From an uncultured Planctomycetia bacterium (GTDB lineage: Bacteria > Omnitrophota > Gorgyraeia > 1-14-0-20-64-10): a stretch of DNA of 64,000 bases. The translations under genes and the position numbers were made by a program. The DNA lies in the NCBI GenBank assembly GCA_964373715.1, contig CAYJVR010000004.1:89255-153254 (forward strand). Direction: 5' to 3'. Position 1 is the first letter of the stretch. Each line of letters starts with the position of its first letter. The notes under the pieces were generated by a model. It saw nothing but the letters and a program-made list of their open reading frames with translations. It had not been told where the DNA came from and searched no databases. Positions 1 through 64,000 of this stretch are shown one piece after another.

Positions 1-269
1 GCATTGACAACCTCCCCCTGGTCCGGTACCGCTTTAAAGAAGAACAGGAAGAGCATCCTCAGCGGCTCGGGCTCATCGCCGAGTGGTCCCCCCAAGAAAT
101 CAAGCCTCTTGACGGCAAACAGATTGACGTCGGTTCTTACGTCACCTACTCGCTCGCCGGCATCAAATCGCTCTCCAATCAGGTCAAAAAACAGCAAGAG
201 CTTATCGAAAATCAACAAAGAGATCTCCAGGAACTGAAAAAAGAGCTTACCCGGCTTAAAACGAAATGA
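1..269 (+). CDS. 3' end of a secreted fibre-like protein carrying a C-terminal intramolecular chaperone (peptidase S74) domain; the start lies outside the window
   Basis: Frame 3 is open from nt 3 to TGA at 267-269 with no in-window start, so it is absent from the ORF track. It translates to ...IDNLPLVRYRFKEEQEEHPQRLGLIAEWSPQEIKPLDGKQIDVGSYVTYSLAGIKSL...QQELIENQQRDLQELKKELTRLKTK. This shares the RLGILxEEAP...VDxxxxxAxLIxAVKxQQxEIxxLxxEL pattern with the C-termini of ORFs 7622..9373, 9370..11133, 11130..12914 and 1271..2935. Confidence 0.6.
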   Translation, partial: IDNLPLVRYRFKEEQEEHPQRLGLIAEWSPQEIKPLDGKQIDVGSYVTYSLAGIKSLSNQVKKQQELIENQQRDLQELKKELTRLKTK

Positions 270-784
270 TCCGTCCGAGCCTTAAAGAAAATTTGATCCT
301 CCTCACGGCTGCGCTCTTTCTCTGCTTCCCCGCAACCGCTGCCGCAAAAGAAATCGATATTAAAGTGGAGGAGTCGCCGGCGAACGCGCTCGACATACAA
401 AAACAGGCGGGAAAAACCCTTGAAGAAATCCAGCGTAAAAACAAGGAGATGCAAAACAGAGAGATGGAGCGGCTGCAGCAGGATTATCCGGCCATTTATG
501 AATCGAGGAAAGTTGCCGACGCCAGACGCAATAAAATAAGCGCGATTGTCGCCGCCTTCCATCAGAATAAGACCTCCGCGCAGGAGGCGGAACAGAAGCT
601 GACCCCCCTAATGAGGGAAGAACTCAGCGAGCAAATCAGCCAGATGGGCCTAAAAATCTCGGCCTTGGAAAAACATCTGGCTTTTCTGAAAAAGGCCAAA
701 CAAGACCCCCATTTGTTGGTTGAAAAGAAGATCGATGAGCTCCTGGGGCTTACCCTGCCGACTCCTGAAGGGGGGACCTTTTAA
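266..784 (+). CDS. small secreted coiled-coil protein (hypothetical); start ATGA-overlaps the stop of the upstream S74-domain gene
   Basis: N-terminal signal-peptide-like hydrophobic stretch (LILLTAALFLCFPATAAA); the rest is charged, heptad-like, low-complexity sequence. Paralogous to the next ORF: the conserved C-terminal block KAKQDPHLLVEKKIDELLGLTLPTPEGG matches QARKNPNFFVKSKVDELLGKSLPNPED. Confidence 0.5.
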   Translation: MIRPSLKENLILLTAALFLCFPATAAAKEIDIKVEESPANALDIQKQAGKTLEEIQRKNKEMQNREMERLQQDYPAIYESRKVADARRNKISAIVAAFHQNKTSAQEAEQKLTPLMREELSEQISQMGLKISALEKHLAFLKKAKQDPHLLVEKKIDELLGLTLPTPEGGTF

Positions 785-785
785 G

Positions 786-1274
786 GTGGGCAAGCTATTG
801 CGGACTTATCTGCTTTTTGCAGTTCTTCTCATCTCTGTCCCTGCCGGCTTGAGCCTGGCGGCGGATGAACTCCCGACCCCGGAAAAAATACGGGACGATC
901 AGCAAAGAATGCGGCTTGAAATAGAAAAAGCTCGGTGGAAAGAACTGGAGGAGTTAAAGAAAACCTCCCCCGACGCTTATAAGGAGCAGAAAGCGGCCCT
1001 GACCAGGCAAGTGCAGATCAGCGATATCATCAACTCCTTTCATCAAATGACGATCTCCCAGCAAGAGGCGCGGCGAGCCTTGGCGCCGTTGGTCCAGCAG
1101 GAGATTAAGAATAATGTTCAGCTGTTGGACAAAAAGATTGAGATCTTACAGAAGAAGCTGGTTTTCTTGAAACAGGCGAGAAAAAATCCCAATTTTTTCG
1201 TCAAGAGCAAAGTGGATGAACTGTTGGGGAAATCGCTTCCAAATCCAGAGGATATGCTTCCGGATTTTTTTTAA
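786..1274 (+). CDS. small secreted coiled-coil protein, paralog of 266..784; a GTG start at 786 is preferred over the TTG at 720
   Basis: GTG at 786-788 lies 2 nt after the stop of the previous ORF and is preceded by the SD-like AAGGGGGGAC. From that start the N-terminus VGKLLRTYLLFAVLLISVPAGLSLAAD is a signal peptide. The 720 TTG start would overlap the previous gene by 65 nt. Confidence 0.5.
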   Translation: MGKLLRTYLLFAVLLISVPAGLSLAADELPTPEKIRDDQQRMRLEIEKARWKELEELKKTSPDAYKEQKAALTRQVQISDIINSFHQMTISQQEARRALAPLVQQEIKNNVQLLDKKIEILQKKLVFLKQARKNPNFFVKSKVDELLGKSLPNPEDMLPDFF

Positions 1275-2935
1275 GGGAGATTTTCCTTCTTCTCGAGAAC
1301 CTCGATCCGTTTCTTCAGAGACGTATTTTCGGCTTTGAGTTCTTTGACCGCCTGTAAAAGAACAGCGGTAAATTTCCCGTAATCCAGCCCTTTATACCCG
1401 TCGCTCGTATAAACAAGTTCCGGGAAAACCTTTTCGACATCCTGAGCAATCACGCCAATCTCTTTTCTTTCCGGCAATACAGGGTATCCTTTTGCCTTGT
1501 AGAGATCATTCCAATCGTAAGAAACACCCTCAATGGCGTCTATTTTCTGCAGAACACCGGTTAAAGGCTCAATGTGGCTCTTTAAACGAACATCCGACGG
1601 CGTAATAGTTCCCGACGCAAGGATGTTGCCTATGACATGCAGCTTCTCTGTCGGGCTGTCTGTCCCAAGCCCGACAAACTCGCCCGGTGTAATCGTGAAA
1701 GGAAATGACCAGCTGACACCGTTGTTGTAGGCAATCTGGAACTTATTCACAACGCCGGCCGCTTGTTTATGCGAAATCTGCCAGAACTTGTCGGTCGCCT
1801 CATCCGACACAAGGTTAAGGGCGGAAAAATTGTCCCCGTCCCCGGTCCCCCAAATGGATTGATATGCCGCGTCACCGTTTCGGTAGACCGTCAAAGCGGA
1901 GCCAGGATTCAAAAGCCCGATACCGACGTTTCCGTTACCCGCAATAGCCAATCGAACCGTCTGAAGGGTCGGCACAACGTCTCCGGTTCCACTCACGCTG
2001 CCGATGCCGGTATACATAAAGATGCCGGAGGCCCCAGTGCCTGTCGAAATACCGGAGGAGAGGACCAGGTTTCCCCCGTCCCTGTTCGTCGCCGCCACGG
2101 TGGTCCCGCCGGCCCTGACCGTCAGGTTGTTGCCTCCGGTGTTCGGGGCGGTATGCCGCTCCATCTGTATCATCCGGGTGTTATTACCGTTGATTCCAAT
2201 CGTAGCGGTGGCGTTGTATGCCCCTATCGCCAGCATGGGGACATCCAAAGAAATATTGGTTGAGTCTTGAAGGACAAACACCGGCTGCCATCCGCCGCCG
2301 GCGTTAAAATCGCGGTAGAGCACATGGAAATTATGCGATGCCGTCGCGCTCCTGTTATGGCCGATCTGCCAAATCTGGTCGTCCGCCTCAGATCCGACAA
2401 CTCCGAAATCGGCGTCGAGATTGATGGCGCAGTAGTTATCCGGATCCCCCACTCCGGTAGACCGGAGCCGCATGTAGAGGGCGTCATAAGGGCGCACGAT
2501 ATCCACGCCGGACAAAGGGGTGGCTGTCCCTATGCCGAAGTTCAAAGCCGGTCCCCCGGGTCCAGGAACATCGTTGCCCGGCATAAAGACCACCTGGCCT
2601 ATCCCATCATCCGGTCCGCGGACACGCAGGAGGTCTTCCGGCGTCCCAGGGGCGGTCAAAATGGAGCGGATGTCCAACAAACCGGCCGGAGTGCGGGTAC
2701 CCATCCCCACGCGCCCCTCCACGGCTAAACCGTTAGCCGGAACAGGCTGAGAATTGTAGCCGGCGCCGATGCCGGCGCTGTTGACGTAAAGAGGGTCCGG
2801 AAGGTCATTGCCGGTAGCCGGATAATAGGTAACGAACTCGAGGGTTTCAGCCCAGACAAGCCCGGCCATCAAACCGACTAAAAGGAACAGCGCAATTCCG
2901 TGTGTCCGCCATGTTTTGATGATCATTTGTGTCAC
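1271..2935 (-). CDS. secreted Gly-rich fibre-like protein with C-terminal intramolecular chaperone (peptidase S74, tail-fibre/endosialidase chaperone) domain
   Basis: Signal peptide (IALFLLVGLMAGLVWA). N-terminal motif FVTYYPATGNDLPDPLYV is shared with the three tandem paralogs. Central region has repetitive G-x-G-T motifs (GIGTATP, GMGTRTP, GLGTDSP). C-terminus PSDVRLKSHIEPLTGVLQKIDAIEGVSYDWND...GVIAQDVEKVFPELVYTSDGYKGLDYGKFTAVLLQAVKELKAENTSLKKRIEVLE matches the S74 signature SDxRLKxNI...Y.Y..-...IGFIAQEV...P. Its stop overlaps the stop of 786..1274 in a convergent TTAA. Confidence 0.7.
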   Translation of the reverse strand: MTQMIIKTWRTHGIALFLLVGLMAGLVWAETLEFVTYYPATGNDLPDPLYVNSAGIGAGYNSQPVPANGLAVEGRVGMGTRTPAGLLDIRSILTAPGTPEDLLRVRGPDDGIGQVVFMPGNDVPGPGGPALNFGIGTATPLSGVDIVRPYDALYMRLRSTGVGDPDNYCAINLDADFGVVGSEADDQIWQIGHNRSATASHNFHVLYRDFNAGGGWQPVFVLQDSTNISLDVPMLAIGAYNATATIGINGNNTRMIQMERHTAPNTGGNNLTVRAGGTTVAATNRDGGNLVLSSGISTGTGASGIFMYTGIGSVSGTGDVVPTLQTVRLAIAGNGNVGIGLLNPGSALTVYRNGDAAYQSIWGTGDGDNFSALNLVSDEATDKFWQISHKQAAGVVNKFQIAYNNGVSWSFPFTITPGEFVGLGTDSPTEKLHVIGNILASGTITPSDVRLKSHIEPLTGVLQKIDAIEGVSYDWNDLYKAKGYPVLPERKEIGVIAQDVEKVFPELVYTSDGYKGLDYGKFTAVLLQAVKELKAENTSLKKRIEVLEKKENLP

Positions 2936-3055
2936 AAAATCTCTCTTAATAATAGGTTACCATTAAATAGAACTCTTTTCTTCCGGTGTAAACTTGGCCT
3001 TTAATAAAAGTATACAATAAGTTCGACTCCTTTTTCCAGTCAAAATTGTTCTATT
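2936..3055 (-). promoter_or_regulatory. AT-rich intergenic region, putative promoter for the 1271..2935 fibre gene
   Basis: A 120-nt AT-rich island in a GC-rich genome, immediately upstream of the start at 2935 and downstream of the end of sucD. It contains AAAAGTATAC, which also occurs upstream of the pilin operon at ~14676. Confidence 0.3.
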
Positions 3056-3961
3056 TTATACCCTGGCCCTGACCCGAGCCTCTTCCAGAACCCGGGCAAG
3101 GGTTTCGCCGATAGAGGAAGGATTCTTGGAGATGGCCACGCCGGCCTTGCTGAGGGCTTGAACCTTGGAAGCATGCGTTCCCTGCCCCTGGGCAATGACG
3201 GCGCCTGCATGGCCCATTCTCTTTTCGGGCGGAGCGGTGGCCCCTGAGATAAAAGCAGCCACCGGTTTGGTGACAGACTCCTTAATATAAGCCGCTGCTT
3301 CTTCTTCAGAGGAACCGCCGATTTCACCGATCATCACAATCGCCTGCGTGTCGGGGTCAGCTTGAAACCTCTTGAGGATATCCACAAACCCGGAGCCGGG
3401 AACCGAGTCTCCCCCGATCCCGACGCAAGTGGACTGCCCTAACCCGAGGTTCGTCAGCTGCCATACCGCCTCGTAGGTGAGCGTCCCGGAACGTGAAACA
3501 AGGCCGATCGAGCCCGGCCGGTGGATGTAGCCTGGCATAATGCCGATCTTGCACTGTCCCGGCGTGATCACGCCGGGACAGTTCGGCCCGATGATAACGG
3601 GCCTGGTTTTCTGCTCGATCGAAGAGAGGAATCTCTTGACCTTGACCATATCGAGCGCCGGGATCCCCTCGGTGATCACGACGATGAGCGGTATCCGGGA
3701 ATCCACCGCCTCGTAGATGGCGTCTGCACCGAAGGGAGCCGGCACGAAAACCCCGGTGGCGTTCGCCCCGGTCTTCGACACGGCCTCAGCCACCGTGTCG
3801 AAGATCGGGATCCCCTCCCATTTGGTGCCTCCCCGGCCCGGTGTCACTCCGCCGACAACCTGGGTGCCGTACGCCTTCATCTGCGCGGTGTGGAACAAAC
3901 CTGCTTTTCCGGTGATTCCTTGGACGATAACGCGCGTCGCTTTATCCAGCAGAATGCTCAC
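3056..3961 (-). CDS. sucD: succinyl-CoA synthetase alpha subunit
   Basis: The conserved N-terminus [33 protein letters not shown] and CoA-ligase motifs are present. A GTG start at 3961 is inferred from homology; the ORF-track extension to 4048 is non-homologous. Confidence 0.85.
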
Positions 3962-3998
3962 CCCACCACCCCACCAATTTTTCCACCAAATGGTGGGG

Positions 3999-5210
3999 TC
4001 ACCGCCGGACCCCTTTCGCGGCCGCTTTGCCGTTCGTCCGCGCGGCAAATCCCTGCGCGGCTTTCACCGCCTCCGCGGCCGCCTTATCGAGGGTGGACGC
4101 CATTATAAAACCGAGCCCGGACTCTTCGAGGATCTTCCGGCCTGCATCAACATTGGTCCCTTCCAGCCGGACAACAAGCGGAACCTTGATTTTGATCGTA
4201 CGCGCGGCCTGCACGATCCCCTGAGCGATAACGTCGCATTTCATGATCCCGCCGAAGATGTTGACCAAAACAGCCTTGACGTTCGAGTCGGCCAAAATCA
4301 ATTTAAAAGCCTCCCGCACCTGGTTGACGTCGGCCCCACCACCCACATCGAGAAAATTGGCCGGCTCGCCGCCGTGGAGCTTGATCACGTCCATCGTCGC
4401 CATCGCCAACCCGGCGCCGTTGACCATACAGCCTATTGAACCGGAAAGAGAGACATAGCTGATGCCTATCTCTCTCGATCGGGCTTCCATCGGGCTGTCC
4501 GCGTCGGCGGTTTTAAGTTTGAGAAGATCCGGGTGCCGGTAGAGCGCGTTGTCATCCACCGTCAGCTTGCCGTCGAGCGCCACCATGCCCTTTTCCTTCG
4601 TGAGCGCCCACGGATTCACCTCGACAAGCGAGGCGTCCAGCGAGAAAAAACCCTTCGCGATCGCCAGCAGCTGTTTCACCGCGGCCGTCTGCTGGTCGGC
4701 CGGAATCCCGAGCCAGGCCACAATCTGCCGAGCCTGATAGGGCTGGAGCCCGAGCAGTGGATCGAACGGCGTCTTCAAAATGGCGGAGGGGTTCTCCTTC
4801 GCCAGCTCTTCGATCGTCACGCCCCCTTCACGGGCCGCGACGACGATCGGCAGCTGCTTGGACCGGTCCAGCAGGACCGACACGTAAAACTCCTTGAGGA
4901 TCGTCACCCCCTGCTCGACCAGCAGCGCCTTGACCGGCACCCCGTCGGGACCCGTCTGGGCGGTGACAAGCCTCTTGCCCAACAGCTTTTTAGCGGTCTG
5001 TTTCGCTTCGGCGAGATTCTTCACTTTCACGATCCCGCCCGCCTTGCCGCGGCCGCCGGCGTAAACCTGGACCTTCAGGACAACCGGGTATTTGCCGGCC
5101 TTCTTGACCGCGGCCGCCACCTGCGGGGCCTTAAATAAAACAGCCCCTTGGGGGGTGGGAACCCCCCACGAGGCCAGGTACTTCTTCGCTTGGTATTCGA
5201 GGAACCGCAT
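3999..5210 (-). CDS. sucC: succinyl-CoA synthetase beta subunit (ATP-grasp)
   Basis: [24 protein letters not shown]... matches the typical SucC N-terminus, and [15 protein letters not shown] is the ligase-CoA motif. Confidence 0.9.
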
Positions 5211-6167
5211 TTACGTGACCTGGAGAGCTCCCCCTTTGAGGAAAATGTCGAGAGCCTCCATCTCCTTCTTCACCGCTTCCGCGGAAGCGGCCAGCGCGGC
5301 CTTCTCCTCGGAAGAGAGGCTTACCTCCACGATCTTTTCGACTCCCTTGGAACCCAGCAGAACCGGCACGCCGCAGAAGACGTTCTTGAGTCCGTACTGC
5401 CCGTTCAGATAAACGCAGGAAGGCAAAAGCCTCTTCTCGTCGTTCAGGATCGCCTGCGCCATGTCGGCCGCCGAACTGGCCGGCGCGTAGAAAGCCGAGC
5501 CTGTCTTCAACAGCTTGACCACCTCGGCGCCCCCGTAGCGGGTCCGCTGGATCAGCTGCTGCAGCTCGGCGGCGGGAATAAGCTGGGTAACCGGGATCCC
5601 GGCGACCGTCGTGCAACTGGGCACCGGGACCATACTGTCGCCGTGGCCGCCCAATACCAGCGCCTGGACCTCCCGGACGGAAACCTTCAGTTTCTCAGCG
5701 ATAAAGAACCGGAACCGGGCAGAATCGAGCACCCCCGCCATACCCAGCACTCGGCGCTCTTCCCAGCCGATCAGGCGCCAGGCGCAATAGGTCATGATAT
5801 CCAGCGGATTGGTCACCATGATAAGAACAGCGTTCGGGGCGTGATTCTTCACCTGGGGAATGATCGAGGAAACAATCTTGGCGTTCGCTTCGAGAAGGTC
5901 GGAACGGGACATCCCCGGCTTGCGAGCCAAACCGGCCGTCACGACGACGACTTGGGCGCCGCTTATGACGTTGTAATCGGTCGAACCGACCACCGCGCAA
6001 TCATGATTCTCCAGCGGGGCCGCTTCCGCCAGGTCAAGAGCTTTCCCGGCGGCCAGGCCGTCGGCGACATCCACCAGAGCGACATCGGCAAGCCCCCGCT
6101 CCAAAATCCTCTGGGCGCAGGTGGCACCCACGTTCCCCGCACCAATCACAGCGACTTTTCGACGCAT
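5211..6167 (-). CDS. mdh: malate dehydrogenase (LDH-like MDH family)
   Basis: Rossmann motif VAVIGAGNVGATCA, the IMVTNPLDIMTY stretch and the GGHGDSMVPV motif characteristic of NAD-MDH of the LDH-like type. Confidence 0.9.
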   Translation of the reverse strand: MRRKVAVIGAGNVGATCAQRILERGLADVALVDVADGLAAGKALDLAEAAPLENHDCAVVGSTDYNVISGAQVVVVTAGLARKPGMSRSDLLEANAKIVSSIIPQVKNHAPNAVLIMVTNPLDIMTYCAWRLIGWEERRVLGMAGVLDSARFRFFIAEKLKVSVREVQALVLGGHGDSMVPVPSCTTVAGIPVTQLIPAAELQQLIQRTRYGGAEVVKLLKTGSAFYAPASSAADMAQAILNDEKRLLPSCVYLNGQYGLKNVFCGVPVLLGSKGVEKIVEVSLSSEEKAALAASAEAVKKEMEALDIFLKGGALQVT

Positions 6168-6191
6168 GAAAGTGCCTTTCAGGAGAGACCG

Positions 6192-7535
6192 TCAGCCGCG
6201 ATGGGCCAACGGAACGTAGGACCGCTCCGTCGAGCCGGTGTAAATCTGGCGGGGCCGGTAAATCCTAAAACTCGGAGACTCCAACATCTCTTTCCAGTGG
6301 GCCAGCCAGCCGGCGCTGCGGCCGATCGCGAAAATAACCGTAAACTGCTCCGTGGGGATGCCTATCGCCCGCAGTATGATGCCGCTGTAAAAATCCACGT
6401 TCGGATAAAGTTTCCGGGAGACGAAGTAATCGTCCTTGAGGGCCGCCTCCTCGAGGCGCTTGGCCAGATCCAGAAGAGGATCCTTAATCCCGAGACGGCT
6501 GAGCACCTTATCGCAAGCCGTTTTGATGATCTTGGAACGGGGATCGAAGTTCTTGTAGACCCGGTGGCCGAAACCCATCAGCCGGAAACCGGAATTCTTG
6601 TCCTTCGCCATCGCCAAATACTTGCTGAAATCTCCCCCGTCCCGGTGGATCGCCTCCAGCATTTCAATCACCGCCTGGTTCGCCCCTCCGTGCAGCGGGC
6701 CCCACAGAGCCCCGATTCCGGCCGAGATAGCGGCGAAAGCGTTCGCGCGGGAAGAGCCGACGACCCGGACGGTCGAAGTGCTGCAGTTCTGCTCGTGGTC
6801 GGCATGCAGTATGAACATCTGCCTCATCGCTTGGACAAGCACCTCATCCGGGCCTCCGTTGCCGCCGGTGGGGCCGAACGTCATGTAAAGATAATTCGCG
6901 ATCAGGGACAGGTCCCTTTTCGGCGGTATGTAACCGAGCCCTTTGCTGCGGCGGTAGCTGTAAGCGGCGATAGTCGGCATCTGGGCCAGGAGGGTTAAGA
7001 TCACCTCATCCATCTCTTCCCGCGTTGGGTTCGGGTTGGTCAAGACCGGGTAGTAGCCGGACAAGGCGGAAACAGCGGCCGAGAGGGCCGCCATCGGGTG
7101 AACCCCCTTGGGCAGATCGTTTAAAAACCGCTCCATCCCTTCCGGAAGAGAGGACTTCTCCGCCAGGCGGCTCTGGAAATGCTCCAGTTCCCGCTTCGAG
7201 GGCAGTTCCCCGTAGATCAGCAGGTAGGCGACCTCGGAATAGGTGGCATTCTCGGCCAGTTCCTCGATCGAATAGCCCCGGTACCGCAGAACACCCCTCT
7301 CCCCATCGAGAAATGTGACGGCGCTGGTGCAGGCGCCCGTGTTGCCGTAGCCCAGATCAAGCGTCACGTAGCCGGTCTGGTCGCGCAGTTTGCTGATATC
7401 AACGCCCTTTTCCTGCTCCGTGCCGGAAACAACCGGAAAATCCAATGTTTTTCCGCCCACGGTTAAGCGGGCGGTTTCAGAAGGAGAGTGATTCACGTTC
7501 CGAACCTCTTGGGTTTCTGTAGAGTGCCGATTCAT
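6192..7535 (-). CDS. gltA: citrate synthase
   Basis: HADHEQNCSTSTVRVVGSS and GPLHGGANQAVIEMLEAI are citrate synthase signature regions. Confidence 0.9.
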   Translation of the reverse strand: MNRHSTETQEVRNVNHSPSETARLTVGGKTLDFPVVSGTEQEKGVDISKLRDQTGYVTLDLGYGNTGACTSAVTFLDGERGVLRYRGYSIEELAENATYSEVAYLLIYGELPSKRELEHFQSRLAEKSSLPEGMERFLNDLPKGVHPMAALSAAVSALSGYYPVLTNPNPTREEMDEVILTLLAQMPTIAAYSYRRSKGLGYIPPKRDLSLIANYLYMTFGPTGGNGGPDEVLVQAMRQMFILHADHEQNCSTSTVRVVGSSRANAFAAISAGIGALWGPLHGGANQAVIEMLEAIHRDGGDFSKYLAMAKDKNSGFRLMGFGHRVYKNFDPRSKIIKTACDKVLSRLGIKDPLLDLAKRLEEAALKDDYFVSRKLYPNVDFYSGIILRAIGIPTEQFTVIFAIGRSAGWLAHWKEMLESPSFRIYRPRQIYTGSTERSYVPLAHRG

Positions 7536-7621
7536 GGTTATCGGGAATAAATAAAAGACCGCGAAAAGAAGCTTATTTTACCGTAACGGCGGGAACCGCG
7601 CAAACGATTTATTGCGGGGAG

Positions 7622-9373
7622 TTACTTCCTCAGCTCTTCCAGTTCCGACCGGAGAGCGTTTATCTCCACCTGCTGCGCCTTCACGGCGGCCAAGAGGGCG
7701 GCCAAAGAATCGCCCTGCACAATTCCCTGCCCGGAGTCGTCCACCATCTCAGCAGGCGCTTCTTCGGTGAGGATCCCCAGCCTGTGCGCTTTCGCGTGAT
7801 CTCCGCTCTTTAAACGAAAATGGTAAAGAGAAACCGACAAGAGCTTCTCCAGAATGGCCTGCTCTTCCGGGAGGGTCAACGGAACCAGATCTGTTTTTAC
7901 CTGGACCGTCGAGTTATCGAACGTCGCTCCGACTCCCTCAGCCCGTGCGTCTCCGTTGATTTTGACGACCTCCGCGGCTCCAATCGCAGCCGTCACCCCA
8001 AAAAACGCCCCGTCCTGATAAAAAGCCCCCTGGATAGGCGACGCGGCACTCCTGTTGCTCGACCTAATATTTACCGTGAGGGTAGACGGATAAGGATTGC
8101 CCGCGGCGTCCCGGACCGCCGAGTACCCGAAACCAACCCGCCCCCCCTCGAGTTCAATGTAAGCAGGAACACCTCCCTCTGAAGAGGTACCTGCTCTTCC
8201 CAAGCGCAGTATGGGACCGGTCGTAAACATCTGATAAACTGGGTTCGCGGCAGGAGAGGAGTTGACGGTGACCGTCGTCCCGTAAAAAGACGGCGGTCCG
8301 GTTGCGCTATCCACAAGATGCATCATCGCCCTTGGGGCGATTGTCTTCACACCCACGGTTCCGTTAAATATAGCGTTGGCCGCTGCGACCCTCAAGCGGG
8401 CGTTGGTGGTAGTCGTGGTGTTAATTGCCGCGTACCCATCGTTCCGCATCCGGAACCGGACGGTGGCAGGCGTTCCGCCGCCGGTGGTATCCATCATAAC
8501 CTGGAATTCGCCGGCTGCCAAAACAGCATTCCCCTCATTGAGCAGGTTAAACGGCCGGCCGCCTGCTGAGGGGGTAAACCGGATCACCCCTCCGGTGAGG
8601 AAGCCAACGCCGCCATTCTCAGACGGGCCCACATCCAGCTGGGCCAGAGGGTCCGCGAAACCACCGTTAGCGGCTCCTTCAAAAAATATTCCCACGCTTC
8701 CATTGTTCAGAACCCGTATCTTTTCACCCGCTGTACCCGTGCCACCGGGGGGAATACGGGTGCTCAACTGTAATTTTCCGGAACTGTTCTCCAGCGTGAA
8801 GCGAGTATGGTCCGGGTTCGCTCCGTTGAGGGCGCCGGCCCAAAAAACATTGCCCCCCGCATTGAGTCCATCCTTGGGGCCGATCTCCAGAGGAGCCAGC
8901 GGATCCCTGACGCCGGTATCCTCCGAAAAAATCCCCACGCGGCCGGTGTTTAAAACCCGCATCCGTTCGCTCGACCCAGCCGCGGTCTGCACGATAAGGC
9001 GCAGCTGCATCGTATTGTTCTCGAAATAGCGCCACCGGTTGGCCCCTGCCCCGAGTAAACGCACCGCACCGCCCAAGTTGACCGCGTCCCGCGGACCGGC
9101 ATCCAGCGGCACGGCCGGAGCGGCCACATTGACCCCCACCGACCCCGCGACGATCGCGGAATCGGCGGGAGGATCAATCGCCGCGTACGGAGCACCGACG
9201 GTCAAACGCCTGACATGGAACGGATCCGGGATGTTCCCGTTGGTCGGGTAATACTCGATCATATCCACTTGGGTCTGCTCGGCCCACGCGGCCGGACAAA
9301 TCAGGCTGAGCAAGGCCCCCAGGGTAAAAAGGAAACGTCCTCCTTTTCTTCCGTACGAGAACTTTTTCATCAC
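7622..9373 (-). CDS. secreted fibre-like protein with C-terminal S74 intramolecular chaperone domain (tandem paralog 3 of 3)
   Basis: Signal peptide LFTLGALLSLICPAAWA. N-terminal motif MIEYYPTNGNIPDPFHVRRLTVG is conserved in all paralogs. The central region is Gly-rich and repetitive. C-terminus VKTDLVPLTLPEEQAILEKLLSVSLYHFRLKSGDHAKAHRLGILTEEAPAEMVDDSGQGIVQGDSLAALLAAVKAQQVEINALRSELEELRK is an S74-like chaperone domain. The start overlaps the upstream gene by 4 nt. Confidence 0.75.
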   Translation of the reverse strand: MMKKFSYGRKGGRFLFTLGALLSLICPAAWAEQTQVDMIEYYPTNGNIPDPFHVRRLTVGAPYAAIDPPADSAIVAGSVGVNVAAPAVPLDAGPRDAVNLGGAVRLLGAGANRWRYFENNTMQLRLIVQTAAGSSERMRVLNTGRVGIFSEDTGVRDPLAPLEIGPKDGLNAGGNVFWAGALNGANPDHTRFTLENSSGKLQLSTRIPPGGTGTAGEKIRVLNNGSVGIFFEGAANGGFADPLAQLDVGPSENGGVGFLTGGVIRFTPSAGGRPFNLLNEGNAVLAAGEFQVMMDTTGGGTPATVRFRMRNDGYAAINTTTTTNARLRVAAANAIFNGTVGVKTIAPRAMMHLVDSATGPPSFYGTTVTVNSSPAANPVYQMFTTGPILRLGRAGTSSEGGVPAYIELEGGRVGFGYSAVRDAAGNPYPSTLTVNIRSSNRSAASPIQGAFYQDGAFFGVTAAIGAAEVVKINGDARAEGVGATFDNSTVQVKTDLVPLTLPEEQAILEKLLSVSLYHFRLKSGDHAKAHRLGILTEEAPAEMVDDSGQGIVQGDSLAALLAAVKAQQVEINALRSELEELRK

Positions 9374-11133
9374 GGGTCTAAACCCCCAAGAGTTCCGTGA
9401 GCGGCGGATTGAGCGGTTTTCTCTTTCCTTATCCGCCCGATCCTGGCCCTTAAAGATTCGATCTCTTCTTGCTGGGCCTTGACCACCGCGATCAGAGCGG
9501 CCATATATTCCGGCAGGTCCAGCGCCTCATGGTGGTCGTCCACAATATCGTCCATGGCCTCCTCGACCAGTATCCCCACGCGATGCGATTTAGACGTTTC
9601 GACAGCCTCTTTCCTCTGGTAATTGTACAGGGGCACATCCATCAGCTGAGAGGCAAGCCCCCTCTCCTCCAGTGAAGTCAGACGGGCCAAATCTGTTTTA
9701 TAGGCGACCGAACTGCCCCATGTCCAGCCGCCGGTCGCCAGAGCGTCCCCGAAAACCTTCAAAGCATAACCGGCCGTGTAGGTGAACCCGCCGATCAAGC
9801 ACCGGTCGGTATGGGCCTGCCCTATCACCGTGAACATGTTGTTCCCGATAGGCATTCCCCTGATCCCAGTCTGTCCGTCGGCCCCGGATGGCGGCACTGT
9901 TATATTCCCCAGTCCACCCCTGCAGACAATACGCAGCTTCAAGACGTTTGCTGTTGGTGGGCCTACGGCGTCATACTCCCCGATGACCAGATCCTTATCG
10001 CTCACGGCTGAAGTCTGGTAATATAACCCGTAAGCAACAGTGGTGGTAGCGGGTTCGACTATAAGACCTCCGCCCGAGGGGGCCAAGGAGGAAGCCAGGA
10101 TACGGACGCCCGGCATCGTATCGGTCGTCGGAATACCGTTCAGCTTGAGATCCCCCTCTATAACGGTATTTCCATCGACCCGCAGCCCCCCCGCGGGAGG
10201 TGTTGGTAGCGGACTGCCGATCCCAAAACCTCCGGCATTCGTGAGCACCACTTTAGCGCTTGAAGAGCCGGCGCCGTCGTCCGTCCAAAACTGCAAATCA
10301 TTGCCCACACTGCGGATTTGCGCGTAGCGGGGATTCGCCGTGGTTCCGGCCAAATGAATCCTGGCCCCGGTTGCCGCAGATTCCGCGCCGATGTGCAGGA
10401 CTTCGGTGGGATTGACCACACCGGTACCATTGACGAAAATCCCGACACTGCCCGCCAACACACCCGCCCCGTCATCGACAACCGTCCGCAAAACCTCCCT
10501 GTCCGGATTGACGCCGTCCTGCATCATGAGCCTGAACCGGCCGGCATTGTTCTCCAGATGGAAATACCCGTTCGTGTCGGCCCCGACAAACATCAGCTGG
10601 CCGCCCAGGTCGGTGGGATCCCTGGGCCCGAGGTGAAGCGGCTCCTGCGGATCAAGCGCAAGACCGTCGGAGTGGGGATAAATCCCGAGAAAACCGGTTT
10701 CCATTATCCGCATTCTTTCCGTAGCGACCGCCGCTCCGGTATCATCGGTGTTGGTGAAGAACCGTATTCTTCCCGTGTCGTTTTCCAGATAGAACCAGCG
10801 GTTGGCCCCCGCTCCGAGCAGGCGCAGAGCGCCGCCCGAGTTGACCGCGTCCCGGGGCCCGATGTCCACAGAGATAATAGGAGCGGCTATAGACGGGTTA
10901 TTTGTTCTCACTCCCAGCGGGCCGGCGATGATAAGGGAATCGGCCGGCGGGGTGGTGGCCAGATAAGGGGTCCCGACTGTTTGACTCTGGACGCGGAACG
11001 GGTCCGGCAGGCTTCCTGACGGCGGATAGTAGGTTGTCACCTCCATCGTTTCGACGGCCCAGACCAGGGTGGCTGTGACCAGCACTCCCGCGAGAGTTCC
11101 AAAAACAGGAGTCTGCCAGAATTTATTGTTCAT
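9370..11133 (-). CDS. secreted fibre-like protein with C-terminal S74 intramolecular chaperone domain (tandem paralog 2 of 3)
   Basis: Signal peptide TLAGVLVTATLVWA. N-terminal motif TTYYPPSGSLPDPFRVQSQTVG. C-terminus YKTDLARLTSLEERGLASQLMDVPLYNYQRKEAVETSKSHRVGILVEEAMDDIVDDHHEALDLPEYMAALIAVVKAQQEEIESLRARI. A 4-nt overlap on both sides indicates translational coupling. Confidence 0.75.
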   Translation of the reverse strand: MNNKFWQTPVFGTLAGVLVTATLVWAVETMEVTTYYPPSGSLPDPFRVQSQTVGTPYLATTPPADSLIIAGPLGVRTNNPSIAAPIISVDIGPRDAVNSGGALRLLGAGANRWFYLENDTGRIRFFTNTDDTGAAVATERMRIMETGFLGIYPHSDGLALDPQEPLHLGPRDPTDLGGQLMFVGADTNGYFHLENNAGRFRLMMQDGVNPDREVLRTVVDDGAGVLAGSVGIFVNGTGVVNPTEVLHIGAESAATGARIHLAGTTANPRYAQIRSVGNDLQFWTDDGAGSSSAKVVLTNAGGFGIGSPLPTPPAGGLRVDGNTVIEGDLKLNGIPTTDTMPGVRILASSLAPSGGGLIVEPATTTVAYGLYYQTSAVSDKDLVIGEYDAVGPPTANVLKLRIVCRGGLGNITVPPSGADGQTGIRGMPIGNNMFTVIGQAHTDRCLIGGFTYTAGYALKVFGDALATGGWTWGSSVAYKTDLARLTSLEERGLASQLMDVPLYNYQRKEAVETSKSHRVGILVEEAMDDIVDDHHEALDLPEYMAALIAVVKAQQEEIESLRARIGRIRKEKTAQSAAHGTLGGLDP

Positions 11134-12914
11134 GGCCGCCCCTGTGCCCGCTCTTTCTCCAGATGATCAAGCTCCGACTTCAAAGACTCGATCTGAGCCT
11201 TCTGCGCTTTGAGCGCGGCCAACAACACGGACATGTAATCACTGCCGGCGATCGCACGCCCGCTGTCATCCACAATCTCTTTCGGCGCCTCTTCCGCCAG
11301 GATCCCGATGTGCCGGATTTTCGAATCGCCCGCCCCATTTTTCAAACGGTAGCGGTAAAGGACCTGTCCCGCCAATTTGTCCAGCAAATTTTTTTCATCG
11401 GTTGGACTCAGCCGGACCAGATCGGTCTTCCCGATCACAGAACTGCCTTCCGATTTGTTGCCGCTGGAATAAACCGCCCCCTGCACATGCATTTTATAAG
11501 GGAATACCAAAACCCCGCCCGCGCCGAACACCGCGGTATCTCCAAACATGGCGGCGTCGTTGCCGGCTAATCCGACGTCAAAAGGATAGGCCGGCGTCGT
11601 TATGTTGACGCCGACATACGCAGTCCCACCGACAGGATGGATCACAATGCGGCTGGCGGCATTGCCGCTGAGGGCCGGAGACTCGTCCCCGATCCGAAAA
11701 TCGGTGACCCCGCCGCCGACATCCACCGCCTGAAAAGCATAGGGCACCTTGGTCGCCGGCGGATTAATCGGGCCCTCCATTAAAAGGCCGGTAGTTCCTT
11801 TTATATGGAGTCCCGGGCTCGCAGCCGGGGCGCTTAACCCGATTACCATTTTTCCGGTACCCGCGACACCGACTTGAAGATTTCCGCCGGCCACATGAAG
11901 TTTCGTGCTCGCGCTTGGAACAGGAGCGGGGTTCCCGAAAGAGACATTTCCGGTGTTGGTGATCCGCATTTTCACGCTTTCAATTCCAACGCCATCCTGG
12001 GTCACAACCTGCAGTGTCTGGGCGTTGTTTTCGAAATAGAGGTACCTGTTTGTTCCGGCGCCTCTTAAAAGAAACTGTCCCCCGAGGTTCGTGGCATCGC
12101 GGGGCCCCAAGTGCAGAGCGGCCAGAGGATCCGTCACCCCGGTGTTGTTGTAGAAGATCCCCATTTGCCCCGTGGGTAAAATCCGGATTGCCTCATTCGC
12201 GCCGTTTTGCATCCTCAAACGGAATTGCGACGATTGATTCTCGATCAAAAAATAGGGGTGGTCCGGGTTGGCTCCGTTGACCGCGCCGGCCCAGAGGACC
12301 TCCGCGCCGTCGTTCGCGTTATCCACAGGGCCGACCTCCAGCATAGAGGTCGCGGCGGGGTCCACAACTTTATTCGTGCTCGGATAGATGCTCATTCTCC
12401 CCGTCTGGAGAATACGGACCCTATCCTCCGGGGCACCGACAGCGTTTTCAGACCAGATCCGGAACGCCCCGGTATTATTTTCAAACTCCCAAAACCGGTT
12501 GGCTCCCGCCCCCCGCAAGCGGATCAGGCCGCCTAGATTTCCAGCCGGGTTTCGGGCCACTTCAAGAGGAAACGTCGGGTTTGGCTCCCGGATCCCCAAC
12601 CGGCCGGCGATGATTAAAGAGTCGGCGGGGGTGGTGTTATTGGTCAGATAAAGGGTGGCCCCTTGATCAGCCCCCACCGTCATCCGGCGGACATGGAAGG
12701 GGTCCGTTGCCGTTACCGGCGGGAATGCGTAATACTCGACCATATCCACCTGCTCCGCCCAGGAGACCGTGGCCAGCATGCCGCCGGCGATCAGTACTCC
12801 GAATACTCCGGATCTTTTCTTCAGCATTTCGCGCACCCATCCGTGATTTGGCCTTAAGCTCTTTCTTTCGGCTTTTCCATACTGCTCAAAAAGCGGCCAA
12901 AAGAAACCGTTCAT
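11130..12914 (-). CDS. secreted fibre-like protein with C-terminal S74 intramolecular chaperone domain (tandem paralog 1 of 3); the true start may be the internal Met at ~12824
   Basis: MLKKRSGVFGVLIAGGMLATVSWA is a signal peptide if translation starts ~30 codons in. N-terminal motif MVEYYAFPPVTATDPFHVRRMTVG. C-terminus GKTDLVRLSPTDEKNLLDKLAGQVLYRYRLKNGAGDSKIRHIGILAEEAPKEIVDDSGRAIAGSDYMSVLLAALKAQKAQIESLKSELDHLEKE. Confidence 0.7.
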   Translation of the reverse strand: MNGFFWPLFEQYGKAERKSLRPNHGWVREMLKKRSGVFGVLIAGGMLATVSWAEQVDMVEYYAFPPVTATDPFHVRRMTVGADQGATLYLTNNTTPADSLIIAGRLGIREPNPTFPLEVARNPAGNLGGLIRLRGAGANRFWEFENNTGAFRIWSENAVGAPEDRVRILQTGRMSIYPSTNKVVDPAATSMLEVGPVDNANDGAEVLWAGAVNGANPDHPYFLIENQSSQFRLRMQNGANEAIRILPTGQMGIFYNNTGVTDPLAALHLGPRDATNLGGQFLLRGAGTNRYLYFENNAQTLQVVTQDGVGIESVKMRITNTGNVSFGNPAPVPSASTKLHVAGGNLQVGVAGTGKMVIGLSAPAASPGLHIKGTTGLLMEGPINPPATKVPYAFQAVDVGGGVTDFRIGDESPALSGNAASRIVIHPVGGTAYVGVNITTPAYPFDVGLAGNDAAMFGDTAVFGAGGVLVFPYKMHVQGAVYSSGNKSEGSSVIGKTDLVRLSPTDEKNLLDKLAGQVLYRYRLKNGAGDSKIRHIGILAEEAPKEIVDDSGRAIAGSDYMSVLLAALKAQKAQIESLKSELDHLEKERAQGRP

Positions 12915-12929
12915 TTCAGATCACCCCGG

Positions 12930-13442
12930 TTACTGGGTTGGCACTGTCCATTTGATCCTCATCCGGACTCGCCGCAAGTCGGTTACGTTATCCCCGTTAA
13001 AATCTCTGCCGATCAAACCATCCCCGTCAAAATCCTCATCTGCAATTCCATTGGCGTTTTCATCCGCTCTTTCCACATAAAGGTAAACCCCTTCTCCTGC
13101 TGCCGTCTGGAAACGCTGCAGTTCTGTCGGAAAATTCAGCCAGGTCGCTTTCACTGGGGCTACAGCCGGCACTGACGATGAGTTGGGCGGACTCGTCATA
13201 ATGTTGTCCACGTAATAGCCCGGCGCAAGCGTCGTCCCGTCGCCTAAAGCGGCCGCCACAGCCAACCGGAGCTTCTCCGTGACCCGCTGGATATGGCCCT
13301 GGACCATAATCTCCGTTTCCGACCGCCAGCTCACTTTCCGGCTGAAAGCAAAAGCGGTAAATATCCCGCTGGTGACAAGGGCGAATATCAGCATCGCCAG
13401 CATAATCTCCAAGAGGGTGACCCCCATTCGTCCGCTTTTCAT
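12930..13442 (-). CDS. prepilin-type N-terminal cleavage/methylation domain pseudopilin (GspH/I/J-like minor pilin)
   Basis: Start trimmed to the ATG at 13440-13442, with a GGAGAT SD 8 nt upstream. N-terminus MKSGRMGVTLLEIMLAMLIFALVTSGIF has the class III signal G|VTLLE with Glu at +5 followed by a hydrophobic helix. The ORF-track N-terminal extension overlaps the upstream gene. Confidence 0.6.
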   Translation of the reverse strand: MKSGRMGVTLLEIMLAMLIFALVTSGIFTAFAFSRKVSWRSETEIMVQGHIQRVTEKLRLAVAAALGDGTTLAPGYYVDNIMTSPPNSSSVPAVAPVKATWLNFPTELQRFQTAAGEGVYLYVERADENANGIADEDFDGDGLIGRDFNGDNVTDLRRVRMRIKWTVPTQ

Positions 13443-13446
13443 CCTA

Positions 13447-13977
13447 TTAATCTCCATAATCCGAAAAAACGCGCACCCGGAACTCCGGCTGCCCCACGCC
13501 GTTGATGCCCGATTGAGCTGTGACATCCACCTCGCGGCCGACGCGGCTGGGGAGGAGAGCCCCCATAAAAATATCATTCGTCCGAAAATCCGGCGCCCCG
13601 CCGCCCGCGGCGGCACACACGTTGCCGGAGACTCTCGACGTAATCACGTAAGCCCTGGGAGACCCGTGCGATCCCGCGTGAGTCTGCGCATGCCGGATCG
13701 CATTGGCAAACCCGGCCGGCGGTCGGGTAGCCAAAGCTTCAAGGTTAAACACCGCGTCAGTATACGTCGTATCCAGTTCGATCCGGTTGAAAACGTACCG
13801 GACCCCCGCCTCGCAAGCCGCCTGCGCCGCGGCATGATCCGCTTGAAGGAACGCCGCGTTAAAGCTGTTGAAGGAGAGGTTCATTACCGCCATCACGATA
13901 AAAAGAACCATCAGAGACGCCGCCACCGCAACAACCAGCGCAACCCCTTTTTCCGATGAACGGTCTCTTTTCAACAT
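13447..13977 (-). CDS. pseudopilin-like protein lacking Glu+5 (GspK/PilX-like minor pilin candidate)
   Basis: Start trimmed to the ATG at 13975-13977, which overlaps the stop of the upstream pilin by 1 nt. MLKRDRSSEKGVALVVAVAASLMVLFIVMAVMNLSFNSFNAAF has a prepilin-like hydrophobic N-terminal helix without E5, as in GspK. The 88-codon upstream extension in the ORF track lies wholly within the neighbouring gene. Confidence 0.5.
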   Translation of the reverse strand: MLKRDRSSEKGVALVVAVAASLMVLFIVMAVMNLSFNSFNAAFLQADHAAAQAACEAGVRYVFNRIELDTTYTDAVFNLEALATRPPAGFANAIRHAQTHAGSHGSPRAYVITSRVSGNVCAAAGGGAPDFRTNDIFMGALLPSRVGREVDVTAQSGINGVGQPEFRVRVFSDYGD

Positions 13978-14591
13978 CAGTTCGTCACCATCCCCCGCGG
14001 GCTGACCGTGCTGACCACCGTGCTTGTCCGCGTCTGCGTTCCGACCGTCTTTGTGACGGTCATCGAGATATCCAGCTGGGCCGGAGAAACGAGCGTGAAT
14101 GTGAAGCTGGCTACATTCCGGGCAATGATTTCCCCGCCGAAACCGGGATCCCCCGGATCCGCGACGGAAGCGCCCGGCACAAAATCCCGCCTGTAATACA
14201 AGATCTGGGCGCCGGAATCGTATCCGTAGTAATCCCACCAATCGTCCGTGGGGTCTAACGGGGTAGCCGTGCCGCCCGAAATGCTTCTATGGTCATAGCG
14301 GACCGCTATCTTGGAAGAAACATTTCCGACAGCCCCGTATTGGATGAGCCTATTCCCTAAGCCGACGAACTTCTTCAGGTGGGCGTGACCGTAAGAAGCC
14401 TCTCCTTGGGTTGTCGCCATGCCGACAGTCTGCATCAAGAAATTATGGGAGGTTCCGGTCACCATGACCATCCCCAGCCCAACAACCCCGATGAGGACCG
14501 CCGCCAACATGACCTCAACCAGCGTCATCCCTTTTCGTGAGAATAGCATCGGTTCTGCATAACCTCTCTTCAGGCAAGGGTCGGCTTTCAA
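13977..14591 (-). CDS. prepilin-type N-terminal cleavage/methylation domain pseudopilin (first gene of the pilin-fibre operon)
   Basis: MLFSRKGMTLVEVMLAAVLIGVVGLGMVMV has a canonical G|MTLVE prepilin peptidase site with E5, followed by a ~20-aa hydrophobic helix. Confidence 0.65.
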   Translation of the reverse strand: MKADPCLKRGYAEPMLFSRKGMTLVEVMLAAVLIGVVGLGMVMVTGTSHNFLMQTVGMATTQGEASYGHAHLKKFVGLGNRLIQYGAVGNVSSKIAVRYDHRSISGGTATPLDPTDDWWDYYGYDSGAQILYYRRDFVPGASVADPGDPGFGGEIIARNVASFTFTLVSPAQLDISMTVTKTVGTQTRTSTVVSTVSPRGMVTN

Positions 14592-14710
14592 TGACTAACC
14601 CTTTGGTTTTCTAGTATAAACTAACTATTAAATTGCTTAATAATAGCTCGGTTTTCCATATTTTCTTTTTCTCATAAAAAAGTATACCCGATCAAGCCCC
14701 TTATGACAAA
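14592..14710 (-). promoter_or_regulatory. AT-rich intergenic region, putative promoter of the pseudopilin/S74-fibre operon
   Basis: A 119-nt AT-rich spacer (ctagtataaactaactattaaattgcttaataatag...cataaaaaagtataccc) lies between the GDE gene end and the first pilin start. All six downstream genes are same-strand with 0-16 nt spacing or overlaps. Confidence 0.3.
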
Positions 14711-16879
14711 CTACAAATCGACCAGCTTAGCCTCCCGAATGGCCCTTAATATCTCCCCCACGGACCATGCTTGGGAAACTGCGCCCTGCGGGACATGGGG
14801 AGGATCTCCGTCAAAGAGCTCGCTGACGGACCCCAGCGCCCCCTCCTGAAGGTGGGTCAAGAACGGCTCCAGCTGTTTCCTGATCCGCTTCTGGGTGGCG
14901 GGGGTCAGCCGCCGGGCTTTGATAACAGCGCTCACATAAGGGCCCATGAGCCACGGCCAAACAGTCCCTTGATGATAGGCCTGGGCCCTCGTTTTCACTT
15001 CGCCGGCGAAATACCCGCGATACTCCGGGTGCCGGGGCGTGAGGGTTCTTGGCCCAAATGGGGTGAGCAATTCTCTCTCCGTCATCTCTAAAACCCAGGA
15101 GAGAGAATCCCTGGAAAACGGCGAGAAAGGAAGGCTGGCGGCGATCAACATATTCGGGCGCAGCGAGGCGTCTTTCCCTGTTTTCGTCACCCGGTCGTAA
15201 ACAATCCCGCCGGGACCGATGAAAGCCCGTGTGAAGCTTTTCTCAACCAACCGGGCCATTTGGATACATGTGCCCGCACGGCGCAGCCCGGCCCGCTGGC
15301 CGATCTCAGCCATGATGTTCAGCGCGCAATACCAAAGTGCATTGATTTCAATTGGCTTGCCGAAACGGGGCGTCACCGCTTTCCCGGGAGCATCGCCGCG
15401 AAGATTCGGTTCCCGGGCATCCATCCAGGTCATCGGCAGCTCTTCGTCAGACAACTGGATTAGCCCATCCTCATCCATCCCGATGCCGTAAGCGGTTCCT
15501 TCAAGGTAAGACTCCATGATGTCCTGCATCGGCCCCAAAAGCTTGCGGGTGATAAAACGCAGGTCTTTCGTGGCATTCCAGTAATGCCATACCGCCCAAA
15601 AGAACCAGAGCGACGTGTCGGCCGAATCGTATTCGGGCGATCCGTCTTCCTCCGCCAACCTGACCGGCAATAACCCCCATTTGATCTTGGAGATAAAGGT
15701 TTCTAGCAGATCGCGCGCCGCGTCAAAACGACCGGTGCTTAAGGTCAATCCCGGCAGGGCAACCAAGGCGTCTCTTCCCCAGACGGTGGCCCAAGGAAAA
15801 CCGGCGAGCAGAAAAGCATCAAGCGGCGCATGAGACGGCCTGCTCCGTTTTAAGCGAACGGGCGGCCTCTTTTCGTGGGAGCCGGTCCGGGGCAGATGGA
15901 CCAGAAAGTTGTCGGCAGTCCAGGCCAAACGGGCTGAGAGAGGCCCTTGCGGCGGCGTGATCGTCCTGGCGAGAACGGCCTGGGTATTCTGCAAACGCCT
16001 CTGGTGAAACGTCAGATCCACCCCGCCCCGCCGCCCCGTCGACGCGACAAAAGCGCAGGACTCGCCGACCCTCATGAGGTAAAGCAGCTGGCCCGGCGAC
16101 CACAAATCCTCGAAAACCCGGTTGGGGCCTTCCCTTTCAGAGACATACTCAAAGTTTTTGTACCAGCAGGGGCTTTTCTCAACCAGCTCCGCCGTGTGAT
16201 GGATGACTAGAGGGGGCAGTGACGGATACGGCCTGAGCGTCAATTCCCCTTCTTTTTCTTCGATCCTCGTGTTGAAATTCGCGTTCTCCTCAGACACCCA
16301 GCGAAAATCCCTCATCGCAATGAGAGGCCTCACCGCCAGCTCAATGGCGGATGACCCCTCCCGCAGGGTATAGCCGATAACCACCGCGTTTTCGCCGGGC
16401 AGCAGAAAAACCGTTTTTTCCAGAAGAATGTCGCCGACCCGGTAAAAAAAAGTGGGGCTCGGGTCCAAACGGAACTCCGCAAGAAAGCGGTATCCTTCCG
16501 GATGAATAACGTTTCCATACCGGTGGGTTGACAGTTCCGTCCGTCCGCTGGAGACAACCACCATTTCATCCACCGCGGAAAGAAGCACAACGCGTCCCAG
16601 CGGCGGCTCTGTAGCGGCGACAAGAAGGCCGTGGTACCGGCGGGTATTCATCCCAACAACTGTGGAGGAGGCGTAGCCGCCGATCCCGTTGGTGATGATC
16701 CACTCCCTGCCGGAGGCTTCAGCCGGCTTACGGCAAAACTCCGGACCAAAACGGATCGGCTGAAGATGTTTTAAAGGAAGGCTCTGCCGTACGGCCGGCA
16801 GATTTTCTTTCTGAAAACCGGCCTCTGAAGCCGGAAGATCCCAAGACGCCGGGTGAGATTCGGTCCCCTTGTTGCGCAT
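14711..16879 (-). CDS. glycogen debranching enzyme family protein (GDE_N + amylo-alpha-1,6-glucosidase domain)
   Basis: N-terminus EWIITNGIGGYASSTVVGMNTRRYHGLLVAA matches the GDE_N motif; the C-terminal region LMGPYVSAVIKARR...GAVSQAWSVGEILRAI matches the GDE_C six-hairpin domain. Start trimmed to Met56 (16879) from homology; the longer ORF would overlap the upstream CMD gene. Confidence 0.75.
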   Translation of the reverse strand: MRNKGTESHPASWDLPASEAGFQKENLPAVRQSLPLKHLQPIRFGPEFCRKPAEASGREWIITNGIGGYASSTVVGMNTRRYHGLLVAATEPPLGRVVLLSAVDEMVVVSSGRTELSTHRYGNVIHPEGYRFLAEFRLDPSPTFFYRVGDILLEKTVFLLPGENAVVIGYTLREGSSAIELAVRPLIAMRDFRWVSEENANFNTRIEEKEGELTLRPYPSLPPLVIHHTAELVEKSPCWYKNFEYVSEREGPNRVFEDLWSPGQLLYLMRVGESCAFVASTGRRGGVDLTFHQRRLQNTQAVLARTITPPQGPLSARLAWTADNFLVHLPRTGSHEKRPPVRLKRSRPSHAPLDAFLLAGFPWATVWGRDALVALPGLTLSTGRFDAARDLLETFISKIKWGLLPVRLAEEDGSPEYDSADTSLWFFWAVWHYWNATKDLRFITRKLLGPMQDIMESYLEGTAYGIGMDEDGLIQLSDEELPMTWMDAREPNLRGDAPGKAVTPRFGKPIEINALWYCALNIMAEIGQRAGLRRAGTCIQMARLVEKSFTRAFIGPGGIVYDRVTKTGKDASLRPNMLIAASLPFSPFSRDSLSWVLEMTERELLTPFGPRTLTPRHPEYRGYFAGEVKTRAQAYHQGTVWPWLMGPYVSAVIKARRLTPATQKRIRKQLEPFLTHLQEGALGSVSELFDGDPPHVPQGAVSQAWSVGEILRAIREAKLVDL

Positions 16880-16896
16880 CAAGGCGCCCTCAGAGG

Positions 16897-17280
16897 TTAC
16901 AGCTCCGGTTCCAGCCCAAATCCTGTGACAAGGGTATTCAAAGCGGTGGAGAGGCTGGCCACTTCCAAAAGCTCGGCAATCTCCCCATCCGTTGCGCCCA
17001 GGCGTTTTAAAGCGATTGAATGGATCGTCACGAAATAGGGGCACCTCTGCGCCGCCGCCACGGCAAGAGCGGCGAACAGCTTCGCTTTGACATCCAATGC
17101 CCCGGACCCGAAAAGACCTTTGACCTGGGTCCAGACCGCCTCCAGCTGTTCCGACCGATTGGCCAGCGCTCTGAATAACTGCGGCACAAAAGGAATTTCC
17201 AGGGTCACCTTGATCTCTTCAAAAATCTCTTTTACCTTGCCGGTGGCCTCAGTCTCGTCCATCAAACGGATGATTGCCAT
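16897..17280 (-). CDS. carboxymuconolactone decarboxylase (AhpD-like) family protein
   Basis: A 127-aa all-helical protein, MAIIRLMDETEATGKVKEIFEEI...ATDGEIAELLEVASLSTALNTLVTGFGLEPEL, matching CMD-family topology. Confidence 0.7.
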   Translation of the reverse strand: MAIIRLMDETEATGKVKEIFEEIKVTLEIPFVPQLFRALANRSEQLEAVWTQVKGLFGSGALDVKAKLFAALAVAAAQRCPYFVTIHSIALKRLGATDGEIAELLEVASLSTALNTLVTGFGLEPEL

Positions 17281-17344
17281 AGCGCGTTCTCCTCTTGTGA
17301 TAAAATGGTCCGAAGGCTACGGGGCTTTCATAAGAGGAGTATAC

Positions 17345-17776
17345 ATGAGTCAGCCTTCCAGGGAAAATTCGATTTTGCCGGTGCTGCTGCCGGCGGCGGT
17401 TCTGCTGTTATCCGGCTGCGCCCCTCTTTTGCTGGCATCGGCGGGAGCCGTGGTCGGCTATGCCGTCAGCCGCGACTCAGTCACTCTCGACATGGACGCT
17501 CCGCTGGACACCGTCTGGAGGGCCAGCCTGGAGGAGTCGGCGCGGCTGGGCGCTATAAAGAAACAGGATCAGGTCAACGGACGGATTGACGGACGGATTC
17601 AAAAAGCGGATGTCGTCTTAACGCTTGAGCAGCTGACCCCTTCCACCGTCCGCGTGGTGATACGAGCCCGGAAAAACCTCCTGCCTGAAATCGAACCGGC
17701 TCAAAAGCTCGGGATGAACATCGCGCGGCGGATCGGGCAGACCTCGAAAAACAGTTCGGAAGATACTCGGGATTAA
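17345..17776 (+). CDS. lipoprotein (DUF3568-like), paralog of 34561..34932
   Basis: ATG at 17345 with an AGGAG SD. Lipobox AAVLLLSGC|APL. Shared GYAVSRDS / GYAISKDS segment and overall similarity with the 123-aa ORF at 34561..34932. Start trimmed from the ORF-track 17087. Confidence 0.6.
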   Translation: MSQPSRENSILPVLLPAAVLLLSGCAPLLLASAGAVVGYAVSRDSVTLDMDAPLDTVWRASLEESARLGAIKKQDQVNGRIDGRIQKADVVLTLEQLTPSTVRVVIRARKNLLPEIEPAQKLGMNIARRIGQTSKNSSEDTRD

Positions 17777-17810
17777 ACGGCGGTCCTGCAAAAAAAAACG
17801 AAAGAGGTTC

Positions 17811-18353
17811 TTACTGTCCCTCGGGGCCTTCCTTCCCTTCCTCCCCCTTCTCCGGCTCCAAATCTTTGAAGAAATCTTCCGGTTTCATCGTCTGAAGGTT
17901 TTTCTTGAATTTCTCCACCTCCTCTTCCGTAATCGGCTTCATGATCACCGGGCATTTCTTCAGGACCTTCTCATCGATGTAGATGGGGGTGTTCGTCCGG
18001 ACGGCCAAAGCCATCGCGTCCGATGGGCGGGAATCAATCTCATGACGCTGGGTGCCAATCATGAGGGTGATGGAGGCGAAGTACGTTCCGTCCTCGAGAT
18101 CGGTGACAACCACTTTTTCCACTTTCACCCCGAGGCTGCCGAGGATCGACGACATCAAATCATGCGTCATCGGCCTGGGCAGTTGCTCTCCCTGGAGCTT
18201 CAGCCCGATGGCGTTCCCTTCGTTAACGCCGATCCAGATGGGAACAAGCCGCTGCCCACCCACCTCTTCGAGCGTGACAACGTACTGCCCCAGAAGAGGG
18301 ATCAGCACCAGAGAGAATATCTTAGCTTCTTTTAAATGGCCGTTTGATTTCAT
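17811..18353 (-). CDS. bifunctional nuclease (BFN/DUF151) domain protein
   Basis: IFSLVLIPLLGQYVVTLEEVGGQRLVPIWIGVNEGNAIGLKLQGEQLPRPMTHDLMSSILGSLGVKVEKVVVTDLEDGTYFASI matches the conserved BFN core. Confidence 0.7.
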   Translation of the reverse strand: MKSNGHLKEAKIFSLVLIPLLGQYVVTLEEVGGQRLVPIWIGVNEGNAIGLKLQGEQLPRPMTHDLMSSILGSLGVKVEKVVVTDLEDGTYFASITLMIGTQRHEIDSRPSDAMALAVRTNTPIYIDEKVLKKCPVIMKPITEEEVEKFKKNLQTMKPEDFFKDLEPEKGEEGKEGPEGQ

Positions 18354-18436
18354 TGCAACGTCAATTGTAGCTGGCGGCGAAGCGCCGTGTCAAATAAGCC
18401 CATTTTTATTATTGCAAGTAAAGCCGAAGAAACGGC

Positions 18437-19888
18437 TTAGGCCTGCCGCCGTAAGGTGACGAGAACTTCCATGTGGGCGGTATGCGGGAAGAAATCGAAC
18501 ATGCAGATCGAGGCCACACTGTAGCTGGGATCCCTTGAGAGAAGAATCTTCAAGTCCCTGGCCATGCTTAAAGGGTTGCACGAAAGGTAGACAAGCGCCG
18601 GAGACTTGGCTTCCAGCAGCGGTGCGTAAACCTCTTTGTGCAGCCCGGCGCGCGGAGGATCCACAACGATCAAGTCCGGTTTCGGCCCGACTTTAAAGAG
18701 GGCGCGCCCTTTCAAAAGATCTTCCACTTTCCCGCAGAGAAAAGTGGCGTTGCCGATATTATTCAAGACGGCGTTGCGTTCCGCCAGCGCGACATTTTCC
18801 GGTTCTGATTCAACCCCGTAAACCGCCGCCGCGCGCCGCGCCATCGAAAGGGCAATCAAACCGATCCCTGAATAAAGATCATAAACGACTTCACGTCCGG
18901 AGAGAGCGACCGATGCCCGGATCGCCTCATAAATCCGGGAGGCGAGGATCAGGTTCGGCTGGACAAAGTTCGTCGGTTTAATTTGGAAAAGGATCTCCCC
19001 AATTTCATCTTCAAGCACCTCCGAACCGTAGACCAGCGCTGTCCTCTCCGGCTGTGCGACATCGGAAACCCTGGTCGAGACGCCCCAATAAAAGGACTTC
19101 AGTTCCGGTAATCTGATCGGAAGCTCTTTCACAAGCGCTTCAATCGGCTCGCTCGGCCCATCATTTGTGACAATCAGAAGCATAAGGTCGGACGTATGCC
19201 GGCTGGAGCGGATGACCGCGTACCGCCAAAACCCCTCGTGAATCTTCGGGTTGTAGGCCTTAAGCTCGAACTTATTGGCGATCTCTTTGACCGCCTGCAG
19301 GAGCGCGGAAACCTTGGGCGGGGCGATAAAACAGGTTTTAACATCTTCGATCCGCTGGAAGGAGCCCCTTTCATGCAGCCCGAGAGTGATCCTCTCCCCA
19401 AGCTGGCCGAAACTGAACTCCATTTTGCTCCGGTATGCCCATGGATCGTCCATCGGCACCACATCAAACGGAGGGACTGTTCTAAGACCCCCTTCCGTCT
19501 GGAGAATGTTCCTTAAAACCCTGCTTTTCCAGTCGACCTGCGCGGGATATGCCAGGTGCTGGAGCTCGCAGCCCCCGCACGGACCGAAATGAGGGCAGCG
19601 GGGCTCGACCCTGTCCGGCGAGGGGCTCTCCACCCGGATTACCTTGGCCTCGAATTGGTCCCGCCGCACCCGTATCAGCTCGGCGGAAACCTGGTCTCCC
19701 GGGATCCCCTCCCGGACGAAAATGGAGCGGCCATTGGCCAGGGCGACGCCGCGGCCGTTCGGGGCTAAACTTTCGACCCTGAGGCTGAGGATATCCCCTA
19801 CCTTCATCTTGGGGTGAGGCTTTATATGCGGCTGGGTTGTTGAGGACATGGTACGTTTGCTTTCACAAGCAGAGACGAAGAAGGGCAT
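18437..19888 (-). CDS. rlmD: 23S rRNA (uracil-5-)-methyltransferase RlmD/RumA family (TRAM + 4Fe-4S + SAM MTase)
   Basis: TRAM domain KVGDILSLRVESLAPNGRGVA, Cys cluster CPHFGPCGGCELQH, and C-terminal MTase motifs DLYSGIGLIA and DPPRAGL. Confidence 0.85.
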   Translation of the reverse strand: MPFFVSACESKRTMSSTTQPHIKPHPKMKVGDILSLRVESLAPNGRGVALANGRSIFVREGIPGDQVSAELIRVRRDQFEAKVIRVESPSPDRVEPRCPHFGPCGGCELQHLAYPAQVDWKSRVLRNILQTEGGLRTVPPFDVVPMDDPWAYRSKMEFSFGQLGERITLGLHERGSFQRIEDVKTCFIAPPKVSALLQAVKEIANKFELKAYNPKIHEGFWRYAVIRSSRHTSDLMLLIVTNDGPSEPIEALVKELPIRLPELKSFYWGVSTRVSDVAQPERTALVYGSEVLEDEIGEILFQIKPTNFVQPNLILASRIYEAIRASVALSGREVVYDLYSGIGLIALSMARRAAAVYGVESEPENVALAERNAVLNNIGNATFLCGKVEDLLKGRALFKVGPKPDLIVVDPPRAGLHKEVYAPLLEAKSPALVYLSCNPLSMARDLKILLSRDPSYSVASICMFDFFPHTAHMEVLVTLRRQA

Positions 19889-19966
19889 AGGTTCTAAACT
19901 TCATTTTCCCCTATGCCCTTCGGCAGAAACAGGTGTTCGGCTTGACGTACGAAACGGGCTTCTAAC

Positions 19967-20485
19967 TTACTGGGTAACAGGCTTGGAAACAGCCTCGCCA
20001 ATAATAATGGACTGGGCCGATCTTTTTCCGGTCGCCACATCATACGTGTACTCGACGGTCAACTTATCCCCGACTTTCAAGTCGGAAACCGCCTTGGTGG
20101 AAGACCCCTGCGAGATCTTCGCCTCAGCCGGAAGGGCGATCTCTTTCCTTACACCGTAGCGATCCTGCACCGTCATCGAAGCAGGGGTCGCGTTTGTGTC
20201 CACCGAGGAAAGCTCTCCGGTAAAGGTAATGATAATCGGCTTTAAAACCGGAATCGGAGCGTCGGCCGGCGCAACGGCTGTTGCGGCAGCGGCGGCATCC
20301 GGCGCCTGGCTGGCATCCGCAGGAACAGCCGCGGAGGAAGCCGTCGTCTGCTGGGCCTCGGTTGAATCCGTGGCTGCCGTTTCCCCTCCGTGCTCCTGAC
20401 CTCCATGTTCGGCAGCTAAACCAACAGCAGGAAACAGGCCAAGCGTGATGACCAAAATACCCAAAACCCATGCGGCGCGAGTCAT
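19967..20485 (-). CDS. secreted hypothetical protein with an Ala/Thr-rich low-complexity linker
   Basis: Start trimmed to the Met with a GGAGG SD (MTRAAWVLGILVITLGLFPAVGLA signal peptide). An acidic, Ala-rich spacer precedes a C-terminal beta-rich domain. Confidence 0.45.
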   Translation of the reverse strand: MTRAAWVLGILVITLGLFPAVGLAAEHGGQEHGGETAATDSTEAQQTTASSAAVPADASQAPDAAAAATAVAPADAPIPVLKPIIITFTGELSSVDTNATPASMTVQDRYGVRKEIALPAEAKISQGSSTKAVSDLKVGDKLTVEYTYDVATGKRSAQSIIIGEAVSKPVTQ

Positions 20486-20669
20486 CGTTTCCTCTACCTC
20501 CTTAAAAATGGGGTTTTCAAGCGGGTTGTAGGACAAATTCATAGCATTTCTGACAACCATGTGAAACGGCCTTCATTATAGCCCCCTTACCCCCCTTGTC
20601 AAGGGTTCGCAGGAGTATCCGCGTTGACATAAAGAAGCAGCCGATGGTATCGTGCCGTCATAATCCAAA

Positions 20670-21422
20670 ATGATGATCCGCGATCTCCTTGTAGGCATTC
20701 ACTCTTTGCTGTTCCCTGCCTCCTGTCCCGGCTGCGGCATACCGGTGGAGGATGTCCGGACCATGCCTCTTTGTGCCGCCTGCTTTAAGGGGATCCCCAG
20801 GGTTCTTCCCCCTTGGTGCCGGCGCTGCGGCTTTTCTCTGGCCCATTCCGGCGCCGGCGTAGACCTGTGCGGCGGCTGCCGGACGAAGAAATTCTCTTTC
20901 GACAGCGTCATCAGCGCCTGCCACTACGAGACGCCTGTGAAGGAACTCGTCACTGCGCTTAAATACCAAGGGCGGCTTTCGGTCGCCCCTTTCCTGGGAA
21001 ATCTTCTGAGCGCAGCGGTCAAGGAGCGTCTGGGCGCAGATCCTGCCGACGGAATCGTGCCGGTTCCCCTGCATCCGGTCCGCCTGCGGGAAAGGACTTT
21101 CAACCAGGCGCTGGCGCTTGCCCAGGAACTTTCCAAGAGGACAGGTCTTCCTTGCTGGAACAATCTTCTCTTCCGGGACCGGTTTACACCGCCGCAAGCG
21201 GCTCTTTCCAAAAAAGAACGGCTCGCCAATGTGCGGTCCGCCTTCTCCCTCAGGGAGGAAATAACCCCACAGGCCATGCGGATACTTCTGGTGGATGACG
21301 TTTTCACCACCGGCGCGACGGCGGAGGCCTGCTCCAAACTCTTAAAGCAAGCGGGAGCTGACCAGGTGACAATCGTGACCGTCGCCCGCCAGGAGCTGCA
21401 TTCCCAAAAGACGGCGCCGTGA
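20670..21422 (+). CDS. comF: ComF family protein (phosphoribosyltransferase domain)
   Basis: N-terminal Cys4 motifs (CPGCG...CAAC...CRRCGF...CGGC) and the C-terminal PRTase motif LLVDDVFTTGATAEAC. Confidence 0.8.
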   Translation: MMIRDLLVGIHSLLFPASCPGCGIPVEDVRTMPLCAACFKGIPRVLPPWCRRCGFSLAHSGAGVDLCGGCRTKKFSFDSVISACHYETPVKELVTALKYQGRLSVAPFLGNLLSAAVKERLGADPADGIVPVPLHPVRLRERTFNQALALAQELSKRTGLPCWNNLLFRDRFTPPQAALSKKERLANVRSAFSLREEITPQAMRILLVDDVFTTGATAEACSKLLKQAGADQVTIVTVARQELHSQKTAP

Positions 21423-22516
21423 GAATCCTGCGGACGTACATCTTGAAAGAGCTGTTCCAACCGATGGGGATAGCTCTGCTCCTGTTCACCTTCATCCTTC
21501 TGGTCGGCAACCTGGTCAAGCTGGCTGACCTGCTGATCAACAAGGGGGTCTCCCCTCTGGCAGTTTTTCAAATGTTCGGGCTGCTGATCCCAACGCTGTT
21601 AAGCTACACGGTGCCGATCGCCGTGCTGACCGGGACTCTGCTCGCCTTCGGGAAACTCTCAAGCGACCGGGAAATCCTGGCGATGAGAGTCTCCGGGATA
21701 AGTCTCTGGGCGATCTCCCTGCCGGTCCTCACGGTCGGAATGATCTTGAGTTTAGGGTTGATGCCGATCAACGACCGGGTGGTCCCCTGGACCCATTACG
21801 CCAGCCGGAAGGTTCTGCAGGAAATCGGCATACGAAATCCGACCGCTTTCCTGGAAGCAGGCACCTTCATCCGGGAATTCAAACCTTACATACTCTTCCT
21901 TTACGGGGTCGAGGGGAACAAACTCTCTAAGATCCGGATCTACGAACCGCAGGAAGGCAAGCCGACCCGAACCGTGGTAGCGGAGCGGGGAGAGTTCATC
22001 CCTATCCCGCAGGAACGGCGCGTGATCCTCAAGCTTTACGACGGCTCGGCCGATGAGCCGGATCCGAAAAACCCTCTGAAATTCTACAAGCTCCGGTTCA
22101 AAACCTACGCGATGAACCTCAACCTGCTTGAGGGGAAAAACGACCCGGACAAAATCCAGCGCAAACCGAAGGACATGAACATCGAGCAGATGGAACAGGA
22201 GATTGCCCGCCTCGAAATCCAAAAAATTGACGCGACGCCGCTGAAAATTGAGCTGAGCCGCCGGGTCGCTTTCTCCTTCTCTCCGTTCATCTTCATGCTG
22301 ATCGGTTTCCCTCTGGGAATCACCACGCGCCGGGCGCAGCGCTCGGTCGGGTTTGGATTAAGTGTAATCGTCTTTTTGGGCTATTACCTTTTCATCATAA
22401 TCGGCCAGGCCCTCGCCGAAAAAGGGCTGCTCGGTCCCGCTCCGGCAATGTGGCTGGGAAACATCGTTTTCGGCCTGGCGGGCTTGTTCCTCCTCTGGAG
22501 AGCGGCCGCCAAATGA
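21419..22516 (+). CDS. lptF: LPS export ABC permease LptF/LptG (YjgP/YjgQ) family
   Basis: MRILRTYILKELFQPMGIALLLFTFILLVGNL is the typical YjgP/YjgQ N-terminus; six TM helices surround a periplasmic beta-jellyroll. GTG start overlaps the comF stop. Confidence 0.8.
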   Translation: MRILRTYILKELFQPMGIALLLFTFILLVGNLVKLADLLINKGVSPLAVFQMFGLLIPTLLSYTVPIAVLTGTLLAFGKLSSDREILAMRVSGISLWAISLPVLTVGMILSLGLMPINDRVVPWTHYASRKVLQEIGIRNPTAFLEAGTFIREFKPYILFLYGVEGNKLSKIRIYEPQEGKPTRTVVAERGEFIPIPQERRVILKLYDGSADEPDPKNPLKFYKLRFKTYAMNLNLLEGKNDPDKIQRKPKDMNIEQMEQEIARLEIQKIDATPLKIELSRRVAFSFSPFIFMLIGFPLGITTRRAQRSVGFGLSVIVFLGYYLFIIIGQALAEKGLLGPAPAMWLGNIVFGLAGLFLLWRAAAK

Positions 22517-22688
22517 GCGGATTACTGAATTTGATGCGCAGGGAGTACACGGTTCGAAGGCAATCGGAGGCCCGAACGGGCACGGCTCCCGGCAGGGAGA
22601 GTGAGGGCCGACGTTTAGTGCGGCCGGACTCGCAGGGGCCGGCAAACGGCCTGAGAAGCGTGTACTTCCTGCATGCTGCACAAACGTT

Positions 22689-23792
22689 ATGAAAATTCTA
22701 GACCGGTATACGCTGCGGACTTACCTGGCGCCGTTGGCTTGGTGTCTGACAATCTTCATCGGCCTTTACATCGTCATTGACATCCTGGGCCATCTGGATG
22801 AGATCCTGCGCAACCATGTTCCCTTGAAAATCCTCGGCATTTACTACGGAACAATGGCTCCTCTTGTCTTCGTGCAGGTGGCGCCGTTTGCCTGCCTGAT
22901 GGCTACCCTGTACGCGCTCGGAAACCTCAACCGGCACCAGGAGCTCATGGCCATGCGGGCTTCCGGCATCTCCCCCTGGACAATCAGCCGGCCCTTGATC
23001 TGGATAGGCCTCTTGATGTCGGCGGGAGTCCTCCTGGTCAATGAAACGGTCGCCCCTCAGGCAGCCCTGATCACCAGCTCTATTAAGGAAGAGCGGCTGG
23101 AGAAGGCGGCTGATCCCAAAAAACCGCATCGGGTGATCAAAACGATCCAGCACCTGGCGGCCTACGGGCAGGAACAGTCGCTTCTTTACGCGAAGAGCTT
23201 CGACCCGGTCGAAAAAACGTTGAAAGGCATCGTGATCCTTCAACACGGCCCCGACCTGCGCGTCCGGCGGAAGGTCACCGCCGAGTCGGCCGAATGGGTC
23301 AACTCCCGCTGGCGGTTTTTAAACGGCACGATTCTGCAGTTCAACACGGAAGGGGAATCGGTCGGCCGGGCTGTCCCTTTCACGGCGAAGTACATCCGGG
23401 CGGGAGACCGGCCGGAGATCCTGGCGAAGGCCGACTCCGAGGCTTCCTACATGAACAGCCGTGATTTATACCGGTACATCAAACGGCTCACGATCGCCGG
23501 GAAATCCACCTTGAGGAAACTTTGGGTGGACCTGTACGCCAAGCCGGCCACCGCACTTGCCTGTCTGGTCACGACGATGATCGGCATCCCTTTCGCGATC
23601 CAGCCGGTGCGCGGCGGCACAGCGATCGGTTTGAGCCTCGGGCTGGGGGTTGGGCTCGTCTTCTACAGCATGAACGCCATCGCTCTCGCTCTCGGAAAAG
23701 GGGGGGTTCTGCCGCCGCTCGTCGCCGCCTGGTGCACCCACACCCTTTTTATCCTCTTTGCTCTGAACATGACTTGGAAACGCCTCGCTTAA
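22689..23792 (+). CDS. lptG: LPS export ABC permease LptG/LptF family
   Basis: MKILDRYTLRTYLAPLAWCLTIFIGLYIVID has the same family architecture as the preceding gene. Confidence 0.8.
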   Translation: MKILDRYTLRTYLAPLAWCLTIFIGLYIVIDILGHLDEILRNHVPLKILGIYYGTMAPLVFVQVAPFACLMATLYALGNLNRHQELMAMRASGISPWTISRPLIWIGLLMSAGVLLVNETVAPQAALITSSIKEERLEKAADPKKPHRVIKTIQHLAAYGQEQSLLYAKSFDPVEKTLKGIVILQHGPDLRVRRKVTAESAEWVNSRWRFLNGTILQFNTEGESVGRAVPFTAKYIRAGDRPEILAKADSEASYMNSRDLYRYIKRLTIAGKSTLRKLWVDLYAKPATALACLVTTMIGIPFAIQPVRGGTAIGLSLGLGVGLVFYSMNAIALALGKGGVLPPLVAAWCTHTLFILFALNMTWKRLA

Positions 23793-23902
23793 TGCTGAAA
23801 CCCCACCGGCGGCTGGATCACCTAATCTACGTGCTGATCGCCTATTCAATTGTCGCCGGGACAATCCTCTGGTGGATGCTCCGCCAGAAGCCTCCTGATT
23901 AA
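23792..23902 (+). CDS. possible small single-TM membrane protein (36 aa) abutting lptG
   Basis: ATG overlaps the lptG TAA by 1 nt. It encodes MLKPHRRLDHLIYVLIAYSIVAGTILWWMLRQKPPD, a charged N-terminus followed by one TM helix. The evidence is weak. Confidence 0.25.
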   Translation: MLKPHRRLDHLIYVLIAYSIVAGTILWWMLRQKPPD

Positions 23903-24066
23903 GCAGCGTTTGCGGGGCAGCTTCTCAGGCCCGCTCGCGGCCCCAGCGTGGCCGCTCACTGCAACGACGTCCCTCGCTATCCGCCTGGGGCGGACCCGCC
24001 TCAGGCGGGTGCTCGGCTCGCAATGACGCTCAAACCATGCCCTTACCGACAGGACCCCCTGTTGTT

Positions 24067-24615
24067 TTAAAGGTATTTGAGGATCCCGCTCCAGGCTTTT
24101 TTCTTTTGTTCGTAGCTCATCGCGGCGTGGGCGGGGCTCGTGGAGGGCATCCTAAACGAGGGAATTTCTATCTTCGCTTCGAAGTTTTTCCTGTAGATGG
24201 AGTAGGCCGTACCGCCGTTCAAAAAAAGGGCCCGGATTGTCGGATGCTTTTTCACGAGCCCCGGGATATCGTTTAGTGTCACGCAGGTGATGTCGGCATC
24301 CAACGCCCCTTCCCGCTCACAGCTCTCGAATACGTCCCAGAGCGCGATCCCGTTCCGGCTGAGGATCCCAATCCTTTGCTCGTAAGACATCTCCCTCGGG
24401 AAGCCGAACAGGTCGGCCATGATCTTCCAGAAGTGGTTGCCCGGAAACCCGTAGAACTGCCGGACCTTCAGCGCGACCGGCCCCGGCATGGTACCGAGAA
24501 TGAGGATTTTTGGATTTTTCCCGACGGCCGGCTTGAAACTCCGAAGGAGCCTAGTAGGAGAGAACTTCTGAGGGGCAAGAGACACGGGGCGCGGGGCAGG
24601 TTTTAAAGATTTCAC
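24067..24615 (-). CDS. uracil-DNA glycosylase superfamily protein (DNA-deoxyinosine / mismatch glycosylase-like)
   Basis: ILILGTMPGPVALKVRQFYGFPGNHFWKI matches the G/U-mismatch / hypoxanthine-DNA glycosylase active-site region (GxMPG...F.N.FW). Confidence 0.6.
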   Translation of the reverse strand: MKSLKPAPRPVSLAPQKFSPTRLLRSFKPAVGKNPKILILGTMPGPVALKVRQFYGFPGNHFWKIMADLFGFPREMSYEQRIGILSRNGIALWDVFESCEREGALDADITCVTLNDIPGLVKKHPTIRALFLNGGTAYSIYRKNFEAKIEIPSFRMPSTSPAHAAMSYEQKKKAWSGILKYL

Positions 24616-24655
24616 TCGACCCCCGTCTCTCGCCCCATACCCCCGCTTAGTTTAG

Positions 24656-25918
24656 TTAGGTGCCGACTTCCCAGGAGGCCAGATACTTTTCCTGCTCCGC
24701 GGTCAGTTTGTCCATCTTGACCCCCAAGCTCTTCAGCTTGAGCTCGGCAATCTTCTTGTCCAGCACCTCCGGCAGGCGGTAGACCTGGGCGGAGAGTTTC
24801 CCCTTATTCTTGACGAGCCATTCTGCAGAGAGGGCCTGGTTGGCAAAGCTCATGTCCATGACCTGGGCCGGGTGCCCTTCGGCGCACGAGAGGTTCACGA
24901 GGCGCCCTTCGCTCAAGACCATCACCTTCTTGATCGATTTGCCGCCGTTTAAGGTGTACTCGACCACCTGCGGTTTGATTTCCCGCTCCCTCTTGCTCAT
25001 CCGTTTCAACCCCTCGAGGTCAATCTCCACGTTGAAATGGCCGCTGTTGGCGACAATCGCCCCGTCCTTCATTTTCTTGAAAGTATCGGTGGAGATGACG
25101 TTGATGTCGCCGGTCACGGTGATGAAGAGATCCCCCTGCGCGGCGGCCGCCAGAATCGGCATCACTCTGTAGCCGTCCATCACCGCCTCCAGGGCCCGGA
25201 CCGGGTCCACTTCGCAGACGATGATGTGGGCGCCGTGTCCCTGCGCCCGCATCGCCACGCCGCGGCCGCACCAGCCGTAGCCGGAGACCACTACGGTCAT
25301 GCCGGACAGCAGGACGTTGGTCGCTCGGATGATGCCGTCTAACGTGGACTGGCCGGTGCCGTACCGGTTATCAAACATGAATTTTGTCTGGGAGTCGTTG
25401 ACCGCCACAACCGGGAACAGGAGTTTGCCGGAATCGGCAAGCGCCTTTAAGCGGATCACGCCGGTGGTCGTCTCCTCTGTGGAGCCGATCATATCCTCCG
25501 CAATCTTCGGGAACCGCTTATGGATCGTGGAGACGAGGTCGGCCCCGTCATCCATCGTCAGGTGCGGTTTAGCGCCCAGCACGGCGAGGATGTGCTTATA
25601 GTAGGTGTTCCTGTTCTCCCCTTTCCGCGCAAAGACCGAAAACCCGCGCACCGCCAAAGCGGCCGCGACGTCGTCCTGCGTGGAGAGCGGGTTCGAGGCG
25701 CAGGTGAAAACCGTGGCGCCGCCCGTCTTTAAGGTATCGACCAGCTGCGCGGTCTCGGTGGTGACATGGAGACAAGCGGCGATCCTCAACCCCTTTAAAG
25801 GTTTTTCCTTCTCGAACCGCCGGCGAATCTGGCCCAAAACCGGCATGAACCGGCCGGCCCAATCAATGCGGGCCTGGCCCGCCTTAGCGAGAGAACGATC
25901 CGTCACATCAAATTTCAT
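24656..25918 (-). CDS. ahcY: adenosylhomocysteinase
   Basis: MKFDVTDRSLAKAGQARIDWAGRFMPVL, CLHVTTETAQLV and the NAD-binding motif VVSGYGWCGRGVA. Confidence 0.9.
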   Translation of the reverse strand: MKFDVTDRSLAKAGQARIDWAGRFMPVLGQIRRRFEKEKPLKGLRIAACLHVTTETAQLVDTLKTGGATVFTCASNPLSTQDDVAAALAVRGFSVFARKGENRNTYYKHILAVLGAKPHLTMDDGADLVSTIHKRFPKIAEDMIGSTEETTTGVIRLKALADSGKLLFPVVAVNDSQTKFMFDNRYGTGQSTLDGIIRATNVLLSGMTVVVSGYGWCGRGVAMRAQGHGAHIIVCEVDPVRALEAVMDGYRVMPILAAAAQGDLFITVTGDINVISTDTFKKMKDGAIVANSGHFNVEIDLEGLKRMSKREREIKPQVVEYTLNGGKSIKKVMVLSEGRLVNLSCAEGHPAQVMDMSFANQALSAEWLVKNKGKLSAQVYRLPEVLDKKIAELKLKSLGVKMDKLTAEQEKYLASWEVGT

Positions 25919-25961
25919 TGTTTGGATTCCTGTGGTTGATTGTTGAACACGCGCGGTTAAG

Positions 25962-27194
25962 TTAACGGGCCGACTTGGAAAACCGCTTCGGCGAGGAGGC
26001 GCTGCTGCCGTTTCTGCCGAGCAGATGCTTCAAATCACCGCCCGCGGAGGAGACCGCCCGCTTCAGGGCATCCGTTTTGTCCGTCTCCTCCCAGGTGAAG
26101 CCGCTCTCATTCCGGCCGAAGTGGCCGTACGCGGCGGTCTTCGTGTAGATCGGGCGCCGCAGTTTCAGGTCCCGGATGATGCCGCCGGGGGTCAGGTCGA
26201 ACGTCTTGAGGACCGCCTGCTCCAGAATCCCCTCCGGAACCTTCCCGGTCCCGAACGCATTCACCATGACCGATACCGGCTCCCGGACTCCGATGCAGTA
26301 GGCCAGCTGAATCTCGCAGCGGGAGGCGAGCTTCGCCGCGACGATGTTCTTCGCTATGTAACGGGCCATGTAGCTGGCGGAACGGTCCACTTTCGTCGGG
26401 TCTTTGCCGCTGAAAGCGCCGCCTCCGTGCCGGCCAAACCCACCGTAGGTATCCACGATGATCTTCCGGCCAGTCACCCCGGTATCCGCCATCGGGCCAC
26501 CGACTTCGAACCGGCCCGTGGCGTTGATGAAGTACTTGGTGTCCTTCGAAACATACTCTTTCGGGATGATCGGGTCAATTACGGACTCCCGGATCTCCCT
26601 ACGGAGTTTCGGCGTAGAAACCTTCGGGCTGTGATGCGCGGCGATTACGATGCCGGTCACCCGAACCGGGCGGCCGTCCACGTATTCGACGGTCACCTGG
26701 GACTTCCCGTCCGGCCTTAGATAAGGAAGTAATTTGTTCTTGCGAACTTCGGAAAGCCGGCGGACCAACCGGTGGGCCAGCATAATCGGCAGAGGCATCA
26801 TTTCCGGCGTCTCATTGGTGGCGTACCCGAACATCATCCCCTGGTCGCCGGCCCCGCCGGTATCCACACCCATTGCAATGTCGGGCGACTGTTCCTGGAT
26901 AGCCGTCATGACGCCGCAGTTCTTATAGTGGAAACCGATCTCCGGGTCGTTATAACCAATATCGTGTATTGTGTCGCGCACGATGCGGGGGACATCGACG
27001 TAGCTGCGGGTTGTGATTTCTCCGGCTACAATCGTCAAACCTGCTGTCACCAGCGTTTCGCACGCGGAGCGGCCGGCCGGGTCATCCGTGAGAATGGCAT
27101 CGAGGATCGCATCGGAAACCTGGTCGCAAATCTTGTCCGGGTGCCCTTCGGTGACCGACTCGGAGGTAAAAAGGTGTTTCTGCCGTGCGCTCAT
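25962..27194 (-). CDS. metK: S-adenosylmethionine synthetase
   Basis: [38 protein letters not shown] and [19 protein letters not shown] are invariant MetK motifs. Confidence 0.95.
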
Positions 27195-27214
27195 TTGTTT
27201 GATTCCTTTTTATA

Positions 27215-27949
27215 TCAGGGTGTGAAAAACTTTTGTGCGTGTTCATACGAAGCCGTGTCGCCAATGTCAAACCAGGAACCCTGAATGCTGTAAGCAAACA
27301 CCGGCTCCCGGGCGACAATCCAGTGGATGAATGATCCGAGGGTATCCGCCGAACCGTTGTATTTTAACACCTGTTGAAGCCTGTCAGACGGGAAAAAATA
27401 GACCGCCGTGGAGATCAGTTTGGAGGTCGGGTTAAGCGGCTTCTCCTGCAGTTCGATAATCTTCCCGGCCGTGTCCGTTTTTAAGACACCGTAGCGGGAA
27501 GCCAGCGACAGGTCGGGCAACTCGTACGCTCCGAGCGTGACATTCGGGGCTTTTGACCGGGCAAAGGATATGAAACCTTTCAAATCATCCCGGAACAGGT
27601 TATCGCTTCCCAAAACAAGGATCTCCTGCTTGGCCATCGGGTGGGATTTCAGGGAGAAGAGTATGTCACCGATGGAGCCGAGCCGTGTCTCTTCCGAGAT
27701 CGAACCGTCGTCCAAAACGGTGCAGGGTATTTTGAAATCCTTCTTCGCCGCCCAATTCTGGAATTCAGCGGCATACTTGTGGTTTGAGACAAGGACTATC
27801 TCGGTCGTGCCGAAACCGGGGGCCAGAAGCTTCTGTACCAGGTAGTCGAGAATCGTCTTCTGACTGACCGGCAGCAGCGCTTTCGGAGTCTTCTCCGCCA
27901 GTGGATAGAGGCGCGTGCCGTATCCTCCCGCCAATATGAGCGCAATCAT
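27215..27949 (-). CDS. sugar-phosphate nucleotidyltransferase (glucose/mannose-1-phosphate NTP transferase family)
   Basis: MIALILAGGYGTRLYPLAEKTPKALLPV is the GxGxR NTP-transferase signature. Confidence 0.75.
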   Translation of the reverse strand: MIALILAGGYGTRLYPLAEKTPKALLPVSQKTILDYLVQKLLAPGFGTTEIVLVSNHKYAAEFQNWAAKKDFKIPCTVLDDGSISEETRLGSIGDILFSLKSHPMAKQEILVLGSDNLFRDDLKGFISFARSKAPNVTLGAYELPDLSLASRYGVLKTDTAGKIIELQEKPLNPTSKLISTAVYFFPSDRLQQVLKYNGSADTLGSFIHWIVAREPVFAYSIQGSWFDIGDTASYEHAQKFFTP

Positions 27950-29010
27950 CTTTTCATGAATTTCTTCAGGGCTTCCACCCGGACCACCGGAGTGGGGTCG
28001 ATCCCGTAAAGGAGCCCCAGATAAACGGAGACAAAATCCCCCAGCGCGACGAGCCCAAGCATCCTGCTCAAAACGGTCCGGCCCGGAACGCTGGTTTCGA
28101 TCACCCGTGCCCCTTCCTTTCGGATCAACTGCTGAGTAAAGGCTATCCGGCGCAGCGTCCTCGGGTGCACGGAGGGATCGGTGAGGAACAGCGCGACCAT
28201 TTTTTTCGTCAGCGCCCGGGGCTCTACCCAGCCGGAGATCTCGTTATGAGTTGCCTCCGGGAAAATGTGGTGAAACGCCAGTGTTTTGGAGTTCTCTTCC
28301 AGCTGGGTCCTCCACCGGAAAGTCACCCCCTCCCACCCGCCAGCGGCTCCATAAATGACCGGCAGCCTTCCCTTCATCTGAAGGGCAATCTTCTTGGCCT
28401 GATTGGCTGAACTTTTCACTGAAAAAGAGAGCTTATCGGCGATGAATTTCGCGACCGAATCGCACGCCTCCTCCACGCGGAGATCCTTCCTTGAAACAAG
28501 CCCCAGCCGGGCCAACAATCCAAGCGGCACAAATGAGAGATAACCGATCGCCGTCCGTGGAGGCCAGCCTGCGGGAATCCGGTGCAGAGGAAAACCGTCT
28601 GCCTTCGCCCAGGCGGCCAATTCACCGCCGGAGGTCACCGCCACCAGTTTCGCTCCCCGAGCTTTGGCTTGGTGGGCCGCGGAAAGAGTTTCCTCCGTAT
28701 TCCCCGAATAACTGCAGACAAGAACCAGCGTGTCCCGGTTCACCCAAGCAGGAATCGCATAGGTCCGGTTGACGGTGATCGGCGTCGGGATCAGGTTGCC
28801 GATCATCCCCTGAACGAGATCCCCGCCGATAGCAGACCCGCCCATCCCGAGCACAAGCAGGTGCCTCGGGTCCCGGTATTTGGAGGATACTTTCCATTTC
28901 AACCCCTGTTTCCAGGCGTCGAGACACTGCTCCGGCAGAGCCGTAACCCGGCTGATCATGTCGAAACGGTCTACCCGTTCAATCGCTTTAAGCTGGTCGA
29001 GTTTGTTCAT
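27946..29010 (-). CDS. bifunctional phosphoglucose/phosphomannose isomerase family (SIS domain)
   Basis: Start trimmed to the ATG at 29008-29010, 3 nt after the ptsI stop. Contains LVLGMGGSAIGGDLV and SYSGNTEETL SIS motifs. The ORF-track upstream extension overlaps ptsI. Confidence 0.7.
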   Translation of the reverse strand: MNKLDQLKAIERVDRFDMISRVTALPEQCLDAWKQGLKWKVSSKYRDPRHLLVLGMGGSAIGGDLVQGMIGNLIPTPITVNRTYAIPAWVNRDTLVLVCSYSGNTEETLSAAHQAKARGAKLVAVTSGGELAAWAKADGFPLHRIPAGWPPRTAIGYLSFVPLGLLARLGLVSRKDLRVEEACDSVAKFIADKLSFSVKSSANQAKKIALQMKGRLPVIYGAAGGWEGVTFRWRTQLEENSKTLAFHHIFPEATHNEISGWVEPRALTKKMVALFLTDPSVHPRTLRRIAFTQQLIRKEGARVIETSVPGRTVLSRMLGLVALGDFVSVYLGLLYGIDPTPVVRVEALKKFMKR

Positions 29011-29012
29011 TT

Positions 29013-30803
29013 TTATAGGTCCGGAACAAGTTCGTGGAGCCGCATCTGTGCATACTCCTCTATCTCTTTCCCCGTGGATAAACGCAGAGATTCCTTCACC
29101 ACCTCTTTCGCCCGGAACGTCGGCACCGACCGGATCACTTTCTTGATCCGCGGAACATTCACCGGGCTCATGGAGAAAGAATCTAACCCCATACCTAACA
29201 AGATAAGCGCCAAAGCCGGCTCGCCGGCCATCTCGCCGCACATGCCGACCCAAATATTTTGTTCATGAGCCACCTCGATGACATGCTTGATCAGCCGCAA
29301 AACGCCCGGGTGTGCCGGCTCGTAAAGGTAGGCGATCTTCTCGTTCACCCGGTCCACCGCCAACGAATACTGGATCAGGTCGTTCGTCCCTATCGAGAAG
29401 AACTGCACCCCTTTCGCCAAAAGATCCACCGTCATGGCGGCCGAAGGAACTTCGATCATGGCCCCCACCTCGATCTTCTGATCAAACGGAACGCCTTTCG
29501 ATTTGAGCTCCCTCTTGACGTCATCGAGGATCCGGTTGGCGTCGTTGAGTTCCTCAACGCCGGAGATCATCGGATACATCAGCTTCACCTTGCCGAACGC
29601 GGAGGCCCTCAACGTGGCCCTGAGCTGAACACGGAAGATGTCCGGCCTTGCCAGGCAGAAACGTATGGCGCGCCAGCCAAGGAAAGGGTTCATCTGGTTC
29701 GGCACTTTCAGTTCGGAGATAAACTTGTCGCCGCCCAAATCAATCGTCCGGATGATCACGGAGTGGGGGGCTATCGCCTTAGCAACCTCTTTGTAAGCTT
29801 CGAACTGCTCCTCTTCATTGGGCAAATCATTACGGTTGAGGTAGAGAAACTCCGTCCGGTACAGGCCTATCCCCTCGGCGCCGTGCGCGATAACCGACGG
29901 AATCTCTTCCGGCAGTTCGATGTTGGCCGCCAGATGGACGCGACGTCCGTCGGGCGTCTCCGCCGGCAAGTCTTTCGATTTCAGCAGGGCTCTGTCCTGC
30001 GTATGGAGCTTCTTCTTCGCTATTTCATAGCGCTTGAGGGTCTGCGGATCCGGGTTGACGTAGACGGTGCCGCTGGTGCCGTCCACGATAACCATGTCGT
30101 CCGGCCTGATCTGCTCGGTGGCCATCTCGAGGCCGACCACGGCCGGGATCTCGAGAGATTTCGCCATGATCGCCGTGTGGGACGTCCGCCCGCCGATGTC
30201 GGTCACGAAACCGATCACATGCTGGCGGTGCATCGTCGCGGTGTCTGACGGAGAAAGGTCGTAGGCGACAACAATCGCCGCCCGGTGCAAATCCGCCAAG
30301 GATTTGCGCTTTAAGCCGGTTAAGTTCCTTAAGATGCGCCGCCCAACATCCTCCAGATCACTCGTCCTCTCCCGGAGGTATTCATCCTGCACCTTTGAAA
30401 AAACGGCGACGTATTTCTTCAGAACCTCTAAAAAGACCCACTCGACCGAAAGTTTCTCGGCCTTCAACCGGGTGACAACCTCATCGATCAAGGACCTGTC
30501 CTCGAGAACCATCAGGTGGGCGTTGAAAATCTCCCCGTGCTCGATCCCGATCTCTTTGGAAATTTTCGCCTGGATGGCGAGGATTTCACGGCGGGTTTGG
30601 ACCAGCGCCTCTTCAAAGCGGGCGATTTCGGAAGGGATCGCCGAGACCGGCACGGCCTGTTTACCGACCGGGATCTCCTCGCTGTCGAGAAGGAACGCGC
30701 GGCCGATGGCGATGCCGGGAGAAGCCGGAATCCCCTGGAGCACTCGCGGTTCGCTGGAAGGTTTCTGAGGCCCTTTCGAGCTGATTTTAGGAGTGCGCGC
30801 CAT
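29013..30803 (-). CDS. ptsI: phosphoenolpyruvate-protein phosphotransferase (PTS enzyme I)
   Basis: GGRTSHTAIMAKSLEIPAVVG contains the catalytic His region; the C-terminal PEP-utilising TIM-barrel includes the GTNDLIQYSLAVDR motif. Confidence 0.9.
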   Translation of the reverse strand: MARTPKISSKGPQKPSSEPRVLQGIPASPGIAIGRAFLLDSEEIPVGKQAVPVSAIPSEIARFEEALVQTRREILAIQAKISKEIGIEHGEIFNAHLMVLEDRSLIDEVVTRLKAEKLSVEWVFLEVLKKYVAVFSKVQDEYLRERTSDLEDVGRRILRNLTGLKRKSLADLHRAAIVVAYDLSPSDTATMHRQHVIGFVTDIGGRTSHTAIMAKSLEIPAVVGLEMATEQIRPDDMVIVDGTSGTVYVNPDPQTLKRYEIAKKKLHTQDRALLKSKDLPAETPDGRRVHLAANIELPEEIPSVIAHGAEGIGLYRTEFLYLNRNDLPNEEEQFEAYKEVAKAIAPHSVIIRTIDLGGDKFISELKVPNQMNPFLGWRAIRFCLARPDIFRVQLRATLRASAFGKVKLMYPMISGVEELNDANRILDDVKRELKSKGVPFDQKIEVGAMIEVPSAAMTVDLLAKGVQFFSIGTNDLIQYSLAVDRVNEKIAYLYEPAHPGVLRLIKHVIEVAHEQNIWVGMCGEMAGEPALALILLGMGLDSFSMSPVNVPRIKKVIRSVPTFRAKEVVKESLRLSTGKEIEEYAQMRLHELVPDL

Positions 30804-31140
30804 GTCCGGGCCGGTGCCTGACGAGGTTCACGATCGCCGGCACCTCATGATGGGAAACCAACTGTTCCAAAGCCACTAAAGCCTCTTCCGCGTCAGGGCC
30901 CTGCGCGGTCACCTCAATCGTGGTACCCCGGCTCGCGGCTAGCATCAACAAACCCATGATCGATTTGCCGTCCACCTCCTCGGCCCCTTTTTTGACCCAG
31001 ATCCGCGACTTGAAGCGGCTGGCGACCTGGACGAACAGCGCGGCGGGACGAGCGTGCAGACCCTGCTGGCTGTGTATGATCACTTTCCTTTTGACCGAGT
31101 TGTTCTCGGATTTTGTTTTTTTAGCTTTGGCTTTTTTCAT
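30787..31140 (-). CDS. ptsH: HPr/NPr phosphocarrier protein; the N-terminal Lys-rich extension may not be translated
   Basis: IIHSQQGLHARPAALFV has the HPr active-site His15 context, and the SIMGLLMLAA region is conserved. Confidence 0.8.
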   Translation of the reverse strand: MKKAKAKKTKSENNSVKRKVIIHSQQGLHARPAALFVQVASRFKSRIWVKKGAEEVDGKSIMGLLMLAASRGTTIEVTAQGPDAEEALVALEQLVSHHEVPAIVNLVRHRPGHGAHS

Positions 31141-33184
31141 CCGCTGACTCTATCTTCACCGCGCACCGGACTTCCCACGCGCCTCGGGCGGGCACATGAA
31201 CATCCCACAAAAAGGCCAGGCACGCCCCCTGGTAGTTCCTTTCCATTCCCTTTTCCGAATCAGAGACCGTCTCGACAGGAAAATACCACAGCCGGGCCTC
31301 CCGGGTATAGCTCCACGAAATCTTCAGCCGCAGCGCCGGGTCCGCCACTGAAAACCAGCTCACTCCTTGAGCGTCGCCGATACGGTTGACGTGGGCATCC
31401 TTCAGCGTAAGATTCCATTCGGAACCGAAAAGAAAGCTTTTCGGCTCTCCGGCCGGATTCGACAACCGGTAGCCCACGTCGAACCCTCGGACGTTCTTTG
31501 ACAGGGTGATCTTCTTCGTTACGGTTAAAGAGGAGTTACCTCCCACCTTCAGAAAAACATTCCCCTGTCTTGTGAAAACCGCCGAAACGTTCCCCTTGCC
31601 GCGGACCACACGGGCCTGGTAATCCCCCTCAACGAAATCGCCCAACTCCGGTTCGGTTCCCCTGGCAAAATTCTGAAAACTCGCGGAAGGGGAAAAAACA
31701 TGGTCAATGAGAGACACCCGCCGGGTCCTGTCATACACCAAAAGATCGGCCAACTCCGGCTGGAGCTCCTGTTCCTGATCGTGAATGCTCAGCGGCATCT
31801 GCTTCTGGCCCGCAGAGGCGTGGACCGGGTTTTTCTTCCCAGCCAGCTTGCCGTGGTACGCTTCGGGCTTCCTGCTCAATGTGTCGATAAGGTTGATCCC
31901 GGTCCCTTTGTCGCTCAACTCGATCAATTGCGCGCCCCGGTTGGAATCGGCCAAAAGGGTCAGCCCCTTTGAGCGCAGAGAGACCTCCTCTTCATTATCG
32001 GCGTCAAAATCGGCCTCTTCAGCGCACACCCAAGGCCTTTTGCTGTGAAGACCGTCCATTATCTTCTCCGCCTCCAGCAAATGACCGTAAACAGCCCGCC
32101 GAAGATGCTTCAGGTAAAGCCCCCCGAAAACACCGTGCCAGTAGGCGTCGTTGCTCTGCGCCATATAAAGGTGGTCCTGCGCCTGGCGAAGCGACGACGC
32201 CGCGGAAGAGGTTTTCATCCTCGGCCCGCCTTTTGCCTCCGCAATACAGCCGCTGAGCCACAACATTTTCTTGTGCATCGCGTCCGCTTCCGGATATTTC
32301 GCGAGGAAATTCCGGAAAGAGCCGCCCGACCAGCCCAGCATCTCCTCGTAGCTGGCGACCGGCACGTAGACCCTGCCCAAAGGGGTGGTCTGCTCCAGAG
32401 CCTCACGGAAGGTGGTCATCTTCAGCCAATCCCTGTTTTTCTCCAGTTCTCTGAAAAACCGCTCGAGCCAGCCCTCTTCGTAGACCCACTTCTGCGTGCC
32501 CGGCCAAAGACCGAATTTTTCCCCGTCGTCGGCCAAGACAACGGTGCGCGGACGTTCGCTCCGGAATTCCTTTAATATCCGGATCACATCGTCCACCTGG
32601 TTGAATGGGACGGCATAACGCAGTTTTTTCAACGAGGGAAACAGCGCGACCGTATCCCCCCTGTCTTCGGTCAGGTGATACCCGAACCTATCTTCTTCTT
32701 TAACGCCCGCCAAAGCGAGATGATGGTCGTCGACAATCGCGTAGGCCACCCCGGCTTTCGACAACAGCGGCACCAGTCCAGGTTCCCAGACCCGCTCAGA
32801 AAGCCAGATCCCGTGCGCCGCCTTTGTTCCGTTCCCGCCTTCCAAACCGAACTTTTTTAAGGCGCCGCGCATCATTCCCAATTGAGCGAGCGCGTCCCTA
32901 TCCGGGACCATCACCAGGATCGGCTCATAGTAACCAGAGCCAAGGAATTCCGCCTGTCCGCGGCGGACGAGGGCCTTCAGCCTTTTCAGGAAATCGGGAT
33001 GCTTCTGCCGGACCCAATCGAGCAGAGAGCCGGAATAATGGAAAACAACCCGGACATTCGGATGCCGCTCAAGGAGATCCACGAAGGGCTTGTAGGCCTT
33101 TTGGTAGGCCTCTTCGAAAACCCAATTAAAATTTCCAACAGGCTGATGGCAGTGAACAGCAAGAATGAAACGGGTGACATTCAT
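31121..33184 (-). CDS. glycoside hydrolase family 57 protein (alpha-amylase / 4-alpha-glucanotransferase / branching-enzyme type)
   Basis: MNVTRFILAVHCHQPVGNFNWVFEEAYQKAYKPFVDLLERHPNVRVVFHYSGSLLDWV is the GH57 N-terminal catalytic region (HQP, FHYSG). Confidence 0.85.
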   Translation of the reverse strand: MNVTRFILAVHCHQPVGNFNWVFEEAYQKAYKPFVDLLERHPNVRVVFHYSGSLLDWVRQKHPDFLKRLKALVRRGQAEFLGSGYYEPILVMVPDRDALAQLGMMRGALKKFGLEGGNGTKAAHGIWLSERVWEPGLVPLLSKAGVAYAIVDDHHLALAGVKEEDRFGYHLTEDRGDTVALFPSLKKLRYAVPFNQVDDVIRILKEFRSERPRTVVLADDGEKFGLWPGTQKWVYEEGWLERFFRELEKNRDWLKMTTFREALEQTTPLGRVYVPVASYEEMLGWSGGSFRNFLAKYPEADAMHKKMLWLSGCIAEAKGGPRMKTSSAASSLRQAQDHLYMAQSNDAYWHGVFGGLYLKHLRRAVYGHLLEAEKIMDGLHSKRPWVCAEEADFDADNEEEVSLRSKGLTLLADSNRGAQLIELSDKGTGINLIDTLSRKPEAYHGKLAGKKNPVHASAGQKQMPLSIHDQEQELQPELADLLVYDRTRRVSLIDHVFSPSASFQNFARGTEPELGDFVEGDYQARVVRGKGNVSAVFTRQGNVFLKVGGNSSLTVTKKITLSKNVRGFDVGYRLSNPAGEPKSFLFGSEWNLTLKDAHVNRIGDAQGVSWFSVADPALRLKISWSYTREARLWYFPVETVSDSEKGMERNYQGACLAFLWDVHVPARGAWEVRCAVKIESADEKSQS

Positions 33185-33223
33185 GAGAGAAATTCTTTCC
33201 GGGAGATTGGATGGATAACAACG

Positions 33224-33694
33224 TCACAAGCCCTTTTGATCCTCCTGCTGAATGATCTTTAGAACCTGCTTTTCATCCTTCGATTCCTTAAGGCCCTCTC
33301 GGAAGAACCGGTCTTTCAACAGCCGGGAGATTTTCGCGAGCGCCTTCAGGTGAGGCCCCGCCGAATCTTCCGGAGCGACCAGAAGGAAGAATATTTGGAC
33401 CGGCTCTCCATCGAGAGAATCAAAATTGACGCCGCGGCGGGAAAGACCGAACGCGCCCACCAGCTGCTTCACGAAATTCGATTTCCCATGCGGGATGCCC
33501 ACGCCCTGCCCGATACCGGTGGAACCAAGGGCCTCGCGCGCCAGGAGGATGGGAATCAGCTTATCCTCGTCGGATGCTTTAATTTGTCCCGCTTTGACAA
33601 GATACTTAACGAGCTCACGAATGACCCCCTCTTTGTCTGCGGCGGTCAGATCCACACAGATGGCTTTTTCATGAAGGAAGTCGGTGATTTTCAC
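33224..33694 (-). CDS. ptsN: PTS EIIA (fructose/nitrogen-regulatory EIIA-Ntr type)
   Basis: ALGSTGIGQGVGIPHGKS contains the phosphorylatable His of EIIA type 2. Confidence 0.8.
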   Translation of the reverse strand: MKITDFLHEKAICVDLTAADKEGVIRELVKYLVKAGQIKASDEDKLIPILLAREALGSTGIGQGVGIPHGKSNFVKQLVGAFGLSRRGVNFDSLDGEPVQIFFLLVAPEDSAGPHLKALAKISRLLKDRFFREGLKESKDEKQVLKIIQQEDQKGL

Positions 33695-33768
33695 GCTGTA
33701 CTACCTCCGAATAAAGTGCACCTTAACATCAAAACGTCAATCGTTTCATCCGCATTTATAGAAAAAAA

Positions 33769-33801
33769 CTGGAGCGGGTGAAGGGACATAGAACCCTCGC
33801 C
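33769..33801 (-). pseudogene. degenerate duplicate of the tRNA-Gly 3' portion (T-arm + acceptor + CCA); tRNA remnant
   Basis: The 19-nt run tggagcgggtgaagggac is identical to 33954-33972 at the 3' end of tRNA-Gly, but the T-loop is corrupted (TTCTATGT versus TTCAAGT). No 5' acceptor or D-arm partner lies within 100 nt, and GC-rich hairpins follow. Confidence 0.35.
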
Positions 33802-33953
33802 CCGCTTCCTGCGGGGCTCCCGGGGCGGAACCGAAGGTTCCTCCCCGACGATCCTCCTTCGAGGAATGCGAGGGGCGATCCCCCTCGCGCACCCCTGGGT
33901 TCAAGTCCTCTCCCGCTTACAAAAGGCCAAAGAACAGCCCCACAACATAAAGA

Positions 33954-34029
33954 TGGAGCGGGTGAAGGGACTTGAACCCTCGACAGCCTCGTTGGCAACG
34001 AGGCGCTCTACCAACTGAGCTACACCCGC
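33954..34029 (-). tRNA. tRNA-Gly (anticodon GCC), CCA encoded
   Basis: Reverse complement GCGGGTGTAGCTCAGTTGGTAGAGCGCCTCGTTGCCAACGAGGCTGTCGAGGGTTCAAGTCCCTTCACCCGCTCCA. Cloverleaf checked by hand; anticodon loop TTGCCAA. Confidence 0.85.
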
Positions 34030-34080
34030 AACAAACTCCTCAAAATCTAAAACAGCACTCTTGGATCTACAACCGGCTCT

Positions 34081-34162
34081 TGGGCACGGAGGGAGTTGAA
34101 CCCCCACCCCTTTCGGGACAGGATCCTAAATCCTGCGCGTCTTCCAGTTCCGCCACGTGCCC
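34081..34162 (-). tRNA. tRNA-Leu (anticodon TAG), long variable arm
   Basis: Reverse complement GGGCACGTGGCGGAACTGGAAGACGCGCAGGATTTAGGATCCTGTCCCGAAAGGGGTGGGGGTTCAACTCCCTCCGTGCCCA. Anticodon stem CAGGA/TCCTG, loop TTTAGGA, discriminator A. Confidence 0.8.
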
Positions 34163-34202
34163 GAAAAAGGAAGCCCATTCAAAATCCGGCTCTGAATTTT
34201 TA

Positions 34203-34275
34203 TGGGCCGTGTAGGAATCGAACCTACAACCTTGACATTAAGAGTGTCCTGCTCTGCCGATTGAGCTAACGGCCC
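34203..34275 (-). tRNA. tRNA-Lys (anticodon CTT)
   Basis: Reverse complement GGGCCGTTAGCTCAATCGGCAGAGCAGGACACTCTTAATGTCAAGGTTGTAGGTTCGATTCCTACACGGCCCA. Anticodon loop CTCTTAA; one mismatch at the top of the anticodon stem. Confidence 0.7.
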
Positions 34276-34410
34276 GAAACCTTCAAGGAATTTGGCCTAG
34301 GCCGGCCAAAAGACTATTTTAGCCTACAGACAGACCCATATAAACGGTTTTAAGGCCCTGTCCCCGTACCTCCTGAACTCGACTTCACAGCAGGCATAAC
34401 CGTGAAAAAA

Positions 34411-34484
34411 CGCGCCCGCCGAGAGTCGAACTCGGAACCTCCAGGTTCGAAGCCTGTCACTCTATCCAGTTGAGCTACGGGCGC
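34411..34484 (-). tRNA. tRNA-Arg (anticodon TCG)
   Basis: Reverse complement GCGCCCGTAGCTCAACTGGATAGAGTGACAGGCTTCGAACCTGGAGGTTCCGAGTTCGACTCTCGGCGGGCGCG. Anticodon loop CTTCGAA. Confidence 0.8.
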
Positions 34485-34560
34485 AAAAAGACACTCTCGA
34501 CGAAGGTAGGCTCTCCAAGATAACAGATCGCTGGGGGGAAATCAAACCGAAGAAACGGTT

Positions 34561-34932
34561 TTACAGCCTTTCGTTAATCTTATTATAAACTTCCTGCGCG
34601 ATTTCAATCTTGGGCATCACATTTCTGGCCTTAACACACAGTTCCACCGTCTTTTTCGTAAGCTGTTTGACTGTGATCGTGACCGTAGCTTCGCCCACCG
34701 TAGCCTGAATCTTCCCGTGATGCTCATCTTCCAGAGTCACAGAACCCAGCTGCTTGGCGACAGTCAAGCTTTGGCGATAGACCCTGGCCATCGGCAGTTC
34801 ATACGTATTCTTGATCGAATCTTTGCTGATAGCATAGCCGCCCGCCACTCCCGCCCCTATCAGGAAAAGAGGGCAGCCGCTCAACCCCAAAGGAGCCAAC
34901 AGGAACAACGCGAATGCAACTTTCTTGGACAT
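34561..34932 (-). CDS. lipoprotein (DUF3568-like), paralog of 17345..17776
   Basis: Lipobox LLAPLGLSGC, and similarity to the other lipoprotein (GAGVAGGYAISKDS versus GAVVGYAVSRDS; C-terminal VK/AR...P.IE.AQ block). Confidence 0.6.
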   Translation of the reverse strand: MSKKVAFALFLLAPLGLSGCPLFLIGAGVAGGYAISKDSIKNTYELPMARVYRQSLTVAKQLGSVTLEDEHHGKIQATVGEATVTITVKQLTKKTVELCVKARNVMPKIEIAQEVYNKINERL

Positions 34933-34952
34933 CGTAAAAACCCTCCCCCTGT

Positions 34953-35756
34953 CTACTCTTTCTTAACCGGTAAAAACCTCTTCAGGGTGTCTGTCGCTTT
35001 CCCGGTAGCCTCTTTTGTCGAATCGAGAACCTTACTGCCGGCATCCAATCCTGTAGTGATTGTGGCATTGACGGCGTCGACCGCCCGCGACGTAACTTTC
35101 TTGATGTTGCCTGTCAAATCCCGTGTCAGCGACCCAAGGTCGAAATGGGTCAGGCGGGCGATCGCGGTGTTGGTCAGCGCCCTGGCAACCACCAGGCTCG
35201 CCAGCATTTCGGGGCTGCTGACCCCTTCGTAGGTCTCGTTTAAGTTCACGTTAAACTCCTCAACAGACGGATCGCCCCCGTTGGAATAATCTTTGTAAAC
35301 CACCTTTCCAACCTTCAGATGAAGCCGGTCAATTTTGAATTCCTGCTTCCGGCCCGGCTGAGAAGGGCTGGCTCCCTGCCGTTTTTTCTCTTGGACAAAC
35401 TTCAGGGAATCCAGGTTGAGCGCCCCTTTTTCGTTCTTCTCCACCAGGAATTCTCTCAAGTTAAGCCGGACCTCCTGGAGATGGATCTTGCCCCCCAGCA
35501 AAGCTCCCAGGTTGTATCGGACAAAGAGATCGGGCAGGTCCATCATCACCGAGTTGGAAAACCCCGCGGGGTTATACAGTTTAAGGCCCCTGACTCCAAC
35601 CGAAGAGCCGAAGAGGTCGACGTTCAAGTTCATATCGAGGCGAAGGCCGGTTACCGCCCGGACCATCCCGGAAACTGCCATGCCGCCCAACACGTTCCTT
35701 CCGAAAAACAGAACCAGGCAGACGGCGACAAGGACAACCGCCGCCTTTTTAACCAT
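34953..35756 (-). CDS. secreted hypothetical protein
   Basis: Signal peptide MVKKAAVVLVAVCLVLFFG; no recognisable catalytic motif. Confidence 0.45.
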   Translation of the reverse strand: MVKKAAVVLVAVCLVLFFGRNVLGGMAVSGMVRAVTGLRLDMNLNVDLFGSSVGVRGLKLYNPAGFSNSVMMDLPDLFVRYNLGALLGGKIHLQEVRLNLREFLVEKNEKGALNLDSLKFVQEKKRQGASPSQPGRKQEFKIDRLHLKVGKVVYKDYSNGGDPSVEEFNVNLNETYEGVSSPEMLASLVVARALTNTAIARLTHFDLGSLTRDLTGNIKKVTSRAVDAVNATITTGLDAGSKVLDSTKEATGKATDTLKRFLPVKKE

Positions 35757-36420
35757 CGGACTCTCCTTCTGTAACCGGTTTTTTCGCCCTCAAAACGATG
35801 GGAAGGGTGACCAGGTTCACCAGGAATTTTTGATACTCTTCAACAACATAAAGCGCATTGCGGGGGTTGGACCACCATCTCCCCGGCTCAAACATATCAT
35901 AGGAGGTCGGGTAAGAGAACACCTCTGTTCCGTCAAATACCTCCCTGAATATGAAGCGGGCCCGCCGGGAAGAGACCGGCGACGTGACGATGACAATCTG
36001 CCGGGGCAAATCAGGCGTAAAATACCTCTTTACCTTCAGCGCCTCCTCGATCGTTCCATTCGCTGCTCCAGGCAAAACCTGGATCTGCGACTCCGGAACC
36101 CCAGACGCAATGAGGATCCGTACCGACAGAGGAGGCTGCTTCGGGTCAAAAAGCCCGAGACCCAACAGTTCTCTGACCATAATGGTGTCGGTCGGCTCCG
36201 GAACAACCAGGACTTTTCCCGCGCGGGCTTGCTTGTAAAGATCTCGGGCGGCCAATGACCTGCGGACCGGATCCCCCGACAGGACGACGGCCACATCGGC
36301 CTGGACGAATGAATCTTTGACAACCAAGAACTCCCCCGCGTGGAGGAAAAACTCTATCCCTAAGACGATGAGGATCACCAGCACGACCAGCAGTTTTCCT
36401 ATATGCTTCTTCATCATCAC
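35749..36420 (-). CDS. YdcF/ElyC/SanA (DUF218) family protein
   Basis: An N-terminal TM helix followed by ADVAVVLSGD...VIVTSPVSSRRARFIFRE, which matches DUF218 motifs. Confidence 0.65.
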   Translation of the reverse strand: MMMKKHIGKLLVVLVILIVLGIEFFLHAGEFLVVKDSFVQADVAVVLSGDPVRRSLAARDLYKQARAGKVLVVPEPTDTIMVRELLGLGLFDPKQPPLSVRILIASGVPESQIQVLPGAANGTIEEALKVKRYFTPDLPRQIVIVTSPVSSRRARFIFREVFDGTEVFSYPTSYDMFEPGRWWSNPRNALYVVEEYQKFLVNLVTLPIVLRAKKPVTEGESDG

Positions 36421-36426
36421 ACCTCT

Positions 36427-37239
36427 CTAGTCCTGCGCAAGCCGCCCCAAACGACCCTGCATGCGCGCCCGACGAAAGATCCAGACGAAAAACAAAATCC
36501 CCAGAAGGAAATAAAAGAGAGTTAAGCCAAAAATCGCAGGCCACATGGATAGAGAAAGGGACTGCCCTCTTAAAGAGGCGCGCAGACCCTCAAAAATATA
36601 GGTGGTCGGCAGACACCGGGAGACTGCCTGCGCCCAAGCCGGCAAAACATCCACCGGATAAAAAACACAGCTGAACGGCTGTATGAGAAACGGTATCCCC
36701 CAGATCAGAGCCTCCGCCGCGTACCCGAAACGCAGCAGCAGCCCGCCGGTAAAAAGACCGATCGCCCAACCGAAAAAAAGCAGCAAGGCGGCCAACGGGA
36801 GAAAAATCCATCCGATCCGGATGATCTCAAAAGCGTAAAGGAAATAAGCGATGCAGGATAAAACGCAGGTCACCACCGTCACTTTGATCAGCCCGTAGAG
36901 GAAAACGGCGGTGATCCACTCCCAAAGCCTCAACGGGCTCAACAGGATGTTCGTCACGTTGCGCGTCCAAACCTCCTCCATTAAGGAAAGGGTCAACGCC
37001 TGCTGGCTTCGGTAATGGATGTCCCATGAGATCATCGCCCCAACGAGAAAGACTATAAATTGGATGATGGGGCCGTTGGCCGCTTTCTGGATATACAAGG
37101 CCACAAACCCCCAGATCAGCAGATCCATCACCGGCCAGAAAAAGACCTCAAAAAGCCGGACCAGGCTGCGCCGGTGAAGGATCAGATAGCGGAAAAAGAT
37201 CGCCCGGATCCGTCTCAGAGAAGAGGCTTCAGGAAACAT
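36427..37239 (-). CDS. ABC-2 type transporter permease
   Basis: Six predicted TM helices; immediately downstream of and overlapping the ATPase gene. Confidence 0.7.
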   Translation of the reverse strand: MFPEASSLRRIRAIFFRYLILHRRSLVRLFEVFFWPVMDLLIWGFVALYIQKAANGPIIQFIVFLVGAMISWDIHYRSQQALTLSLMEEVWTRNVTNILLSPLRLWEWITAVFLYGLIKVTVVTCVLSCIAYFLYAFEIIRIGWIFLPLAALLLFFGWAIGLFTGGLLLRFGYAAEALIWGIPFLIQPFSCVFYPVDVLPAWAQAVSRCLPTTYIFEGLRASLRGQSLSLSMWPAIFGLTLFYFLLGILFFVWIFRRARMQGRLGRLAQD

Positions 37240-37981
37240 GAAACAGCTCCCCGCTGGTGGCCACCCGGATGAACAATTCCTCCAGAGAGCGGCTCTGCAG
37301 GCGCGTTAACACTTCCCGAGTTGTCCCTTCGACAAGCAGCTTTCCCTGGTGAAGGAAGAGTATCCGGTCGCAGAAGCTTTCCACCTCCTGCATATTGTGG
37401 GAAGTGTAGAGGACCGTCATCTGCCTCTCGCGGCGAATTTCCTGCAAAAGCTCCCTCACCTTAGAGGCCATGTATGGATCAAGCGACCGGGTTGGCTCAT
37501 CGAGAATCAGCAGTTCCGGGCTGTTTAAGAGGGCTTTCACCAGCTTCAAGCGCATCTGTTCACCCGCGGAAAGGGTCCCGACCAACTGGCGGCGCAGCTT
37601 CACCAAGCCGAACTGTTCCATAAGTTTTTCCAGGAACCGGCCGGCGTCGCGCACCCCGTAGAGACCTATAAAAACATTCAGGCATTCGGTCACGCTGAGG
37701 TTCGAGGGAAGATCCACATCTGCAGAAGCGAAACTTAAGCGAGGCAGAACCTTGAGCCTGTGCCGAATCGGGCAAAATCCAAGAACTTCCACCGCGCCCG
37801 AGGTCGGCTGCAGCAGACCCAAAACAGCATGTAGCGTGGTTGTTTTCCCGGCCCCGTTCGGCCCCAGCATGCCGACCACCTCTCCTGAACGAACCCGGAA
37901 GCTTAAATGGTCCACCGCCGGCCGCTCGGAACCGGCATAGCGGTGGACAAGCTCCCGCACCATGATCGGGTCTTCATTCAC
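37229..37981 (-). CDS. ABC transporter ATP-binding protein
   Basis: Walker A GPNGAGKTT, signature LSAGEQMRL, Walker B LLILDEPT. Confidence 0.85.
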   Translation of the reverse strand: MNEDPIMVRELVHRYAGSERPAVDHLSFRVRSGEVVGMLGPNGAGKTTTLHAVLGLLQPTSGAVEVLGFCPIRHRLKVLPRLSFASADVDLPSNLSVTECLNVFIGLYGVRDAGRFLEKLMEQFGLVKLRRQLVGTLSAGEQMRLKLVKALLNSPELLILDEPTRSLDPYMASKVRELLQEIRRERQMTVLYTSHNMQEVESFCDRILFLHQGKLLVEGTTREVLTRLQSRSLEELFIRVATSGELFHVS

Positions 37982-38020
37982 GCCGTTTTCCCCATCGCTC
38001 CAGGCAGGATACCATATCTC

Positions 38021-38761
38021 CTACCGGCCTGAAGCGGACGCCTTGCGCAGTTTCTCGACCTCATCGGAAGTGAGGAACCTCCCCTCCCCGGCGGCGAGGT
38101 TCCCCAGAGAAAGCGGCCCGAAGGTGACCCGGCACAACCGCACGACTTTATAGCCGATCGCCGCGAACAGGCGCCGCACCTCCCGTTTTTTTCCCTCGGA
38201 AATCTGAAGCACAACCGTCGCGCCGGAAACGTTCTCGATCTTCCGTGCCTTCGCAATTCCTTCCTCCAGCCGCACCCCTTCCAGCAACCGGCCGGTCTCC
38301 TTTGGGTCAAAGGGCCGGTCGAGTTCGGCCCGGTATGACTTCACCACCTCGTAGCGGGGATGGATAAGCCTGTTTGCCAGATCACCGTCGTTGGTGAAAA
38401 GAAGCAGGCCGGTCGAGTCCCGGTCCAGCCGGCCGACGGGGAGAACCCGGGTTTTCGATCCCGGACCGTGGGCCAGCGCCCGGACAAGGTTCTTGGGCAG
38501 CAGCTCGTAAACGGTCTTTTTCGCGTGAGGGTCCGAAGCGGTTGTCGTGTACCCTTCCGGCTTATAAAGCAGGAAATAAACCTGCGCCTCAAAACGGATC
38601 GGCTTGCCCAGAAAGGTAATCTTGTCTTTTTCGGGCTCCACCTGGCGGCCCAGATCTTTCGCCACCTCGCCGTTGACGGTGACCCGTCCCTCGAGAATAT
38701 GGGTTTCGCATTTCCGCCTGGCGCCCACACCGCCCAACGCCAGCGCTTTGGCAATCCTCAT
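38021..38761 (-). CDS. pseudouridine synthase, RsuA/RluB family (S4 + catalytic domain)
   Basis: S4 domain MRIAKALALGGVGARRKCETHILEGRVTVNG, and the catalytic motif GRLDRDSTGLLLFTNDGDLANRLIHPRYEV. Confidence 0.85.
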   Translation of the reverse strand: MRIAKALALGGVGARRKCETHILEGRVTVNGEVAKDLGRQVEPEKDKITFLGKPIRFEAQVYFLLYKPEGYTTTASDPHAKKTVYELLPKNLVRALAHGPGSKTRVLPVGRLDRDSTGLLLFTNDGDLANRLIHPRYEVVKSYRAELDRPFDPKETGRLLEGVRLEEGIAKARKIENVSGATVVLQISEGKKREVRRLFAAIGYKVVRLCRVTFGPLSLGNLAAGEGRFLTSDEVEKLRKASASGR

Positions 38762-38883
38762 TCCTACCCCCTGCTTTGATGCCGGTTGATAAGCGGCTTA
38801 CGGCTTACAGCTATTGTAAAACAAAAGGGGCCGCGGCGCTCTGCCGCAGCCCTTTTTCCCATCAGACGGGATCCGGCTTGGTC

Positions 38884-39420
38884 TCAGCCTTTAGCGAAAC
38901 CGGCGATGGTGATGGCCTGGGCCGCCGCCGTGACAATTGCCGCGATCCGGACAACCGACTGCACCCCTTCTTTGGTCACCCCCGCCTTGACGGCCTGGCG
39001 CGTGTGGGCCTCCATGCACGCGCCGCACCCGTTGATCGCCGAAACCGCAAGCGAGGCCAGCTCAAAATCGAGCTTGTCCATCCCGGGGCTGGCAATTACC
39101 GTCATGCGCAGCCTCGCCGGCATCGAGGCGTAATCCTTATCCTCCACGAGATGCGTGAACCGGTAATAGACGTTGTTCATCGCCATGATGATCGCCGCCG
39201 ACCTGACGCCGTTGATCTCACTCTCATTCAAAAACTCGGAGGCATGGGCATAGAGGCTCTTGGCCGCCGGCTCGCTTTTGGCGGCGTAGGCGCTCGCCAG
39301 CGCCGCCGCCGCGATCTGCTTTTCGGACAATCCCGGGCTTCCTTCTTTCGTCAGGGCGCTCGACAGGTTCAGCCGGATGTCCTTGGCATAATCCGGTATC
39401 GCTTCCTGCAAAGCTTCCAT
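38884..39420 (-). CDS. ahpD: alkylhydroperoxidase AhpD family core domain protein
   Basis: C-terminal AINGCGACMEAHT contains the AhpD CxxxH-like catalytic Cys pair; directly downstream of the peroxiredoxin gene. Confidence 0.8.
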   Translation of the reverse strand: MEALQEAIPDYAKDIRLNLSSALTKEGSPGLSEKQIAAAALASAYAAKSEPAAKSLYAHASEFLNESEINGVRSAAIIMAMNNVYYRFTHLVEDKDYASMPARLRMTVIASPGMDKLDFELASLAVSAINGCGACMEAHTRQAVKAGVTKEGVQSVVRIAAIVTAAAQAITIAGFAKG

Positions 39421-39959
39421 TAAGAAACCTTAAGCGTCGCCTGGCCTTTCTGCCAGTTGCAGGGACACAACTCATCGGTCTGCAGCGCGTCCAGGACCCT
39501 CAGCACCTCACCCGGGTTGCGCCCCACGCTCAAATCGGTGACCATGACGAACCGGACAATCCCTTCCGGATCCACGATGAACACGGCCCTCTGGGCGACC
39601 CCTTCGTTCCGGTCAATGATTCCCAGCGCGGTTCCGAATTCCCGCTTGATGTCGGCCAGCATCGGGTAAGGGAGCGTGCTCAACTCCTCTTTCTGCTGCC
39701 GCCAGGCGAGGTGGACGAACTCGGAGTCGGTGCTGCAACCCAGAACTTGGGCGTCCCGCTGCGCGAATTCCTTGTTCAGCTTGCCGAACGCGGTAATTTC
39801 CGTCGGGCAAACGAAGGTGAAGTCCTTAGGCCAGAAGAACACGACGAGCCACTTGCCCTTGTAGGTATCGTTGTTGATGTTCACAAAGGCGTTCTTGATG
39901 TCGTTCGAAACGGTTGCTTTAAGATTAAACTCCGGGAAACGGCTTCCAACACTCAGCAT
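39420..39959 (-). CDS. ahpC: peroxiredoxin (AhpC/Prx family)
   Basis: FFWPKDFTFVCPTEI is the peroxidatic Cys motif. Confidence 0.85.
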   Translation of the reverse strand: MLSVGSRFPEFNLKATVSNDIKNAFVNINNDTYKGKWLVVFFWPKDFTFVCPTEITAFGKLNKEFAQRDAQVLGCSTDSEFVHLAWRQQKEELSTLPYPMLADIKREFGTALGIIDRNEGVAQRAVFIVDPEGIVRFVMVTDLSVGRNPGEVLRVLDALQTDELCPCNWQKGQATLKVS

Positions 39960-40088
39960 GGTAAAACCTCCTTGTTTCGTTTGTGCTGTTGTTACGGCAA
40001 GAATGATTGATTGGTATAAACAGGTTATCTGTTTTTAACTAATAACTCAAATCAATTATAACTATCACTATGATAGAATATATCTATT

Positions 40089-40979
40089 ATGGATCTCCAA
40101 CAGCTCCGCTACGCGGTCGCGCTTTCCCGGGAACTCCATTTCCGTAAAGCGTCGGAAAAGATGAACGTCACCCAGCCGACCCTCAGCCAGGGAATCAAGA
40201 AGCTCGAGGGGGAGCTGGGTTCCCTTCTGTTTGAGCGTTCACCCCGCGGGGTAAAACTCACGCCTGCGGGCAAAAAATTCATCCCCCGGGCAATCTCCAT
40301 TCTCGAGGAGGTTGGCGAAAGCATCCGGGAACTGCAGGAAGCCTCCGGAGAAGCGGCCGGCGCGGTCCGGGTCGGCTCGATACCGACGATCTGCCCTTAC
40401 CTGATGCCCCAGGTGATCACGGAGCTTAGAAAAACAGCCCCGCGGCTCACGATCGAACTCCGGGAAGAGACCACTTCCCTGCTGGTCGAACACCTGAAGG
40501 CGGGGGAGTTGGACATGGGGGTTCTGGCCCTGCCGATCACGGAAAAGGGGATATCCAGCCTTTCGATCCGCAGCGAACCATTCTACCTGGCCGTCTCGAA
40601 ACGGCACCGGCTGGCGGGCGCCAGGCGGATCAGCCCAAAGGAGGTGGCCCGGGAGAGGGTCTTGATCCTTCAGGAGGGGCATTGCTTCCGGAACCAGTCG
40701 CTCGAATACTGCAAGCTTTCCCCGAAAGACCCCCATGTGATCTTCCAGGGGGGAAGCCTTACTTCCGTGCTGAAACTCGCGGCCTCAGGCGAAGGGGTGA
40801 CCTTCGTCCCGAAGATGGCTCTGGACCCGAAAGGAAACCCTGGCCTGGCGTACATCCCGTTCACGCCGCCGGAACCGGAGAGAGAGATCGGCGTCATCTG
40901 GCGGGTGACCTCCTCGCTGAACCTCTCCCAAAAAGCAGTTCTGGAAACCGTCGAAAAGGTTCTTGAACAATTGTATTAA
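40089..40979 (+). CDS. LysR-family transcriptional regulator, OxyR-like (divergent from ahpC-ahpD)
   Basis: HTH MDLQQLRYAVALSRELHFRKASEKMNVTQPTLSQGIKKLE with a LysR substrate-binding domain; the divergent arrangement with ahpCD matches the typical oxyR position. Confidence 0.75.
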   Translation: MDLQQLRYAVALSRELHFRKASEKMNVTQPTLSQGIKKLEGELGSLLFERSPRGVKLTPAGKKFIPRAISILEEVGESIRELQEASGEAAGAVRVGSIPTICPYLMPQVITELRKTAPRLTIELREETTSLLVEHLKAGELDMGVLALPITEKGISSLSIRSEPFYLAVSKRHRLAGARRISPKEVARERVLILQEGHCFRNQSLEYCKLSPKDPHVIFQGGSLTSVLKLAASGEGVTFVPKMALDPKGNPGLAYIPFTPPEPEREIGVIWRVTSSLNLSQKAVLETVEKVLEQLY

Positions 40980-41136
40980 TAGAAACTAAATCTATATGAG
41001 CTCTTGAATTTTCGCGCCCCATCAGGCATAGTTGGTTCAGAAGCGACATCAAAACAACAAAGGGGGCGCCTAGAGAAAAAACCTGACCGTTATCCCAAAA
41101 ACCGATGGAATTCCATTTCAAAAACCGTTCTGAAAA

Positions 41137-41183
41137 GAGCCCGGGGCTGCTGGAAACAACCCCGGGTTGTTTTTTGCCGGCGG
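41137..41183 (+). terminator. rho-independent terminator (orphan, ~160 nt downstream of the LysR gene)
   Basis: agCCCGGGGctgctggaaacaaCCCCGGGttgttttttg: a 7-bp GC stem followed by a TTGTTTTTT tract. Confidence 0.55.
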
Positions 41184-41193
41184 AAAAACAAGG

Positions 41194-41223
41194 GCCGCAG
41201 CCTTTTCGGCTGCGGCCCTTGAC
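41194..41223 (-). terminator. rho-independent terminator downstream of the intron-containing tRNA (minus strand); a possible bidirectional hairpin
   Basis: The perfect 11-bp stem GGGCCGCAGCC-ttttc-GGCTGCGGCCC lies directly 3' of the tRNA on the minus strand, followed there by CTTGTTTTTCC. Confidence 0.5.
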
Positions 41224-41225
41224 GT

Positions 41226-41525
41226 TGGTCGCGGGGCCTGGATTTGAACCAGGGACCTTCAGGTTATGCGTACCACTTCAGCTTTCGCTGCTTCATGCTC
41301 CAGCATGAATTTGTGGTCTGGACTATCCCATCACCCCGTACCTAGTGGTACGGGGTGCCCGCCGTCTAGTCTCTACACCTTCCTTGCGCTCAAAACCACA
41401 AGGCTTGGTTCGGGATCACCAGTAAAGGCTTCCCCGACTTTGACGGGTTTTAACTCAACCGTTGCCGGCTGAGTGGCCCAGATTTTATTTGAGCCTGACG
41501 AGCTACCAGACTGCTCCACCCCGCA
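41226..41525 (-). tRNA. tRNA-Met/Ile2 (anticodon CAT) interrupted by a group I intron; exons ~41492..41525 and 41226..41268
   Basis: 5' exon (rc) TGCGGGGTGGAGCAGTCTGGTAGCTCGTCAGGCT carries the acceptor, D-arm and 5' anticodon stem. 3' exon CATAACCTGAAGGTCCCTGGTTCAAATCCAGGCCCCGCGACCA carries the anticodon, 3' anticodon stem CCTGA, T-arm and acceptor. Joined, the anticodon loop is CTCATAA. The anticodon stem is TCAGG/CCTGA, so it is not an initiator tRNA. Confidence 0.7.
41269..41491 (-). ncRNA. group I self-splicing intron (Azoarcus-like, IC3-type) in the anticodon loop of tRNA(CAT)
   Basis: The intron RNA contains GGAAGGUGUAGAGACUAGACGGCGGGCACC (R element / P7 5' strand, near-identical to the Azoarcus ribozyme GAAGGUGUAGAGACUAGACGGCACCCACC) and GGGAUAGUCCAGACC (S element / P7 3' strand). 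The 5' exon ends in U, a GGCC internal guide sequence 11 nt into the intron pairs with exon GGCU, and the terminal intron nucleotide is G. Confidence 0.7.
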
Positions 41526-41590
41526 ATAGATTTTCAAAGATACTGGAAGCTATTATAGCCCCTTTAAGAGACAAGGGCAAACCTTCTTAT

Positions 41591-43838
<2,248 letters not shown>

Positions 43839-44129
43839 CCACCACCCGATCCACTTCCTGCCCAGCTTTGATGAAGATCAGCGTTGGAATGTTGAGGATG
43901 CCGAACTGCGCCGCCAGATCCGGATGTTCGTCCACGTTCACCTTGCCTACGGTCACTTTGCCCTTATAAGTGCCGGCCAGCTCATCGAGAACCGGAGCGA
44001 TCGCGCGGCACGGAGCGCACCAGCTCGCCCAAAAATCAACAACCACCGGCGTCTTGGACTGAAGAACGTGGGTTTGGAAATTCGCCTGCGTCACCGTCAA
44101 AGTCCCGTCACTCATGACTCTCTCTCCTT

Positions 44130-45356
44130 CTATTGATGATGGCGTTTTGGATGCCGCGGTTCAGTATAACACAACAGAATAAACCCGCTTAAGGCGAAAA
44201 TCCCAGCGACAGCAGCCAGCACAACCCCGCGGCCTCCCTGTTCGGCCAGCCATCCAGCGAGGAGCATCGAGCCGATCAACGACAGGTTCATGACGACCCC
44301 CATGCTGCTGAAAATCCTCCCGTGGAGGCGGGTCGAATGGCTTTCATGGACCAGGATATTGGTCACGATCCCCACAGGGGCGATCCAGAATCCTAAAAAT
44401 GCGGTGGCGACCGAAGCGGCCACTCCCGATTTGAGCCACAGAACGCCCGCAATGAAGAGCCAGAGGGCACCGCCGCTGCCCATAAAGGAGAGGCCCAGGA
44501 CCATCCTTCTGGGCGACCGGGTTCCCCACCGCCCATAAACCAGCGAACCGCCCAGCATACCGACCCCTAACCAAAGGCTTAAAAACCCGAGGTCTTTCGT
44601 GACCGAGCCCAGCACCTGCTGAACCATGACCGTTCCGATCACAAAGCTGGCTCCGGCCCCCATCGTCAGCAGGGACAGGAGCCCGGCCGCCCGCCGGGTC
44701 GCCTTGTGTCGCCACAGCTCCCGCATCCCTTCCAAAACCTCCTTGAACACCAAGCGGACCGAATGGGAGACCTTCTCCTTCTGATGGCGCCGGCGCGCGA
44801 GCGGCATGATAAAAAGGGCGGAAACCAAATAACTGGCGCCGTTGACCCAGCAGCTTCGATTTACACCGATCCACTCCACCATCAGCGCCCCCACGAGAAG
44901 GATCAACGCGGAACCGATCATGCCGGAACTGGTAAAAAGGGCGTTTGCCTGCGCCAACTCTTTCGGTTTCACAACGTCCGGGATCATCGCCAGCCGGGCC
45001 GGGACAAAGAAGGTCGCGACGGAAAAGAGGAAAAAGACACCGACATATAAAAAAATACCGCCGTGATACACGGCCAGCCAGGGAAACGTGAGGATCGCCG
45101 CGGAACGGATGAGGTCGCAAGCGACCATCGTCTGCTTCCTGTCCCACCTGTCTACGTAAGCGCCGGCAAGCGGGTTCACTAAAAGCCCCGGCAAAGAGAT
45201 CGCGGCCATCACTGTGGCCAGCGTCATTGTCGAACCGGAAGCGCGGGTCGTTACCAAAGCCACAAGGACCAGCTGGCTGAGCCGGTCGCCGAACTGCGAA
45301 CACAGCTGTCCCAGCCAGAGCAGCCGGAAATTTCGATCCTTCAGGAGAGAAAACAA
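44130..45356 (-). CDS. MFS transporter
   Basis: Twelve predicted TM helices; MFS-like GDRLSQLVLV and DRWDRK motifs. Confidence 0.7.
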   Translation of the reverse strand: MFSLLKDRNFRLLWLGQLCSQFGDRLSQLVLVALVTTRASGSTMTLATVMAAISLPGLLVNPLAGAYVDRWDRKQTMVACDLIRSAAILTFPWLAVYHGGIFLYVGVFFLFSVATFFVPARLAMIPDVVKPKELAQANALFTSSGMIGSALILLVGALMVEWIGVNRSCWVNGASYLVSALFIMPLARRRHQKEKVSHSVRLVFKEVLEGMRELWRHKATRRAAGLLSLLTMGAGASFVIGTVMVQQVLGSVTKDLGFLSLWLGVGMLGGSLVYGRWGTRSPRRMVLGLSFMGSGGALWLFIAGVLWLKSGVAASVATAFLGFWIAPVGIVTNILVHESHSTRLHGRIFSSMGVVMNLSLIGSMLLAGWLAEQGGRGVVLAAVAGIFALSGFILLCYTEPRHPKRHHQ

Positions 45357-45381
45357 TCAGGCCTCCCTTTTCGTCGGATCT

Positions 45382-46167
45382 TTAAACAGAGGCGGGCCGG
45401 TACATCGTCAGGACAAAACCGGTCAAAAGAAGCCAAACCCACCCGAGGATTTCCAGGGCGACACCGAGGGCAACCTTATTCCAGCGGTCTCGGGCCATCC
45501 GTCCGAGCCACAGGCAGACAAAGGCGATCGACAACCAAAAAGCAGTGAACAAAACGCCGAGCATTCCCCTGTCGAAAAGACCGACCATCAGATAGATCAC
45601 GGCCACAAACACGGGGATGACCGTCCCCCCCTCGACCGTTTCTAAACGGAGATTCGAAATGGCTCTGCCGAAAACAGATTTCTGCTCCTTCACATACTTG
45701 AGGACCGGCACATAATCAAAATCGTTCAGGTTCCCGGATTCGCGCCGTTTGCGCCGCCGCCATTCCCTCCGATCAAAAATCTCCTCGAAGATGAACTGCC
45801 TCTTCTTCAGAAAAAAGTAGAGGTCCCAATCCTCTTGATAGATGTCGTCATCCAGATGGAATTTATCCGCGGCGATTGTGCACAGGGTATACAGGTCCGT
45901 GTGGTCTAAAACGGCAAAAACAAGCGGGCTTTTCTCAGAGACAAACTCGACGTAGACCTGGCGGACATCCTCTTCGGTGACAAACGGCCATTGGGTTTGA
46001 AAAGAGACTTTCCTCTCCTCTTCTCCGCGGCCGGTCCGTTCCAGGCACAGGTTCTCCCGGAAAACCCACTTAAGGGAAGAAGGCAACCCCCTCTGGCCCA
46101 CCAAGCCTCGCCAGTGAGCCATCACCTTATTAAAAGGGGGCCGCTTACCCTTGCTCATTGGAGGCAT
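45382..46167 (-). CDS. hypothetical membrane protein (soluble N-terminal domain + 3 C-terminal TM helices)
   Basis: ORF with C-terminal hydrophobic helices; no recognised motifs. Confidence 0.4.
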   Translation of the reverse strand: MPPMSKGKRPPFNKVMAHWRGLVGQRGLPSSLKWVFRENLCLERTGRGEEERKVSFQTQWPFVTEEDVRQVYVEFVSEKSPLVFAVLDHTDLYTLCTIAADKFHLDDDIYQEDWDLYFFLKKRQFIFEEIFDRREWRRRKRRESGNLNDFDYVPVLKYVKEQKSVFGRAISNLRLETVEGGTVIPVFVAVIYLMVGLFDRGMLGVLFTAFWLSIAFVCLWLGRMARDRWNKVALGVALEILGWVWLLLTGFVLTMYRPASV

Positions 46168-46220
46168 TATAGTATACTTCCGACAGAGACAAACACCCCT
46201 TTGAAGGAGAGGTTTTTCCG

Positions 46221-46940
46221 ATGCCTTCTTTAAAAGAACCTGTGCTGATCTGCTGGAGCGGAGGCAAAGACAGCTCTCTCGCTCTGCAGGCGGTTTTAAG
46301 CGACCCCGCCTTCCACGTACAGTCCCTGTTGACCACCGTGACGGAGGGTTACGACCGGATCAGCATGCACGGCGTCCGCAGGACCCTGCTGCTGGAGCAG
46401 GCCGAAGCGGTCGGCCTTCCGCTGGAAGAGGTGAAGATCCCGAACGCCTGCGTCAATGAAACGTACGAAGAGGCCATGCGCCGCGTGCTGAGCCATTACC
46501 GGCAGGAGGGGGTAAGACGGGTCGTGTTCGGTGACCTCTTCCTCGAAGAGATACGGGCTTACCGGCAGAAAAACCTGGCCCGTATCGGCATGGAAGGTCT
46601 CTATCCTCTGTGGGGGCTGGACACCCGCCGGCTGGCGGAGAAATTCATCGCCTCCGGATTCAAGGCGGTCCTTGTCTGCGTGGACCCAAAACAAATCTCC
46701 CCGGAGTTCTGCGGCAGAGAATTCGATGCTTCGCTCCTGCGCGATCTGCCGCCGAGCGCAGACCCGTGCGGGGAAAATGGGGAGTTTCACACCTTCGTGT
46801 ACGAAGGACCGATATTCAAGCGACCGATCCCGATCCAGCGCGGCGAGATTGTGGAACGGGAGGGTTTCTGGTTCTGCGACTTGCTGCCCATCTCTAAAAT
46901 AATTGAGCCGGCACGGGGAACCCGTACCGGCTCAATCTAA
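46221..46940 (+). CDS. Dph6-related ATP pyrophosphatase (MJ0570-like PP-loop, adenine nucleotide alpha-hydrolase fold)
   Basis: VLICWSGGKDSSLAL is a PP-loop SGGKDS motif. Confidence 0.7.
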   Translation: MPSLKEPVLICWSGGKDSSLALQAVLSDPAFHVQSLLTTVTEGYDRISMHGVRRTLLLEQAEAVGLPLEEVKIPNACVNETYEEAMRRVLSHYRQEGVRRVVFGDLFLEEIRAYRQKNLARIGMEGLYPLWGLDTRRLAEKFIASGFKAVLVCVDPKQISPEFCGREFDASLLRDLPPSADPCGENGEFHTFVYEGPIFKRPIPIQRGEIVEREGFWFCDLLPISKIIEPARGTRTGSI

Positions 46941-46972
46941 TCTAAAGCGGGGATATCTGCCCGGAGGATTTC

Positions 46973-47578
46973 TTAGGCAGCCCGCCTACGCGAACGAAGA
47001 CCGAATCCGGCCAAACCCACTCCCATCAAAAGCATGGAGGCTGGCTCGGGAATAACGCCATTACCGCCGCCCTGCTGGTTGACGGTGTAGTTGCCGGAAA
47101 GGGTCGACTGATAAAGGCGAAACTCGTCGTTGCCGGCCGTGCTCTCTTCAACGCCCGCATTGAAAATCCCATCCGTCTGCAAAGCAGCCAGAGCAGCGGG
47201 AGTCAGGTTAAAATCGGTCGTTGTTATGGTGCTGCCAACGTTGGCTAAACTTCCAAGGGCATTTCCGTCTCCGGAGACATTCCACGTCTCGTTGCTAGTA
47301 TTCACATCCTTATAGGAAATCGTCAGCTTGGCATCAGAAATGGTGATGTTCCCGATCAAGTTCGGAGCAATCTCGGCAAGAATGTCATGAATCCAACTCT
47401 CATCTGGATTACTAGCGCCATCCTTTATCTTATCACTCCCAGTATTTCCAGGGCCGAGAACATTAAACGAATCCCACAAATCAACGAAATCGCTGAAAAC
47501 GATGGCCTGCGCTGGCTGAGGAACCACAAACAGCATCCCCCCAAAAACTAGCACGAATCCAATCAGCTTCTTCATCAA
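46973..47578 (-). CDS. PEP-CTERM sorting-domain secreted protein (exosortase substrate)
   Basis: N-terminal signal MMKKLIGFVLVFGGMLFVVPQPAQA; C-terminal VIPEPASMLLMGVGLAGFGLRSRRRAA is the PEP motif + TM helix + Arg cluster. Confidence 0.7.
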   Translation of the reverse strand: MMKKLIGFVLVFGGMLFVVPQPAQAIVFSDFVDLWDSFNVLGPGNTGSDKIKDGASNPDESWIHDILAEIAPNLIGNITISDAKLTISYKDVNTSNETWNVSGDGNALGSLANVGSTITTTDFNLTPAALAALQTDGIFNAGVEESTAGNDEFRLYQSTLSGNYTVNQQGGGNGVIPEPASMLLMGVGLAGFGLRSRRRAA

Positions 47579-47818
47579 GACCAGCCTCCTATAACCTAAA
47601 TTTCTAGTTACTTCTAATCAAAACCCAAGATAAAAACAGTACAGCATCTCTATATAAAGCATGTTTCATGCCTAACAAAGACACCCTCTCTCCTATAGCT
47701 AAAATTAAGCAGATTTCATTTTTTCTCTCTTAAAAAGGGGTATAACTGGAACTCTTCGATGAGGAAAGCTACAGTTTTGTCGAAAAAATCAGACTATTCA
47801 GGCGAGGTAGGGGTAGGT

Positions 47819-48130
47819 AGTGGCCTAGTTTGCCCCGCCTCGGGGAACTCCGGCGATGCACCGCTCGGAACGTCCCGGCGAGCCGTTCCTCGCTCCGGCA
47901 CTCGGCTGGCTCGTCCCCCGCGGGAGAGTTTGTCTGCAGGGACGTCGGACGACGCGAGCGGGCACGGTTCCCTTCAGGGAGAGCGAGCGAGTCCGTCGAG
48001 CGCAGTCCGGCACGCCGGGCCGAACAAGCGACCCGAAGACAGGCTCTCCCGGCGGGGGACACCTTGCCCGCTGCGCCTCATGACGGTGCCCTGCCGGAGT
48101 TCCCCTTGTGGGGTTTTAAACTAGGCCACT
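47819..48130. repeat. GC-rich (~70%) imperfect-palindromic element bounded by 13-bp perfect inverted repeats (AGTGGCCTAGTTT / AAACTAGGCCACT); MITE-like or structured RNA
   Basis: Terminal IRs at 47819-47831 and 48118-48130. A second matching inverted block GGGGAACTCCGG / CCGGAGTTCCCC lies just inside them, and a third pair is GTCCCCCGCGGGAGAG / CTCTCCCGGCGGGGGAC. ORFs on both strands here are GC-artefacts. Located in the 5' region of the CBS-domain gene. Confidence 0.4.
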
Positions 48131-48218
48131 GCCTAAAATCAGATTCCCTTCCGAAGAAAGGCCGGAAGGCTTATAATAAAAAGACACGCCGAAAGGCTTG
48201 TCGCGGAGGTTTGCCATC

Positions 48219-48696
48219 AATGGCACGAAAACCGATCAAAGACCTGCTAAAAGAAAACAAGGTAACCGTCGTCTCGCACGCCCAGTGCATCCAAGCGAGC
48301 CCGAACCTCTCGATCGGCCAAACGATCGAGCTCATGCGCAACAACAAGTCCGGGTACGTGCTGCTGGTTGATGGAGGACAAGTGACCGGCATTTTCACGG
48401 AGGTGGATGTCGTCCGCAAGATACTCTGCAGCACCGTGGACTGGAGCAAACCTGTCCGCACCGTGATGACACAAAACCCCTCCGTGTTGACGCAGGCTGA
48501 TTCCGTCGGTACGGCGATTGACCTGATGGGAAAAGAGCGCTTTTACCATATCCCCTTGGTGGATGAAAAGAAAAATCTCGCCGGTATTATCTCAGTCCGT
48601 TCCGTGATCAAATTCCTGGCAGAGTTCTATCCGACCGAGGTGTACAATTTACCCCCTGACCCGCATCAGGTGATGAACACGCAAGAAGGGGGCTAG
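48219..48696 (+). CDS. CBS-domain pair protein
   Basis: Start trimmed to the ATG at 48219 (MARKPIKDLLKENKVTVV...). Two CBS motifs (GYVLLVDGGQVTGIFTEVDVVRKI; YHIPLVDEKKNLAGIISVRSVIKF). The ORF-track N-terminal extension covers the palindromic element and is rejected. Confidence 0.6.
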
Positions 48697-48702
48697 TGCA
48701 TC

Positions 48703-50565
48703 ATGGAGAAGGAGTCAACTAAAGGGTTGGCCGCAAAGCAACAAACGGCGGTTTCCGCGATCACCGTCCGGTTCGCCGGAGATTCCGGCGACGGAATGCA
48801 GCTGACCGGAGACCAGTTTACCGATACCGCCGCCGTCATGGGAAACGATTTCTCAACGTTTCCCGACTTCCCAGCTGAAATCCGCGCGCCCGCCGGCACC
48901 CTGCCGGGCGTGAGCTCTTTCCAGATCCAGTTCTCGGAAAACGTGATCTTCACTCCCGGCGACATAGCCGACGTGCTCGTGGCGATGAACCCCGCCGCCC
49001 TGAAAGTGAACCTGGGCAACGTGAAGAAGGGCGGGATGGTGATCGTCAACGAAACCGCGTTCAATGAGGGGAACCTGCGCAAGGCGGCCTGGAAAACCAA
49101 CCCGTTGGCCGACGGAACGCTGAAGGATTACCAGCTGGTCAGCATTCCCCTGTCGGAATTGAACCTGAAAACGCTCAAGGACCTGCCTCTGCAGACAACA
49201 GAAGCGGACCGGTGCAAGAACTTTTTCGCGCTCGGCCTCGTCTTCTGGCTGTACGACAGAAGCATGGATCACACGGTGGCGTGGATCAAGACAAGGTTCT
49301 CCAAGCGGCCCGAGATCGGCGAGGCCAATATGCTGGCACTCAAAGGCGGTTACAACTATGCCGATATGACGGAGCTTCTGCCGATCCAGTTTCATGTCAA
49401 AAAAGCGCATTTGGAGCCCGGCATCTACCGGAAGATCACCGGCAACGAAGCCATCGCCATCGGGCTTATTACGGCCGCCCATCTGGCGGGGAAAACCCTC
49501 TTCTACGGCACTTATCCGATCACGCCGGCCAGCTCGATCCTGCACGAACTGGCCAAGCACAAGAATTTCGGGGTCAAGACGTTCCAGGCGGAAGATGAGA
49601 TAGCCGCCGTCGGCGCCGCGCTCGGAGCCTCTTTCGGCGGACAGATCGGAGTCACCGGTTCCAGCGGCCCCGGCATCTGCTTGAAAGCGGAGATGATGAA
49701 CCTGGCAATTATGGTCGAGCTTCCGCTGGTCGTCATTGACGTCCAGCGGGCGGGCCCCTCGACCGGCCTGCCGACTAAAACGGAACAAGCGGATCTTCTG
49801 CAGGTTTTGTTCGGCCGGAACAGCGAATCCCCGATCGCGGTGCTCGCCGCAAAAACTCCTTCGGATTGCTTTGCCATGGCAGTCGAATCAGTCCGGATTG
49901 CCGTAAAACACATGACCCCGGTGGTCCTTCTTTCGGACGGCTATCTTGCCAGCGCGGCGGAACCATGGAAACTGCCGGAAATCAAAAAACTGCCTGCGAT
50001 TGAGATTACGCACGCCAGCGCCTTGCCGGGAACCCCTTTCCTTCCTTATCAGAGAGATCCGGCGACACTCGCCAGGCCTTGGGCTATTCCCGGCACGCCG
50101 GGGCTCGAACACCGGATCGGAGGGCTCGGTAAAGCGGATTTAACCGGCAACGTCAGCTACGACCCGCTCAACAATCAGAAGATGGTCAACCTGCGGGCCG
50201 AGAAGGTGCGGCGGATCGCCGATGACATCCCTCTGCTTGAGGTGGAAGGGCCCGTCTCAGGCAAACTTCTTGTTGTCGGATGGGGCGGGACTTTCGGACA
50301 CATCCGCCAAGCGGTGCTTCAGCTTCAGGAACAGGGAATCCCGGTGTCGCACGCCCACTTAAACTACCTCAACCCGTTCCCTAAGAATTTGGCGGAGGTG
50401 CTGGGCCGGTTTGAAAAAATCCTTGTCCCGGAACTCAACATGGGCCAGCTGATTGTTCTGCTCCACCATCATTATCCCAACGTAAAATCGGTAGGCCTCA
50501 ACAAAGTGCAGGGCCAACCGTTCGAGGTCGCTGAAATCATCCAAAAAATCAAGGATCTGCTATGA
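48703..50565 (+). CDS. korA: 2-oxoacid:ferredoxin oxidoreductase alpha subunit (fused gamma+alpha; KorA/OorA-like)
   Basis: An N-terminal gamma-like domain (AGDSGDGMQLTGDQF) is fused to the alpha domain (GTYPITPASSILHELA, VIDVQRAGPSTGLPTKTEQADL). Confidence 0.85.
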   Translation: MEKESTKGLAAKQQTAVSAITVRFAGDSGDGMQLTGDQFTDTAAVMGNDFSTFPDFPAEIRAPAGTLPGVSSFQIQFSENVIFTPGDIADVLVAMNPAALKVNLGNVKKGGMVIVNETAFNEGNLRKAAWKTNPLADGTLKDYQLVSIPLSELNLKTLKDLPLQTTEADRCKNFFALGLVFWLYDRSMDHTVAWIKTRFSKRPEIGEANMLALKGGYNYADMTELLPIQFHVKKAHLEPGIYRKITGNEAIAIGLITAAHLAGKTLFYGTYPITPASSILHELAKHKNFGVKTFQAEDEIAAVGAALGASFGGQIGVTGSSGPGICLKAEMMNLAIMVELPLVVIDVQRAGPSTGLPTKTEQADLLQVLFGRNSESPIAVLAAKTPSDCFAMAVESVRIAVKHMTPVVLLSDGYLASAAEPWKLPEIKKLPAIEITHASALPGTPFLPYQRDPATLARPWAIPGTPGLEHRIGGLGKADLTGNVSYDPLNNQKMVNLRAEKVRRIADDIPLLEVEGPVSGKLLVVGWGGTFGHIRQAVLQLQEQGIPVSHAHLNYLNPFPKNLAEVLGRFEKILVPELNMGQLIVLLHHHYPNVKSVGLNKVQGQPFEVAEIIQKIKDLL

Positions 50566-51599
50566 GCGCGCAATCTCCGCTGCCGGTGGCCGGATCTCCC
50601 TACAAGAAGGACGATTTTGTCTCGGGCCAGGAGGTGCGCTGGTGCCCCGGCTGCGGGGACTACGCCATCCTGGCAACGATGCAACGGACCTTGTCGAAGT
50701 TTGATTTCCCCAAAGAGAAATACGTCTTCATTTCCGGGATTGGGTGCTCCAGCCGGTTTCCGTACTACATGAACACCTACGGATTTCACACGATCCACGG
50801 CCGGGCGCCGACGATCGCCACCGGGTTGCGCTGCGTGAACCCGGAGCTGGAAATCTGGCTCATCACCGGGGACGGGGACGGCCTCTCCATCGGCGGCAAC
50901 CACATCATGCACTGCATGCGCCGCAACGTGAACCTCAAGATCCTTCTGGTCAACAATAAGATTTACGGCCTGACGAAGGGGCAGTATTCCCCTACGTCAG
51001 AGATCGGCAAGATGACGAAGTCTTCGCCGATCGGTTCGATCGATTACCCGATCAACCCGCTGTGCATCGCGATTGCCTCAGAGTCAACCTTCATCGCGCG
51101 AACCGTGGACAGCATCCCGGCCCATATGAACGCCGTGCTGGAACGGGCAATGCAGCATAAAGGAACCGCCTTCGTTGAAATTTACCAAAACTGCCTCATA
51201 TTCAACGACAATGCCTTTGAAGGGGTGGCGGGCCGCAACACGCGCGACGACCGGATGGCTTACCTGGAACACGGCAAACCTCTGCTTTTCGGCAAGGAGA
51301 AAGAGAAGGGGGTCCGGATGAACGGCCTCCGGCCGGAGGTGGTCAACATTAAAGATGTCCCGTTGGAAAGCCTTTTAGTCCATAACGAAAAAGACCCGAA
51401 CCCGTACTACGCCTATATGCTCACCCAGATGGATGACCCGGAATCCCCCTTACCGGTCCCGTTCGGCGTCCTGAGGGCGATCGAAAAACCGACTTACGAC
51501 GATATGATGAACCAGCAGATTCAAAACGCAATCAAACAGAAAGGGCCTGGGGATTTGAAAAACTTGATCTACGGACCCGACACCTGGACGGTGACTTAA
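50562..51599 (+). CDS. korB: 2-oxoacid:ferredoxin oxidoreductase beta subunit (TPP-binding)
   Basis: TPP motif GDGDGLSIGGNH; CPGCGDY N-terminal Cys motif; 4-nt overlap with korA. Confidence 0.85.
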   Translation: MSAQSPLPVAGSPYKKDDFVSGQEVRWCPGCGDYAILATMQRTLSKFDFPKEKYVFISGIGCSSRFPYYMNTYGFHTIHGRAPTIATGLRCVNPELEIWLITGDGDGLSIGGNHIMHCMRRNVNLKILLVNNKIYGLTKGQYSPTSEIGKMTKSSPIGSIDYPINPLCIAIASESTFIARTVDSIPAHMNAVLERAMQHKGTAFVEIYQNCLIFNDNAFEGVAGRNTRDDRMAYLEHGKPLLFGKEKEKGVRMNGLRPEVVNIKDVPLESLLVHNEKDPNPYYAYMLTQMDDPESPLPVPFGVLRAIEKPTYDDMMNQQIQNAIKQKGPGDLKNLIYGPDTWTVT

Positions 51600-52145
51600 A
51601 TGCACGAAAACCAGTGCCCATCATGCCATTTTGAGATCTTGCCGGGGGACGATAGGTGCCCGCAGTGCCTGCACACCCTCATGCACCGGGATCTGCCGCA
51701 GCCAAAAAAAGATGACGTCTATCAGAACGTGCTGATGACCGCCCCCATCTCCACGCTTGTCACAGGCAAGGACCTACTCGTGGCCAGCAAAAAAGACACC
51801 ATCAAGAAGATCGTCGAGGTGCTGCGGGAGAAAAAGAAGGATTGCGTCCTCATCTACGAAAAGAAAAAGCTGGTGGGAATCCTGAGCCTGCGGGACCTTC
51901 TGAGGAAAGCCACTTTTAAGGAACTGGATTTATCGAAAACCACGGTAGAAAAGGTGATGACCCCGAATCCGGAGTTTGTGCGCGGAGAAGACCCGATCGC
52001 CTTCATGGTCAACAAAATGGCGATGGGCGGCTTCCGGCATGTGCCGGTTCTTCAAAATGACGGAACCCCACTCAGTATCGTCTCAATAAAGGACGTTCTC
52101 GGCTACCTCTCGAAAAGAGAGGGGGCCTCTCCAAAAAGCACTTAG
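51600..52145 (+). CDS. CBS-domain pair protein with an N-terminal zinc-ribbon (CxxC...CxxC)
   Basis: MHENQCPSCHFEILPGDDRCPQCLH is followed by two CBS motifs (LIYEKKKLVGILSLRDLL; HVPVLQNDGTPLSIVSIKDVLGYL). The start abuts the korB stop (TAA-ATG). Confidence 0.7.
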   Translation: MHENQCPSCHFEILPGDDRCPQCLHTLMHRDLPQPKKDDVYQNVLMTAPISTLVTGKDLLVASKKDTIKKIVEVLREKKKDCVLIYEKKKLVGILSLRDLLRKATFKELDLSKTTVEKVMTPNPEFVRGEDPIAFMVNKMAMGGFRHVPVLQNDGTPLSIVSIKDVLGYLSKREGASPKST

Positions 52146-52248
52146 CAGCTATCTCGCAAATCCGCAGAAGTGATTTGAGGGGAGCTCTATCCAGAAAAAT
52201 ACAACCGGACGTCGTCTTGTATAGATATTCCGTAGTGCATAAACTGAA

Positions 52249-53106
52249 TTAGCGCTGAAGCGGATCTCTTTCAAATTCAATCGCCCGGATCTTCAAAGAA
52301 CCCTGATAATAGTTCTCATGCGGATCGCCGACCACAAAGTAATCGGGGTGAGAGTCGGCATGCCAGACCTTATCTTTATTCACACGAGCTTTTTGCAGGA
52401 GATTCCCCCTGCCATCGTAGAGGCTTAAAACATACTCGGTGTCGGTTTTTTCGACCTCGGCCCGGTACCAGGCATTTCTTTTGTATTCCACCGCCTTATC
52501 CCAAGATTTCGTCCACTTCTGGGTATAACCGTTAAAAGCTGTGAGGCTGTTGCCCTTATCGAAGTAGACCATGAAGATCGGATTCGGCATCCCGCTGCCG
52601 TAGGTATTGTTGTCCACATCGATGACCAGTTTACGATGCTTGTGCCACCATTCATTGATGTAGTGCCCTGCGGGGGCTTCATCCGTAATCGCTAACAGGT
52701 AACAGCCGTTTTCGTTAAGCGGCCCTTCCGAATAGTCGGGGTCTTGGCCAACCCCTTTGAGGTTCTCCAGCCCGTAATCAATTTCTCCAACCTCCACGGC
52801 AACCCTGTACCTTTTCCCAAGAGGCCTGGCCGACCGGATAATAGCTGAATCACCGTAGCTGTCGGACCTCTGCCAAGCAAAACTGGACGCCCCATCAATA
52901 ACAAAAGTGCCTCCGCGAAACAGCTCGAAAACGAGTTCACCCCCTTTTCCAAAACGCATGCCGTCTTTCGGGACAATCGGCTTTGAGAAAAGCCCCTTCC
53001 CTGAAAGTTCAGGGTTCGCCGTCCCCCAGGAGCAGGATCCGGCGACAAGAGCAAGCACCCACACTGCCGCCGACAAAAAGCTCTTCCGGTAGACCGCCCT
53101 CGGCAT
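52249..53106 (-). CDS. secreted hypothetical protein (possibly concanavalin/LamG-like glycan-binding fold)
   Basis: Signal peptide after the trimmed start (MPRAVYRKSFLSAAVWVLALVAGSCS); C-terminal beta-rich region; function not assignable from sequence. Confidence 0.4.
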   Translation of the reverse strand: MPRAVYRKSFLSAAVWVLALVAGSCSWGTANPELSGKGLFSKPIVPKDGMRFGKGGELVFELFRGGTFVIDGASSFAWQRSDSYGDSAIIRSARPLGKRYRVAVEVGEIDYGLENLKGVGQDPDYSEGPLNENGCYLLAITDEAPAGHYINEWWHKHRKLVIDVDNNTYGSGMPNPIFMVYFDKGNSLTAFNGYTQKWTKSWDKAVEYKRNAWYRAEVEKTDTEYVLSLYDGRGNLLQKARVNKDKVWHADSHPDYFVVGDPHENYYQGSLKIRAIEFERDPLQR

Positions 53107-53131
53107 TATTTTTTTATGATATAGTGAATAC

Positions 53132-54133
53132 GTGAGATTTTTCCTCAAAAGCTTGTTCCTCTTTTTACTGTTTCAGTTTATCATGCCGGGCGCTATCCCA
53201 TGCTGGGGAGCGCCGCCGCCCGCCGCTTCCAGATACAGCAAACCAATTCGTGGCATGTGGGTTTGGCATTTCGAGGCTTATTCCACCGTGGAGGCCCGCA
53301 ACCGGCTGATCGAATTCTGCCGGGGGGAGAACCTCTCTCTTATGCTTGTTCAGGTTCATTACAAGCTGGATCCGGCAACCCAGATCCCGCTGGCGATGAG
53401 GGACCCCCAGGCCTACGGCGCCCTGATTGAGCAGGCCCAGAAAGCCGGCATCACGGTGGAAGCGCTGGAAGGAGACCCGCATTGGGCGCTTAAAGACCAG
53501 AGAGAAACCTGGTGGCAGAAGTTCGACGTGATCATGGACTGGTACGACCGGCAGCCGAGCCAGCGCCGGTTTTCAGGCCTCCATCTCGACGTTGAACCGT
53601 ACCTTTTAGACGGCTTTGACACGCCGGAGAAATGGAACATCCTGACGCAATACGTCGAGTACATGGACGAAGTCAGAACAGCTCTGAAAAAAAGATCTCC
53701 GGAGCTTATTTTTGCCGCCGACATCCCGTTCTGGTACGACAATATCCTCCACGACGACGAATATTCCAACCACTGCATCGTTGAATTTAAAGGCGCGAAA
53801 AAACCGGTCAGCCAGCATATCCAAGACATATGCGACTACATCGGCATCATGTCATACCGGCAGCACGCGCTCGGTGAAAACTCGATCACGCAGCTGTGCC
53901 TGGGGGAGCTGGCCTACGCGAAGACTCTTGGGAAGAAGGTCTTCTCCGGCGTCGAAATGTCGCCGGACCAAGACCCGCCGACGATATCGTTTTACGGAAC
54001 GACTGTTGCCCTTTTCCGGGAACAGGTGGGATTGGTGGAGAAAACGTTCGGCCAGCGAAGAGAATTCGGCGGTGTCTTGATCCACTACTACAACAGCTAC
54101 CGGGATTTCCTGGAGTCGGCGCCAGCAAAGTAA
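53132..54133 (+). CDS. secreted putative TIM-barrel glycoside-hydrolase-like protein (GHL/DUF4015-like)
   Basis: Signal peptide; the RGMWVW motif near the N-terminus and the spacing of acidic residues resemble putative-glycosidase TIM-barrel families. Only weakly supported. Confidence 0.4.
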   Translation: MRFFLKSLFLFLLFQFIMPGAIPCWGAPPPAASRYSKPIRGMWVWHFEAYSTVEARNRLIEFCRGENLSLMLVQVHYKLDPATQIPLAMRDPQAYGALIEQAQKAGITVEALEGDPHWALKDQRETWWQKFDVIMDWYDRQPSQRRFSGLHLDVEPYLLDGFDTPEKWNILTQYVEYMDEVRTALKKRSPELIFAADIPFWYDNILHDDEYSNHCIVEFKGAKKPVSQHIQDICDYIGIMSYRQHALGENSITQLCLGELAYAKTLGKKVFSGVEMSPDQDPPTISFYGTTVALFREQVGLVEKTFGQRREFGGVLIHYYNSYRDFLESAPAK

Positions 54134-54174
54134 CCGCGCCCCACCCTTCTACTAAACTCAGGGTAAACGGTTTT

Positions 54175-55293
54175 TCAGCCGTTCTTCTTCTCGAACTCCT
54201 TCATAAAGAAGATGAGCGCGTCTACCCCTTCTTGAGACATCGCGTTGTAGATCGAGGCGCGAGCCCCGCCCACCGAACGATGGCCCTTGAGTTCGAGCAG
54301 TTTTTGGGCGGCTGCTTCTTTGATGAACTTCTCCTCCAACTCTTCGGAAGGAAGCCGGAAAGTCACGTTCATCCGGGAACGGCACTCTTTCGCCGCGGTC
54401 GGCTTGTAGAAACGGCTGGAATCAATCGCCGCGTAAAGCGCGGCGGCCTTCTGGTTATTCTTCTTCTCGATCGCCTCGACTCCTCCCTGCTTAATGAGCC
54501 AACGGGTCACCAGGGACAAAACGTAGATCCCGAAACAGGGGGGGGTGTTGTAAAGAGAGTTTTCCGCGATCTGAGTGGCGTATTCGAACATCCCCGGAAG
54601 CTTGCGAACCGGCTTCGCAGCCCAGTCTTTCCGCACCACAACAAGCGTGACACCCGAAGGCCCCAGATTCTTCTGAGCCCCGGCATAGATGAGGCTGAAT
54701 CTTTTCACATCTACGGGACGGGACAGGATATCCGACGACATGTCGGCCACCAGAGGGGCCTTGCTGTCAGGGAAAGAGGCCATCTGCGTTCCGGCGATCG
54801 TTTCATTCGACGTGACATGGAGATAGGCGGCGTCGAAGCTCAACTTCCACTCCGAAAAAGCCGGCATCCGGGTCGGGATCTCTTTCGAGGTATCCGCCGC
54901 GATATTCACTTTTCCGACCGCTTTCGCCTCGCCGACCGCTTTTGTGGCCCATGCTCCGGCATTGATGTAGTCGGCCGTCTGCCCGTCCCCCAAAAAATTC
55001 CATGGGATCATGGCGAACTGGCCGGTGGCACCCCCCTGAAGAAGAAGGACCGCGTAATCATCCGGGAGGTTCATCAATTTCCGGATATTGCCTATCGCCT
55101 CTTCATGAACAGCGCCGTACACCTTACCCCGGTGGCTCACCTCCATGATGGACGATCCGCAGCCTTTATACTCGGGCAAGTCTTCCCTAATCTGACTGAG
55201 GACTTCCTCCGGCAAAGAGGCCGGACCCGCGCTGAAATTAAACGCTCGGCTCATCAAAACCTCCGGTTTATTCATAGAAGATGGCTGTGTCAT
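54175..55293 (-). CDS. serC: phosphoserine aminotransferase
   Basis: FNFSAGPASLPEEVL at the N-terminus; PLP-binding context (the Lys in ...GAQKNLGPSG). Confidence 0.9.
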   Translation of the reverse strand: MTQPSSMNKPEVLMSRAFNFSAGPASLPEEVLSQIREDLPEYKGCGSSIMEVSHRGKVYGAVHEEAIGNIRKLMNLPDDYAVLLLQGGATGQFAMIPWNFLGDGQTADYINAGAWATKAVGEAKAVGKVNIAADTSKEIPTRMPAFSEWKLSFDAAYLHVTSNETIAGTQMASFPDSKAPLVADMSSDILSRPVDVKRFSLIYAGAQKNLGPSGVTLVVVRKDWAAKPVRKLPGMFEYATQIAENSLYNTPPCFGIYVLSLVTRWLIKQGGVEAIEKKNNQKAAALYAAIDSSRFYKPTAAKECRSRMNVTFRLPSEELEEKFIKEAAAQKLLELKGHRSVGGARASIYNAMSQEGVDALIFFMKEFEKKNG

Positions 55294-55419
55294 GGAACGA
55301 ACCTTTGAAAACCCTTATTTTACATTACTTAAGTTCTTGATTACAATGCAGCAGAGTCTAAGAGCGTACTGCCGCCGGAAATCATTCTGCGGATCGGCCA
55401 AATATAGCCCGAGGAAAGA

Positions 55420-56598
55420 ATGTCTGCCTCGTCTAATCCTAAAAAACTAAAAGCGCTTATTTTAGCCGAGAAGCACTACTACCTCGAAGCGCTTCTGCAA
55501 TGCCTGGGGCCGTTAGGAATCCGGCTGCATGTCATGTCAGCCAAGGAGGACCTTCACGTACAACTGTCCCGCTACTGCGCTGATTACTGGATCTGCGGGT
55601 CTTTGCGTTTGATGCAAGAGCAAGGGCATCTGGCGGATACGCTCAACATCTACTGCAGAGAAAACCGAATCTCGGTTGTCGTTCCCACCGATTTCATCAG
55701 CACGCTGCTCCTTTCCAAGATAAAGAAAGAACTGCATGCCGCGGCACTTTTCCCGACGGCCGATCCGGAAACTCTTATTGTGCTGAACAACAAATGGGAG
55801 TTCATGAAATCATTCGAGAAAAAAATCCCCTTCCCAAGCACGAAACGGCTTGATGAGAAAGCGCACCTCGATTCGCTTGATCTGCCTTTCCCTCTCATGG
55901 CCAAACGGTTGGACGATAAGGAGGGCTACGGTTCCTCCGCCCGCCGGGTCGATTCGCCAGAAGAACTATCCGCTTACGCTCTCGAAAAAGGATGGGCGTC
56001 CTCCCTGCTCGCGCAAGAATATATACCGGGGAAGGACATCGATTTAAGTGTTTTAGCGGTTGACGGCCGGGTTCTGGCCTGGACCATCCAAGAATGGCTA
56101 ACGGAAGAAAGATTGCGCTTTGTTCGGGAAGACCGTGTCCTGCAAATCGGCGAACAGATCATCTCTTCAACCCGGTTTACAGGGATAGCCCATTTTGACA
56201 TGCGAATTGATGAGCGGGATAACTCGCTCAAGGTGCTGGAATGCAACCCCCGCTGCTGGGGATCTATCGAGGCTTCCGCGAAGCGCGGGGTCAACTTCCC
56301 TTACGCCGGAATCCTTGCCGCTCTTGGCTATTCCCTCGACGGACGGATGAATTACAAGCCGGGTTTTTATTTTCCGAAACGGAGCTTCCGTCAGTATTTT
56401 ACATTCCGGGTTTCCATCCAATGGTGGATCACAGGATCAATCCTTCGGGATCTATGCGCAATTCTTTCAGACCCGCTACCTTATCTCTATTTTAGAATCC
56501 CGAAATTTCTTCGAAAAAACCTGCTCATCTTCAGTAAATCCTATCCTCTGGTCTCCCGACGAAAACAACGATCTCTTCCCGTTAATCCTGGTTCATAA
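55420..56598 (+). CDS. ATP-grasp domain protein (carboxylate-amine ligase-like)
   Basis: GIAHFDMRIDERDNSLKVLECNPRCWGS is the ATP-grasp C-terminal E-x-N-x-R motif region. Confidence 0.55.
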   Translation: MSASSNPKKLKALILAEKHYYLEALLQCLGPLGIRLHVMSAKEDLHVQLSRYCADYWICGSLRLMQEQGHLADTLNIYCRENRISVVVPTDFISTLLLSKIKKELHAAALFPTADPETLIVLNNKWEFMKSFEKKIPFPSTKRLDEKAHLDSLDLPFPLMAKRLDDKEGYGSSARRVDSPEELSAYALEKGWASSLLAQEYIPGKDIDLSVLAVDGRVLAWTIQEWLTEERLRFVREDRVLQIGEQIISSTRFTGIAHFDMRIDERDNSLKVLECNPRCWGSIEASAKRGVNFPYAGILAALGYSLDGRMNYKPGFYFPKRSFRQYFTFRVSIQWWITGSILRDLCAILSDPLPYLYFRIPKFLRKNLLIFSKSYPLVSRRKQRSLPVNPGS

Positions 56599-57922
56599 AA
56601 CGGGTATCCCCGTTTTGGAGCGCCGTGTTCAACAACAGCCAGCTCACCGAGGAGACAGAATTCCACTCCGCGTAAGTGTCTCCATCCGGATTGACATACC
56701 GGGTGACGGCAAACGGGAGAGCCCCGTTCCAGGTCCCCTGGGTTGTCCGGACGTCTTGAATAAGGCCGACATTCTGTAGAATGGAGCTGGTCTTCGCGAT
56801 ATCGCCCACTCGGTAGTAGGCTACCGCCGTCGTGAGCGTCCCTTCCACCCAAACGGTCTGGCGGGCCGCATCGGGCGAATAGCCGGTGATGGCCTGAGCG
56901 CTTCCGGGGATCGTCTGCTGGTTCGAGAAAACCGATTCGACGTAATTCAGCGCGCTCTGGGCCAAATCGGCGCGGCCGACCGCATTCAAAAAGAGCGCTC
57001 CCAGCGCGTTAGCGTCCAAAGCCGCCGCATCATCCCCTATCCCTTGGCGAAAATGCCCGCCGGCACCTCCCGTCCAATGGTTATTCAACAGGGAATTTTT
57101 GATCTGGGTCGCTGTGGTCAGATAGGTGCTTTTTCCGGTTACGCGGTAGAACTCCCGGAAAAAGAAATACGCATCCACGTTGTGCTCCGTGGAAATCCAG
57201 GTGACGTCCGGCCCTCCCCACAGAGAACCCGAGGAGGTCTGCAGCCCTTTGAGCTTTTGCGCGATTTTCATCGCCGAAGATTCAAACCTCTTGTCGCCGG
57301 TCACCCGCTGATAGAGAGCCATCGCGTATCCGACCCACGCGAGCGTGCCGCTGCGAACCCGGCTGTCTTTATAAGTCGAATCCACTTGAAAGGAAAAACC
57401 CACGGAGCCGTCTGCGGCCATCAGGCCTTTCAAAGCGGTCAGAACAGAGCGCGCATCCGCGGTCCTTCCTTGAAACAAAAAGGAGATGGCCCCGATCGCA
57501 TCATCGTAGGTCCAAGAACGGCCCCTCAAAAAAGCCTGCGGGTCGCTAGCAGGAATGTCGAAGCTCACCAAAAGCCCCGCCCGGCTCGCGATCGGCTGTA
57601 TACCGGTCAAAGCAGGATCATCCCTGCCGGTGAGCCATGTTAAGCTTCCCTCACCGAATACATAGCCGGCCGGCGTTGTGGGAACTTGAAGAGTCATTTG
57701 CGCGACACGAGTCCGCTCGACCGCCTGTCTCTGGGAGAAATCGGCCTGCTCCGCCCGCGCCGCCTCAAGGTTTTGGGTCAATGTCGCGCTGGCGCTGTCG
57801 ATCTGCTGGTCGATCGTCTGGGTGGAAACCGCAGAAGCAAGTCCCGGCCCCAGGCCAAAAATAACCGTTATTAAAAAAACCGCTACCCGAAAAATACCGT
57901 TTTTGCAAAAACCCGAGAACAT
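56582..57922 (-). CDS. secreted hypothetical protein (possible alpha/alpha-toroid glycosidase-like)
   Basis: Signal peptide MFSGFCKNGIFRVAVFLITVIFGLGPGLASA; rich in W/Y/G as in carbohydrate-active enzymes; no firm motif. Confidence 0.45.
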   Translation of the reverse strand: MFSGFCKNGIFRVAVFLITVIFGLGPGLASAVSTQTIDQQIDSASATLTQNLEAARAEQADFSQRQAVERTRVAQMTLQVPTTPAGYVFGEGSLTWLTGRDDPALTGIQPIASRAGLLVSFDIPASDPQAFLRGRSWTYDDAIGAISFLFQGRTADARSVLTALKGLMAADGSVGFSFQVDSTYKDSRVRSGTLAWVGYAMALYQRVTGDKRFESSAMKIAQKLKGLQTSSGSLWGGPDVTWISTEHNVDAYFFFREFYRVTGKSTYLTTATQIKNSLLNNHWTGGAGGHFRQGIGDDAAALDANALGALFLNAVGRADLAQSALNYVESVFSNQQTIPGSAQAITGYSPDAARQTVWVEGTLTTAVAYYRVGDIAKTSSILQNVGLIQDVRTTQGTWNGALPFAVTRYVNPDGDTYAEWNSVSSVSWLLLNTALQNGDTRFMNQD

Positions 57923-58011
57923 AATTAATAATCTCCTTTTAATTTAATTAACAGCAGGAAGGAATTATATCACGGGAAGACGGTACGAAGATACCTTTTT
58001 GGCACATGCAA

Positions 58012-58040
58012 TGGCTTGACACCTATAACCTAGAATTGTA
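58012..58040 (+). promoter_or_regulatory. candidate sigma70-type promoter for the ABC transporter pair
   Basis: TTGACA (58012-58017) - 17 nt - TAGAGT, about 25 nt upstream of the ATG at 58066. Confidence 0.3.
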
Positions 58041-58065
58041 GAGTGGGATAGCTGGCTTTCCCTCT

Positions 58066-59004
58066 ATGGCTGACGACATTCTGATTGAAACAATCCATCT
58101 GCGTCGGGAGTACGGCGACACAATCGCCGTACAGGATGTCAACCTCACCGTCCCGAAAGGGGCTGTGGTCGCGCTGGTGGGCCCGAACGGCGCCGGAAAG
58201 ACCACCCTCCTGAAAATGATGGCCGCGCTGCTGGAGCCGACCCGCGGAACAGCCCGGATCTGCGGCCTGGATGTCCGGGAATCCCCCCGGGAAGTCCATT
58301 CCAAAATCGGGTTCCTCCCTGACTTTTACGGGCTCTACGATGAGCTGACGGTGAGGGAGTATCTGGAGTACTTCGGAATGGCCTACCGCCTCGAAAAAAA
58401 CCGCCGGGAGGATATTATTGACCGGGCGCTGGCCCTCGTCACGCTGATAGACAAAAGCAGCAGCCCGATCGAAACCCTCTCGCGGGGGATGCGGCAAAGG
58501 CTGGCGATCGCCCGAACCCTGCTGCACGACCCGCCGGTCCTGCTGCTGGACGAACCGGCGGCCGGCTTGGATCCGGAGGGCAGGCACGATCTGCAGCAGC
58601 TGTTCCGCCGGCTGGCACAGGAGGGAAAAACCTTGATCGTCTCCTCTCACATCCTCACCGAACTGGAGGATTACTGCAGTCACATCGCCATTCTGCAGAA
58701 GGGGACCCTTGCCGCCGCCGGAAGAGCGGATCAAATCCGGGAATCGCTCACAAAGGAACGGCAGCTGAGGATACGAGTTTCTTCCGATTCCGGCGATCTG
58801 GAGAATCTGCTTAAAGGATTTCCGAACGTGGAGCGGTGTGTCAAAGAGCCGGAGTGTTGGCTTATCTCCTTTTCCGGCGGAGATCAGGAGCAGCACGCGC
58901 TGCTGAAACATCTGGTCGACGCCGGCGTTACGGTCACCTTCTTCGGCGAAGAAAAACGGACTATTCAGGACACCTACTTAGCGCTGATGAACAGAAAGCC
59001 ATGA
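58066..59004 (+). CDS. ABC transporter ATP-binding protein
   Basis: Walker A GPNGAGKTT, signature LSRGMRQRL, Walker B LLLLDEPAAGLD. Confidence 0.85.
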   Translation: MADDILIETIHLRREYGDTIAVQDVNLTVPKGAVVALVGPNGAGKTTLLKMMAALLEPTRGTARICGLDVRESPREVHSKIGFLPDFYGLYDELTVREYLEYFGMAYRLEKNRREDIIDRALALVTLIDKSSSPIETLSRGMRQRLAIARTLLHDPPVLLLDEPAAGLDPEGRHDLQQLFRRLAQEGKTLIVSSHILTELEDYCSHIAILQKGTLAAAGRADQIRESLTKERQLRIRVSSDSGDLENLLKGFPNVERCVKEPECWLISFSGGDQEQHALLKHLVDAGVTVTFFGEEKRTIQDTYLALMNRKP

Positions 59005-60362
59005 ACCTATTCTCCCGTTTCCCTGATCTGTATCGCTACACGCGCAGTGAAGCTACCAGGGCCCGCTTGCTGGCCGGTTTCCTGACCTCAAACTTCATCT
59101 GTTTCTCCGTTTTCGTTTTCATGAAGGATTTGCCGAACCGATGGATGGCCTTCTACCACACGGCGCTGTGGCTGCAGATTTTGCCCCTGCTGGTCTACGG
59201 GACGCTGCGGACGACCGGCGCAATCTCCCAGGAACGATTGGAAAGAACTTGGGATTTCCAGAGATTGACGCCTCTGAACTCATTCGACATCACGCTGGGC
59301 AAACTCCTCGGAGCGCCGGTTTTCGGCTATTTCCTCTTCGCGGCAATGCTACCCTGGACCTTTCTGGTGATCCTGGCGTCGGGTGATATAGGCTTGGCCG
59401 ATTTCTGGGCGACCTACCGGCTGCCTTTCGCGGTCGCTTTCTTCGCGCTGAACTTCGGCCTTCTGATCTCCGCCCAGTCTTTCGACGGCCGCCAGAGCAA
59501 ATTCGCCAGCTCGATGGGGGCCTTCCTGGGGCTTTGGGCAGTTTCCCAGCTGGTTTCGATGCAGGCCGTCCACATCGTGAAGAGGCTGCATCCGGAAAAC
59601 TCCGCGGTCCAGCAAACGGTCTCTTTTTACAGCCTGCCGATGAGCTTTGAGGGTTTCATGATCCTCAGCCTGGTTGTCTACGGTATCTGGGCATTTTTCG
59701 GGGCGCAGTGGAGGATCGGCGAGGATCTGCTGGAGAAAAGGAGATTCTGGCGGTTCCCCGCCTTCCTGGTTTTTTTGACCTGGTATACGCTGGGAAGCAG
59801 CGTTCCCATGGGCTTCCCTGTCCCATCAAATTCCAAGGAGATAAGTACCCTCACCGCATTGGCCTACGCTTGTTTTTTCGTCTACGCCGGCGGATTCCTC
59901 TGGGTGGAACGGGCCGATTACTGGAGGCGCTGGCTGCGCGGACGGAAGGAGGACCCCGACTGGCTTGACCGGACGCCGGTATGGGTAACAGGCTATATCT
60001 CTTTGGCGGTCATCGCGGCATACTTAAGCGTGCTGGCACTTCTGAAAATTCAAGGAGGCTGGTCGAGGGTGCTGGTCCTGCTTCCTCTGTTCGCAGGAAG
60101 AGACCTTTTTTTCCTGCAGTGGTGCCGATTCACCCGGAGCCGGCGGGCCGACATGATGGCAGCTATTTACATCTGCCTGGCCTACGCTTTGCCCCCGATG
60201 CTGCTGGCTCCCTTTAAACTGACGGCGCACTCATATCTCTATGCTCCGATACCGCAGGGTCAGGTTGGCTTCCTTCAAAATATCATTCCCGGTTTTCTGC
60301 AGATGCTCCTGGCGGGGCTGCTGGTCTTCCGAAAGCTCCACTCACAGCCCCAGCCGGAATAA
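59001..60362 (+). CDS. polytopic membrane protein, putative ABC-2 type permease partner
   Basis: The ATG at 59001 overlaps the ATPase stop (ATGA). About 10-12 TM helices; the ORF-track upstream extension to 58836 overlaps the ATPase gene. Confidence 0.55.
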   Translation: MNLFSRFPDLYRYTRSEATRARLLAGFLTSNFICFSVFVFMKDLPNRWMAFYHTALWLQILPLLVYGTLRTTGAISQERLERTWDFQRLTPLNSFDITLGKLLGAPVFGYFLFAAMLPWTFLVILASGDIGLADFWATYRLPFAVAFFALNFGLLISAQSFDGRQSKFASSMGAFLGLWAVSQLVSMQAVHIVKRLHPENSAVQQTVSFYSLPMSFEGFMILSLVVYGIWAFFGAQWRIGEDLLEKRRFWRFPAFLVFLTWYTLGSSVPMGFPVPSNSKEISTLTALAYACFFVYAGGFLWVERADYWRRWLRGRKEDPDWLDRTPVWVTGYISLAVIAAYLSVLALLKIQGGWSRVLVLLPLFAGRDLFFLQWCRFTRSRRADMMAAIYICLAYALPPMLLAPFKLTAHSYLYAPIPQGQVGFLQNIIPGFLQMLLAGLLVFRKLHSQPQPE

Positions 60363-60495
60363 CCGAAAAATACACTAGAAAAGAAACTGCCGATACGATG
60401 AGTGAGCAAGGAAAAATCGCGAGCAAGAAACCGGAAATCCGGCAGGTCTGGGAATCGGGTCGGGTAATGTTCCTGCTGAGCTTCTGATCGAGCAG

Positions 60496-60957
60496 ATGAA
60501 CCATTTCAGCGACAACATTTCAAGCGCGGACACCAAAGCAACATTCTTGATCGGTATTCTAAGCGCCTTGCTCGTTACCTTCTACACCAACGACGCGCGC
60601 AAAACGCTCTCTTGTCCTAGAACCGACTGGGGTCCGGTCCAATGGGTTACCCTCTGCTCTTTGGCATGCTTGGCAGCCGGAATACTTCTGGGGATTTATG
60701 TCGTCCGGCCCCGCCTCCTTAAAAACAGGGGCAATGGCCTGATTTCCTGGCCTCATGTGAGCGGCTTTAAAACCTGCACCGATTATGTGAGCCAGTTGGG
60801 CAACTCCTCCCGTTCAGAAATACTAGGAGAGCTGGCGGGCAGCAACTATGACCTCTCGAAGATCTGCGCGGCGAAATACTACTGGCTCAGCTGGTCATTC
60901 CACGTGGGGGGAACCGGTTTGATCGCAACGCTGCTGGCGCAGATCATCTCCCCCTGA
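60496..60957 (+). CDS. hypothetical membrane protein
   Basis: A 153-aa protein with 3-4 TM helices; no motifs. Confidence 0.35.
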   Translation: MNHFSDNISSADTKATFLIGILSALLVTFYTNDARKTLSCPRTDWGPVQWVTLCSLACLAAGILLGIYVVRPRLLKNRGNGLISWPHVSGFKTCTDYVSQLGNSSRSEILGELAGSNYDLSKICAAKYYWLSWSFHVGGTGLIATLLAQIISP

Positions 60958-61248
60958 AACAGAAACACGTGAGGATGCTTGCAGGCTCAGCAAGTCTCTC
61001 TGCAGAATAAAACCTCGATAAGTGCTTCTCTAAATTTAGTATTTGTTAATAAATACCGCATTTAAAATAACCCGACGGATACGCAAAAACAGCGGAATCT
61101 GTTATCGGAAGAATTTTCGGTATGATTTTTACTCCTTGCAACTTATAAACTTATGAAACCATCTGTTAATTGTACGCTATAGCTTATTCAGCTTCCTGAA
61201 AATCTTTCAAAAGCCAAGTAAACTTAGAAGTGAGGCAAAAGTAAAATC

Positions 61249-62070
61249 ATGATAAACGGACCGTATTACGGCGAAAATGAGGCTTTCCTTAAGAAAAAGC
61301 CTCACATCGGGCAAATCCTGGTGGAGCGCAAGGTGATCACGCCTAAGCAGCTTCAGGAGGCTTTGGATCATCAGAAGAGCCATGGGGGGCTGCTGCTCGG
61401 ACAGATATTCATCCATTTGGGGTTTGTCTCTGAAGAAGAGCTGGCCATCGCCATGACCAGCCTCTACCACCTGCCTTACCTGCCTCTGCACCACTACGAA
61501 ATTGACGGATGGGCCGTAGATCTTATCCCCCAAGAGATGGCGAAAGAGAACCTGATCATTCCGATTGAGAGGATGGGCAACTCATTGACCGTCGTCATAG
61601 CCGATCCCTCTAACACTCAGGCCCTGGAAAAAATCCGGCAGATTACCCACTGTGAGATCCTGCTGCTCGTCAGCACTGCTTCGGACATCAGGACGATGAT
61701 CGACCTTTACTACAACTCCCAGGCCGGCCGGCACGAACGGCGGAACGAGCCGAGATTCAACCGGCAGCTGCCGCTCATCGTCGCCGATGAAACTCAAGTG
61801 GTCAAAAGTCACACGCGGGACATCAGCGCAACCGGCATATCTTGCCTGCTAACCAAGCCGTTCCGCCAATCCGCTAAAGTGGACATCTTCCTCAGCATGC
61901 CCAGCGAGCCGCACCCAAACCTCATTAAAAGCCGAGGCACCGTCGTTTGGATCCGCCCAATCCCTGTCGCCCCGGAAATCGGTTGGAATTACCAGACAGG
62001 AATCTGTATGAGTGATCTCTCCGAGGAAAACCGTTCCAAGATCCGCCAGTTCCTCGAAATCGCCGCTTAG
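61249..62070 (+). CDS. fusion of the type II secretion/T4P ATPase GspE N-terminal (T2SSE_N) domain with a PilZ c-di-GMP-binding domain
   Basis: ILVERKVITPKQLQEALDHQK...LGFVSEEELAIAMTSLYHLPYL...VVIADPSNTQALEKIRQITHCEILLLVSTASDIRTMIDLYY is a GspE_N-like domain. RRNEPRFNRQLPLIV...DISATGISC is the PilZ RxxxR...D/NxSxxG motif. Confidence 0.65.
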   Translation: MINGPYYGENEAFLKKKPHIGQILVERKVITPKQLQEALDHQKSHGGLLLGQIFIHLGFVSEEELAIAMTSLYHLPYLPLHHYEIDGWAVDLIPQEMAKENLIIPIERMGNSLTVVIADPSNTQALEKIRQITHCEILLLVSTASDIRTMIDLYYNSQAGRHERRNEPRFNRQLPLIVADETQVVKSHTRDISATGISCLLTKPFRQSAKVDIFLSMPSEPHPNLIKSRGTVVWIRPIPVAPEIGWNYQTGICMSDLSEENRSKIRQFLEIAA

Positions 62071-62080
62071 GAAAAAGCTC

Positions 62081-63481
62081 CTAGCCCGACAAATCTTTCA
62101 TGGCCTGCCGGATCCCCGGAAAAGCCTTGAGGAAAACCTTGACTATTTTTGGATCAAAGTGCTTTCCGGATTCCCGCTTTAGATGCGCTATAACATCCTC
62201 AAAGCTCCACCGCTGCTTGTAAACCCGGCGGGAGCTGAGGGCGTCGAAAACATCCACGAGCCCGACGATTCGCCCTTCCATCGGAATATGGCTCCCTTTA
62301 AGCCCTTTGGGATACCCGGAACCGTCATATTTTTCATGGTGTGTGAGGGCAATCCGCTCCGCCATCCGCATCAACTGGGAATCCGCCTGGGCCAAGATCT
62401 TAGCCCCATAGATGGTATGCTTGCAAATCTCCTCCCACTCGCTTTCGGTTAAATTGCCCCGCATAATCGTCAGCTTCTTCACCTCATCGACCGTCAGCAA
62501 AGGCTTCACCTTCCCGTCGCGATCCATAAAGCGCTGGGAACCGATGTGGCGGATCTGCGCCATCAGCGGTTCGGGCATTTCTATGCTGGAGGGGCGATTC
62601 GCCTGACGGATCTCCTCCGCAAACCGGGAGATTTCTTTTAAGCGTTCCGCAGGCGCATCAACCAATTTCAGCTTTTCTGACCACCACGCCAACCGGTACT
62701 CTATCGCCCCGAGCTCGGTCGACGTGAGTTTCTCCGATTTGAGCAAAATGGCATCCGGCGTGGCCACTTTTCCTATGTCATGCAAGGTCGAGGCAAGCCG
62801 GATCATTTCGACCTCCTCGGGCTCCATCCCCATTGTTTCGGCAACCAAACACGTGTAGACGGACACGCGCTTAAGATGCGCCGCCGTATCGTGCTGATCC
62901 CGATGCTCCGCCATCAACGCCAGACGAAATATGGTCTCTTGTTGGGCCTGCTTGAGATCGTCATAGAGTTGAGAGTTTTCCACCGCCACTGAAGCATGAT
63001 TCGAAAGGATTGTTAAAAGCCGTTCATCTTCCTGAGTAAACCATCCCCGCCTTTTATTCAAAACCTCGAAAACGCCTAGCACGTTCTGGTTTTTGGAATC
63101 CCACATCGGCATCATTAAGGCAGTCTTAGTGTGATACCCCGTCTGCACATCCACGTGACGCGAAAACCGGCTGTCGGCATAAACATCGCGAACATTGATG
63201 GTCTTGCATGTCAGAAAAGCCTGCCCGGCTAATCCTTGCCCTTTGCGGAGCAGAATGGTTTTCGTCTCCATCCCCTGCGCAAGCTTCGACCATAACTGAC
63301 CGGTCCGCCGGTCCACCAAAAACACCGTGCACCGGTCCGCCTCCAAAACCTGACGCGCCGCCTCCGTCAAGAGAACCAATAACCGGTCAAGGTCGGTTTC
63401 CGAGGCAATCTTTAAGTCATACTTCAGCAGAAGCAAAAGCTTTTGACTAAGATTGCTGCCCATGCGCGAAACCTCCTGCAA
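62081..63481 (-). CDS. GAF domain + HD-GYP domain c-di-GMP phosphodiesterase
   Basis: N-terminal GAF (RCTVFLVDRRTGQLWSKLAQGME...); C-terminal HD (LHDIGKVATPDAILLK) and HHEKYDGSGYPKGL (HD-GYP signature). Confidence 0.8.
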   Translation of the reverse strand: MQEVSRMGSNLSQKLLLLLKYDLKIASETDLDRLLVLLTEAARQVLEADRCTVFLVDRRTGQLWSKLAQGMETKTILLRKGQGLAGQAFLTCKTINVRDVYADSRFSRHVDVQTGYHTKTALMMPMWDSKNQNVLGVFEVLNKRRGWFTQEDERLLTILSNHASVAVENSQLYDDLKQAQQETIFRLALMAEHRDQHDTAAHLKRVSVYTCLVAETMGMEPEEVEMIRLASTLHDIGKVATPDAILLKSEKLTSTELGAIEYRLAWWSEKLKLVDAPAERLKEISRFAEEIRQANRPSSIEMPEPLMAQIRHIGSQRFMDRDGKVKPLLTVDEVKKLTIMRGNLTESEWEEICKHTIYGAKILAQADSQLMRMAERIALTHHEKYDGSGYPKGLKGSHIPMEGRIVGLVDVFDALSSRRVYKQRWSFEDVIAHLKRESGKHFDPKIVKVFLKAFPGIRQAMKDLSG

Positions 63482-63573
63482 TAATAAACTCTAAGCGGAA
63501 GACTCTATTCCCGCACATCTCTGAAACCCTTCAGAACCGGCCGCATAAAACCGCGCTAGCCGCGTTGCGAGTA

Positions 63574-64000
63574 TCATGCTAGGAGGAAACACATGGCCAG
63601 CGCCAGAGCGATGCGGTACCAGCCGAACAGAACTAATCCGTGGTTTTGAAGATAGCCAATGAAGGCTCGAATAGTGAACATGGCGACAAAGATAGTTGTC
63701 AGGAACCCGCTGATGATCGCTATCCAGCCCGTCTCTTGGAAAAGTAACGGTCCGCCCTTTGCTGCTTCGAACAGGGTTGCCGCCCCCATGCTCGGCAACG
63801 CCAGCAGAAAGCTGTATTCAGCAGCCATTGGGCCAGGTAATCCCAAACATATCCCTGCCAAAATGGTGACCATCGATCGAGACATTCCCGGCCAGAACGC
63901 ACAGCATTGAGCCAGACCGATGATCGCAGCATCCTTCGCTGTCAGCGTTCCCATGCCCCGAGTCTGTCTACCTGCCCGCGACGGCCTGTCAAACATAACC
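63574..64000 (-). CDS. uppP: undecaprenyl-diphosphatase (BacA/UppP), C-terminal part; the gene continues beyond the window end
   Basis: GMSRSMVTILAGICLGL and EYSFLLALPSMGAAT are UppP motifs; the ORF is open to the window edge. Confidence 0.7.
   Translation of the reverse strand, partial: VMFDRPSRAGRQTRGMGTLTAKDAAIIGLAQCCAFWPGMSRSMVTILAGICLGLPGPMAAEYSFLLALPSMGAATLFEAAKGGPLLFQETGWIAIISGFLTTIFVAMFTIRAFIGYLQNHGLVLFGWYRIALALAMCFLLA

Follow-up and report, generated by a model that had tools for sequence, protein, structure and literature searches.

The only characterised bacterial relatives of the fibres described here are the mosaic adhesive trimer (MAT) fibres of Bdellovibrio bacteriovorus, which fall into an S74 and a non-S74 subfamily (Caulton et al. 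2024, PMC10769870). MAT fibres and the fibres encoded in the window (the whole 64,000-nt stretch of DNA analysed here) share a signal peptide, predicted in our case, followed by a conserved N-module and a mosaic fibre with an S74 or unrelated tip; in each case one genome encodes several paralogs, and the bacterium is, or is proposed to be, predatory or host-dependent. They differ in length, with the window fibres spanning 524-594 aa vs about 1,000 aa for MATs, and the catalytic motif is degenerate in four of the five window fibres, unlike in MATs. The MAT N-domain (~130 aa) is beta-rich, and the window N-module is likened to it by position in the architecture. A further difference is that one class of fibre, here termed F5-type, always has an adjoining gene for a small, apparently secreted helical protein, and pseudopilin genes flank the cluster. 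For MATs, what anchors the N-domain, or holds and assembles that end of the fibre, is unknown according to the authors, and a partner gene or operon is not mentioned in the main text or the searched supplementary text (PMC10769870). A 713-aa Omnitrophica S74-like protein was also listed as a MAT (PMC10769870). Omnitrophota are uncultured, mostly ultra-small bacteria proposed to be predators or parasites (PMC10066038); two genome surveys of Omnitrophota make no mention of fibres or S74 proteins.

The S74 domain and beta-helical repeats are likewise shared with MyRF and with phage tail fibres and tailspikes that end in an S74 intramolecular chaperone (K1F endosialidase, the T5 L-shaped fibre and phi29 gp12), which have an SDxxxK motif as in window fibre F1 and a preceding VGxxT..P...L motif. 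Unlike the phage fibres, those of the window are chromosomal, lie outside any phage context, carry predicted export signals and have a bacterial N-module replacing the virion-attachment domain. Proteins that NCBI names 'tail fiber domain-containing protein', from Bacteroidota and other phyla, combine an S74 C-terminus with GIGT..P repeats, a signal peptide being present in many of them; the N-module typical of the window fibres, recognised by a TYYP motif, is found in only nine of the 120 best matches among them.

Dedicated helpers are known from other systems. T4 gp57A is a small coiled-coil fibre chaperone of the cytoplasm; the lipoprotein SadB assists the trimeric autotransporter SadA in the periplasm, where Lif, a lipase-specific foldase encoded downstream of lipA, also acts. 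Like small proteins A and B of the window, all three are small, largely helical and encoded beside their client, and they show how the small family could work. They have no detectable homology to A or B, which, unlike SadB, lack a lipobox.

We read the window as holding a chromosomal, vertically inherited fibre locus built to the MAT plan, together with a dedicated small secreted partner of the F5-type class, and place the probability of this joint reading at roughly 0.6.

Gene organization

The features of the locus are given in Table 1. Open reading frame coordinates are as an earlier sequence-only reading had given them, as are the ATGA in which the start of gene A overlaps the F5 stop (266-269) and the TTAA that provides the TAA stop of both convergent genes, B and F1 (1271-1274). 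The same reading took F5 and A to be co-translated; the overlap stands, and 'translationally coupled' is the apt wording. A functional meaning of the shared TTAA was rejected because the arrangement is not conserved in the relative L006, where the two stops lie 60 nt apart. The start of B is ambiguous, with gene callers choosing ATG 735 (179 aa) or TTG 798 (158 aa), and its hydrophobic N-terminus is kept with all three starts (735, 786 and 798). The spacer between sucD and F1 may, judging from its hexamers, contain a promoter for F1 alone. The remaining neighbours are housekeeping genes, including gltA, mdh, sucC and sucD (identities on which Pfam and the earlier reading agree), PmbA/TldD, GDE, enolase, PFOR and similar.

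Table 1. Features of the fibre locus (positions in the window).
Feature	Position	Strand	Details
F5 3' end	1..269	+	last 88 codons, frame 3..269, stop TGA 267-269
Small protein A gene	266..784	+	ATG 266 to TAA 784, 172 aa
Small protein B gene	786..1274	+	GTG 786 to TAA 1274, 162 aa
Fibre F1 gene	1271..2935	-	554 aa from GTG 2935; or 551 aa from ATG 2926
Pfam Peptidase_S74 match in F1	1409..1597	-	residues 447-509
AT-rich spacer sucD/F1	2936..3055	-	two sigma-70-like hexamer pairs (consensus match only)
Tandem fibre genes F4, F3, F2	7622..12914	-	F4 probable start 12827
Three prepilin-type (pseudopilin-like) genes	12930..14591	-	directly upstream of F4

Fibre proteins

F1 is a clear S74 fibre, as had been proposed for this fourth full-length fibre gene. 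It matches Pfam Peptidase_S74 (PF13884) with 63.6 bits (cut-off 22; E 2e-17) and carries the motif SDVRLK, encoded at 1580-1597, with Ser447 and Lys452. From end to end, the protein comprises a signal-like N-terminus ending VWA/E, the TYYP N-module, four GxGT..P...L motifs, two repeated beta-rich modules, the canonical S74 domain and a C-terminal helix. It aligns to the intramolecular chaperone domain of MyRF (E 1.7e-8), the VGxxT..P...L motif included.

The partial reading frame at the start of the window had been taken for the end of a fifth fibre gene, and it does continue upstream, on contigs 100% identical to the window, into a secreted-type 524-aa fibre gene. The whole F5 gene is found at L002:1732-3306, on a contig 100% identical to window positions 1-1300. 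The product has a signal-like N-terminus, WADTSEFVTYYP, GIGT..P repeats and a repeat region rich in Gly and Tyr; its C-terminus is divergent and S74-like (SSLDRKK), and the full protein scores 21.0 bits (E 4.3e-4) against the Pfam S74 cut-off of 22. F4, F3 and F2 form a tandem with start/stop overlaps of 4 nt at 11130-11133 and 9370-9373; they are mutually 34-43% identical, and each has the N-module and ends in a divergent S74-like sequence (S[TS]xxxK).

The count of five S74 fibre genes offered by the sequence-only reading thus needs qualifying: F1 exceeds the Pfam cut-off and F2-F5, all below it, are divergent and S74-like. F4 reaches 21.4 bits and a C-terminal fragment of F2 16.7 bits (cut-off 22), and no Pfam match is listed for full-length F2 and F3. 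Alignment A8 brings together C-terminal fragments of F2-F5 with that of the L006 ortholog of F5, and S74 ranks first among Pfam families for each of its five sequences (best E 1.4e-5). The A8 profile retrieves canonical S74 fibres (9e-11, 7e-9 and 3.8e-6), and the best PDB matches of the divergent C-termini, though weak, are phi29 gp12 and MyRF. On these profile matches, the C-termini of F2-F5 are homologous to canonical S74. The counterparts of SDxxxK are STVQVK in F2, SSVAYK in F3, SSVIGK in F4 and SSLDRK in F5, such that Ser and Lys, five residues apart, are invariant in F1-F5 and Asp is lost in F2-F5. The S74 domain is itself a folding chaperone, and it is not evident why these fibres should require a small protein as another.

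All five fibres begin with a hydrophobic 10-mer (Kyte-Doolittle >=2.15) followed by WA/E or WA/D; signal peptides were called by this hydrophobicity and AxA heuristic, with no dedicated predictor. The N-module common to all five reads ...WA[ED]-x-x-E-x-V-T-Y-Y-P..., and its AlphaFold model is poor (mean pLDDT 57). The fibres would resemble those of phage tails in form and be Sec-exported to the cell surface on the Bdellovibrio MAT plan, with a cleavable signal, the conserved N-module, a mosaic beta-rich shaft bearing GxGT..P...L motifs and an S74-type C-terminus predicted to act as intramolecular chaperone and autoprotease; the mature fibres would probably be trimers.

Age and diversification of the fibres

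The fibre paralogs are 23-43% identical, and F1 has only ~90 N-terminal residues (28-38% identity) and a weakly similar C-terminus in common with the others. The order gltA-mdh-sucCD-fibre-fibre-small-PmbA/TldD also occurs in Candidatus Omnitrophota GCA_023818545.1, where the F1 ortholog is 49% identical, and synteny of the locus holds across diverged genomes. This synteny, at such divergence of F1, indicates that the fibre set is old and has been kept vertically; together with the age of the paralogs, it leaves the earlier suggestion of rapid paralog expansion unsupported. The source lineage is most likely Omnitrophota, as judged from the best full-length homologs and synteny rather than a marker gene. 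The gltA product is at most 61% identical to that of any representative genome, with matches spread over many phyla, and neither the small family nor the N-module is present at 80 unrelated gltA loci (1.4 Mb, three Omnitrophota genomes included).

The diversification also proposed for these fibres is seen in F5 only. F5 and its L006 ortholog are 58-90% identical at the ends and 20-40% in the middle, the central cassette having been swapped between these close relatives; conservation of F1 in this genome pair is 93%. Mosaic middles and tips, together with the cassette swap, fit a role in recognition, and the closest characterised analogues, MAT fibres, bind prey glycans (PMC10769870). Both points weigh against regarding the fibres as structural parts of an envelope or sheath, or as enzymes such as depolymerases, in which S74 would serve folding only. 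That idea draws on endosialidases and other tailspike enzymes, which bear S74 domains, and on the central modules of the window fibres, in which no binding domain could be identified. No catalytic domain was detected, which speaks against the idea, and we consider it quite unlikely. A role as adhesins is the more plausible one for fibres of the MAT plan.

A family of small, predicted helical proteins

Small proteins A and B, encoded in tandem, are paralogs with 36% identity (E 8e-28). B is nearer the family consensus than A, and the two are 85% and 73% identical, respectively, to their L006 orthologs. The sequence-only reading described them as secreted coiled-coil proteins. A signal-like N-terminus is indeed detected by the heuristic, that of A being hydrophobic and ending AAA/KE, and an AlphaFold model has three long helices (mean pLDDT 78); the coiled-coil part of the description draws on these helices and on weak matches to designed coiled-coil peptides. 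A lipoprotein reading was rejected, given the missing lipobox and the lack of Cys in B.

A word-indexed protein search with A alone returned only four relatives, and an exhaustive profile search revealed the family, with 245 clusters at E<=1e-3 and 184 at E<=1e-10. Members are about 140-200 aa long, and an N-terminal hydrophobic segment is present in 131 of 141 full-length ones. The family has no curated counterpart in Pfam, NCBIfam or PHROG, its sole PHROG match (1.4e-3) being spurious. A pattern scan based on a 12-member alignment found no match in 185,579 representative genomes and only two loci in JGI metagenomes. While the fibres are of a known kind, the small family is new and unnamed.

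No match to the small family was found in phage genomes and viral contigs, which bears on the possibility that the locus is a prophage remnant, with the fibres being phage tail fibres and the small genes encoding their assembly chaperones. Phage fibres do often have a small chaperone gene immediately downstream, and F1 matches 34 PHROG tail-fibre families (best 1.6e-33) and 917 phage records. However, this similarity is confined to residues ~312-550, the C-terminal ~40% of F1, and all five fibres begin with export-signal-like N-termini and a non-phage N-module. In addition to the missing viral and meaningful PHROG matches of the small family, the locus is conserved in synteny as described above, and its housekeeping neighbours include no capsid, terminase, tail or integrase genes. 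A phage origin of this kind is therefore extremely unlikely, and the chromosomal MAT-plan reading is preferred.

Structural comparisons place the small proteins in no described family. Foldseek, queried with the small-protein model, returned no PDB match at E<=0.001, and a profile search of PDB sequences gave coiled-coil noise only, with no Lif chain among the matches. Weak matches to Lipase_chap, DUF3450 and prefoldin may be compositional, given the helical, low-complexity character of the small family. B scores 17.4 bits against Lif (Pfam PF03280, Lipase_chap), below the cut-off of 25.7, and ten of 61 family members have Lipase_chap matches (best E 3.3e-5), all below threshold. LTXXQ, Metal_resist and OmpH are absent from the Pfam matches of these 61 members at E<=0.1; membership of Spy/CpxP (LTXXQ) or Skp (OmpH) was rejected for want of a profile or fold match.

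Association of the small genes with F5-type fibres

In all 13 independent lineages that could be read, the small gene adjoins a secreted fibre-like gene. It lies directly downstream of the fibre gene in 12 of them, with a gap of <=48 nt or a 4-nt overlap, the latter in five lineages (window, L006, L099, L101 and the P0135 contig). This adjacency, with the secreted appearance of the proteins, makes the earlier idea of an assembly factor, chaperone or anchor for the fibres a reasonable one, and gene order marks the small proteins as a good candidate for the assembly or anchoring partner. The partner is one fibre class, in which the TYYP N-module is combined with Gly/Tyr 'GVYG'-type repeats, rather than all five fibres as had been supposed. 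F1, F2, F3 and F4 each lack a small gene of their own, and so a general fibre factor would have to act in trans.

The adjacency also bears on whether A and B might instead be general periplasmic stress chaperones or structural coiled-coils (Spy/CpxP-, Skp- or Lif-like) with no specific tie to fibres. They are small, apparently secreted and all-helical, as are Spy, CpxP and Skp, and some family members show the weak Lipase_chap similarity noted above. Yet a general chaperone would be widespread, whereas this family is rare, being missed by the pattern scan of representative genomes, and it keeps to fibre genes in every readable lineage with frequent 4-nt overlaps. With every Pfam match below threshold and neither sequence nor fold significantly matching any PDB entry, a general chaperone is very unlikely.

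As a dedicated, translationally coupled partner of F5-type fibres, the small protein would most likely encounter fibre chains at a ratio near 1:1 in the periplasm, where it could serve as a holdase, an assembly chaperone or an adaptor. Since neither the variable tip nor the S74 end is common to all partners, its target would probably be the conserved N-terminus or the repeats of the fibre. Partner fibres have S74 ends in the window, L015-L018, L099, L101 and L103, and unrelated ends on the same N-module in L008, L010, L011, L013 and L014. A small family that always lies beside one fibre class, often with a stop/start overlap, offers a concrete candidate partner that is cheap to test.

Pseudopilin-like neighbours

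The three prepilin-type genes have the N-termini GMTLVEVML, GVALVVAVA and GVTLLEIML. One of the three exceeds the N_methyl threshold (13977..14591; 21.8 bits, cut-off 21.2); the gene at 12930..13616 has weak N_methyl and GspH matches, and the middle gene was recognised by eye and from its L013 counterpart only. These neighbours raise the possibility that the fibres are shown or exported by a type IV pilus/type II secretion-like pseudopilus, with the small protein as an adaptor between the N-module and a minor-pilin complex. This would accord with the position of the trio directly upstream of F4-F3-F2, and the MAT authors themselves consider an interplay with type IV pili possible (PMC10769870). 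Against it, only three of the 13 lineages show this context, although the majority of contigs do not extend far enough for it to be assessed; in the window, ~11 kb separates the small genes from the pseudopilins; genes for a pilus ATPase, platform or secretin are missing among the window reading frames scanned; and two of the trio fall short of the N_methyl threshold. Pilus-linked display is accordingly unlikely on present evidence.

The preferred reading, of MAT-plan fibres with a dedicated partner, can be extended in this direction. The small family may be the missing MAT-type partner, a dedicated periplasmic protein that, as adaptor or chaperone, would bind the fibre at its conserved N-terminus or its Gly/Tyr repeats and pass it to a pseudopilus-like machine, represented by the minor-pilin trio, for export and display on a host-dependent Omnitrophota cell; taken as a whole, this chain of steps is speculative and unlikely. 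The recurrence of pseudopilin neighbours nevertheless suggests a possible export or display route: the same trio of gene types precedes a fibre-small-fibre arrangement in L013, and in L015, pilin-like genes and one resembling PilM come after the small gene.

Fibre and small genes at the window start

The window carries five genes for phage-tail-fibre-like proteins that are predicted to be secreted (F1-F5, with F5 truncated at the window start) and, 3' of F5, two genes for small, predicted secreted helical proteins (A and B). The coordinates given by the sequence-only reading were reproduced from the ORF list and raw sequence, and its observations as such are confirmed (see the table of window features). 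The F5 stop and A start overlap as ATGA in the raw sequence. With 36% identity (E 8e-28), A and B are true paralogs; for B the start is ambiguous, public gene calls using ATG 735 or TTG 798. The TTAA at 1271-1274, from which the convergent genes B and F1 both take their stop codon, is present as described, but is not kept in the closest relative (contig L006, GCA_023248015.1), where the stops lie 60 nt apart.

The open frame at 1..269, read earlier as the 3' end of a fifth fibre gene, does extend upstream into one. Small protein A is found exactly in five public contigs; contig L002, 100% identical to window positions 1-1300, contains the complete F5 (524 aa), and a PmbA/TldD pair lies upstream of F5. 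The encoded protein is hydrophobic at the N-terminus and carries WADTSEFVTYYP, GIGT..P repeats and a block of repeats rich in Gly and Tyr; its end is S74-like. The tandem genes F4-F3-F2 are joined by 4-nt stop/start overlaps and therefore look translationally coupled, as do F5 and A.

Features of the window
Feature	Position	Strand	Remarks
F5, 3' end	window edge (frame 3) to TGA 267-269	+	open frame
Small gene A	ATG 266 to TAA 784	+	172 aa
Small gene B	GTG 786 to TAA 1274	+	162 aa
F1	1271-2935	-	554 aa
F2, F3, F4	7622-12914	-	N-module and C-terminal block shared with F1 and F5
F4/F3 and F3/F2 overlaps	9370..9373 and 11130..11133	-	4 nt each
Three prepilin-type (pseudopilin-like) genes	12930..14591	-	directly upstream of F4-F3-F2, downstream of glycogen-debranching-enzyme gene
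Four-tRNA cluster	33954..34485	-	Gly(GCC), Leu(TAG), Lys(CTT), Arg(TCG)
tRNA with group I intron	41226..41525	-	intron 41298..41501

S74 homology and likeness to Bdellovibrio fibres

The fibres themselves are of a known kind. F1 has a strong match to the Pfam chaperone and autoprotease domain Peptidase_S74 (2e-17, residues 447-509), contains the canonical SDVRLK motif, matches 34 PHROG tail-fibre families and aligns with the solved MyRF intramolecular-chaperone domain (E 1.7e-8). Its phage similarity among 50,697 phage genomes is confined to the C-terminal ~40%, with the N-terminal 300 residues covered by no record in that set. F1 alone passes the Pfam S74 cut-off of 22 bits; F4 and F5, at 21.4 and 21.0 bits, narrowly miss it, and full-length F2 and F3 give no Pfam S74 match. 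However, in an alignment of five C-terminal fragments (F2-F5 and the L006 F5 ortholog), every sequence has S74 as its best Pfam family; the fragment profile reaches canonical S74 proteins at about 1e-10 (its best PDB matches, phi29 gp12 and MyRF, are both weak); and each of the five fibres keeps a Ser and, five residues on, a Lys, with the Asp only in F1 (the F5 motif reads SSLDRK). Judged at the sequence level, the C-termini of F2-F5 are thus homologous to S74, and the label 'five S74 fibre genes' is fair as homology.

In overall architecture the window fibres fit the plan of the mosaic adhesive trimer (MAT) fibres of Bdellovibrio, and are treated here as MAT-like, as candidates for membership. 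The 21 MAT fibres described each have a signal peptide, a conserved β-rich N-domain of ~130 aa and a trimeric mosaic shaft, ending in S74 in thirteen and in other tips in eight (Caulton et al. 2024; PMC10769870). The predator displays MATs on its surface, and prey glycans are bound by one of them; according to the authors, the N-domain attaches to a surface element yet to be identified. They mention possible interplay with type IV pili, and their Supplementary Table S3 counts a 713-aa Omnitrophica S74-like protein as a MAT (PMC10769870). Two Omnitrophota genome papers make no mention of fibres, S74 or tail-fibre-like genes; predatory or parasitic lifestyles are argued for in them.

A small protein family linked to the fibres

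Small proteins A and B are members of a real, unnamed family. Neither has a match above threshold in Pfam, NCBIfam or PHROGs; a word-indexed search gave 4 relatives. An exhaustive profile search raised the number of cluster representatives to 245 at E<=1e-3, of which 184 reach E<=1e-10 and 32 reach E<=1e-30. Almost all members measure 140-200 aa, and a strongly hydrophobic N-terminal segment is present in 131 of the 141 full-length members. Conservation is highest in an (I/L)S..EAE..L.PL stretch and a C-terminal ..DP.LLVKKRIDELLG...P.P helix. Among family members (P0125-P0272), 69 of 141 carry an aromatic residue at one of their three final positions, following a P.P(E/D) tail rich in Pro, and this end may be a docking motif. 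An AlphaFold model has three long helices and one short (mean pLDDT 78), the third weakly resembling designed coiled-coil peptides, with no match to solved structures by fold or by sequence. When 61 members were scanned singly against Pfam, matches were scattered and all sub-threshold, the most frequent being FUT8_N_cat (11/61) and Lipase_chap (10/61; best 3.3e-5). The family is rare, most clusters being metagenome singletons; a pattern scan of representative genomes did not find it, and searches of viral contigs and of phage genomes were likewise negative.

Gene order around the small gene could be read in 13 independent lineages. A secreted fibre-like gene adjoins it in every one, immediately upstream in 12, which supports the earlier proposal of the small protein as a fibre partner. 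A background control of 80 unrelated gltA loci (1.4 Mb) was free of both the small family and the conserved N-terminal fibre module (TYYP). This N-module is common to the partner fibres, and in most lineages with a readable partner the upstream fibre has, by eye, a Gly/aromatic 'GVYG'-type repeat block; partner C-termini resemble S74 in part of the lineages and are unrelated in the rest. What stays conserved, and what the small protein could therefore recognise, is the N-terminal or repeat region, not the tip or S74 domain. A CvpA (Colicin_V family) membrane protein gene follows the small gene in two lineages (L008:1447-2028, L017:2162-2734), which could be chance or could mark a common envelope locus.

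Neighbourhoods of the small gene in 13 lineages (L numbers are public contigs or loci; arrows follow gene order)
Contigs	Arrangement	Junction
Window, L001-5	F5 -> A -> B	ATGA overlap
L006/7	F5 -> A -> B	overlap as in window
L099/100	P0007 (F5-type fibre, GCA_023818545.1) -> small gene	GTGA overlap
L101/102	535-aa F5-type -> small gene	4-nt overlap
P0135 contig, L103	551-aa S74 fibre -> small gene	4-nt overlap
L013	682-aa fibre -> small gene -> 548-aa fibre	14-nt overlap
L011	TYYP fibre -> small gene	overlap
L017/18	fibre -> small gene	17-nt gap
L010	fibre-like -> small gene -> TYYP fibre	23-nt gap, then 10-nt gap
L015/16	fibre -> small gene	27-nt gap
L008/9	fibre -> small gene	34-nt gap
L014	two TYYP proteins -> small gene	48-nt gap
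L012	small gene -> TYYP fibre	260 nt; contig ends 340 nt upstream of small gene

Age of the paralogs

Rapid paralog expansion, the other part of the earlier interpretation, does not hold. F2, F3 and F4 share 34-43% identity over their full length, and F1 aligns with the other fibres only over ~90 residues at the N-terminus (28-38% identity) and, weakly, at the C-terminal end; by this measure the paralogs are old. Synteny of the locus extends to other genomes. Candidatus Omnitrophota GCA_023818545.1 has, in order, an F2-4-type fibre, two PMT genes, gltA, mdh, sucC, sucD, an F1 ortholog (49% identity), P0007, a small gene and an inverted PmbA/TldD pair. Its PMT-family (dolichyl-phosphate-mannose-type) glycosyltransferase genes, between fibre and gltA (L099:1056-3670), hint that fibres or envelope are glycosylated there. 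In contig L013, a glycogen-debranching-enzyme gene is followed by three pseudopilin-like genes, a fibre, a small gene, a second fibre, gltA, mdh and sucC; the window has this order except that its F5-A-B block is inverted.

Between the window and L006, orthologs are 93% (F1), 85% (B), 73% (A) and 54% (F5) identical. The two F5 proteins are 58-90% identical at their ends, and only 20-40%, with many gaps, over residues ~81-320; the exchanged centres lie at approximately L002:1972-2691 and L006:5460-6270, the L006 module being unrelated. On these alignments, the difference is a cassette swap in one gene, with no duplication burst. By eye, the module of L006 is similar to part of the fibre of L010 (GGGIGFGG...ERMRITS), which points to shaft cassettes drawn from a common pool. 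In the window lineage the small gene would have been duplicated, with B the conservative copy and A the faster-evolving one.

Proposed role and pseudopilin neighbourhood

Taken as a whole, the best explanation, with a probability of about 0.6, is a set of MAT-like fibres with a dedicated periplasmic small partner, whether chaperone or anchor. The fibres would be exported through Sec, trimerise with the aid of the S74 end, lose that end by cleavage (in F1 at any rate) and act at the cell surface as adhesins recognising host or prey. The small protein, produced in step with the F5-type fibre and likewise exported, would bind the conserved N-terminal/repeat region in the periplasm, and either keep chains assembly-competent or tether the finished fibre.

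No phage gene is present among the window ORFs scanned, the others being housekeeping genes (GDE, enolase, PFOR, SAM synthetase, AdoHcy hydrolase, PGI, a PEP-utilising enzyme, GH57 and an MFS transporter). The prepilin-type trio upstream of the window fibres recurs in L013 (1895-3494), where the same three types, in permuted order, precede the fibre-small-fibre block, suggesting that the fibres are linked to a pilus or pseudopilus; in L015, pilin-like genes and a PilM-like gene follow the small gene. A pilus-linked version of the system is the most interesting reading that the data allow, and an improbable one. New in detail are the small family, with its consistent linkage, and the neighbouring pseudopilin genes; these details merit an experiment.

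RNA genes elsewhere in the window

Besides a four-tRNA cluster, the window contains a group I intron (Rfam RF00028, 58 bits) in a tRNA anticodon loop. ARAGORN, run with its intron option, reports a tRNA with a 223-nt intron labelled Leu(caa), a label probably due to its placement of the intron boundaries; by comparison with the E. coli sequence, the exons GCGGGGTGGAGCAGTCTGGTAGCTCGTCAGGCTC / ATAACCTGAAGGTCCCTGGTTCAAATCCAGGCCCCGC appear to belong to an initiator tRNA-fMet(CAU).

Follow-up and report, generated by a model that had tools for sequence, protein, structure and literature searches.

The analysed window (the whole stretch of 64,000 nucleotides) carries, between positions 7622 and 14710, six ORFs on the minus strand in the order P1-P2-P3-F1-F2-F3. 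The initial annotation had described six closely packed minus-strand genes here, and this cluster was confirmed, with every ORF at the position then given and with short gaps or overlaps. The features of the locus, together with an unlinked fibre gene elsewhere in the window, are the following.

14550..14710, minus strand: AT-rich intergenic region upstream of P1, with sigma-70-like promoter match
13977..14549, minus strand: P1, predicted prepilin-type minor pilin, 190 aa; N_methyl and TIGR02532 above cut-offs
13447..13977, minus strand: P2, predicted pilin-like protein without Glu5, 176 aa; conserved hydrophobic N-terminus
12930..13442, minus strand: P3, predicted prepilin-type minor pilin, 170 aa; G/xTLxE motif (slash, cleavage site), sub-threshold profiles
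11130..12827, minus strand: F1, fibre paralogue 1, 565 aa (594 aa from ATG 12914); signal peptide, N-module, S74-like domain
11133..11444, minus strand: S74-like intramolecular chaperone domain of F1, 104 aa, Ser462 to C-terminus (SSVIGK, Lys467)
9370..11133, minus strand: F2, fibre paralogue 2, 587 aa; PDB profile and fold matches
9373..9714, minus strand: S74-like domain of F2, 114 aa, Ser474 to C-terminus (SSVAYK, Lys479)
7622..9370, minus strand: F3, fibre paralogue 3, 582 aa; S74-like domain, signal peptide
7625..7912, minus strand: S74-like domain of F3, 96 aa, Ser487 to C-terminus (STVQVK, Lys492)
1271..2935, minus strand: F4, unlinked fourth fibre, 554 aa; Pfam S74 63.6 bits, E 2e-17

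Upstream of P1, a promoter is predicted by consensus match only (TTGTCA-17-TATACT at 14709..14681, minus strand, within the AT-rich intergenic spacer), and the 14550..14710 region was found to hold 7 promoter-consensus sites versus 3.0 +/- 1.7 in shuffles. The genes behind this single promoter-like site are tightly packed or overlapping: P2 starts on the stop of P1 (1-nt overlap), 4 nt separate P2 from P3, F2 starts within the stop of F1 (4-nt overlap, ATGA) and the F3 start overlaps the F2 stop by 1 nt. The gap between P3 and F1 depends on the start of F1, being 102 nt with the ATG at 12827 chosen by gene callers and 15 nt with the alternative ATG at 12914. The most likely starts of the other genes are 14549 (P1), 13977 (P2), 13442 (P3), 11133 (F2) and 9370 (F3). 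The GC content of the locus resembles that of its surroundings.

Pilin-like proteins P1 to P3

The P1 leader is MLFSRKG, followed after the cleavage site by MTLVEVMLAAVLIG; this 7-aa leader matches that of relatives, and the alternative TTG start at 14591 is the one called by NCBI. Both prepilin profiles were passed, Pfam N_methyl with 21.8 bits (GA 21.2) and TIGR02532 with 18.4 (cut-off 16.3). Nine homologues of 48-100% identity were found, one of which (Candidatus Omnitr...) is annotated by NCBI as prepilin-type N-terminal cleavage/methylation domain-containing protein. G-1 and E5 are kept in 7/7 homologues with a recorded N-terminus, and the C-terminal SPRG..TN is also conserved. In P3, the leader MKSGRMG is followed by VTLLEIMLAMLIF, G-1 and E5 are conserved in four lineages, and a conserved Asp-rich, DxDxDG-like stretch lies near the C-terminus. 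P3 is 76% identical to its orthologue in the related contig L008; its profile scores are sub-threshold (Pfam N_methyl 13.9, TIGR02532 12.7), the best NCBIfam matches being GspH (E 6e-4), ComGE and GspI. Apart from the conserved G/xTLxE motifs of P1 and P3, the 64 kb contain no prepilin motif of the form G-x-[TS]-L-x-E.

The N-terminus of P2 runs ...SEKG, then VALVVAVAASLMVLFIVMAV, giving a hydrophobic G/VALVV without Glu5, and the Gly, the hydrophobic helix and the absence of E5 are conserved in six homologues. P2 had no match in the Pfam/NCBIfam profile search, and its AF2 model, unreliable at an overall pLDDT of 44.5, places an N-terminal helix at 3-68 (confident only to about residue 40) before four strands. 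The label GspK-like has only the G/VALVV N-terminus without Glu5 as its basis, and by analogy P2 may take a GspK/PilX-type role. None of P1-P3 reaches the PilV/W/X or FimU model thresholds, and all their Gsp equivalog scores are far under the cut-offs. The pilin set of the initial annotation was upheld by profile for P1 and by motif conservation for P3, whereas HMM support was sub-threshold for P3 and nil for P2. P1-P3 are predicted to be minor pilins of a type-IV-pilin-like kind. Two carry Glu5 and the third lacks it, which is how a heterotrimeric complex that primes a filament or forms its tip is composed.

Fibre proteins and their S74-like domains

F1-F3 share one build. Behind a Sec signal peptide (ending ...VSWA/EQ in F1, ...LVWA/VE in F2 and ...AAWA/EQ in F3) come a conserved N-terminal module and then a beta-helical shaft, whose capping loops are of the MAT type ('xVGIGTxxPxxxL'); the distal part that follows is variable, and the protein ends in an S74 domain of divergent sequence. 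The N-terminal motif, initially written YYPxxGxxPDPFxV, was confirmed as YYP...PDPF. The F1, F2 and F3 orthologue groups are older than the split between the lineages of the window and L008, and the three are anciently triplicated Sec-exported fibre proteins.

The S74 nature of the C-termini, claimed from the outset, did not pass the Pfam PF13884 check, in which all three lie below GA 22 (F1 21.4 bits, F2 none, F3 13.1), a result that taken literally speaks against it. On the other hand, hhalign of the F1-F3 family against canonical S74 fibres gave 100% probability (E 8e-42), the alignment running end to end with SSVxxK falling on SDVRLK. The Ser-x4-Lys dyad is likewise conserved in 13 family members, Lys479 being invariant and Ser474 at least 90% conserved (F2 numbering). 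PDB profile matches of F2 were Bdellovibrio Bd2133 (E 4e-14) and 8OL4, 'cell wall surface anchor family protein' (E 0.0012); Foldseek with its AF2 model, a low-confidence monomer (pLDDT 57), gave 8OND (E 3.9e-6) and 8OML (Bd1334) as top matches and also found the MyRF ICA domain (7DC3). The S74 assignment is retained on these grounds, and the nearest solved structures to F1-F3 are the Bdellovibrio 'MAT' prey-recognition fibres. A representative-sequence search returned 4606 matches (E<=0.001), most of which fall on the C-terminal domain, and S74 fibres in cellular genomes are already known.

Besides the three tandem fibres, a fourth that was absent from the initial annotation was found in F4. 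It has the same N-module (LVWA, then ETLEFVTYYPATGNDLPDP) and a canonical S74 domain (SDVRLK), and is joined to F1-F3 by an hhalign bridge; its C-terminal ~40% only is matched by 917 phage records. No pilin genes adjoin F4, nor do the same-N-module fibres P0104, P0076 and P0031 have pilin neighbours. Hence the N-module alone implies no pilin partner, and dedicated docking to pilins cannot be its general function. Other S74 fibres lie in ordinary housekeeping contexts.

Conservation of the locus in relatives

The synteny check proposed with the initial annotation gave a clear outcome: five or more diverged lineages share the pilin-then-fibre order, among them a MAG named Candidatus Omnitrophica by NCBI, and it is present in every related contig long enough (L004+L016, L006/L010, L008/L009 and L017). 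Three pilins and three fibres are found in the window and in L008/L009; L004+L016 holds P2, P3 and three fibres on a contig that begins inside P2 and so shows no P1. In L006/L010, the P3 stop and F1 start overlap by 4 nt (ATGA). The Candidatus Omnitrophica MAG, a relative, has the cluster at the same chromosomal site, with GDE upstream and citrate synthase/Mdh downstream. When the window is compared with L008, identity is 62-78% for the flanking genes and higher for the pilins (52-76%) than for the fibres (45-48%). Within the fibres, the N-module (50-78%) and the S74 domain are conserved and the distal third is variable (15-40%). In a narrow group of uncultured Omnitrophota, the operon is thus chromosomal and conserved.

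As had been noted initially, the 64 kb contain neither a major pilin nor an ATPase, a secretin or a prepilin peptidase, and the window likewise has none of the gsp genes D, E, F, G, L, M and C. The proposal of a cellular pilin-fibre system stands as regards a cellular, vertically inherited locus, whereas cellular S74 fibres have precedents (Bdellovibrio MAT) and the PilY1 paradigm is known. Pilins and fibres are each of known kinds; no description of their coupling in one operon was found in the literature, in agreement with the first assessment.

Possible role of the cluster and comparison with known systems

Operon linkage, and only this, suggests display or export of the fibres in concert with a pseudopilus. 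With a probability of roughly 0.45, the minor pilins may form a tip complex which carries, displays or exports the S74 fibres via a pilus-like filament. In the periplasm, each fibre would trimerise on its S74 domain, which would then cut itself off at the conserved Ser of the S-x4-K dyad (putative autocleavage). The three pilins, processed by a prepilin peptidase encoded elsewhere, would assemble as a tip complex in the inner membrane and bind the conserved fibre N-module, as PilVWX holds PilY1. A type IVa pilus or T2SS-like machine, also encoded elsewhere, would extend the filament and push the fibre through the secretin, and the variable distal domains would reach the filament tip or cell surface and bind host or prey cells or particles. 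If true, each of the three paralogues would, through its own distal domain, add a different binding specificity. T4aP genes occur widely in Omnitrophota (PMC10066038), interplay with type IV pili has been raised for MAT fibres, whose surface anchor is not known (PMC10769870), and in Myxococcus orphan three-minor-pilin clusters form interchangeable pilus tips (PMC12075869). Against tip display, it can be observed that operon linkage could reflect mere co-regulation, that the P3-F1 gap in the window is possibly 102 nt and that P2 and P3 are without threshold HMM support. The same-N-module fibres that lack pilin neighbours, the low-confidence P2 and fibre models, the sub-threshold Pfam S74 scores of F1-F3 and the pilus machinery missing from the 64 kb count against it as well.

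It is conceivable, although rather unlikely, that pilins and fibres are co-regulated but mechanistically independent, an ordinary minor-pilin set priming a type IVa pilus and the fibres being separately anchored adhesins. The N-module would then be the anchor of the fibres, held by LPS, by the outer membrane or by some other element of the surface, an attachment presumed for the MAT fibres of Bdellovibrio too, and the operon would be shared only because pili and fibres both serve attachment. The same-N-module fibres without pilin neighbours, the S74 fibres in housekeeping contexts and the MAT fibres, which are not reported to need pilins, are consistent with this, but the 3+3 arrangement and order are strictly kept across lineages with fibres only 30-49% identical, and one lineage has a 4-nt overlap of P3 with F1. 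Moreover, the cluster is remote from pilus machinery genes, as dedicated 'tip' cassettes are, and independent adhesins would leave a Sec-exported trimer no route across the outer membrane.

A dedicated type II-like secretion system is improbable. P1-P3 would be pseudopilins of a T2SS-type piston and the fibres its cargo, expelled through a secretin as free soluble trimers (lectin-like, bacteriocin-like or matrix fibres) and not as tip-bound adhesins. The best HMM matches of P3 and P1, though weak, are GspH/GspI/GspJ, the absence of Glu5 in P2 parallels GspK, and T2SS substrates, like these fibres, carry Sec signal peptides; set against this are the missing gsp genes and the low equivalog scores, and, as far as is known, a pseudopilin operon does not normally include the genes of T2SS substrates. 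A prophage or tailocin remnant, with leftover phage receptor-binding proteins beside unrelated pilin genes, would fit the S74 domain typical of phage tail fibres, the weak PHROG tail-fibre matches of F1-F3 (E 5e-4 to 0.09) and the phage matches of F4. However, the lack of phage structural genes reported initially held for the scanned ORFs of the window (no capsid, terminase, baseplate, tube, integrase or lysis genes), the locus has no relatives in IMG/VR viral contigs, and F2 had no tblastn match in 50,697 phage genomes; the locus is therefore not a prophage. With the same chromosomal site in the relative added, this reading is effectively refuted, and the surroundings-like GC and the Sec signal peptides also speak against it. 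A cellular, vertically inherited locus is supported.

Among known systems, the fibres most resemble the mosaic adhesive trimer (MAT) fibres of Bdellovibrio bacteriovorus, an S74 subfamily (PDB 8OND, 8OL4, 8OML; Caulton et al. 2024, PMC10769870). Both are cellular and not phage, with several paralogues per genome, a signal peptide followed by a conserved N-terminal domain, a beta-helical shaft with the same capping loops, a variable distal region and a C-terminal S74 chaperone/protease with a Ser...Lys motif; MAT fibres are also the best PDB sequence and fold matches of the F1-F3 family. F1-F3 are shorter (~570 aa versus 922-1151 aa for the MATs with lengths given in PMC10769870), their S74 motif is S-[ST]-x3-K whereas that of MAT is SDxxxK, and they are linked to pilin genes, a linkage not mentioned in that paper. 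The pilin part resembles the Myxococcus Kil (Tad) pilus 'Tip' cassettes KilL/M/N, also an orphan cluster of three minor pilins, for which a heterotrimeric tip presenting a variable domain that contacts other cells is predicted in a predatory context (Herrou et al. 2025, PMC12075869). There, the pilins are TadE/F/G-type and the variable domain lies inside the pilin KilN, whereas the present cluster has small pilins and would draw its variable part from separate fibre proteins.

In the PilY1 paradigm, a minor-pilin operon (fimU-pilVWXY1E of Pseudomonas, or the Myxococcus clusters) continues into a Sec-dependent non-pilin adhesin, PilY1, which the minor pilins carry to the type IVa pilus tip. The present cluster likewise has minor pilins, one without Glu5, followed by large Sec-dependent non-pilin proteins, and lies apart from the assembly machinery. 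It differs in having only three pilins, none at the PilV/W/X or FimU thresholds, and a putative cargo of three S74 fibres, predicted trimeric, without a Pfam match to the PilY1 beta-propeller domain. The small pilin-like trio with one member lacking Glu5 and the weak GspH/I/J matches also recall the T2SS tip GspI-GspJ-GspK (+GspH), whereas the scores far below equivalog cut-offs, the absence of a gsp locus nearby and the putative cargo genes in the same operon set it apart; GspK has ~330 aa and an alpha-domain, P2 only 176 aa. With phage tail fibres or spikes and endosialidases (Peptidase S74, PF13884) and eukaryotic MyRF ICA, the fibres share a beta-helix followed by a C-terminal Ser/Lys-dyad chaperone, F4 reaching PF13884 at 63.6 bits and F2 recovering MyRF ICA by fold. 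Unlike the phage S74 fibres, F1-F3 stay under the Pfam threshold, F2 finds no tblastn match in phage genomes, and Sec signal peptides with a non-phage N-terminal module take the place of the virion-attachment domain.

Operon layout and the pilin-like genes

The initial annotation had described a tightly spaced six-gene cluster on the minus strand, and this was borne out by the ORF coordinates and by the junctions read from the sequence. Six consecutive minus-strand genes fill 7622-14710 and encode three pilin-like proteins (P1, P2 and P3) followed by three fibre paralogues (F1, F2 and F3). The junctions were compared with independent gene calls on contigs encoding identical proteins.

Table. 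Genes of the pilin-fibre operon
P1: 14549-13977, minus strand; pilin-like, 190 aa; leader MLFSRKG, then MTLVEVML…; the NCBI start is TTG at 14591
P2: 13977-13447, minus strand; pilin-like, 176 aa; …SEKG, then VALVVAVAASL…
P3: 13442-12930, minus strand; pilin-like, 170 aa; MKSGRMG, then VTLLEIML…
F1: 12827-11130, minus strand; fibre, 565 aa; an alternative in-frame ATG at 12914 gives 594 aa
F2: 11133-9370, minus strand; fibre, 587 aa
F3: 9370-7622, minus strand; fibre, 582 aa

Among the pilin genes, P1 and P2 overlap by 1 nt and P2 and P3 are 4 nt apart; F1 and F2 overlap by 4 nt and F2 and F3 by 1 nt. The gap between P3 and F1 is 15 or 102 nt, according to the F1 start chosen. Upstream lies a 160-nt AT-rich spacer in which the region has its best sigma-70-like match (TTGTCA-17-TATACT, 14709..14681), and the GC content of the operon (0.55-0.61) is no different from that of its flanks.

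The earlier designation of all three proteins as pseudopilins was found to be well founded for P1 and reasonable for P3 and P2, on account of the HMM scores and the conserved motifs. P1 scores above threshold with Pfam N_methyl (PF07963; 21.8 vs 21.2 bits) and TIGR02532 (18.4 vs 16.3), P3 falls under both (13.9 and 12.7 bits, respectively) and P2 matches neither of these prepilin models. The best NCBIfam matches of P3 were GspH (E 6e-4), ComGE and GspI. Only two G-x-[TS]-L-x-E prepilin motifs are present in the whole 64 kb, in P1 and P3. With the cleavage site marked by a slash, P1 (KG/MTLVEV) and P3 (MG/VTLLEI) show the basic leader, the Gly and the Glu at +5, and P2 (KG/VALVVA) has no Glu5. 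The class-III-signal-peptide layout, a short leader ending in Gly and a hydrophobic stretch, is kept in every relative, the site varying as KG/MTLVEV, QG/LTLIEV and KG/LTLVEL in P1, G/VTLLEI and G/ISLMEI in P3, and G/VALVVA, G/IALMVA and G/VVLAIA in P2, with Glu5 in none of the P2 proteins.

Absence of Glu5 is a hallmark of the GspK/PilX-type subunit at the top of the filament. The label of GspK-like previously given to P2 agrees with this conserved site and finds no HMM match, so that it is kept as an analogy only. The AF2 structure prediction of P2 (N-terminal helix 3-68, then four strands; mean pLDDT only 44.5) is compatible with a pilin fold and proves nothing. Profile searches of the PDB with the P1, P2 and P3 alignments returned noise only, with no sequence match. 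All T2SS equivalog models stayed below their cut-offs (GspH 19.9 bits against 80, GspI 15.4 against 44, GspJ 13.5 against 295), and P1-P3 are type-IV-pilin-like proteins outside every curated Gsp, Pil or Com equivalog. An assignment of P2 as 'Verru_Chthon cassette protein A' was rejected (E 0.21, 9.4 bits against a cut-off of 332), the likeness being confined to the N-terminal hydrophobic stretch.

The C-terminal part of P3 (12930-13100, minus strand) carries a conserved Asp-rich stretch, DENANGIADEDFDGDGLIGRDFNGDNVTD (DSDGDGSRGIDFDADGQAD in L004, a contig of a relative), which resembles DxDxDG calcium-binding loops and may be a calcium site, as in some pilins and PilY1.

No pilus or T2SS (gsp) machinery gene was found within the 64-kb window, as the initial annotation had also stated. 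Two adjoining genes of the window are the following:

61249-62070, plus strand: 273-aa protein with an MshEN domain fused to PilZ
62081-63481: GAF-HD-GYP-like protein adjoining the MshEN-PilZ gene

MshEN is the c-di-GMP-binding N-domain of T2SS/T4P ATPases, and the MshEN-PilZ protein could sense c-di-GMP as a receptor with a bearing on how pili are regulated.

Architecture of the fibres

The three fibre paralogues share 33-37% identity. Each begins with a Sec-type signal peptide ending in …WA and continues with an N-module of consensus E-x-x-[ED]-[MV]-x-x-Y-Y-P…PDPF[HR]V…TVG…Y…PADS.I[IV].G, in which the YYP…PDPF motif reported earlier is conserved. This is followed by about three repeats of ~78 aa (…IGPRD..N.GG…GAG.NR.FY.ENN.G..R…E[KR].RI.N.G.VGI…), a weakly conserved distal third and the C-terminal domain. 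A fourth fibre gene of the window bridges F1-F3 to the canonical S74 fibres:

F4: 1271-2935, minus strand; 554 aa; N-module shared with F1-F3 (signal peptide, ETLEFVTYYP…LPDP) and canonical S74 domain (SDVRLK)

F4 passes the PF13884 (Peptidase_S74) model with 63.6 bits. The gathering score of 22 bits is reached by none of the others (F1 21.4, F2 no match, F3 13.1), and in this respect the S74 domains claimed for all three were not recovered. Despite these sub-threshold scores, the S74 assignment of their C-termini can be regarded as secure at the sequence level because of a profile-profile match, a conserved Ser/Lys dyad, S74-scoring relatives and a match to the MyRF ICA fold. The hhalign comparison of the 13-member F1-F3 family with six canonical S74 fibres, F4 among them, gave an end-to-end match (probability 100%, E 8e-42) with the C-terminal domains aligned, S-S-V-x-x-K-T-D being placed on S-D-V-R-L-K-T. 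The Ser-x4-Lys dyad stands at the domain start as SSVIGK (F1), SSVAYK (F2) and STVQVK (F3); in the 13 sequences the Lys is invariant and the Ser at least 90% conserved (one Cys), and the Asp at +1 of the canonical SDxxxK is replaced by Ser/Thr in F1-F3. The seven nearest C-terminal relatives among 1.84 billion representatives have PF13884 scores of 17-37 bits, above 22 in six, and the AF2 monomer of F2 (low confidence, pLDDT 57) retrieved the MyRF ICA domain (7DC3) with Foldseek. S74 domains chaperone the folding of the trimer and then cleave themselves. This has been confirmed for one of the mosaic adhesive trimer (MAT) fibres, which are cellular (PMC10769870).

Over the 'G.VGIGT.AP..L.V' capping-loop repeats, a PDB profile search with the family matched Bd2133 (8OND, E 4e-14); a further match was 8OL4 (E 0.0012). 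The top ranks of Foldseek with the F2 model were also 8OND (E 3.9e-6) and Bd1334 (8OML, E 4.9e-4); these fold matches, coming from a model of pLDDT 57, are counted only as support for the sequence result. Judged from these profile and model matches, the shaft of F1-F3 is of the Bdellovibrio MAT type. To our knowledge, cellular S74 fibres have been experimentally characterised only in Bdellovibrio, where they recognise prey. The capping-loop motif matched here, xVGIGTxxPxxxL, is that listed in the supplement of the MAT paper (PMC10769870). MAT fibres have a signal peptide and then a ~130-aa beta-rich N-domain common to all MATs, and F1-F3 have a signal peptide and the N-module. The most fitting description of F1-F3 is that of divergent cellular fibres in the S74/MAT-type class.

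Relatives, synteny and fibres without pilin neighbours

The family profile retrieved 4606 proteins at E<=0.001 from 1.84 billion representatives, mostly via the C-terminal domain among the matches listed, and cellular tail-fibre-like S74 proteins are abundant in environmental bacteria. Full-length members of the F1-F3 family number only ~12 among the 1.84 billion, and scans of the GTDB representative genomes with the fibre alignment (narrow peptide patterns) and with the P1 alignment gave no relatives. The conservation of pilin-fibre synteny, which the initial annotation had proposed to check, was confirmed: the pilins-then-fibres order is present in every related contig long enough to judge.

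Table. Gene order in contigs of relatives
L006/L010: GDE (upstream flanking gene)-P1-P2-P3-F1; ATGA overlap of P3 and F1
L008/L009: complete P1-P2-P3-F1-F2-F3
L004+L016: P2-P3-F-F-F-citrate synthase
L017: end of P3, then two fibres

L008 comes from GCA_023818545.1 (NCBI name Candidatus Omnitrophica) and has the same neighbourhood as the window, namely AdoHcyase, LptF/G, tRNA methyltransferase, bifunctional nuclease, GDE, the cassette, citrate synthase and Mdh. Identity between the two is 62-78% for flanking proteins, 52-76% for pilins and 45-48% for fibres. Within the fibres, the conserved parts are the N-module (50-78%) and the S74 domain, and variability is greatest in the distal third (15-40%; 18-30% between paralogues). 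In a neighbour-joining tree, each window fibre groups with the L008 fibre of the same position, such as F1 with F1; therefore, the fibre triplication is older than their split. Between F3 and citrate synthase, two PMT/GT39-type glycosyltransferase genes are found in L008 (16222-18836) and L009 (12824-15372) and are absent there in the window, which hints that fibres or pilins may be glycosylated in some lineages.

A general association of S74 fibres with pilins was rejected. F4 lies downstream of sucCD with no pilin gene linked. The related proteins P0104, which adjoins cytochrome oxidase genes, P0076 and P0031 have the same N-module and no pilin neighbours, and P0019, with the F1-F3-type S74 variant and another N-module, is found in a housekeeping context, also without pilins. 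Coupling to pilins is therefore confined to the F1-F3 clade. This S74 variant (SS[IA]xLKT…LYRYRLK…HLG[IV]xAEE) also ends P0019-P0022, P0026, P0027 and P0029, whose N-module (AEIPRTMAFQGRL…VTFRI[FY]…LWEE) is quite different; hence, N-terminal swapping is modular in this large class of cellular fibres.

Two genes converge on F4:

266-784 and 720-1274, plus strand: two small secreted coiled-coil paralogues sharing …FHQ…S.QEA…L.PL……K…L.FLK.A..(D/N)P…V..K(I/V)DELLG

Their Pfam matches are weak only (DUF3450, lipase chaperone), and a role as chaperone-like partners of F4 in the periplasm is conceivable. Further features observed in the window are as follows:

41226-41525, minus strand: initiator-type tRNA-Met(CAU) gene interrupted within its anticodon loop by a group I intron (Rfam RF00028, 58 bits, 41298-41501); exons GCGGGGTGGAGCAGTCTGGTAGCTCGTCAGGCTCA / TAACCTGAAGGTCCCTGGTTCAAATCCAGGCCCCGCGACCA, then a terminator hairpin; no call here by ARAGORN
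46973-47578, minus strand: PEP-CTERM-anchored protein (32.6 bits), which implies an exosortase system in the organism
56582-57922, minus strand: 446-aa secreted protein with PHROG tail-fibre matches (phrog_13714, E 1e-16; phrog_37493, E 3e-18), no fibre N-module, no S74 and neighbours free of phage matches; may be a depolymerase-like domain that the cell has taken into its own use
60496-60957, plus strand: small membrane protein matching the Pycsar effector domain PycTM (43 bits); perhaps what is left of a defence system

Possible coupling of pilins and fibres, and known systems

The gene identities, the operon structure, the conserved synteny and the conserved ends and variable middle of the fibres are the observed basis, and from these the functional pilin-fibre link is wholly inferred. 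Minor-pilin sets build the tips of filaments and can carry an adhesin that is not itself a pilin, as in PilVWX-PilY1 and GspIJK. Such tip-forming sets are also described in the Kil 'Tips' (PMC12075869), and T4aP genes are common in Omnitrophota (PMC10066038). P1-P3 would form a tip or priming complex that binds the fibre N-modules and takes the fibres through a secretin on a filament, either a type IVa pilus or T2SS-like, whose genes lie elsewhere, with the three distal domains providing three specificities. A probability of about 45% is given to the P1-P3 complex binding the N-modules and carrying the fibres in this way. The more specific statement, that a heterotrimeric minor-pilin tip of a type IV filament carries, or exports via the secretin, phage-like trimeric S74/MAT fibres, is put forward tentatively and is rather doubtful.

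The synteny evidence, as read from the related contigs, is strong; the clade is narrow, and fibres with the same module manage without pilins. A mere co-regulation of independent adhesion factors is weighed as a serious, if less probable, reading of the operon. P1-P3 were not recognised as an ordinary gsp locus, either by equivalog scores or by gsp neighbours, and a T2SS-like piston that secretes free fibres is considered improbable. A phage remnant is hardly credible. F4 does match phages, over its C-terminal ~40% only; no capsid, terminase, tube/sheath, baseplate, integrase or lysis gene was found among the window ORFs scanned, as the initial annotation had noted, and the operon's neighbours are TCA, glycogen, Lpt and SAM-cycle genes. 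The family has no relatives in IMG/VR, F2 gave no tblastn match in 50,697 phage genomes, and the chromosomal position of the cassette is syntenic in L008. A prophage or tailocin was rejected on these grounds. Within the tip-complex reading, a single heterotrimeric F1:F2:F3 fibre matching the three pilins was also considered. The three orthologue groups are of ancient origin and stand in a fixed gene order; however, the paralogues differ by shaft indels and their distal parts are very different, which favours three homotrimers as the probable arrangement.

We know of no determinants of attachment specificity in Omnitrophota. This phylum is made up of uncultured nanobacteria for which a life attached to, and at the expense of, other cells has been inferred (PMC10066038). 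How S74 fibres of this kind cross the outer membrane and attach to the cell is explicitly an open question in the MAT study, whose authors leave the surface partner of the N-terminal domain unidentified and mention type IV pili only as a possibility (PMC10769870). The conserved, translationally coupled operon points to one concrete candidate that could be put to the test, the tip complex of a type IV filament. If this is true, the widespread cellular tail-fibre-like adhesins would have their first identified surface anchor or export route, and the ultra-small, putatively host-dependent Omnitrophota a device for recognising host or prey, in effect a pilus that can be retracted and is fitted with exchangeable 'phage receptor-binding proteins'. 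If it is false, the operon is still a clear case of adhesion genes under common regulation.

In comparison to known systems, the operon logic is like that of the T4aP minor pilin-PilY1 module, with minor pilins and then a Sec-dependent adhesin; this is an analogy only, and the C-terminal beta-propeller domain of PilY1/PilC has no match in F1-F3. The initial annotation knew of no system coupling minor pilins to S74 fibres, and no description of a conserved pilin-fibre operon was found in the literature searched. Neither component is new, cellular S74/MAT-type fibres and type-IV-pilin-like proteins both being known kinds, and the operon is therefore a new combination of known kinds. If the proposed coupling is true, it would be a new way of functionalising pilus tips, beside PilY1, modular pilins and the Tad 'Tips'.

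Follow-up and report, generated by a model that had tools for sequence, protein, structure and literature searches.

Group I introns in the tRNA-fMet genes of cyanobacteria were reportedly described by Biniszkiewicz et al. in 1994 (Synechocystis, Scytonema and Dermocarpa), and the intron of the Azoarcus tRNA-Ile gene interrupts its host at position 36/37. A 2026 survey of tRNA group I introns counted 333 of them in 18 phyla, named position 33/34 of tRNA-fMet as one of the well-characterised intron sites and catalogued 'fMet (CAT) 33/34, IC3' introns in several phyla, including Cyanobacteriota, Omnitrophota, Nitrospirota, Desulfobacterota and Bacteroidota (PMC13011429, Table S5). Here, we report the analysis of a 64,000-nt stretch of DNA from an uncultured bacterium (the window; contig CAYJVR010000004.1, positions 89,255 to 153,254), in which an initiator-type tRNA(CAU) gene with a promoter of its own very probably carries an endonuclease-free, 223-nt intron of the IC3 kind between U33 and C34 that would be removed by group I splicing. 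The intron is real and intact and belongs to a class catalogued in many phyla; it is ordinary except that default tRNA finders miss its host gene. Its main value is therefore practical, in the annotation of an overlooked gene. It adds one more, sparsely sampled lineage to the broad distribution of tRNA-fMet 33/34 IC3 introns and offers a compact ribozyme candidate, and it leaves knowledge of bacterial tRNA introns unchanged.

A tRNA gene split in its anticodon loop

Run with its intron option, ARAGORN returned an interrupted tRNA whose limits are exactly 41525..41226 and whose intron is 223 nt long; the joined exons were called as a 77-nt tRNA-Met(CAT) (Table 1). In this intron mode, the program put the intron at 37/38 and labelled the gene tRNA-Leu(CAA), and the gene was missed in the window both by ARAGORN at default settings and by the Rfam tRNA model. 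In an automatic annotation, the genome would thus seem to have no initiator tRNA, or would be credited with a spurious tRNA-Leu.

The intron site is 33/34, between U33 and C34 in the anticodon loop. Three intron registers yield an identical spliced product from the window sequence; a U before the intron and a G at the intron end, in 12 of 12 family members, are obtained in the U33|C34 register only. The 3′ exon supplies CAU, A37, A38, the 3′ strand of the anticodon stem, the variable loop, the T arm, the 3′ strand of the acceptor stem, A73 and CCA, so that the anticodon loop reads CUCAUAA once spliced. The first-pass annotation, made from the sequence alone, had proposed a group I intron in the anticodon loop of a tRNA(CAU) gene, with tRNA halves about 223 nt apart and this same loop in the joined exons. 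The Rfam match described below and the split tRNA returned by the intron-allowing search, a check that the annotation had itself suggested, bear this out; its coordinates and its junction at 41492|41268 are right to the base, with the gene encoded on the minus strand.

Table 1 Features of the tRNA(CAU) gene, its intron and its surroundings (window coordinates)
Feature	Position	Strand	Description
tRNA(CAU) gene	41525-41226	-	77 nt without intron; ARAGORN intron option
5′ exon	41525-41492	-	34 nt, ends with U33; acceptor 5′ strand, D arm, anticodon-stem 5′ strand, C32
Group I intron (IC3-like)	41491-41269	-	223 nt, without ORF; terminal G at 41269
3′ exon	41268-41226	-	43 nt; CAU anticodon to encoded CCA
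P1	41495-41490 with 41480-41475	-	GGCU (exon) and CA (intron) on guide UGGGCC; U33·G at splice site
P2	41453..41474	-	Hairpin, GCAA (GNRA) tetraloop; minimum-free-energy fold
P3	41447-41442 with 41363-41358	-	Encloses P4, P5 and P6
P4	41437-41432 with 41415-41410	-	Alignment and fold
P5	41429-41418	-	Alignment and fold
P6	41408-41378	-	Alignment and fold
Catalytic-core 18-mer	41378-41361	-	GTGTAGAGACTAGACGGC; J6/7-P7-P3
P7 (G-binding helix)	41373-41367 with 41325-41320	-	G(A)GACUA with UAGUCC; pseudoknot with P3; encloses P8 and J8/7
P8	41355-41334	-	Double changes in 4/4 tested pairs
J8/7	41333-41326	-	UGAUGGGA; rare U at 41330
P9 domain	41270..41318	-	Closing helix GACCAC/GUGGU.C (41318-41313 with 41276-41270)
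P9a	41309-41292	-	Hairpin; fold and alignment
P9b	41290-41279	-	Hairpin, GAAA loop; loop invariant in alignment A1
Promoter-like site	41552..41580	-	TTGCCC-17 nt-TATAAT; 10/12 consensus matches; about 26 nt 5′ of tRNA position 1
Intrinsic terminator of tRNA transcript	41184..41221	-	Hairpin 41221-41189 (14 pairs, 11 G-C), then TTTTT
Separate hairpin	41140..41176	+	Followed by TTGTTTTTTG (T-run); outside the tRNA unit; from sequence
LysR-family gene	40089-40979	+	Convergent

Structure of the intron

The Rfam model of group I introns (RF00028, Intron_gpI) matched 41501..41298 on the minus strand with 58.0 bits (E = 4e-12), above the gathering score of 50 bits and over the full model (1–253); this search had likewise been put forward in the first-pass annotation, and the P1 guide with its U-G pair, the P7 strands and the terminal G are all present as described there. 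To this we added a hand-drawn structure of 69 pairs, tRNA stems and the P3/P7 pseudoknot included, which was tested on 12 aligned sequences, the window's among them. In this alignment 95.5% of cells are paired, versus 31–40% with the partners slid, 32 pairs have changed on both sides, and the covariation score was reached by none of 500 shuffles. P1 pairs in 98.6% of cells, its splice-site U·G is invariant (12/12) and its loop in the window intron is 9 nt. Compensatory changes occur in all eight tested pairs of P2, double changes in three pairs of P3 and two of P4, and the P3–P6 helices are paired in 97–100% of cells; P7 is invariant in 12/12.

The minimum-free-energy fold alone recovers P1, P2, P3, P4, P5, P6, P8 and the P9 domain, and its z-score of −7.56 against shuffles points to structure far beyond chance. 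All core helices are intact, and the window sequence conforms at the invariant columns of the 12-sequence alignment. The architecture is compact and IC3-like, with P2 present, no P5abc and GNRA loops in L2 (GCAA) and L9b (GAAA). Two ORFs run across the intron on the plus strand (41266-41472 and 41462-41896); these antisense ORFs were treated as spurious.

Splicing of this RNA would start from a P1 in which the guide UGGGCC is paired to G30, G31, C32 and U33 and to the two bases that open the intron, with a U·G wobble at the splice site. A free guanosine bound by P7 would attack after U33, the terminal G of the intron would next take the same P7 pocket, and the freed 3′-OH of U33 would attack before C34, joining the exons into the mature anticodon loop. 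A search for a P10 helix joining the 3′ exon to the P1 loop gave nothing convincing, which makes it likely that the anticodon and acceptor stems keep the two exon halves in register.

The spliced tRNA is of the initiator type

Judged from its sequence, the spliced tRNA is an initiator type, not an elongator tRNA-Met or tRNA-Ile2, and it would presumably be formylated. Its identity to E. coli metY, a gene flanked by argG and rimP-nusA, is 89.5%, and to initiator types, metY included, it is 86–92%, versus 62–73% to tRNAs with introns at 36/37. Used as a query, it gave a median of four matches per E. coli genome, which is the number of initiator genes in that species. A11:U24, the initiator hallmark of the D stem, occurs in the window tRNA and throughout the alignment (12/12). 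The GCGGGG acceptor stem comprises G2-C71, C3-G70 and G4-C69, with G2–G7 conserved in 12/12.

Two other positions are less typical. An unpaired 1:72 is a hallmark of initiators, and 11 members of the 12-sequence alignment have a mismatch there; the window tRNA, with a U1·G72 wobble, is the one member in which the position can pair. Going by work on E. coli, so weak a pair may still allow formylation. U at position 1 recurs in locus L097 and in the Nitrospirota and Desulfobacterota rows of the published survey, whose fMet rows also include U1-A72 and U1xU72 (PMC13011429, Table S5). The anticodon stem has A29-U41, G30-C40 and G31-C39 in place of the three G-C pairs (29-31:39-41) that mark initiators. 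Since 8 of the 12 initiator-type relatives also have A29-U41, and with it the state of two G-C pairs, this hallmark is not discriminating in these lineages. It was this A29-U41 pair that misled the earlier, non-initiator reading of the gene as elongator Met or lysidine-modified Ile, which is not supported by the likeness to metY, by A11:U24, by the acceptor stem or by the grouping with relatives that are mismatched at 1:72.

Relation to cyanobacterial and Azoarcus-type introns

By its homology to introns labelled IC3, the window intron is assigned to that subgroup. Its pre-tRNA is 70–76% identical to the fMet class and 58–60% identical to the 36/37 class; identity to the published fMet 33/34 IC3 introns of Cyanobacteriota, Nitrospirota, Desulfobacterota and Omnitrophota is 74–76%, and no relative above about 76% was found among the matches listed and the published rows. 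The nearest loci among the matches listed are from Planctomycetia and Omnitrophota, with the published Nitrospirota, Desulfobacterota and cyanobacterial introns equally close. The same family, at 70–76% identity, takes in Planctomycetia, Omnitrophota and Patescibacteria loci (L062, L105, L088, L097, L045, L036, L118, L090 and others).

The cyanobacterial tRNA-fMet introns have the tRNA type, the 33/34 site and the helix set in common with that of the window, start with CAA/CGA...GGGC and end with ...GCAGCGAAAGCUGNAGUGGUANG, as it does, and their pre-tRNAs are 74–76% identical to it overall and about 80% over aligned columns. They differ in having a longer P1 or P2 region (244–267 nt) or a 150-codon endonuclease ORF (654–655 nt), compared with 223 nt here, and their rows have C1xA72 or C1xC72 with G29-C41, whereas the window tRNA has U1·G72 with A29-U41; the host of the window intron, moreover, is not evidently cyanobacterial.

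Azoarcus-type introns, from Rhodocyclaceae and other betaproteobacterial loci (for example, L089, L023 and L081), are also IC3, small and without P5abc; their core 18-mer is identical to the window's, and the GAAA loop of P9 is common to both. In contrast to the window intron, however, they occupy the 36/37 site, after the anticodon, and their host tRNA has a GGGCC or GGCCC acceptor (Ile2 or elongator-like). Among the matches listed, the 36/37 class comprises 25 tRNA(CAU) loci, most of them betaproteobacterial, and 25 of 25 have this acceptor stem and not that of initiators. The designation 'Azoarcus-type' given in the first-pass annotation thus holds for the IC3 subgroup and the core, and fails for the site and for overall identity (58–60% versus about 75%). 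Its description of the core as nearly identical to that of Azoarcus stands in so far as the 18-mer is exact in Rhodocyclaceae introns of the Azoarcus kind, which served as proxies for this comparison.

At least 120 genome loci, among them Rhodocyclaceae tRNA(CAU) introns, have the core 18-mer without a single change, and the viral scan found it in at least 120 viral stretches, mostly in tRNA-Leu(UAA). No initiator-type exon occurs among the viral matches listed, which therefore give no sign of a phage origin. A search for the core string in literature full text found no paper. Given so many genome and viral matches, and 333 introns in 18 phyla (PMC13011429), to call such introns sporadic and a useful marker, as had been done, was an overstatement.

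Genomic locus and probable loss of the endonuclease gene

The promoter-like site is the only one of its kind in 40800-41900, with the ftsB stop codon (41591) on one side of it and the tRNA on the other. The terminator had been described as strong and bidirectional; it is strong on the tRNA strand, and no T-run follows the 41221-41189 hairpin on the opposite strand. The separate plus-strand hairpin probably terminates the LysR-family gene.

The gene order eno-ftsB-tRNA is common to the window, L062 and L045, and eno adjoins the tRNA in L105 and L115 too. Because Planctomycetia and Omnitrophota relatives, although distant, have the intron-bearing gene at this shared locus, the arrangement suggests long vertical persistence of the intron after loss of its endonuclease gene. 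Three neighbouring proteins that we checked are singletons at 90% identity; the lineage is sparsely sampled.

The 223-nt intron holds no sense-strand ORF and no visible remnant of a homing endonuclease gene. At the same site, the introns of L115 and L022 contain a 147-codon I-Ssp6803I-like ORF, which lies in the P1 loop and starts with the third base of the intron; that of L115 matches PDB 2OST (E = 4.5e-49), which is I-Ssp6803I, a PD-(D/E)XK homing endonuclease borne by tRNA-fMet introns. In L045 the first 11 nt of the endonuclease ORF are left as a scar. The window intron is probably a streamlined copy without the ORF, and probably immobile; its lineage is very probably that of the classical cyanobacterial tRNA-fMet intron, and some relatives still have the I-Ssp6803I-type gene in the P1 loop.

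Alternative explanations and a variant in J8/7

Were the gene an elongator tRNA-Met or a lysidine-modified tRNA-Ile2 with an intron of the Azoarcus tRNA-Ile type, its two consecutive G-C pairs in the anticodon stem (29-41 being A-U), a 1:72 position able to form a U·G wobble and a core 18-mer that Rhodocyclaceae tRNA(CAU) introns share base for base would all be accounted for. We nevertheless regard this as unlikely: A29-U41 is the common state in the initiator-type relatives, A11:U24 and the G2-C71, C3-G70 and G4-C69 pairs are present, the site is 33/34 and not 36/37, and both the pre-tRNA and the spliced tRNA are closer to the fMet class than to the 36/37 class, whose tRNAs have a GGGCC or GGCCC acceptor. 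It is far less probable again, to the point of being nearly negligible, that the tRNA halves are split and brought together by trans-joining, or by the action of a protein endonuclease with a ligase, with a resemblance to group I introns and nothing more; the first-pass annotation had raised this as a formal alternative, and no specific evidence favours it. A single promoter and a single terminator enclose the two halves, which are on the same strand, the intervening RNA scores above the Rfam cut-off with a structure backed by covariation, and the junction follows group I rules, not those of a bulge-helix-bulge motif. An initiator tRNA gene interrupted by a group I intron remains the reading that we favour.

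That intron has one unusual base in its core. At position 41330, in J8/7, the window has U, where 117 of 119 related introns among the matches listed have A and two have U, and by comparison with these relatives the rare base could lower ribozyme activity. Together with the atypical 1:72 and 29:41 pairs and the absence of a homing endonuclease gene, it would fit an intron that is decaying within a pseudogene or a superfluous copy of the tRNA gene, poorly spliced in a cell that uses another initiator gene. This, too, seems improbable to us, as every core helix is intact and the invariant columns are kept, the fold is very stable (z = −7.56), the predicted promoter and the terminator are strong, and the eno-ftsB-tRNA locus holds an intron-containing gene in distant relatives. 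Moreover, the J8/7 U recurs: 86 metagenome stretches carried the variant in a metagenome scan, in many introns that are otherwise intact, and a pairing-aware parse found it almost confined to introns with G-C at the fifth P4 position, the pair that the window intron has. No near-identical copy of the locus appeared in that scan, the best match being 70% over 245 nt. A more ambitious proposal, which we think has little chance of being right, is that the intron-containing gene is the sole initiator tRNA of the cell, that U1·G72, A29-U41 and the combination of J8/7 U with the P4 G-C represent lineage-specific tuning of initiator identity and splicing rate, and that the intron senses GTP and thereby throttles the supply of initiator; if the gene were indeed the sole one, translation initiation would hinge on a guanosine-dependent ribozyme step. 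In a more modest form of this proposal, the association between the J8/7 U and the G-C pair in P4 may represent a covarying tertiary contact, hitherto undescribed, in IC3 ribozymes.

Detection and identity of a split tRNA gene

The minus strand of the window carries two tRNA halves that stand 223 nt apart. Neither ARAGORN in its default mode nor the Rfam tRNA model, run on the 64-kb window, calls this split gene (41525-41226); both report four other tRNAs, which form an intron-less cluster. With introns allowed, ARAGORN recovers the interrupted tRNA with its ends at exactly 41525 and 41226 and an intron of 223 nt; this mode forces the archaeal/eukaryal 37/38 position, so that the gene is miscalled tRNA-Leu(CAA), and using the group I junction to join the exons instead yields tRNA-Met(CAT) of 77 nt. 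The Rfam group I model aligns over its full length to 41501..41298 (minus strand) with 58.0 bits (E 4e-12; gathering score, 50). The ARAGORN intron-mode call and the Rfam score bear out the first-pass annotation in its main point, a tRNA(CAU) gene interrupted by a group I intron at 41226-41525, but that reading was wrong about the identity of the tRNA and the nearest family of the intron. The locus is also an annotation trap, being either missed by default tools or mislabelled as tRNA-Leu(CAA). Two antisense open reading frames (ORFs) on the plus strand might be annotated as hypothetical proteins.

The tRNA had been assigned as elongator Met or lysidine-modified Ile, the initiator having been ruled out for want of three G-C pairs in the anticodon stem. 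Only two of the three are indeed present, A29-U41 (41497/41260) replacing the first, but the remaining molecule disagrees with that exclusion. The predicted spliced tRNA shares 89.5% identity over 76 nt with the Escherichia coli tRNA gene between argG and rimP-nusA, the initiator gene metY, and as a query it finds a median of four matching places per E. coli genome, the number of initiator genes there. Its identity is 86-92% to metY and the closest initiator types (genome loci L062, L088, L105 and L045) and only 62-73% to the tRNAs that carry introns at 36/37. It has A11:U24, the acceptor pairs G2-C71, C3-G70 and G4-C69, and the T loop UUCAAAU. In A1, our alignment of the window feature with initiator-type relatives (12 sequences), A11:U24 is invariant, 1:72 is mismatched in 11 sequences and A29-U41 occurs in 8, so the last is no non-initiator mark in these lineages. 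Overall likeness and A11:U24 thus mark the predicted spliced tRNA as initiator type. The U1.G72 wobble of the window (41525/41229) is the sole pairable 1:72 in A1; other U1 variants among published fMet introns are U1-A72 in Nitrospirota and U1xU72 in Desulfobacterota (PMC13011429).

Predicted splice sites and ribozyme architecture

Both the intron and the 3' exon start with CA, which allows three registers with an identical spliced product. A single register combines an exon-final U with an intron-final G (...GGCU33 / CAAAUAAAAUCUGGGCC ... GUGGUACG / C34AUAACC, slashes marking the junctions). It is kept in every homologue, including two whose introns begin CG and are free of the ambiguity, and this places the intron at 41491-41269, between tRNA positions 33 and 34. 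Window position 41492 - i is numbered as intron base i. Folded by minimum free energy without constraints, the intron together with the final six bases of the exon (41497-41492) reproduces P1, P2, P3, P4, P5, P6, P8 and the entire P9 domain at -102.1 kcal/mol, versus -69.4 +/- 4.3 for shuffles (z = -7.56). No convincing P10 helix was seen in the window pre-tRNA; in tRNA introns the anticodon stem is known to aid exon alignment, as Zaug et al. reportedly described in 1993, in a paper that PMC3984707 cites.

We scored a hand-written intron structure together with the tRNA stems on A1, aligned with MAFFT. Across 69 pairs, 95.5% of cells are paired, versus 31-40% with partners slid by 1-3 columns; both sides change in 32 pairs, and none of 500 shuffles reaches the covariation score. 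Compensatory changes fall in P2 (8/8 pairs), P3, P4, P8 and P9b, and P7, the U.G pair and the P9b GAAA loop are invariant.

Coordinates of features in the window and in related loci
Feature	Locus	Position	Strand	Detail
5' half	window	41525-41492	-	UGCGGGG-UG-GAGC-AGUCUGGUA-GCUC-G-UCAGG-CU
3' half	window	41268-41226	-	CAUAA-CCUGA-AGGUC-CCUGG-UUCAAAU-CCAGG-CCCCGCG-A-CCA
P1	window	41495-41490 with 41480-41475	-	exon GGCU + intron CA with UGGGCC; splice-site U.G
P2	window	41474-41453	-	9 pairs, loop GCAA
P3	window	41447-41442 with 41363-41358	-	CCCGUC/GGCGGG
P4	window	41437-41432 with 41415-41410	-	
P5	window	41429-41418	-	
P6	window	41408-41378	-	
P7	window	41373-41367 with 41325-41320	-	G(A)GACUA/UAGUCC
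P8	window	41355-41334	-	9 pairs
J8/7	window	41333-41326	-	UGAUGGGA
P9 closing helix	window	41318-41313 with 41276-41270	-	
P9a	window	41309-41292	-	hairpin
P9b	window	41290-41279	-	hairpin, loop GAAA
Core 18-mer	window	41378-41361	-	GTGTAGAGACTAGACGGC
purN-like formyltransferase gene	window	43161-43838	-	upstream of tRNA
eno	window	41860-43158	-	upstream of tRNA
ftsB/DivIC	window	41591-41881	-	upstream of tRNA
Promoter-like site	window	41580-41552	-	TTGCCC-17-TATAAT
Hairpin	window	41221-41184	-	14 pairs, then TTTTT
Second hairpin + T-run	window	41140-41176	+	probably serves LysR gene
LysR-family regulator gene	window	40089-40979	+	convergent, downstream of tRNA
Antisense ORFs	window	41266-41472, 41462-41896	+	
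tRNA cluster	window	33954-34485	-	Gly-GCC, Leu-UAG, Lys-CUU, Arg-UCG
Three tandem ORFs	window	7622-12914	-	583, 587, 594 aa
Peptidase_S74 ORF	window	1271-2935	-	554 aa, C-terminal domain
eno-ftsB beside tRNA	window	41591-43158	-	
eno-ftsB beside tRNA	L062	7272-7999		Planctomycetia
eno-ftsB beside tRNA	L045	2895-4558		Omnitrophota
tRNA-fMet intron with ORF	L115	1092-1535	+	Omnitrophota; I-Ssp6803I-like PD-(D/E)XK, 147 codons
tRNA-fMet intron with ORF	L022	2553-3265	+	I-Ssp6803I-like PD-(D/E)XK, 147 codons
ORF-less relative	L045	2481-2797	-	

Relatives and family assignment

Scanned against one genome per species, the core 18-mer finds at least 120 loci in many phyla; host tRNAs were assigned by intron-aware calls followed by correction with the U/G rule. 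Among the matches listed, the hosts are Leu(UAA), with the intron at 34/35, Arg, with it at 36/37, and tRNA(CAU), which falls into two classes. The 36/37 class, mostly betaproteobacteria among these matches (Polynucleobacter, Methylotenera, Limnohabitans, Rhodocyclaceae), has the acceptor stem GGGCC/GGCCC and is the counterpart of the Azoarcus tRNA-Ile case. Within the 33/34 class, the matches listed divide into tRNAs of the GGGCC type, chiefly from Chloroflexota and Bacillota, and tRNAs of the CGCGGGG type; the latter are from Planctomycetia (L062, L105), Omnitrophota (L045, L088, L097, L115), Patescibacteria (L036, L118, L090, L070, L099, L087, L116), a bin labelled Nitrospira (L109) and L022. 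By sequence likeness the window pre-tRNA, 76% identical to L062, L097 and L088 versus 58-60% to the 36/37 class, belongs to the CGCGGGG group. At least 120 IMG/VR viral contigs (L210-L329) carry the same 18-nt core; among the matches listed most have it in tRNA-Leu(UAA), and none of the listed contigs has an initiator-type 5' exon.

In L115 and L022 the same intron measures 630 and 639 nt, and an ORF begins at intron base 3. The L115 ORF matches PDB 2OST (E 4.5e-49), the endonuclease I-Ssp6803I from the tRNA-fMet intron of Synechocystis. L045 lacks the ORF, but its P1 loop is enlarged and retains the first 11 nt (ATGGACACAAA, the opening codons), apparently a scar left when the ORF was lost. 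No ORF is present in the 223-nt intron of the window, which is therefore a streamlined representative of the classical family of tRNA-fMet introns. The earlier 'Azoarcus-type' label stands for the subgroup and core sequence, not for the nearest family, which is classical tRNA-fMet rather than the 36/37 class.

A 2026 survey lists 333 tRNA group I introns from 4,934 complete genomes in 18 phyla, with tRNA-fMet 33/34, tRNA-Leu 34/35 and tRNA-Arg 36/37 as common, well-characterised sites; its Table S5 places 'fMet (CAT) 33/34, IC3' introns in Cyanobacteriota, Bacteroidota, Desulfobacterota, Nitrospirota and Omnitrophota, and two cyanobacterial fMet introns hold PD-(D/E)XK endonuclease genes (PMC13011429). 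The window pre-tRNA is 73-76% identical to the fMet entries compared (Cyanobacteriota, Desulfobacterota, Nitrospirota, Omnitrophota) and about 80% identical over aligned columns to three cyanobacterial entries (PMC13011429). The window intron is best read as an additional member of the tRNA-fMet 33/34 IC3 family from a sparsely sampled bacterium, and nothing in it lies outside known biology.

A J8/7 variant

Base 41330 in J8/7 is U here and A in 117 of 119 related introns among the matches listed. The second U among the genome loci listed is in L119 (Reyranella), in another tRNA, also with a G-C fifth P4 pair, and a metagenome scan added 86 further stretches. When all collected loci were parsed with pairing taken into account and sequence relatedness ignored, the fifth P4 pair among distinct sequences with J8/7 A (n=113) was U-A in 74, G-C in 28, U.G in 8, C-G in 2 and A-U in 1; with J8/7 U (n=57) it was G-C in 55, U.G in 2 and never U-A. 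The window has G59-C78 (41433/41414). The variant therefore seems to be tolerated in a context-dependent way and not to signal decay, and the two positions may form a covarying tertiary contact, relatedness being ignored in these counts.

Genomic context

The locus is ordinary chromosomal DNA, and at 90% identity three proteins encoded nearby are singletons. The eno-ftsB-tRNA(intron) order recurs in L062 and L045, which points to long residence of the intron at an orthologous locus; eno also adjoins the intron-bearing tRNA in L105 and L115. What had been described as a bidirectional terminator resolves into two terminators placed tail to tail, since the 14-pair hairpin has no T-run on the plus strand and the LysR gene probably has a hairpin with T-run of its own.

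Elsewhere in the window, a Pfam scan of two of the three tandem ORFs (7622-9373 and 9370-11133) gave no match at E <= 1e-5. The ORF with a Peptidase_S74 domain (endosialidase chaperone, tail-fibre type), at the left window end in a region with a GC content of 0.50 versus about 0.57 elsewhere, possibly has a phage or surface-fibre origin. AT skew is about +0.22 in two 2-kb bins (36001-38000 and 44001-46000) and about 0 elsewhere; these bins lie over genes for membrane proteins on the minus strand (ABC-2 permease, MFS transporter), and the skew in both is probably a codon-composition effect.
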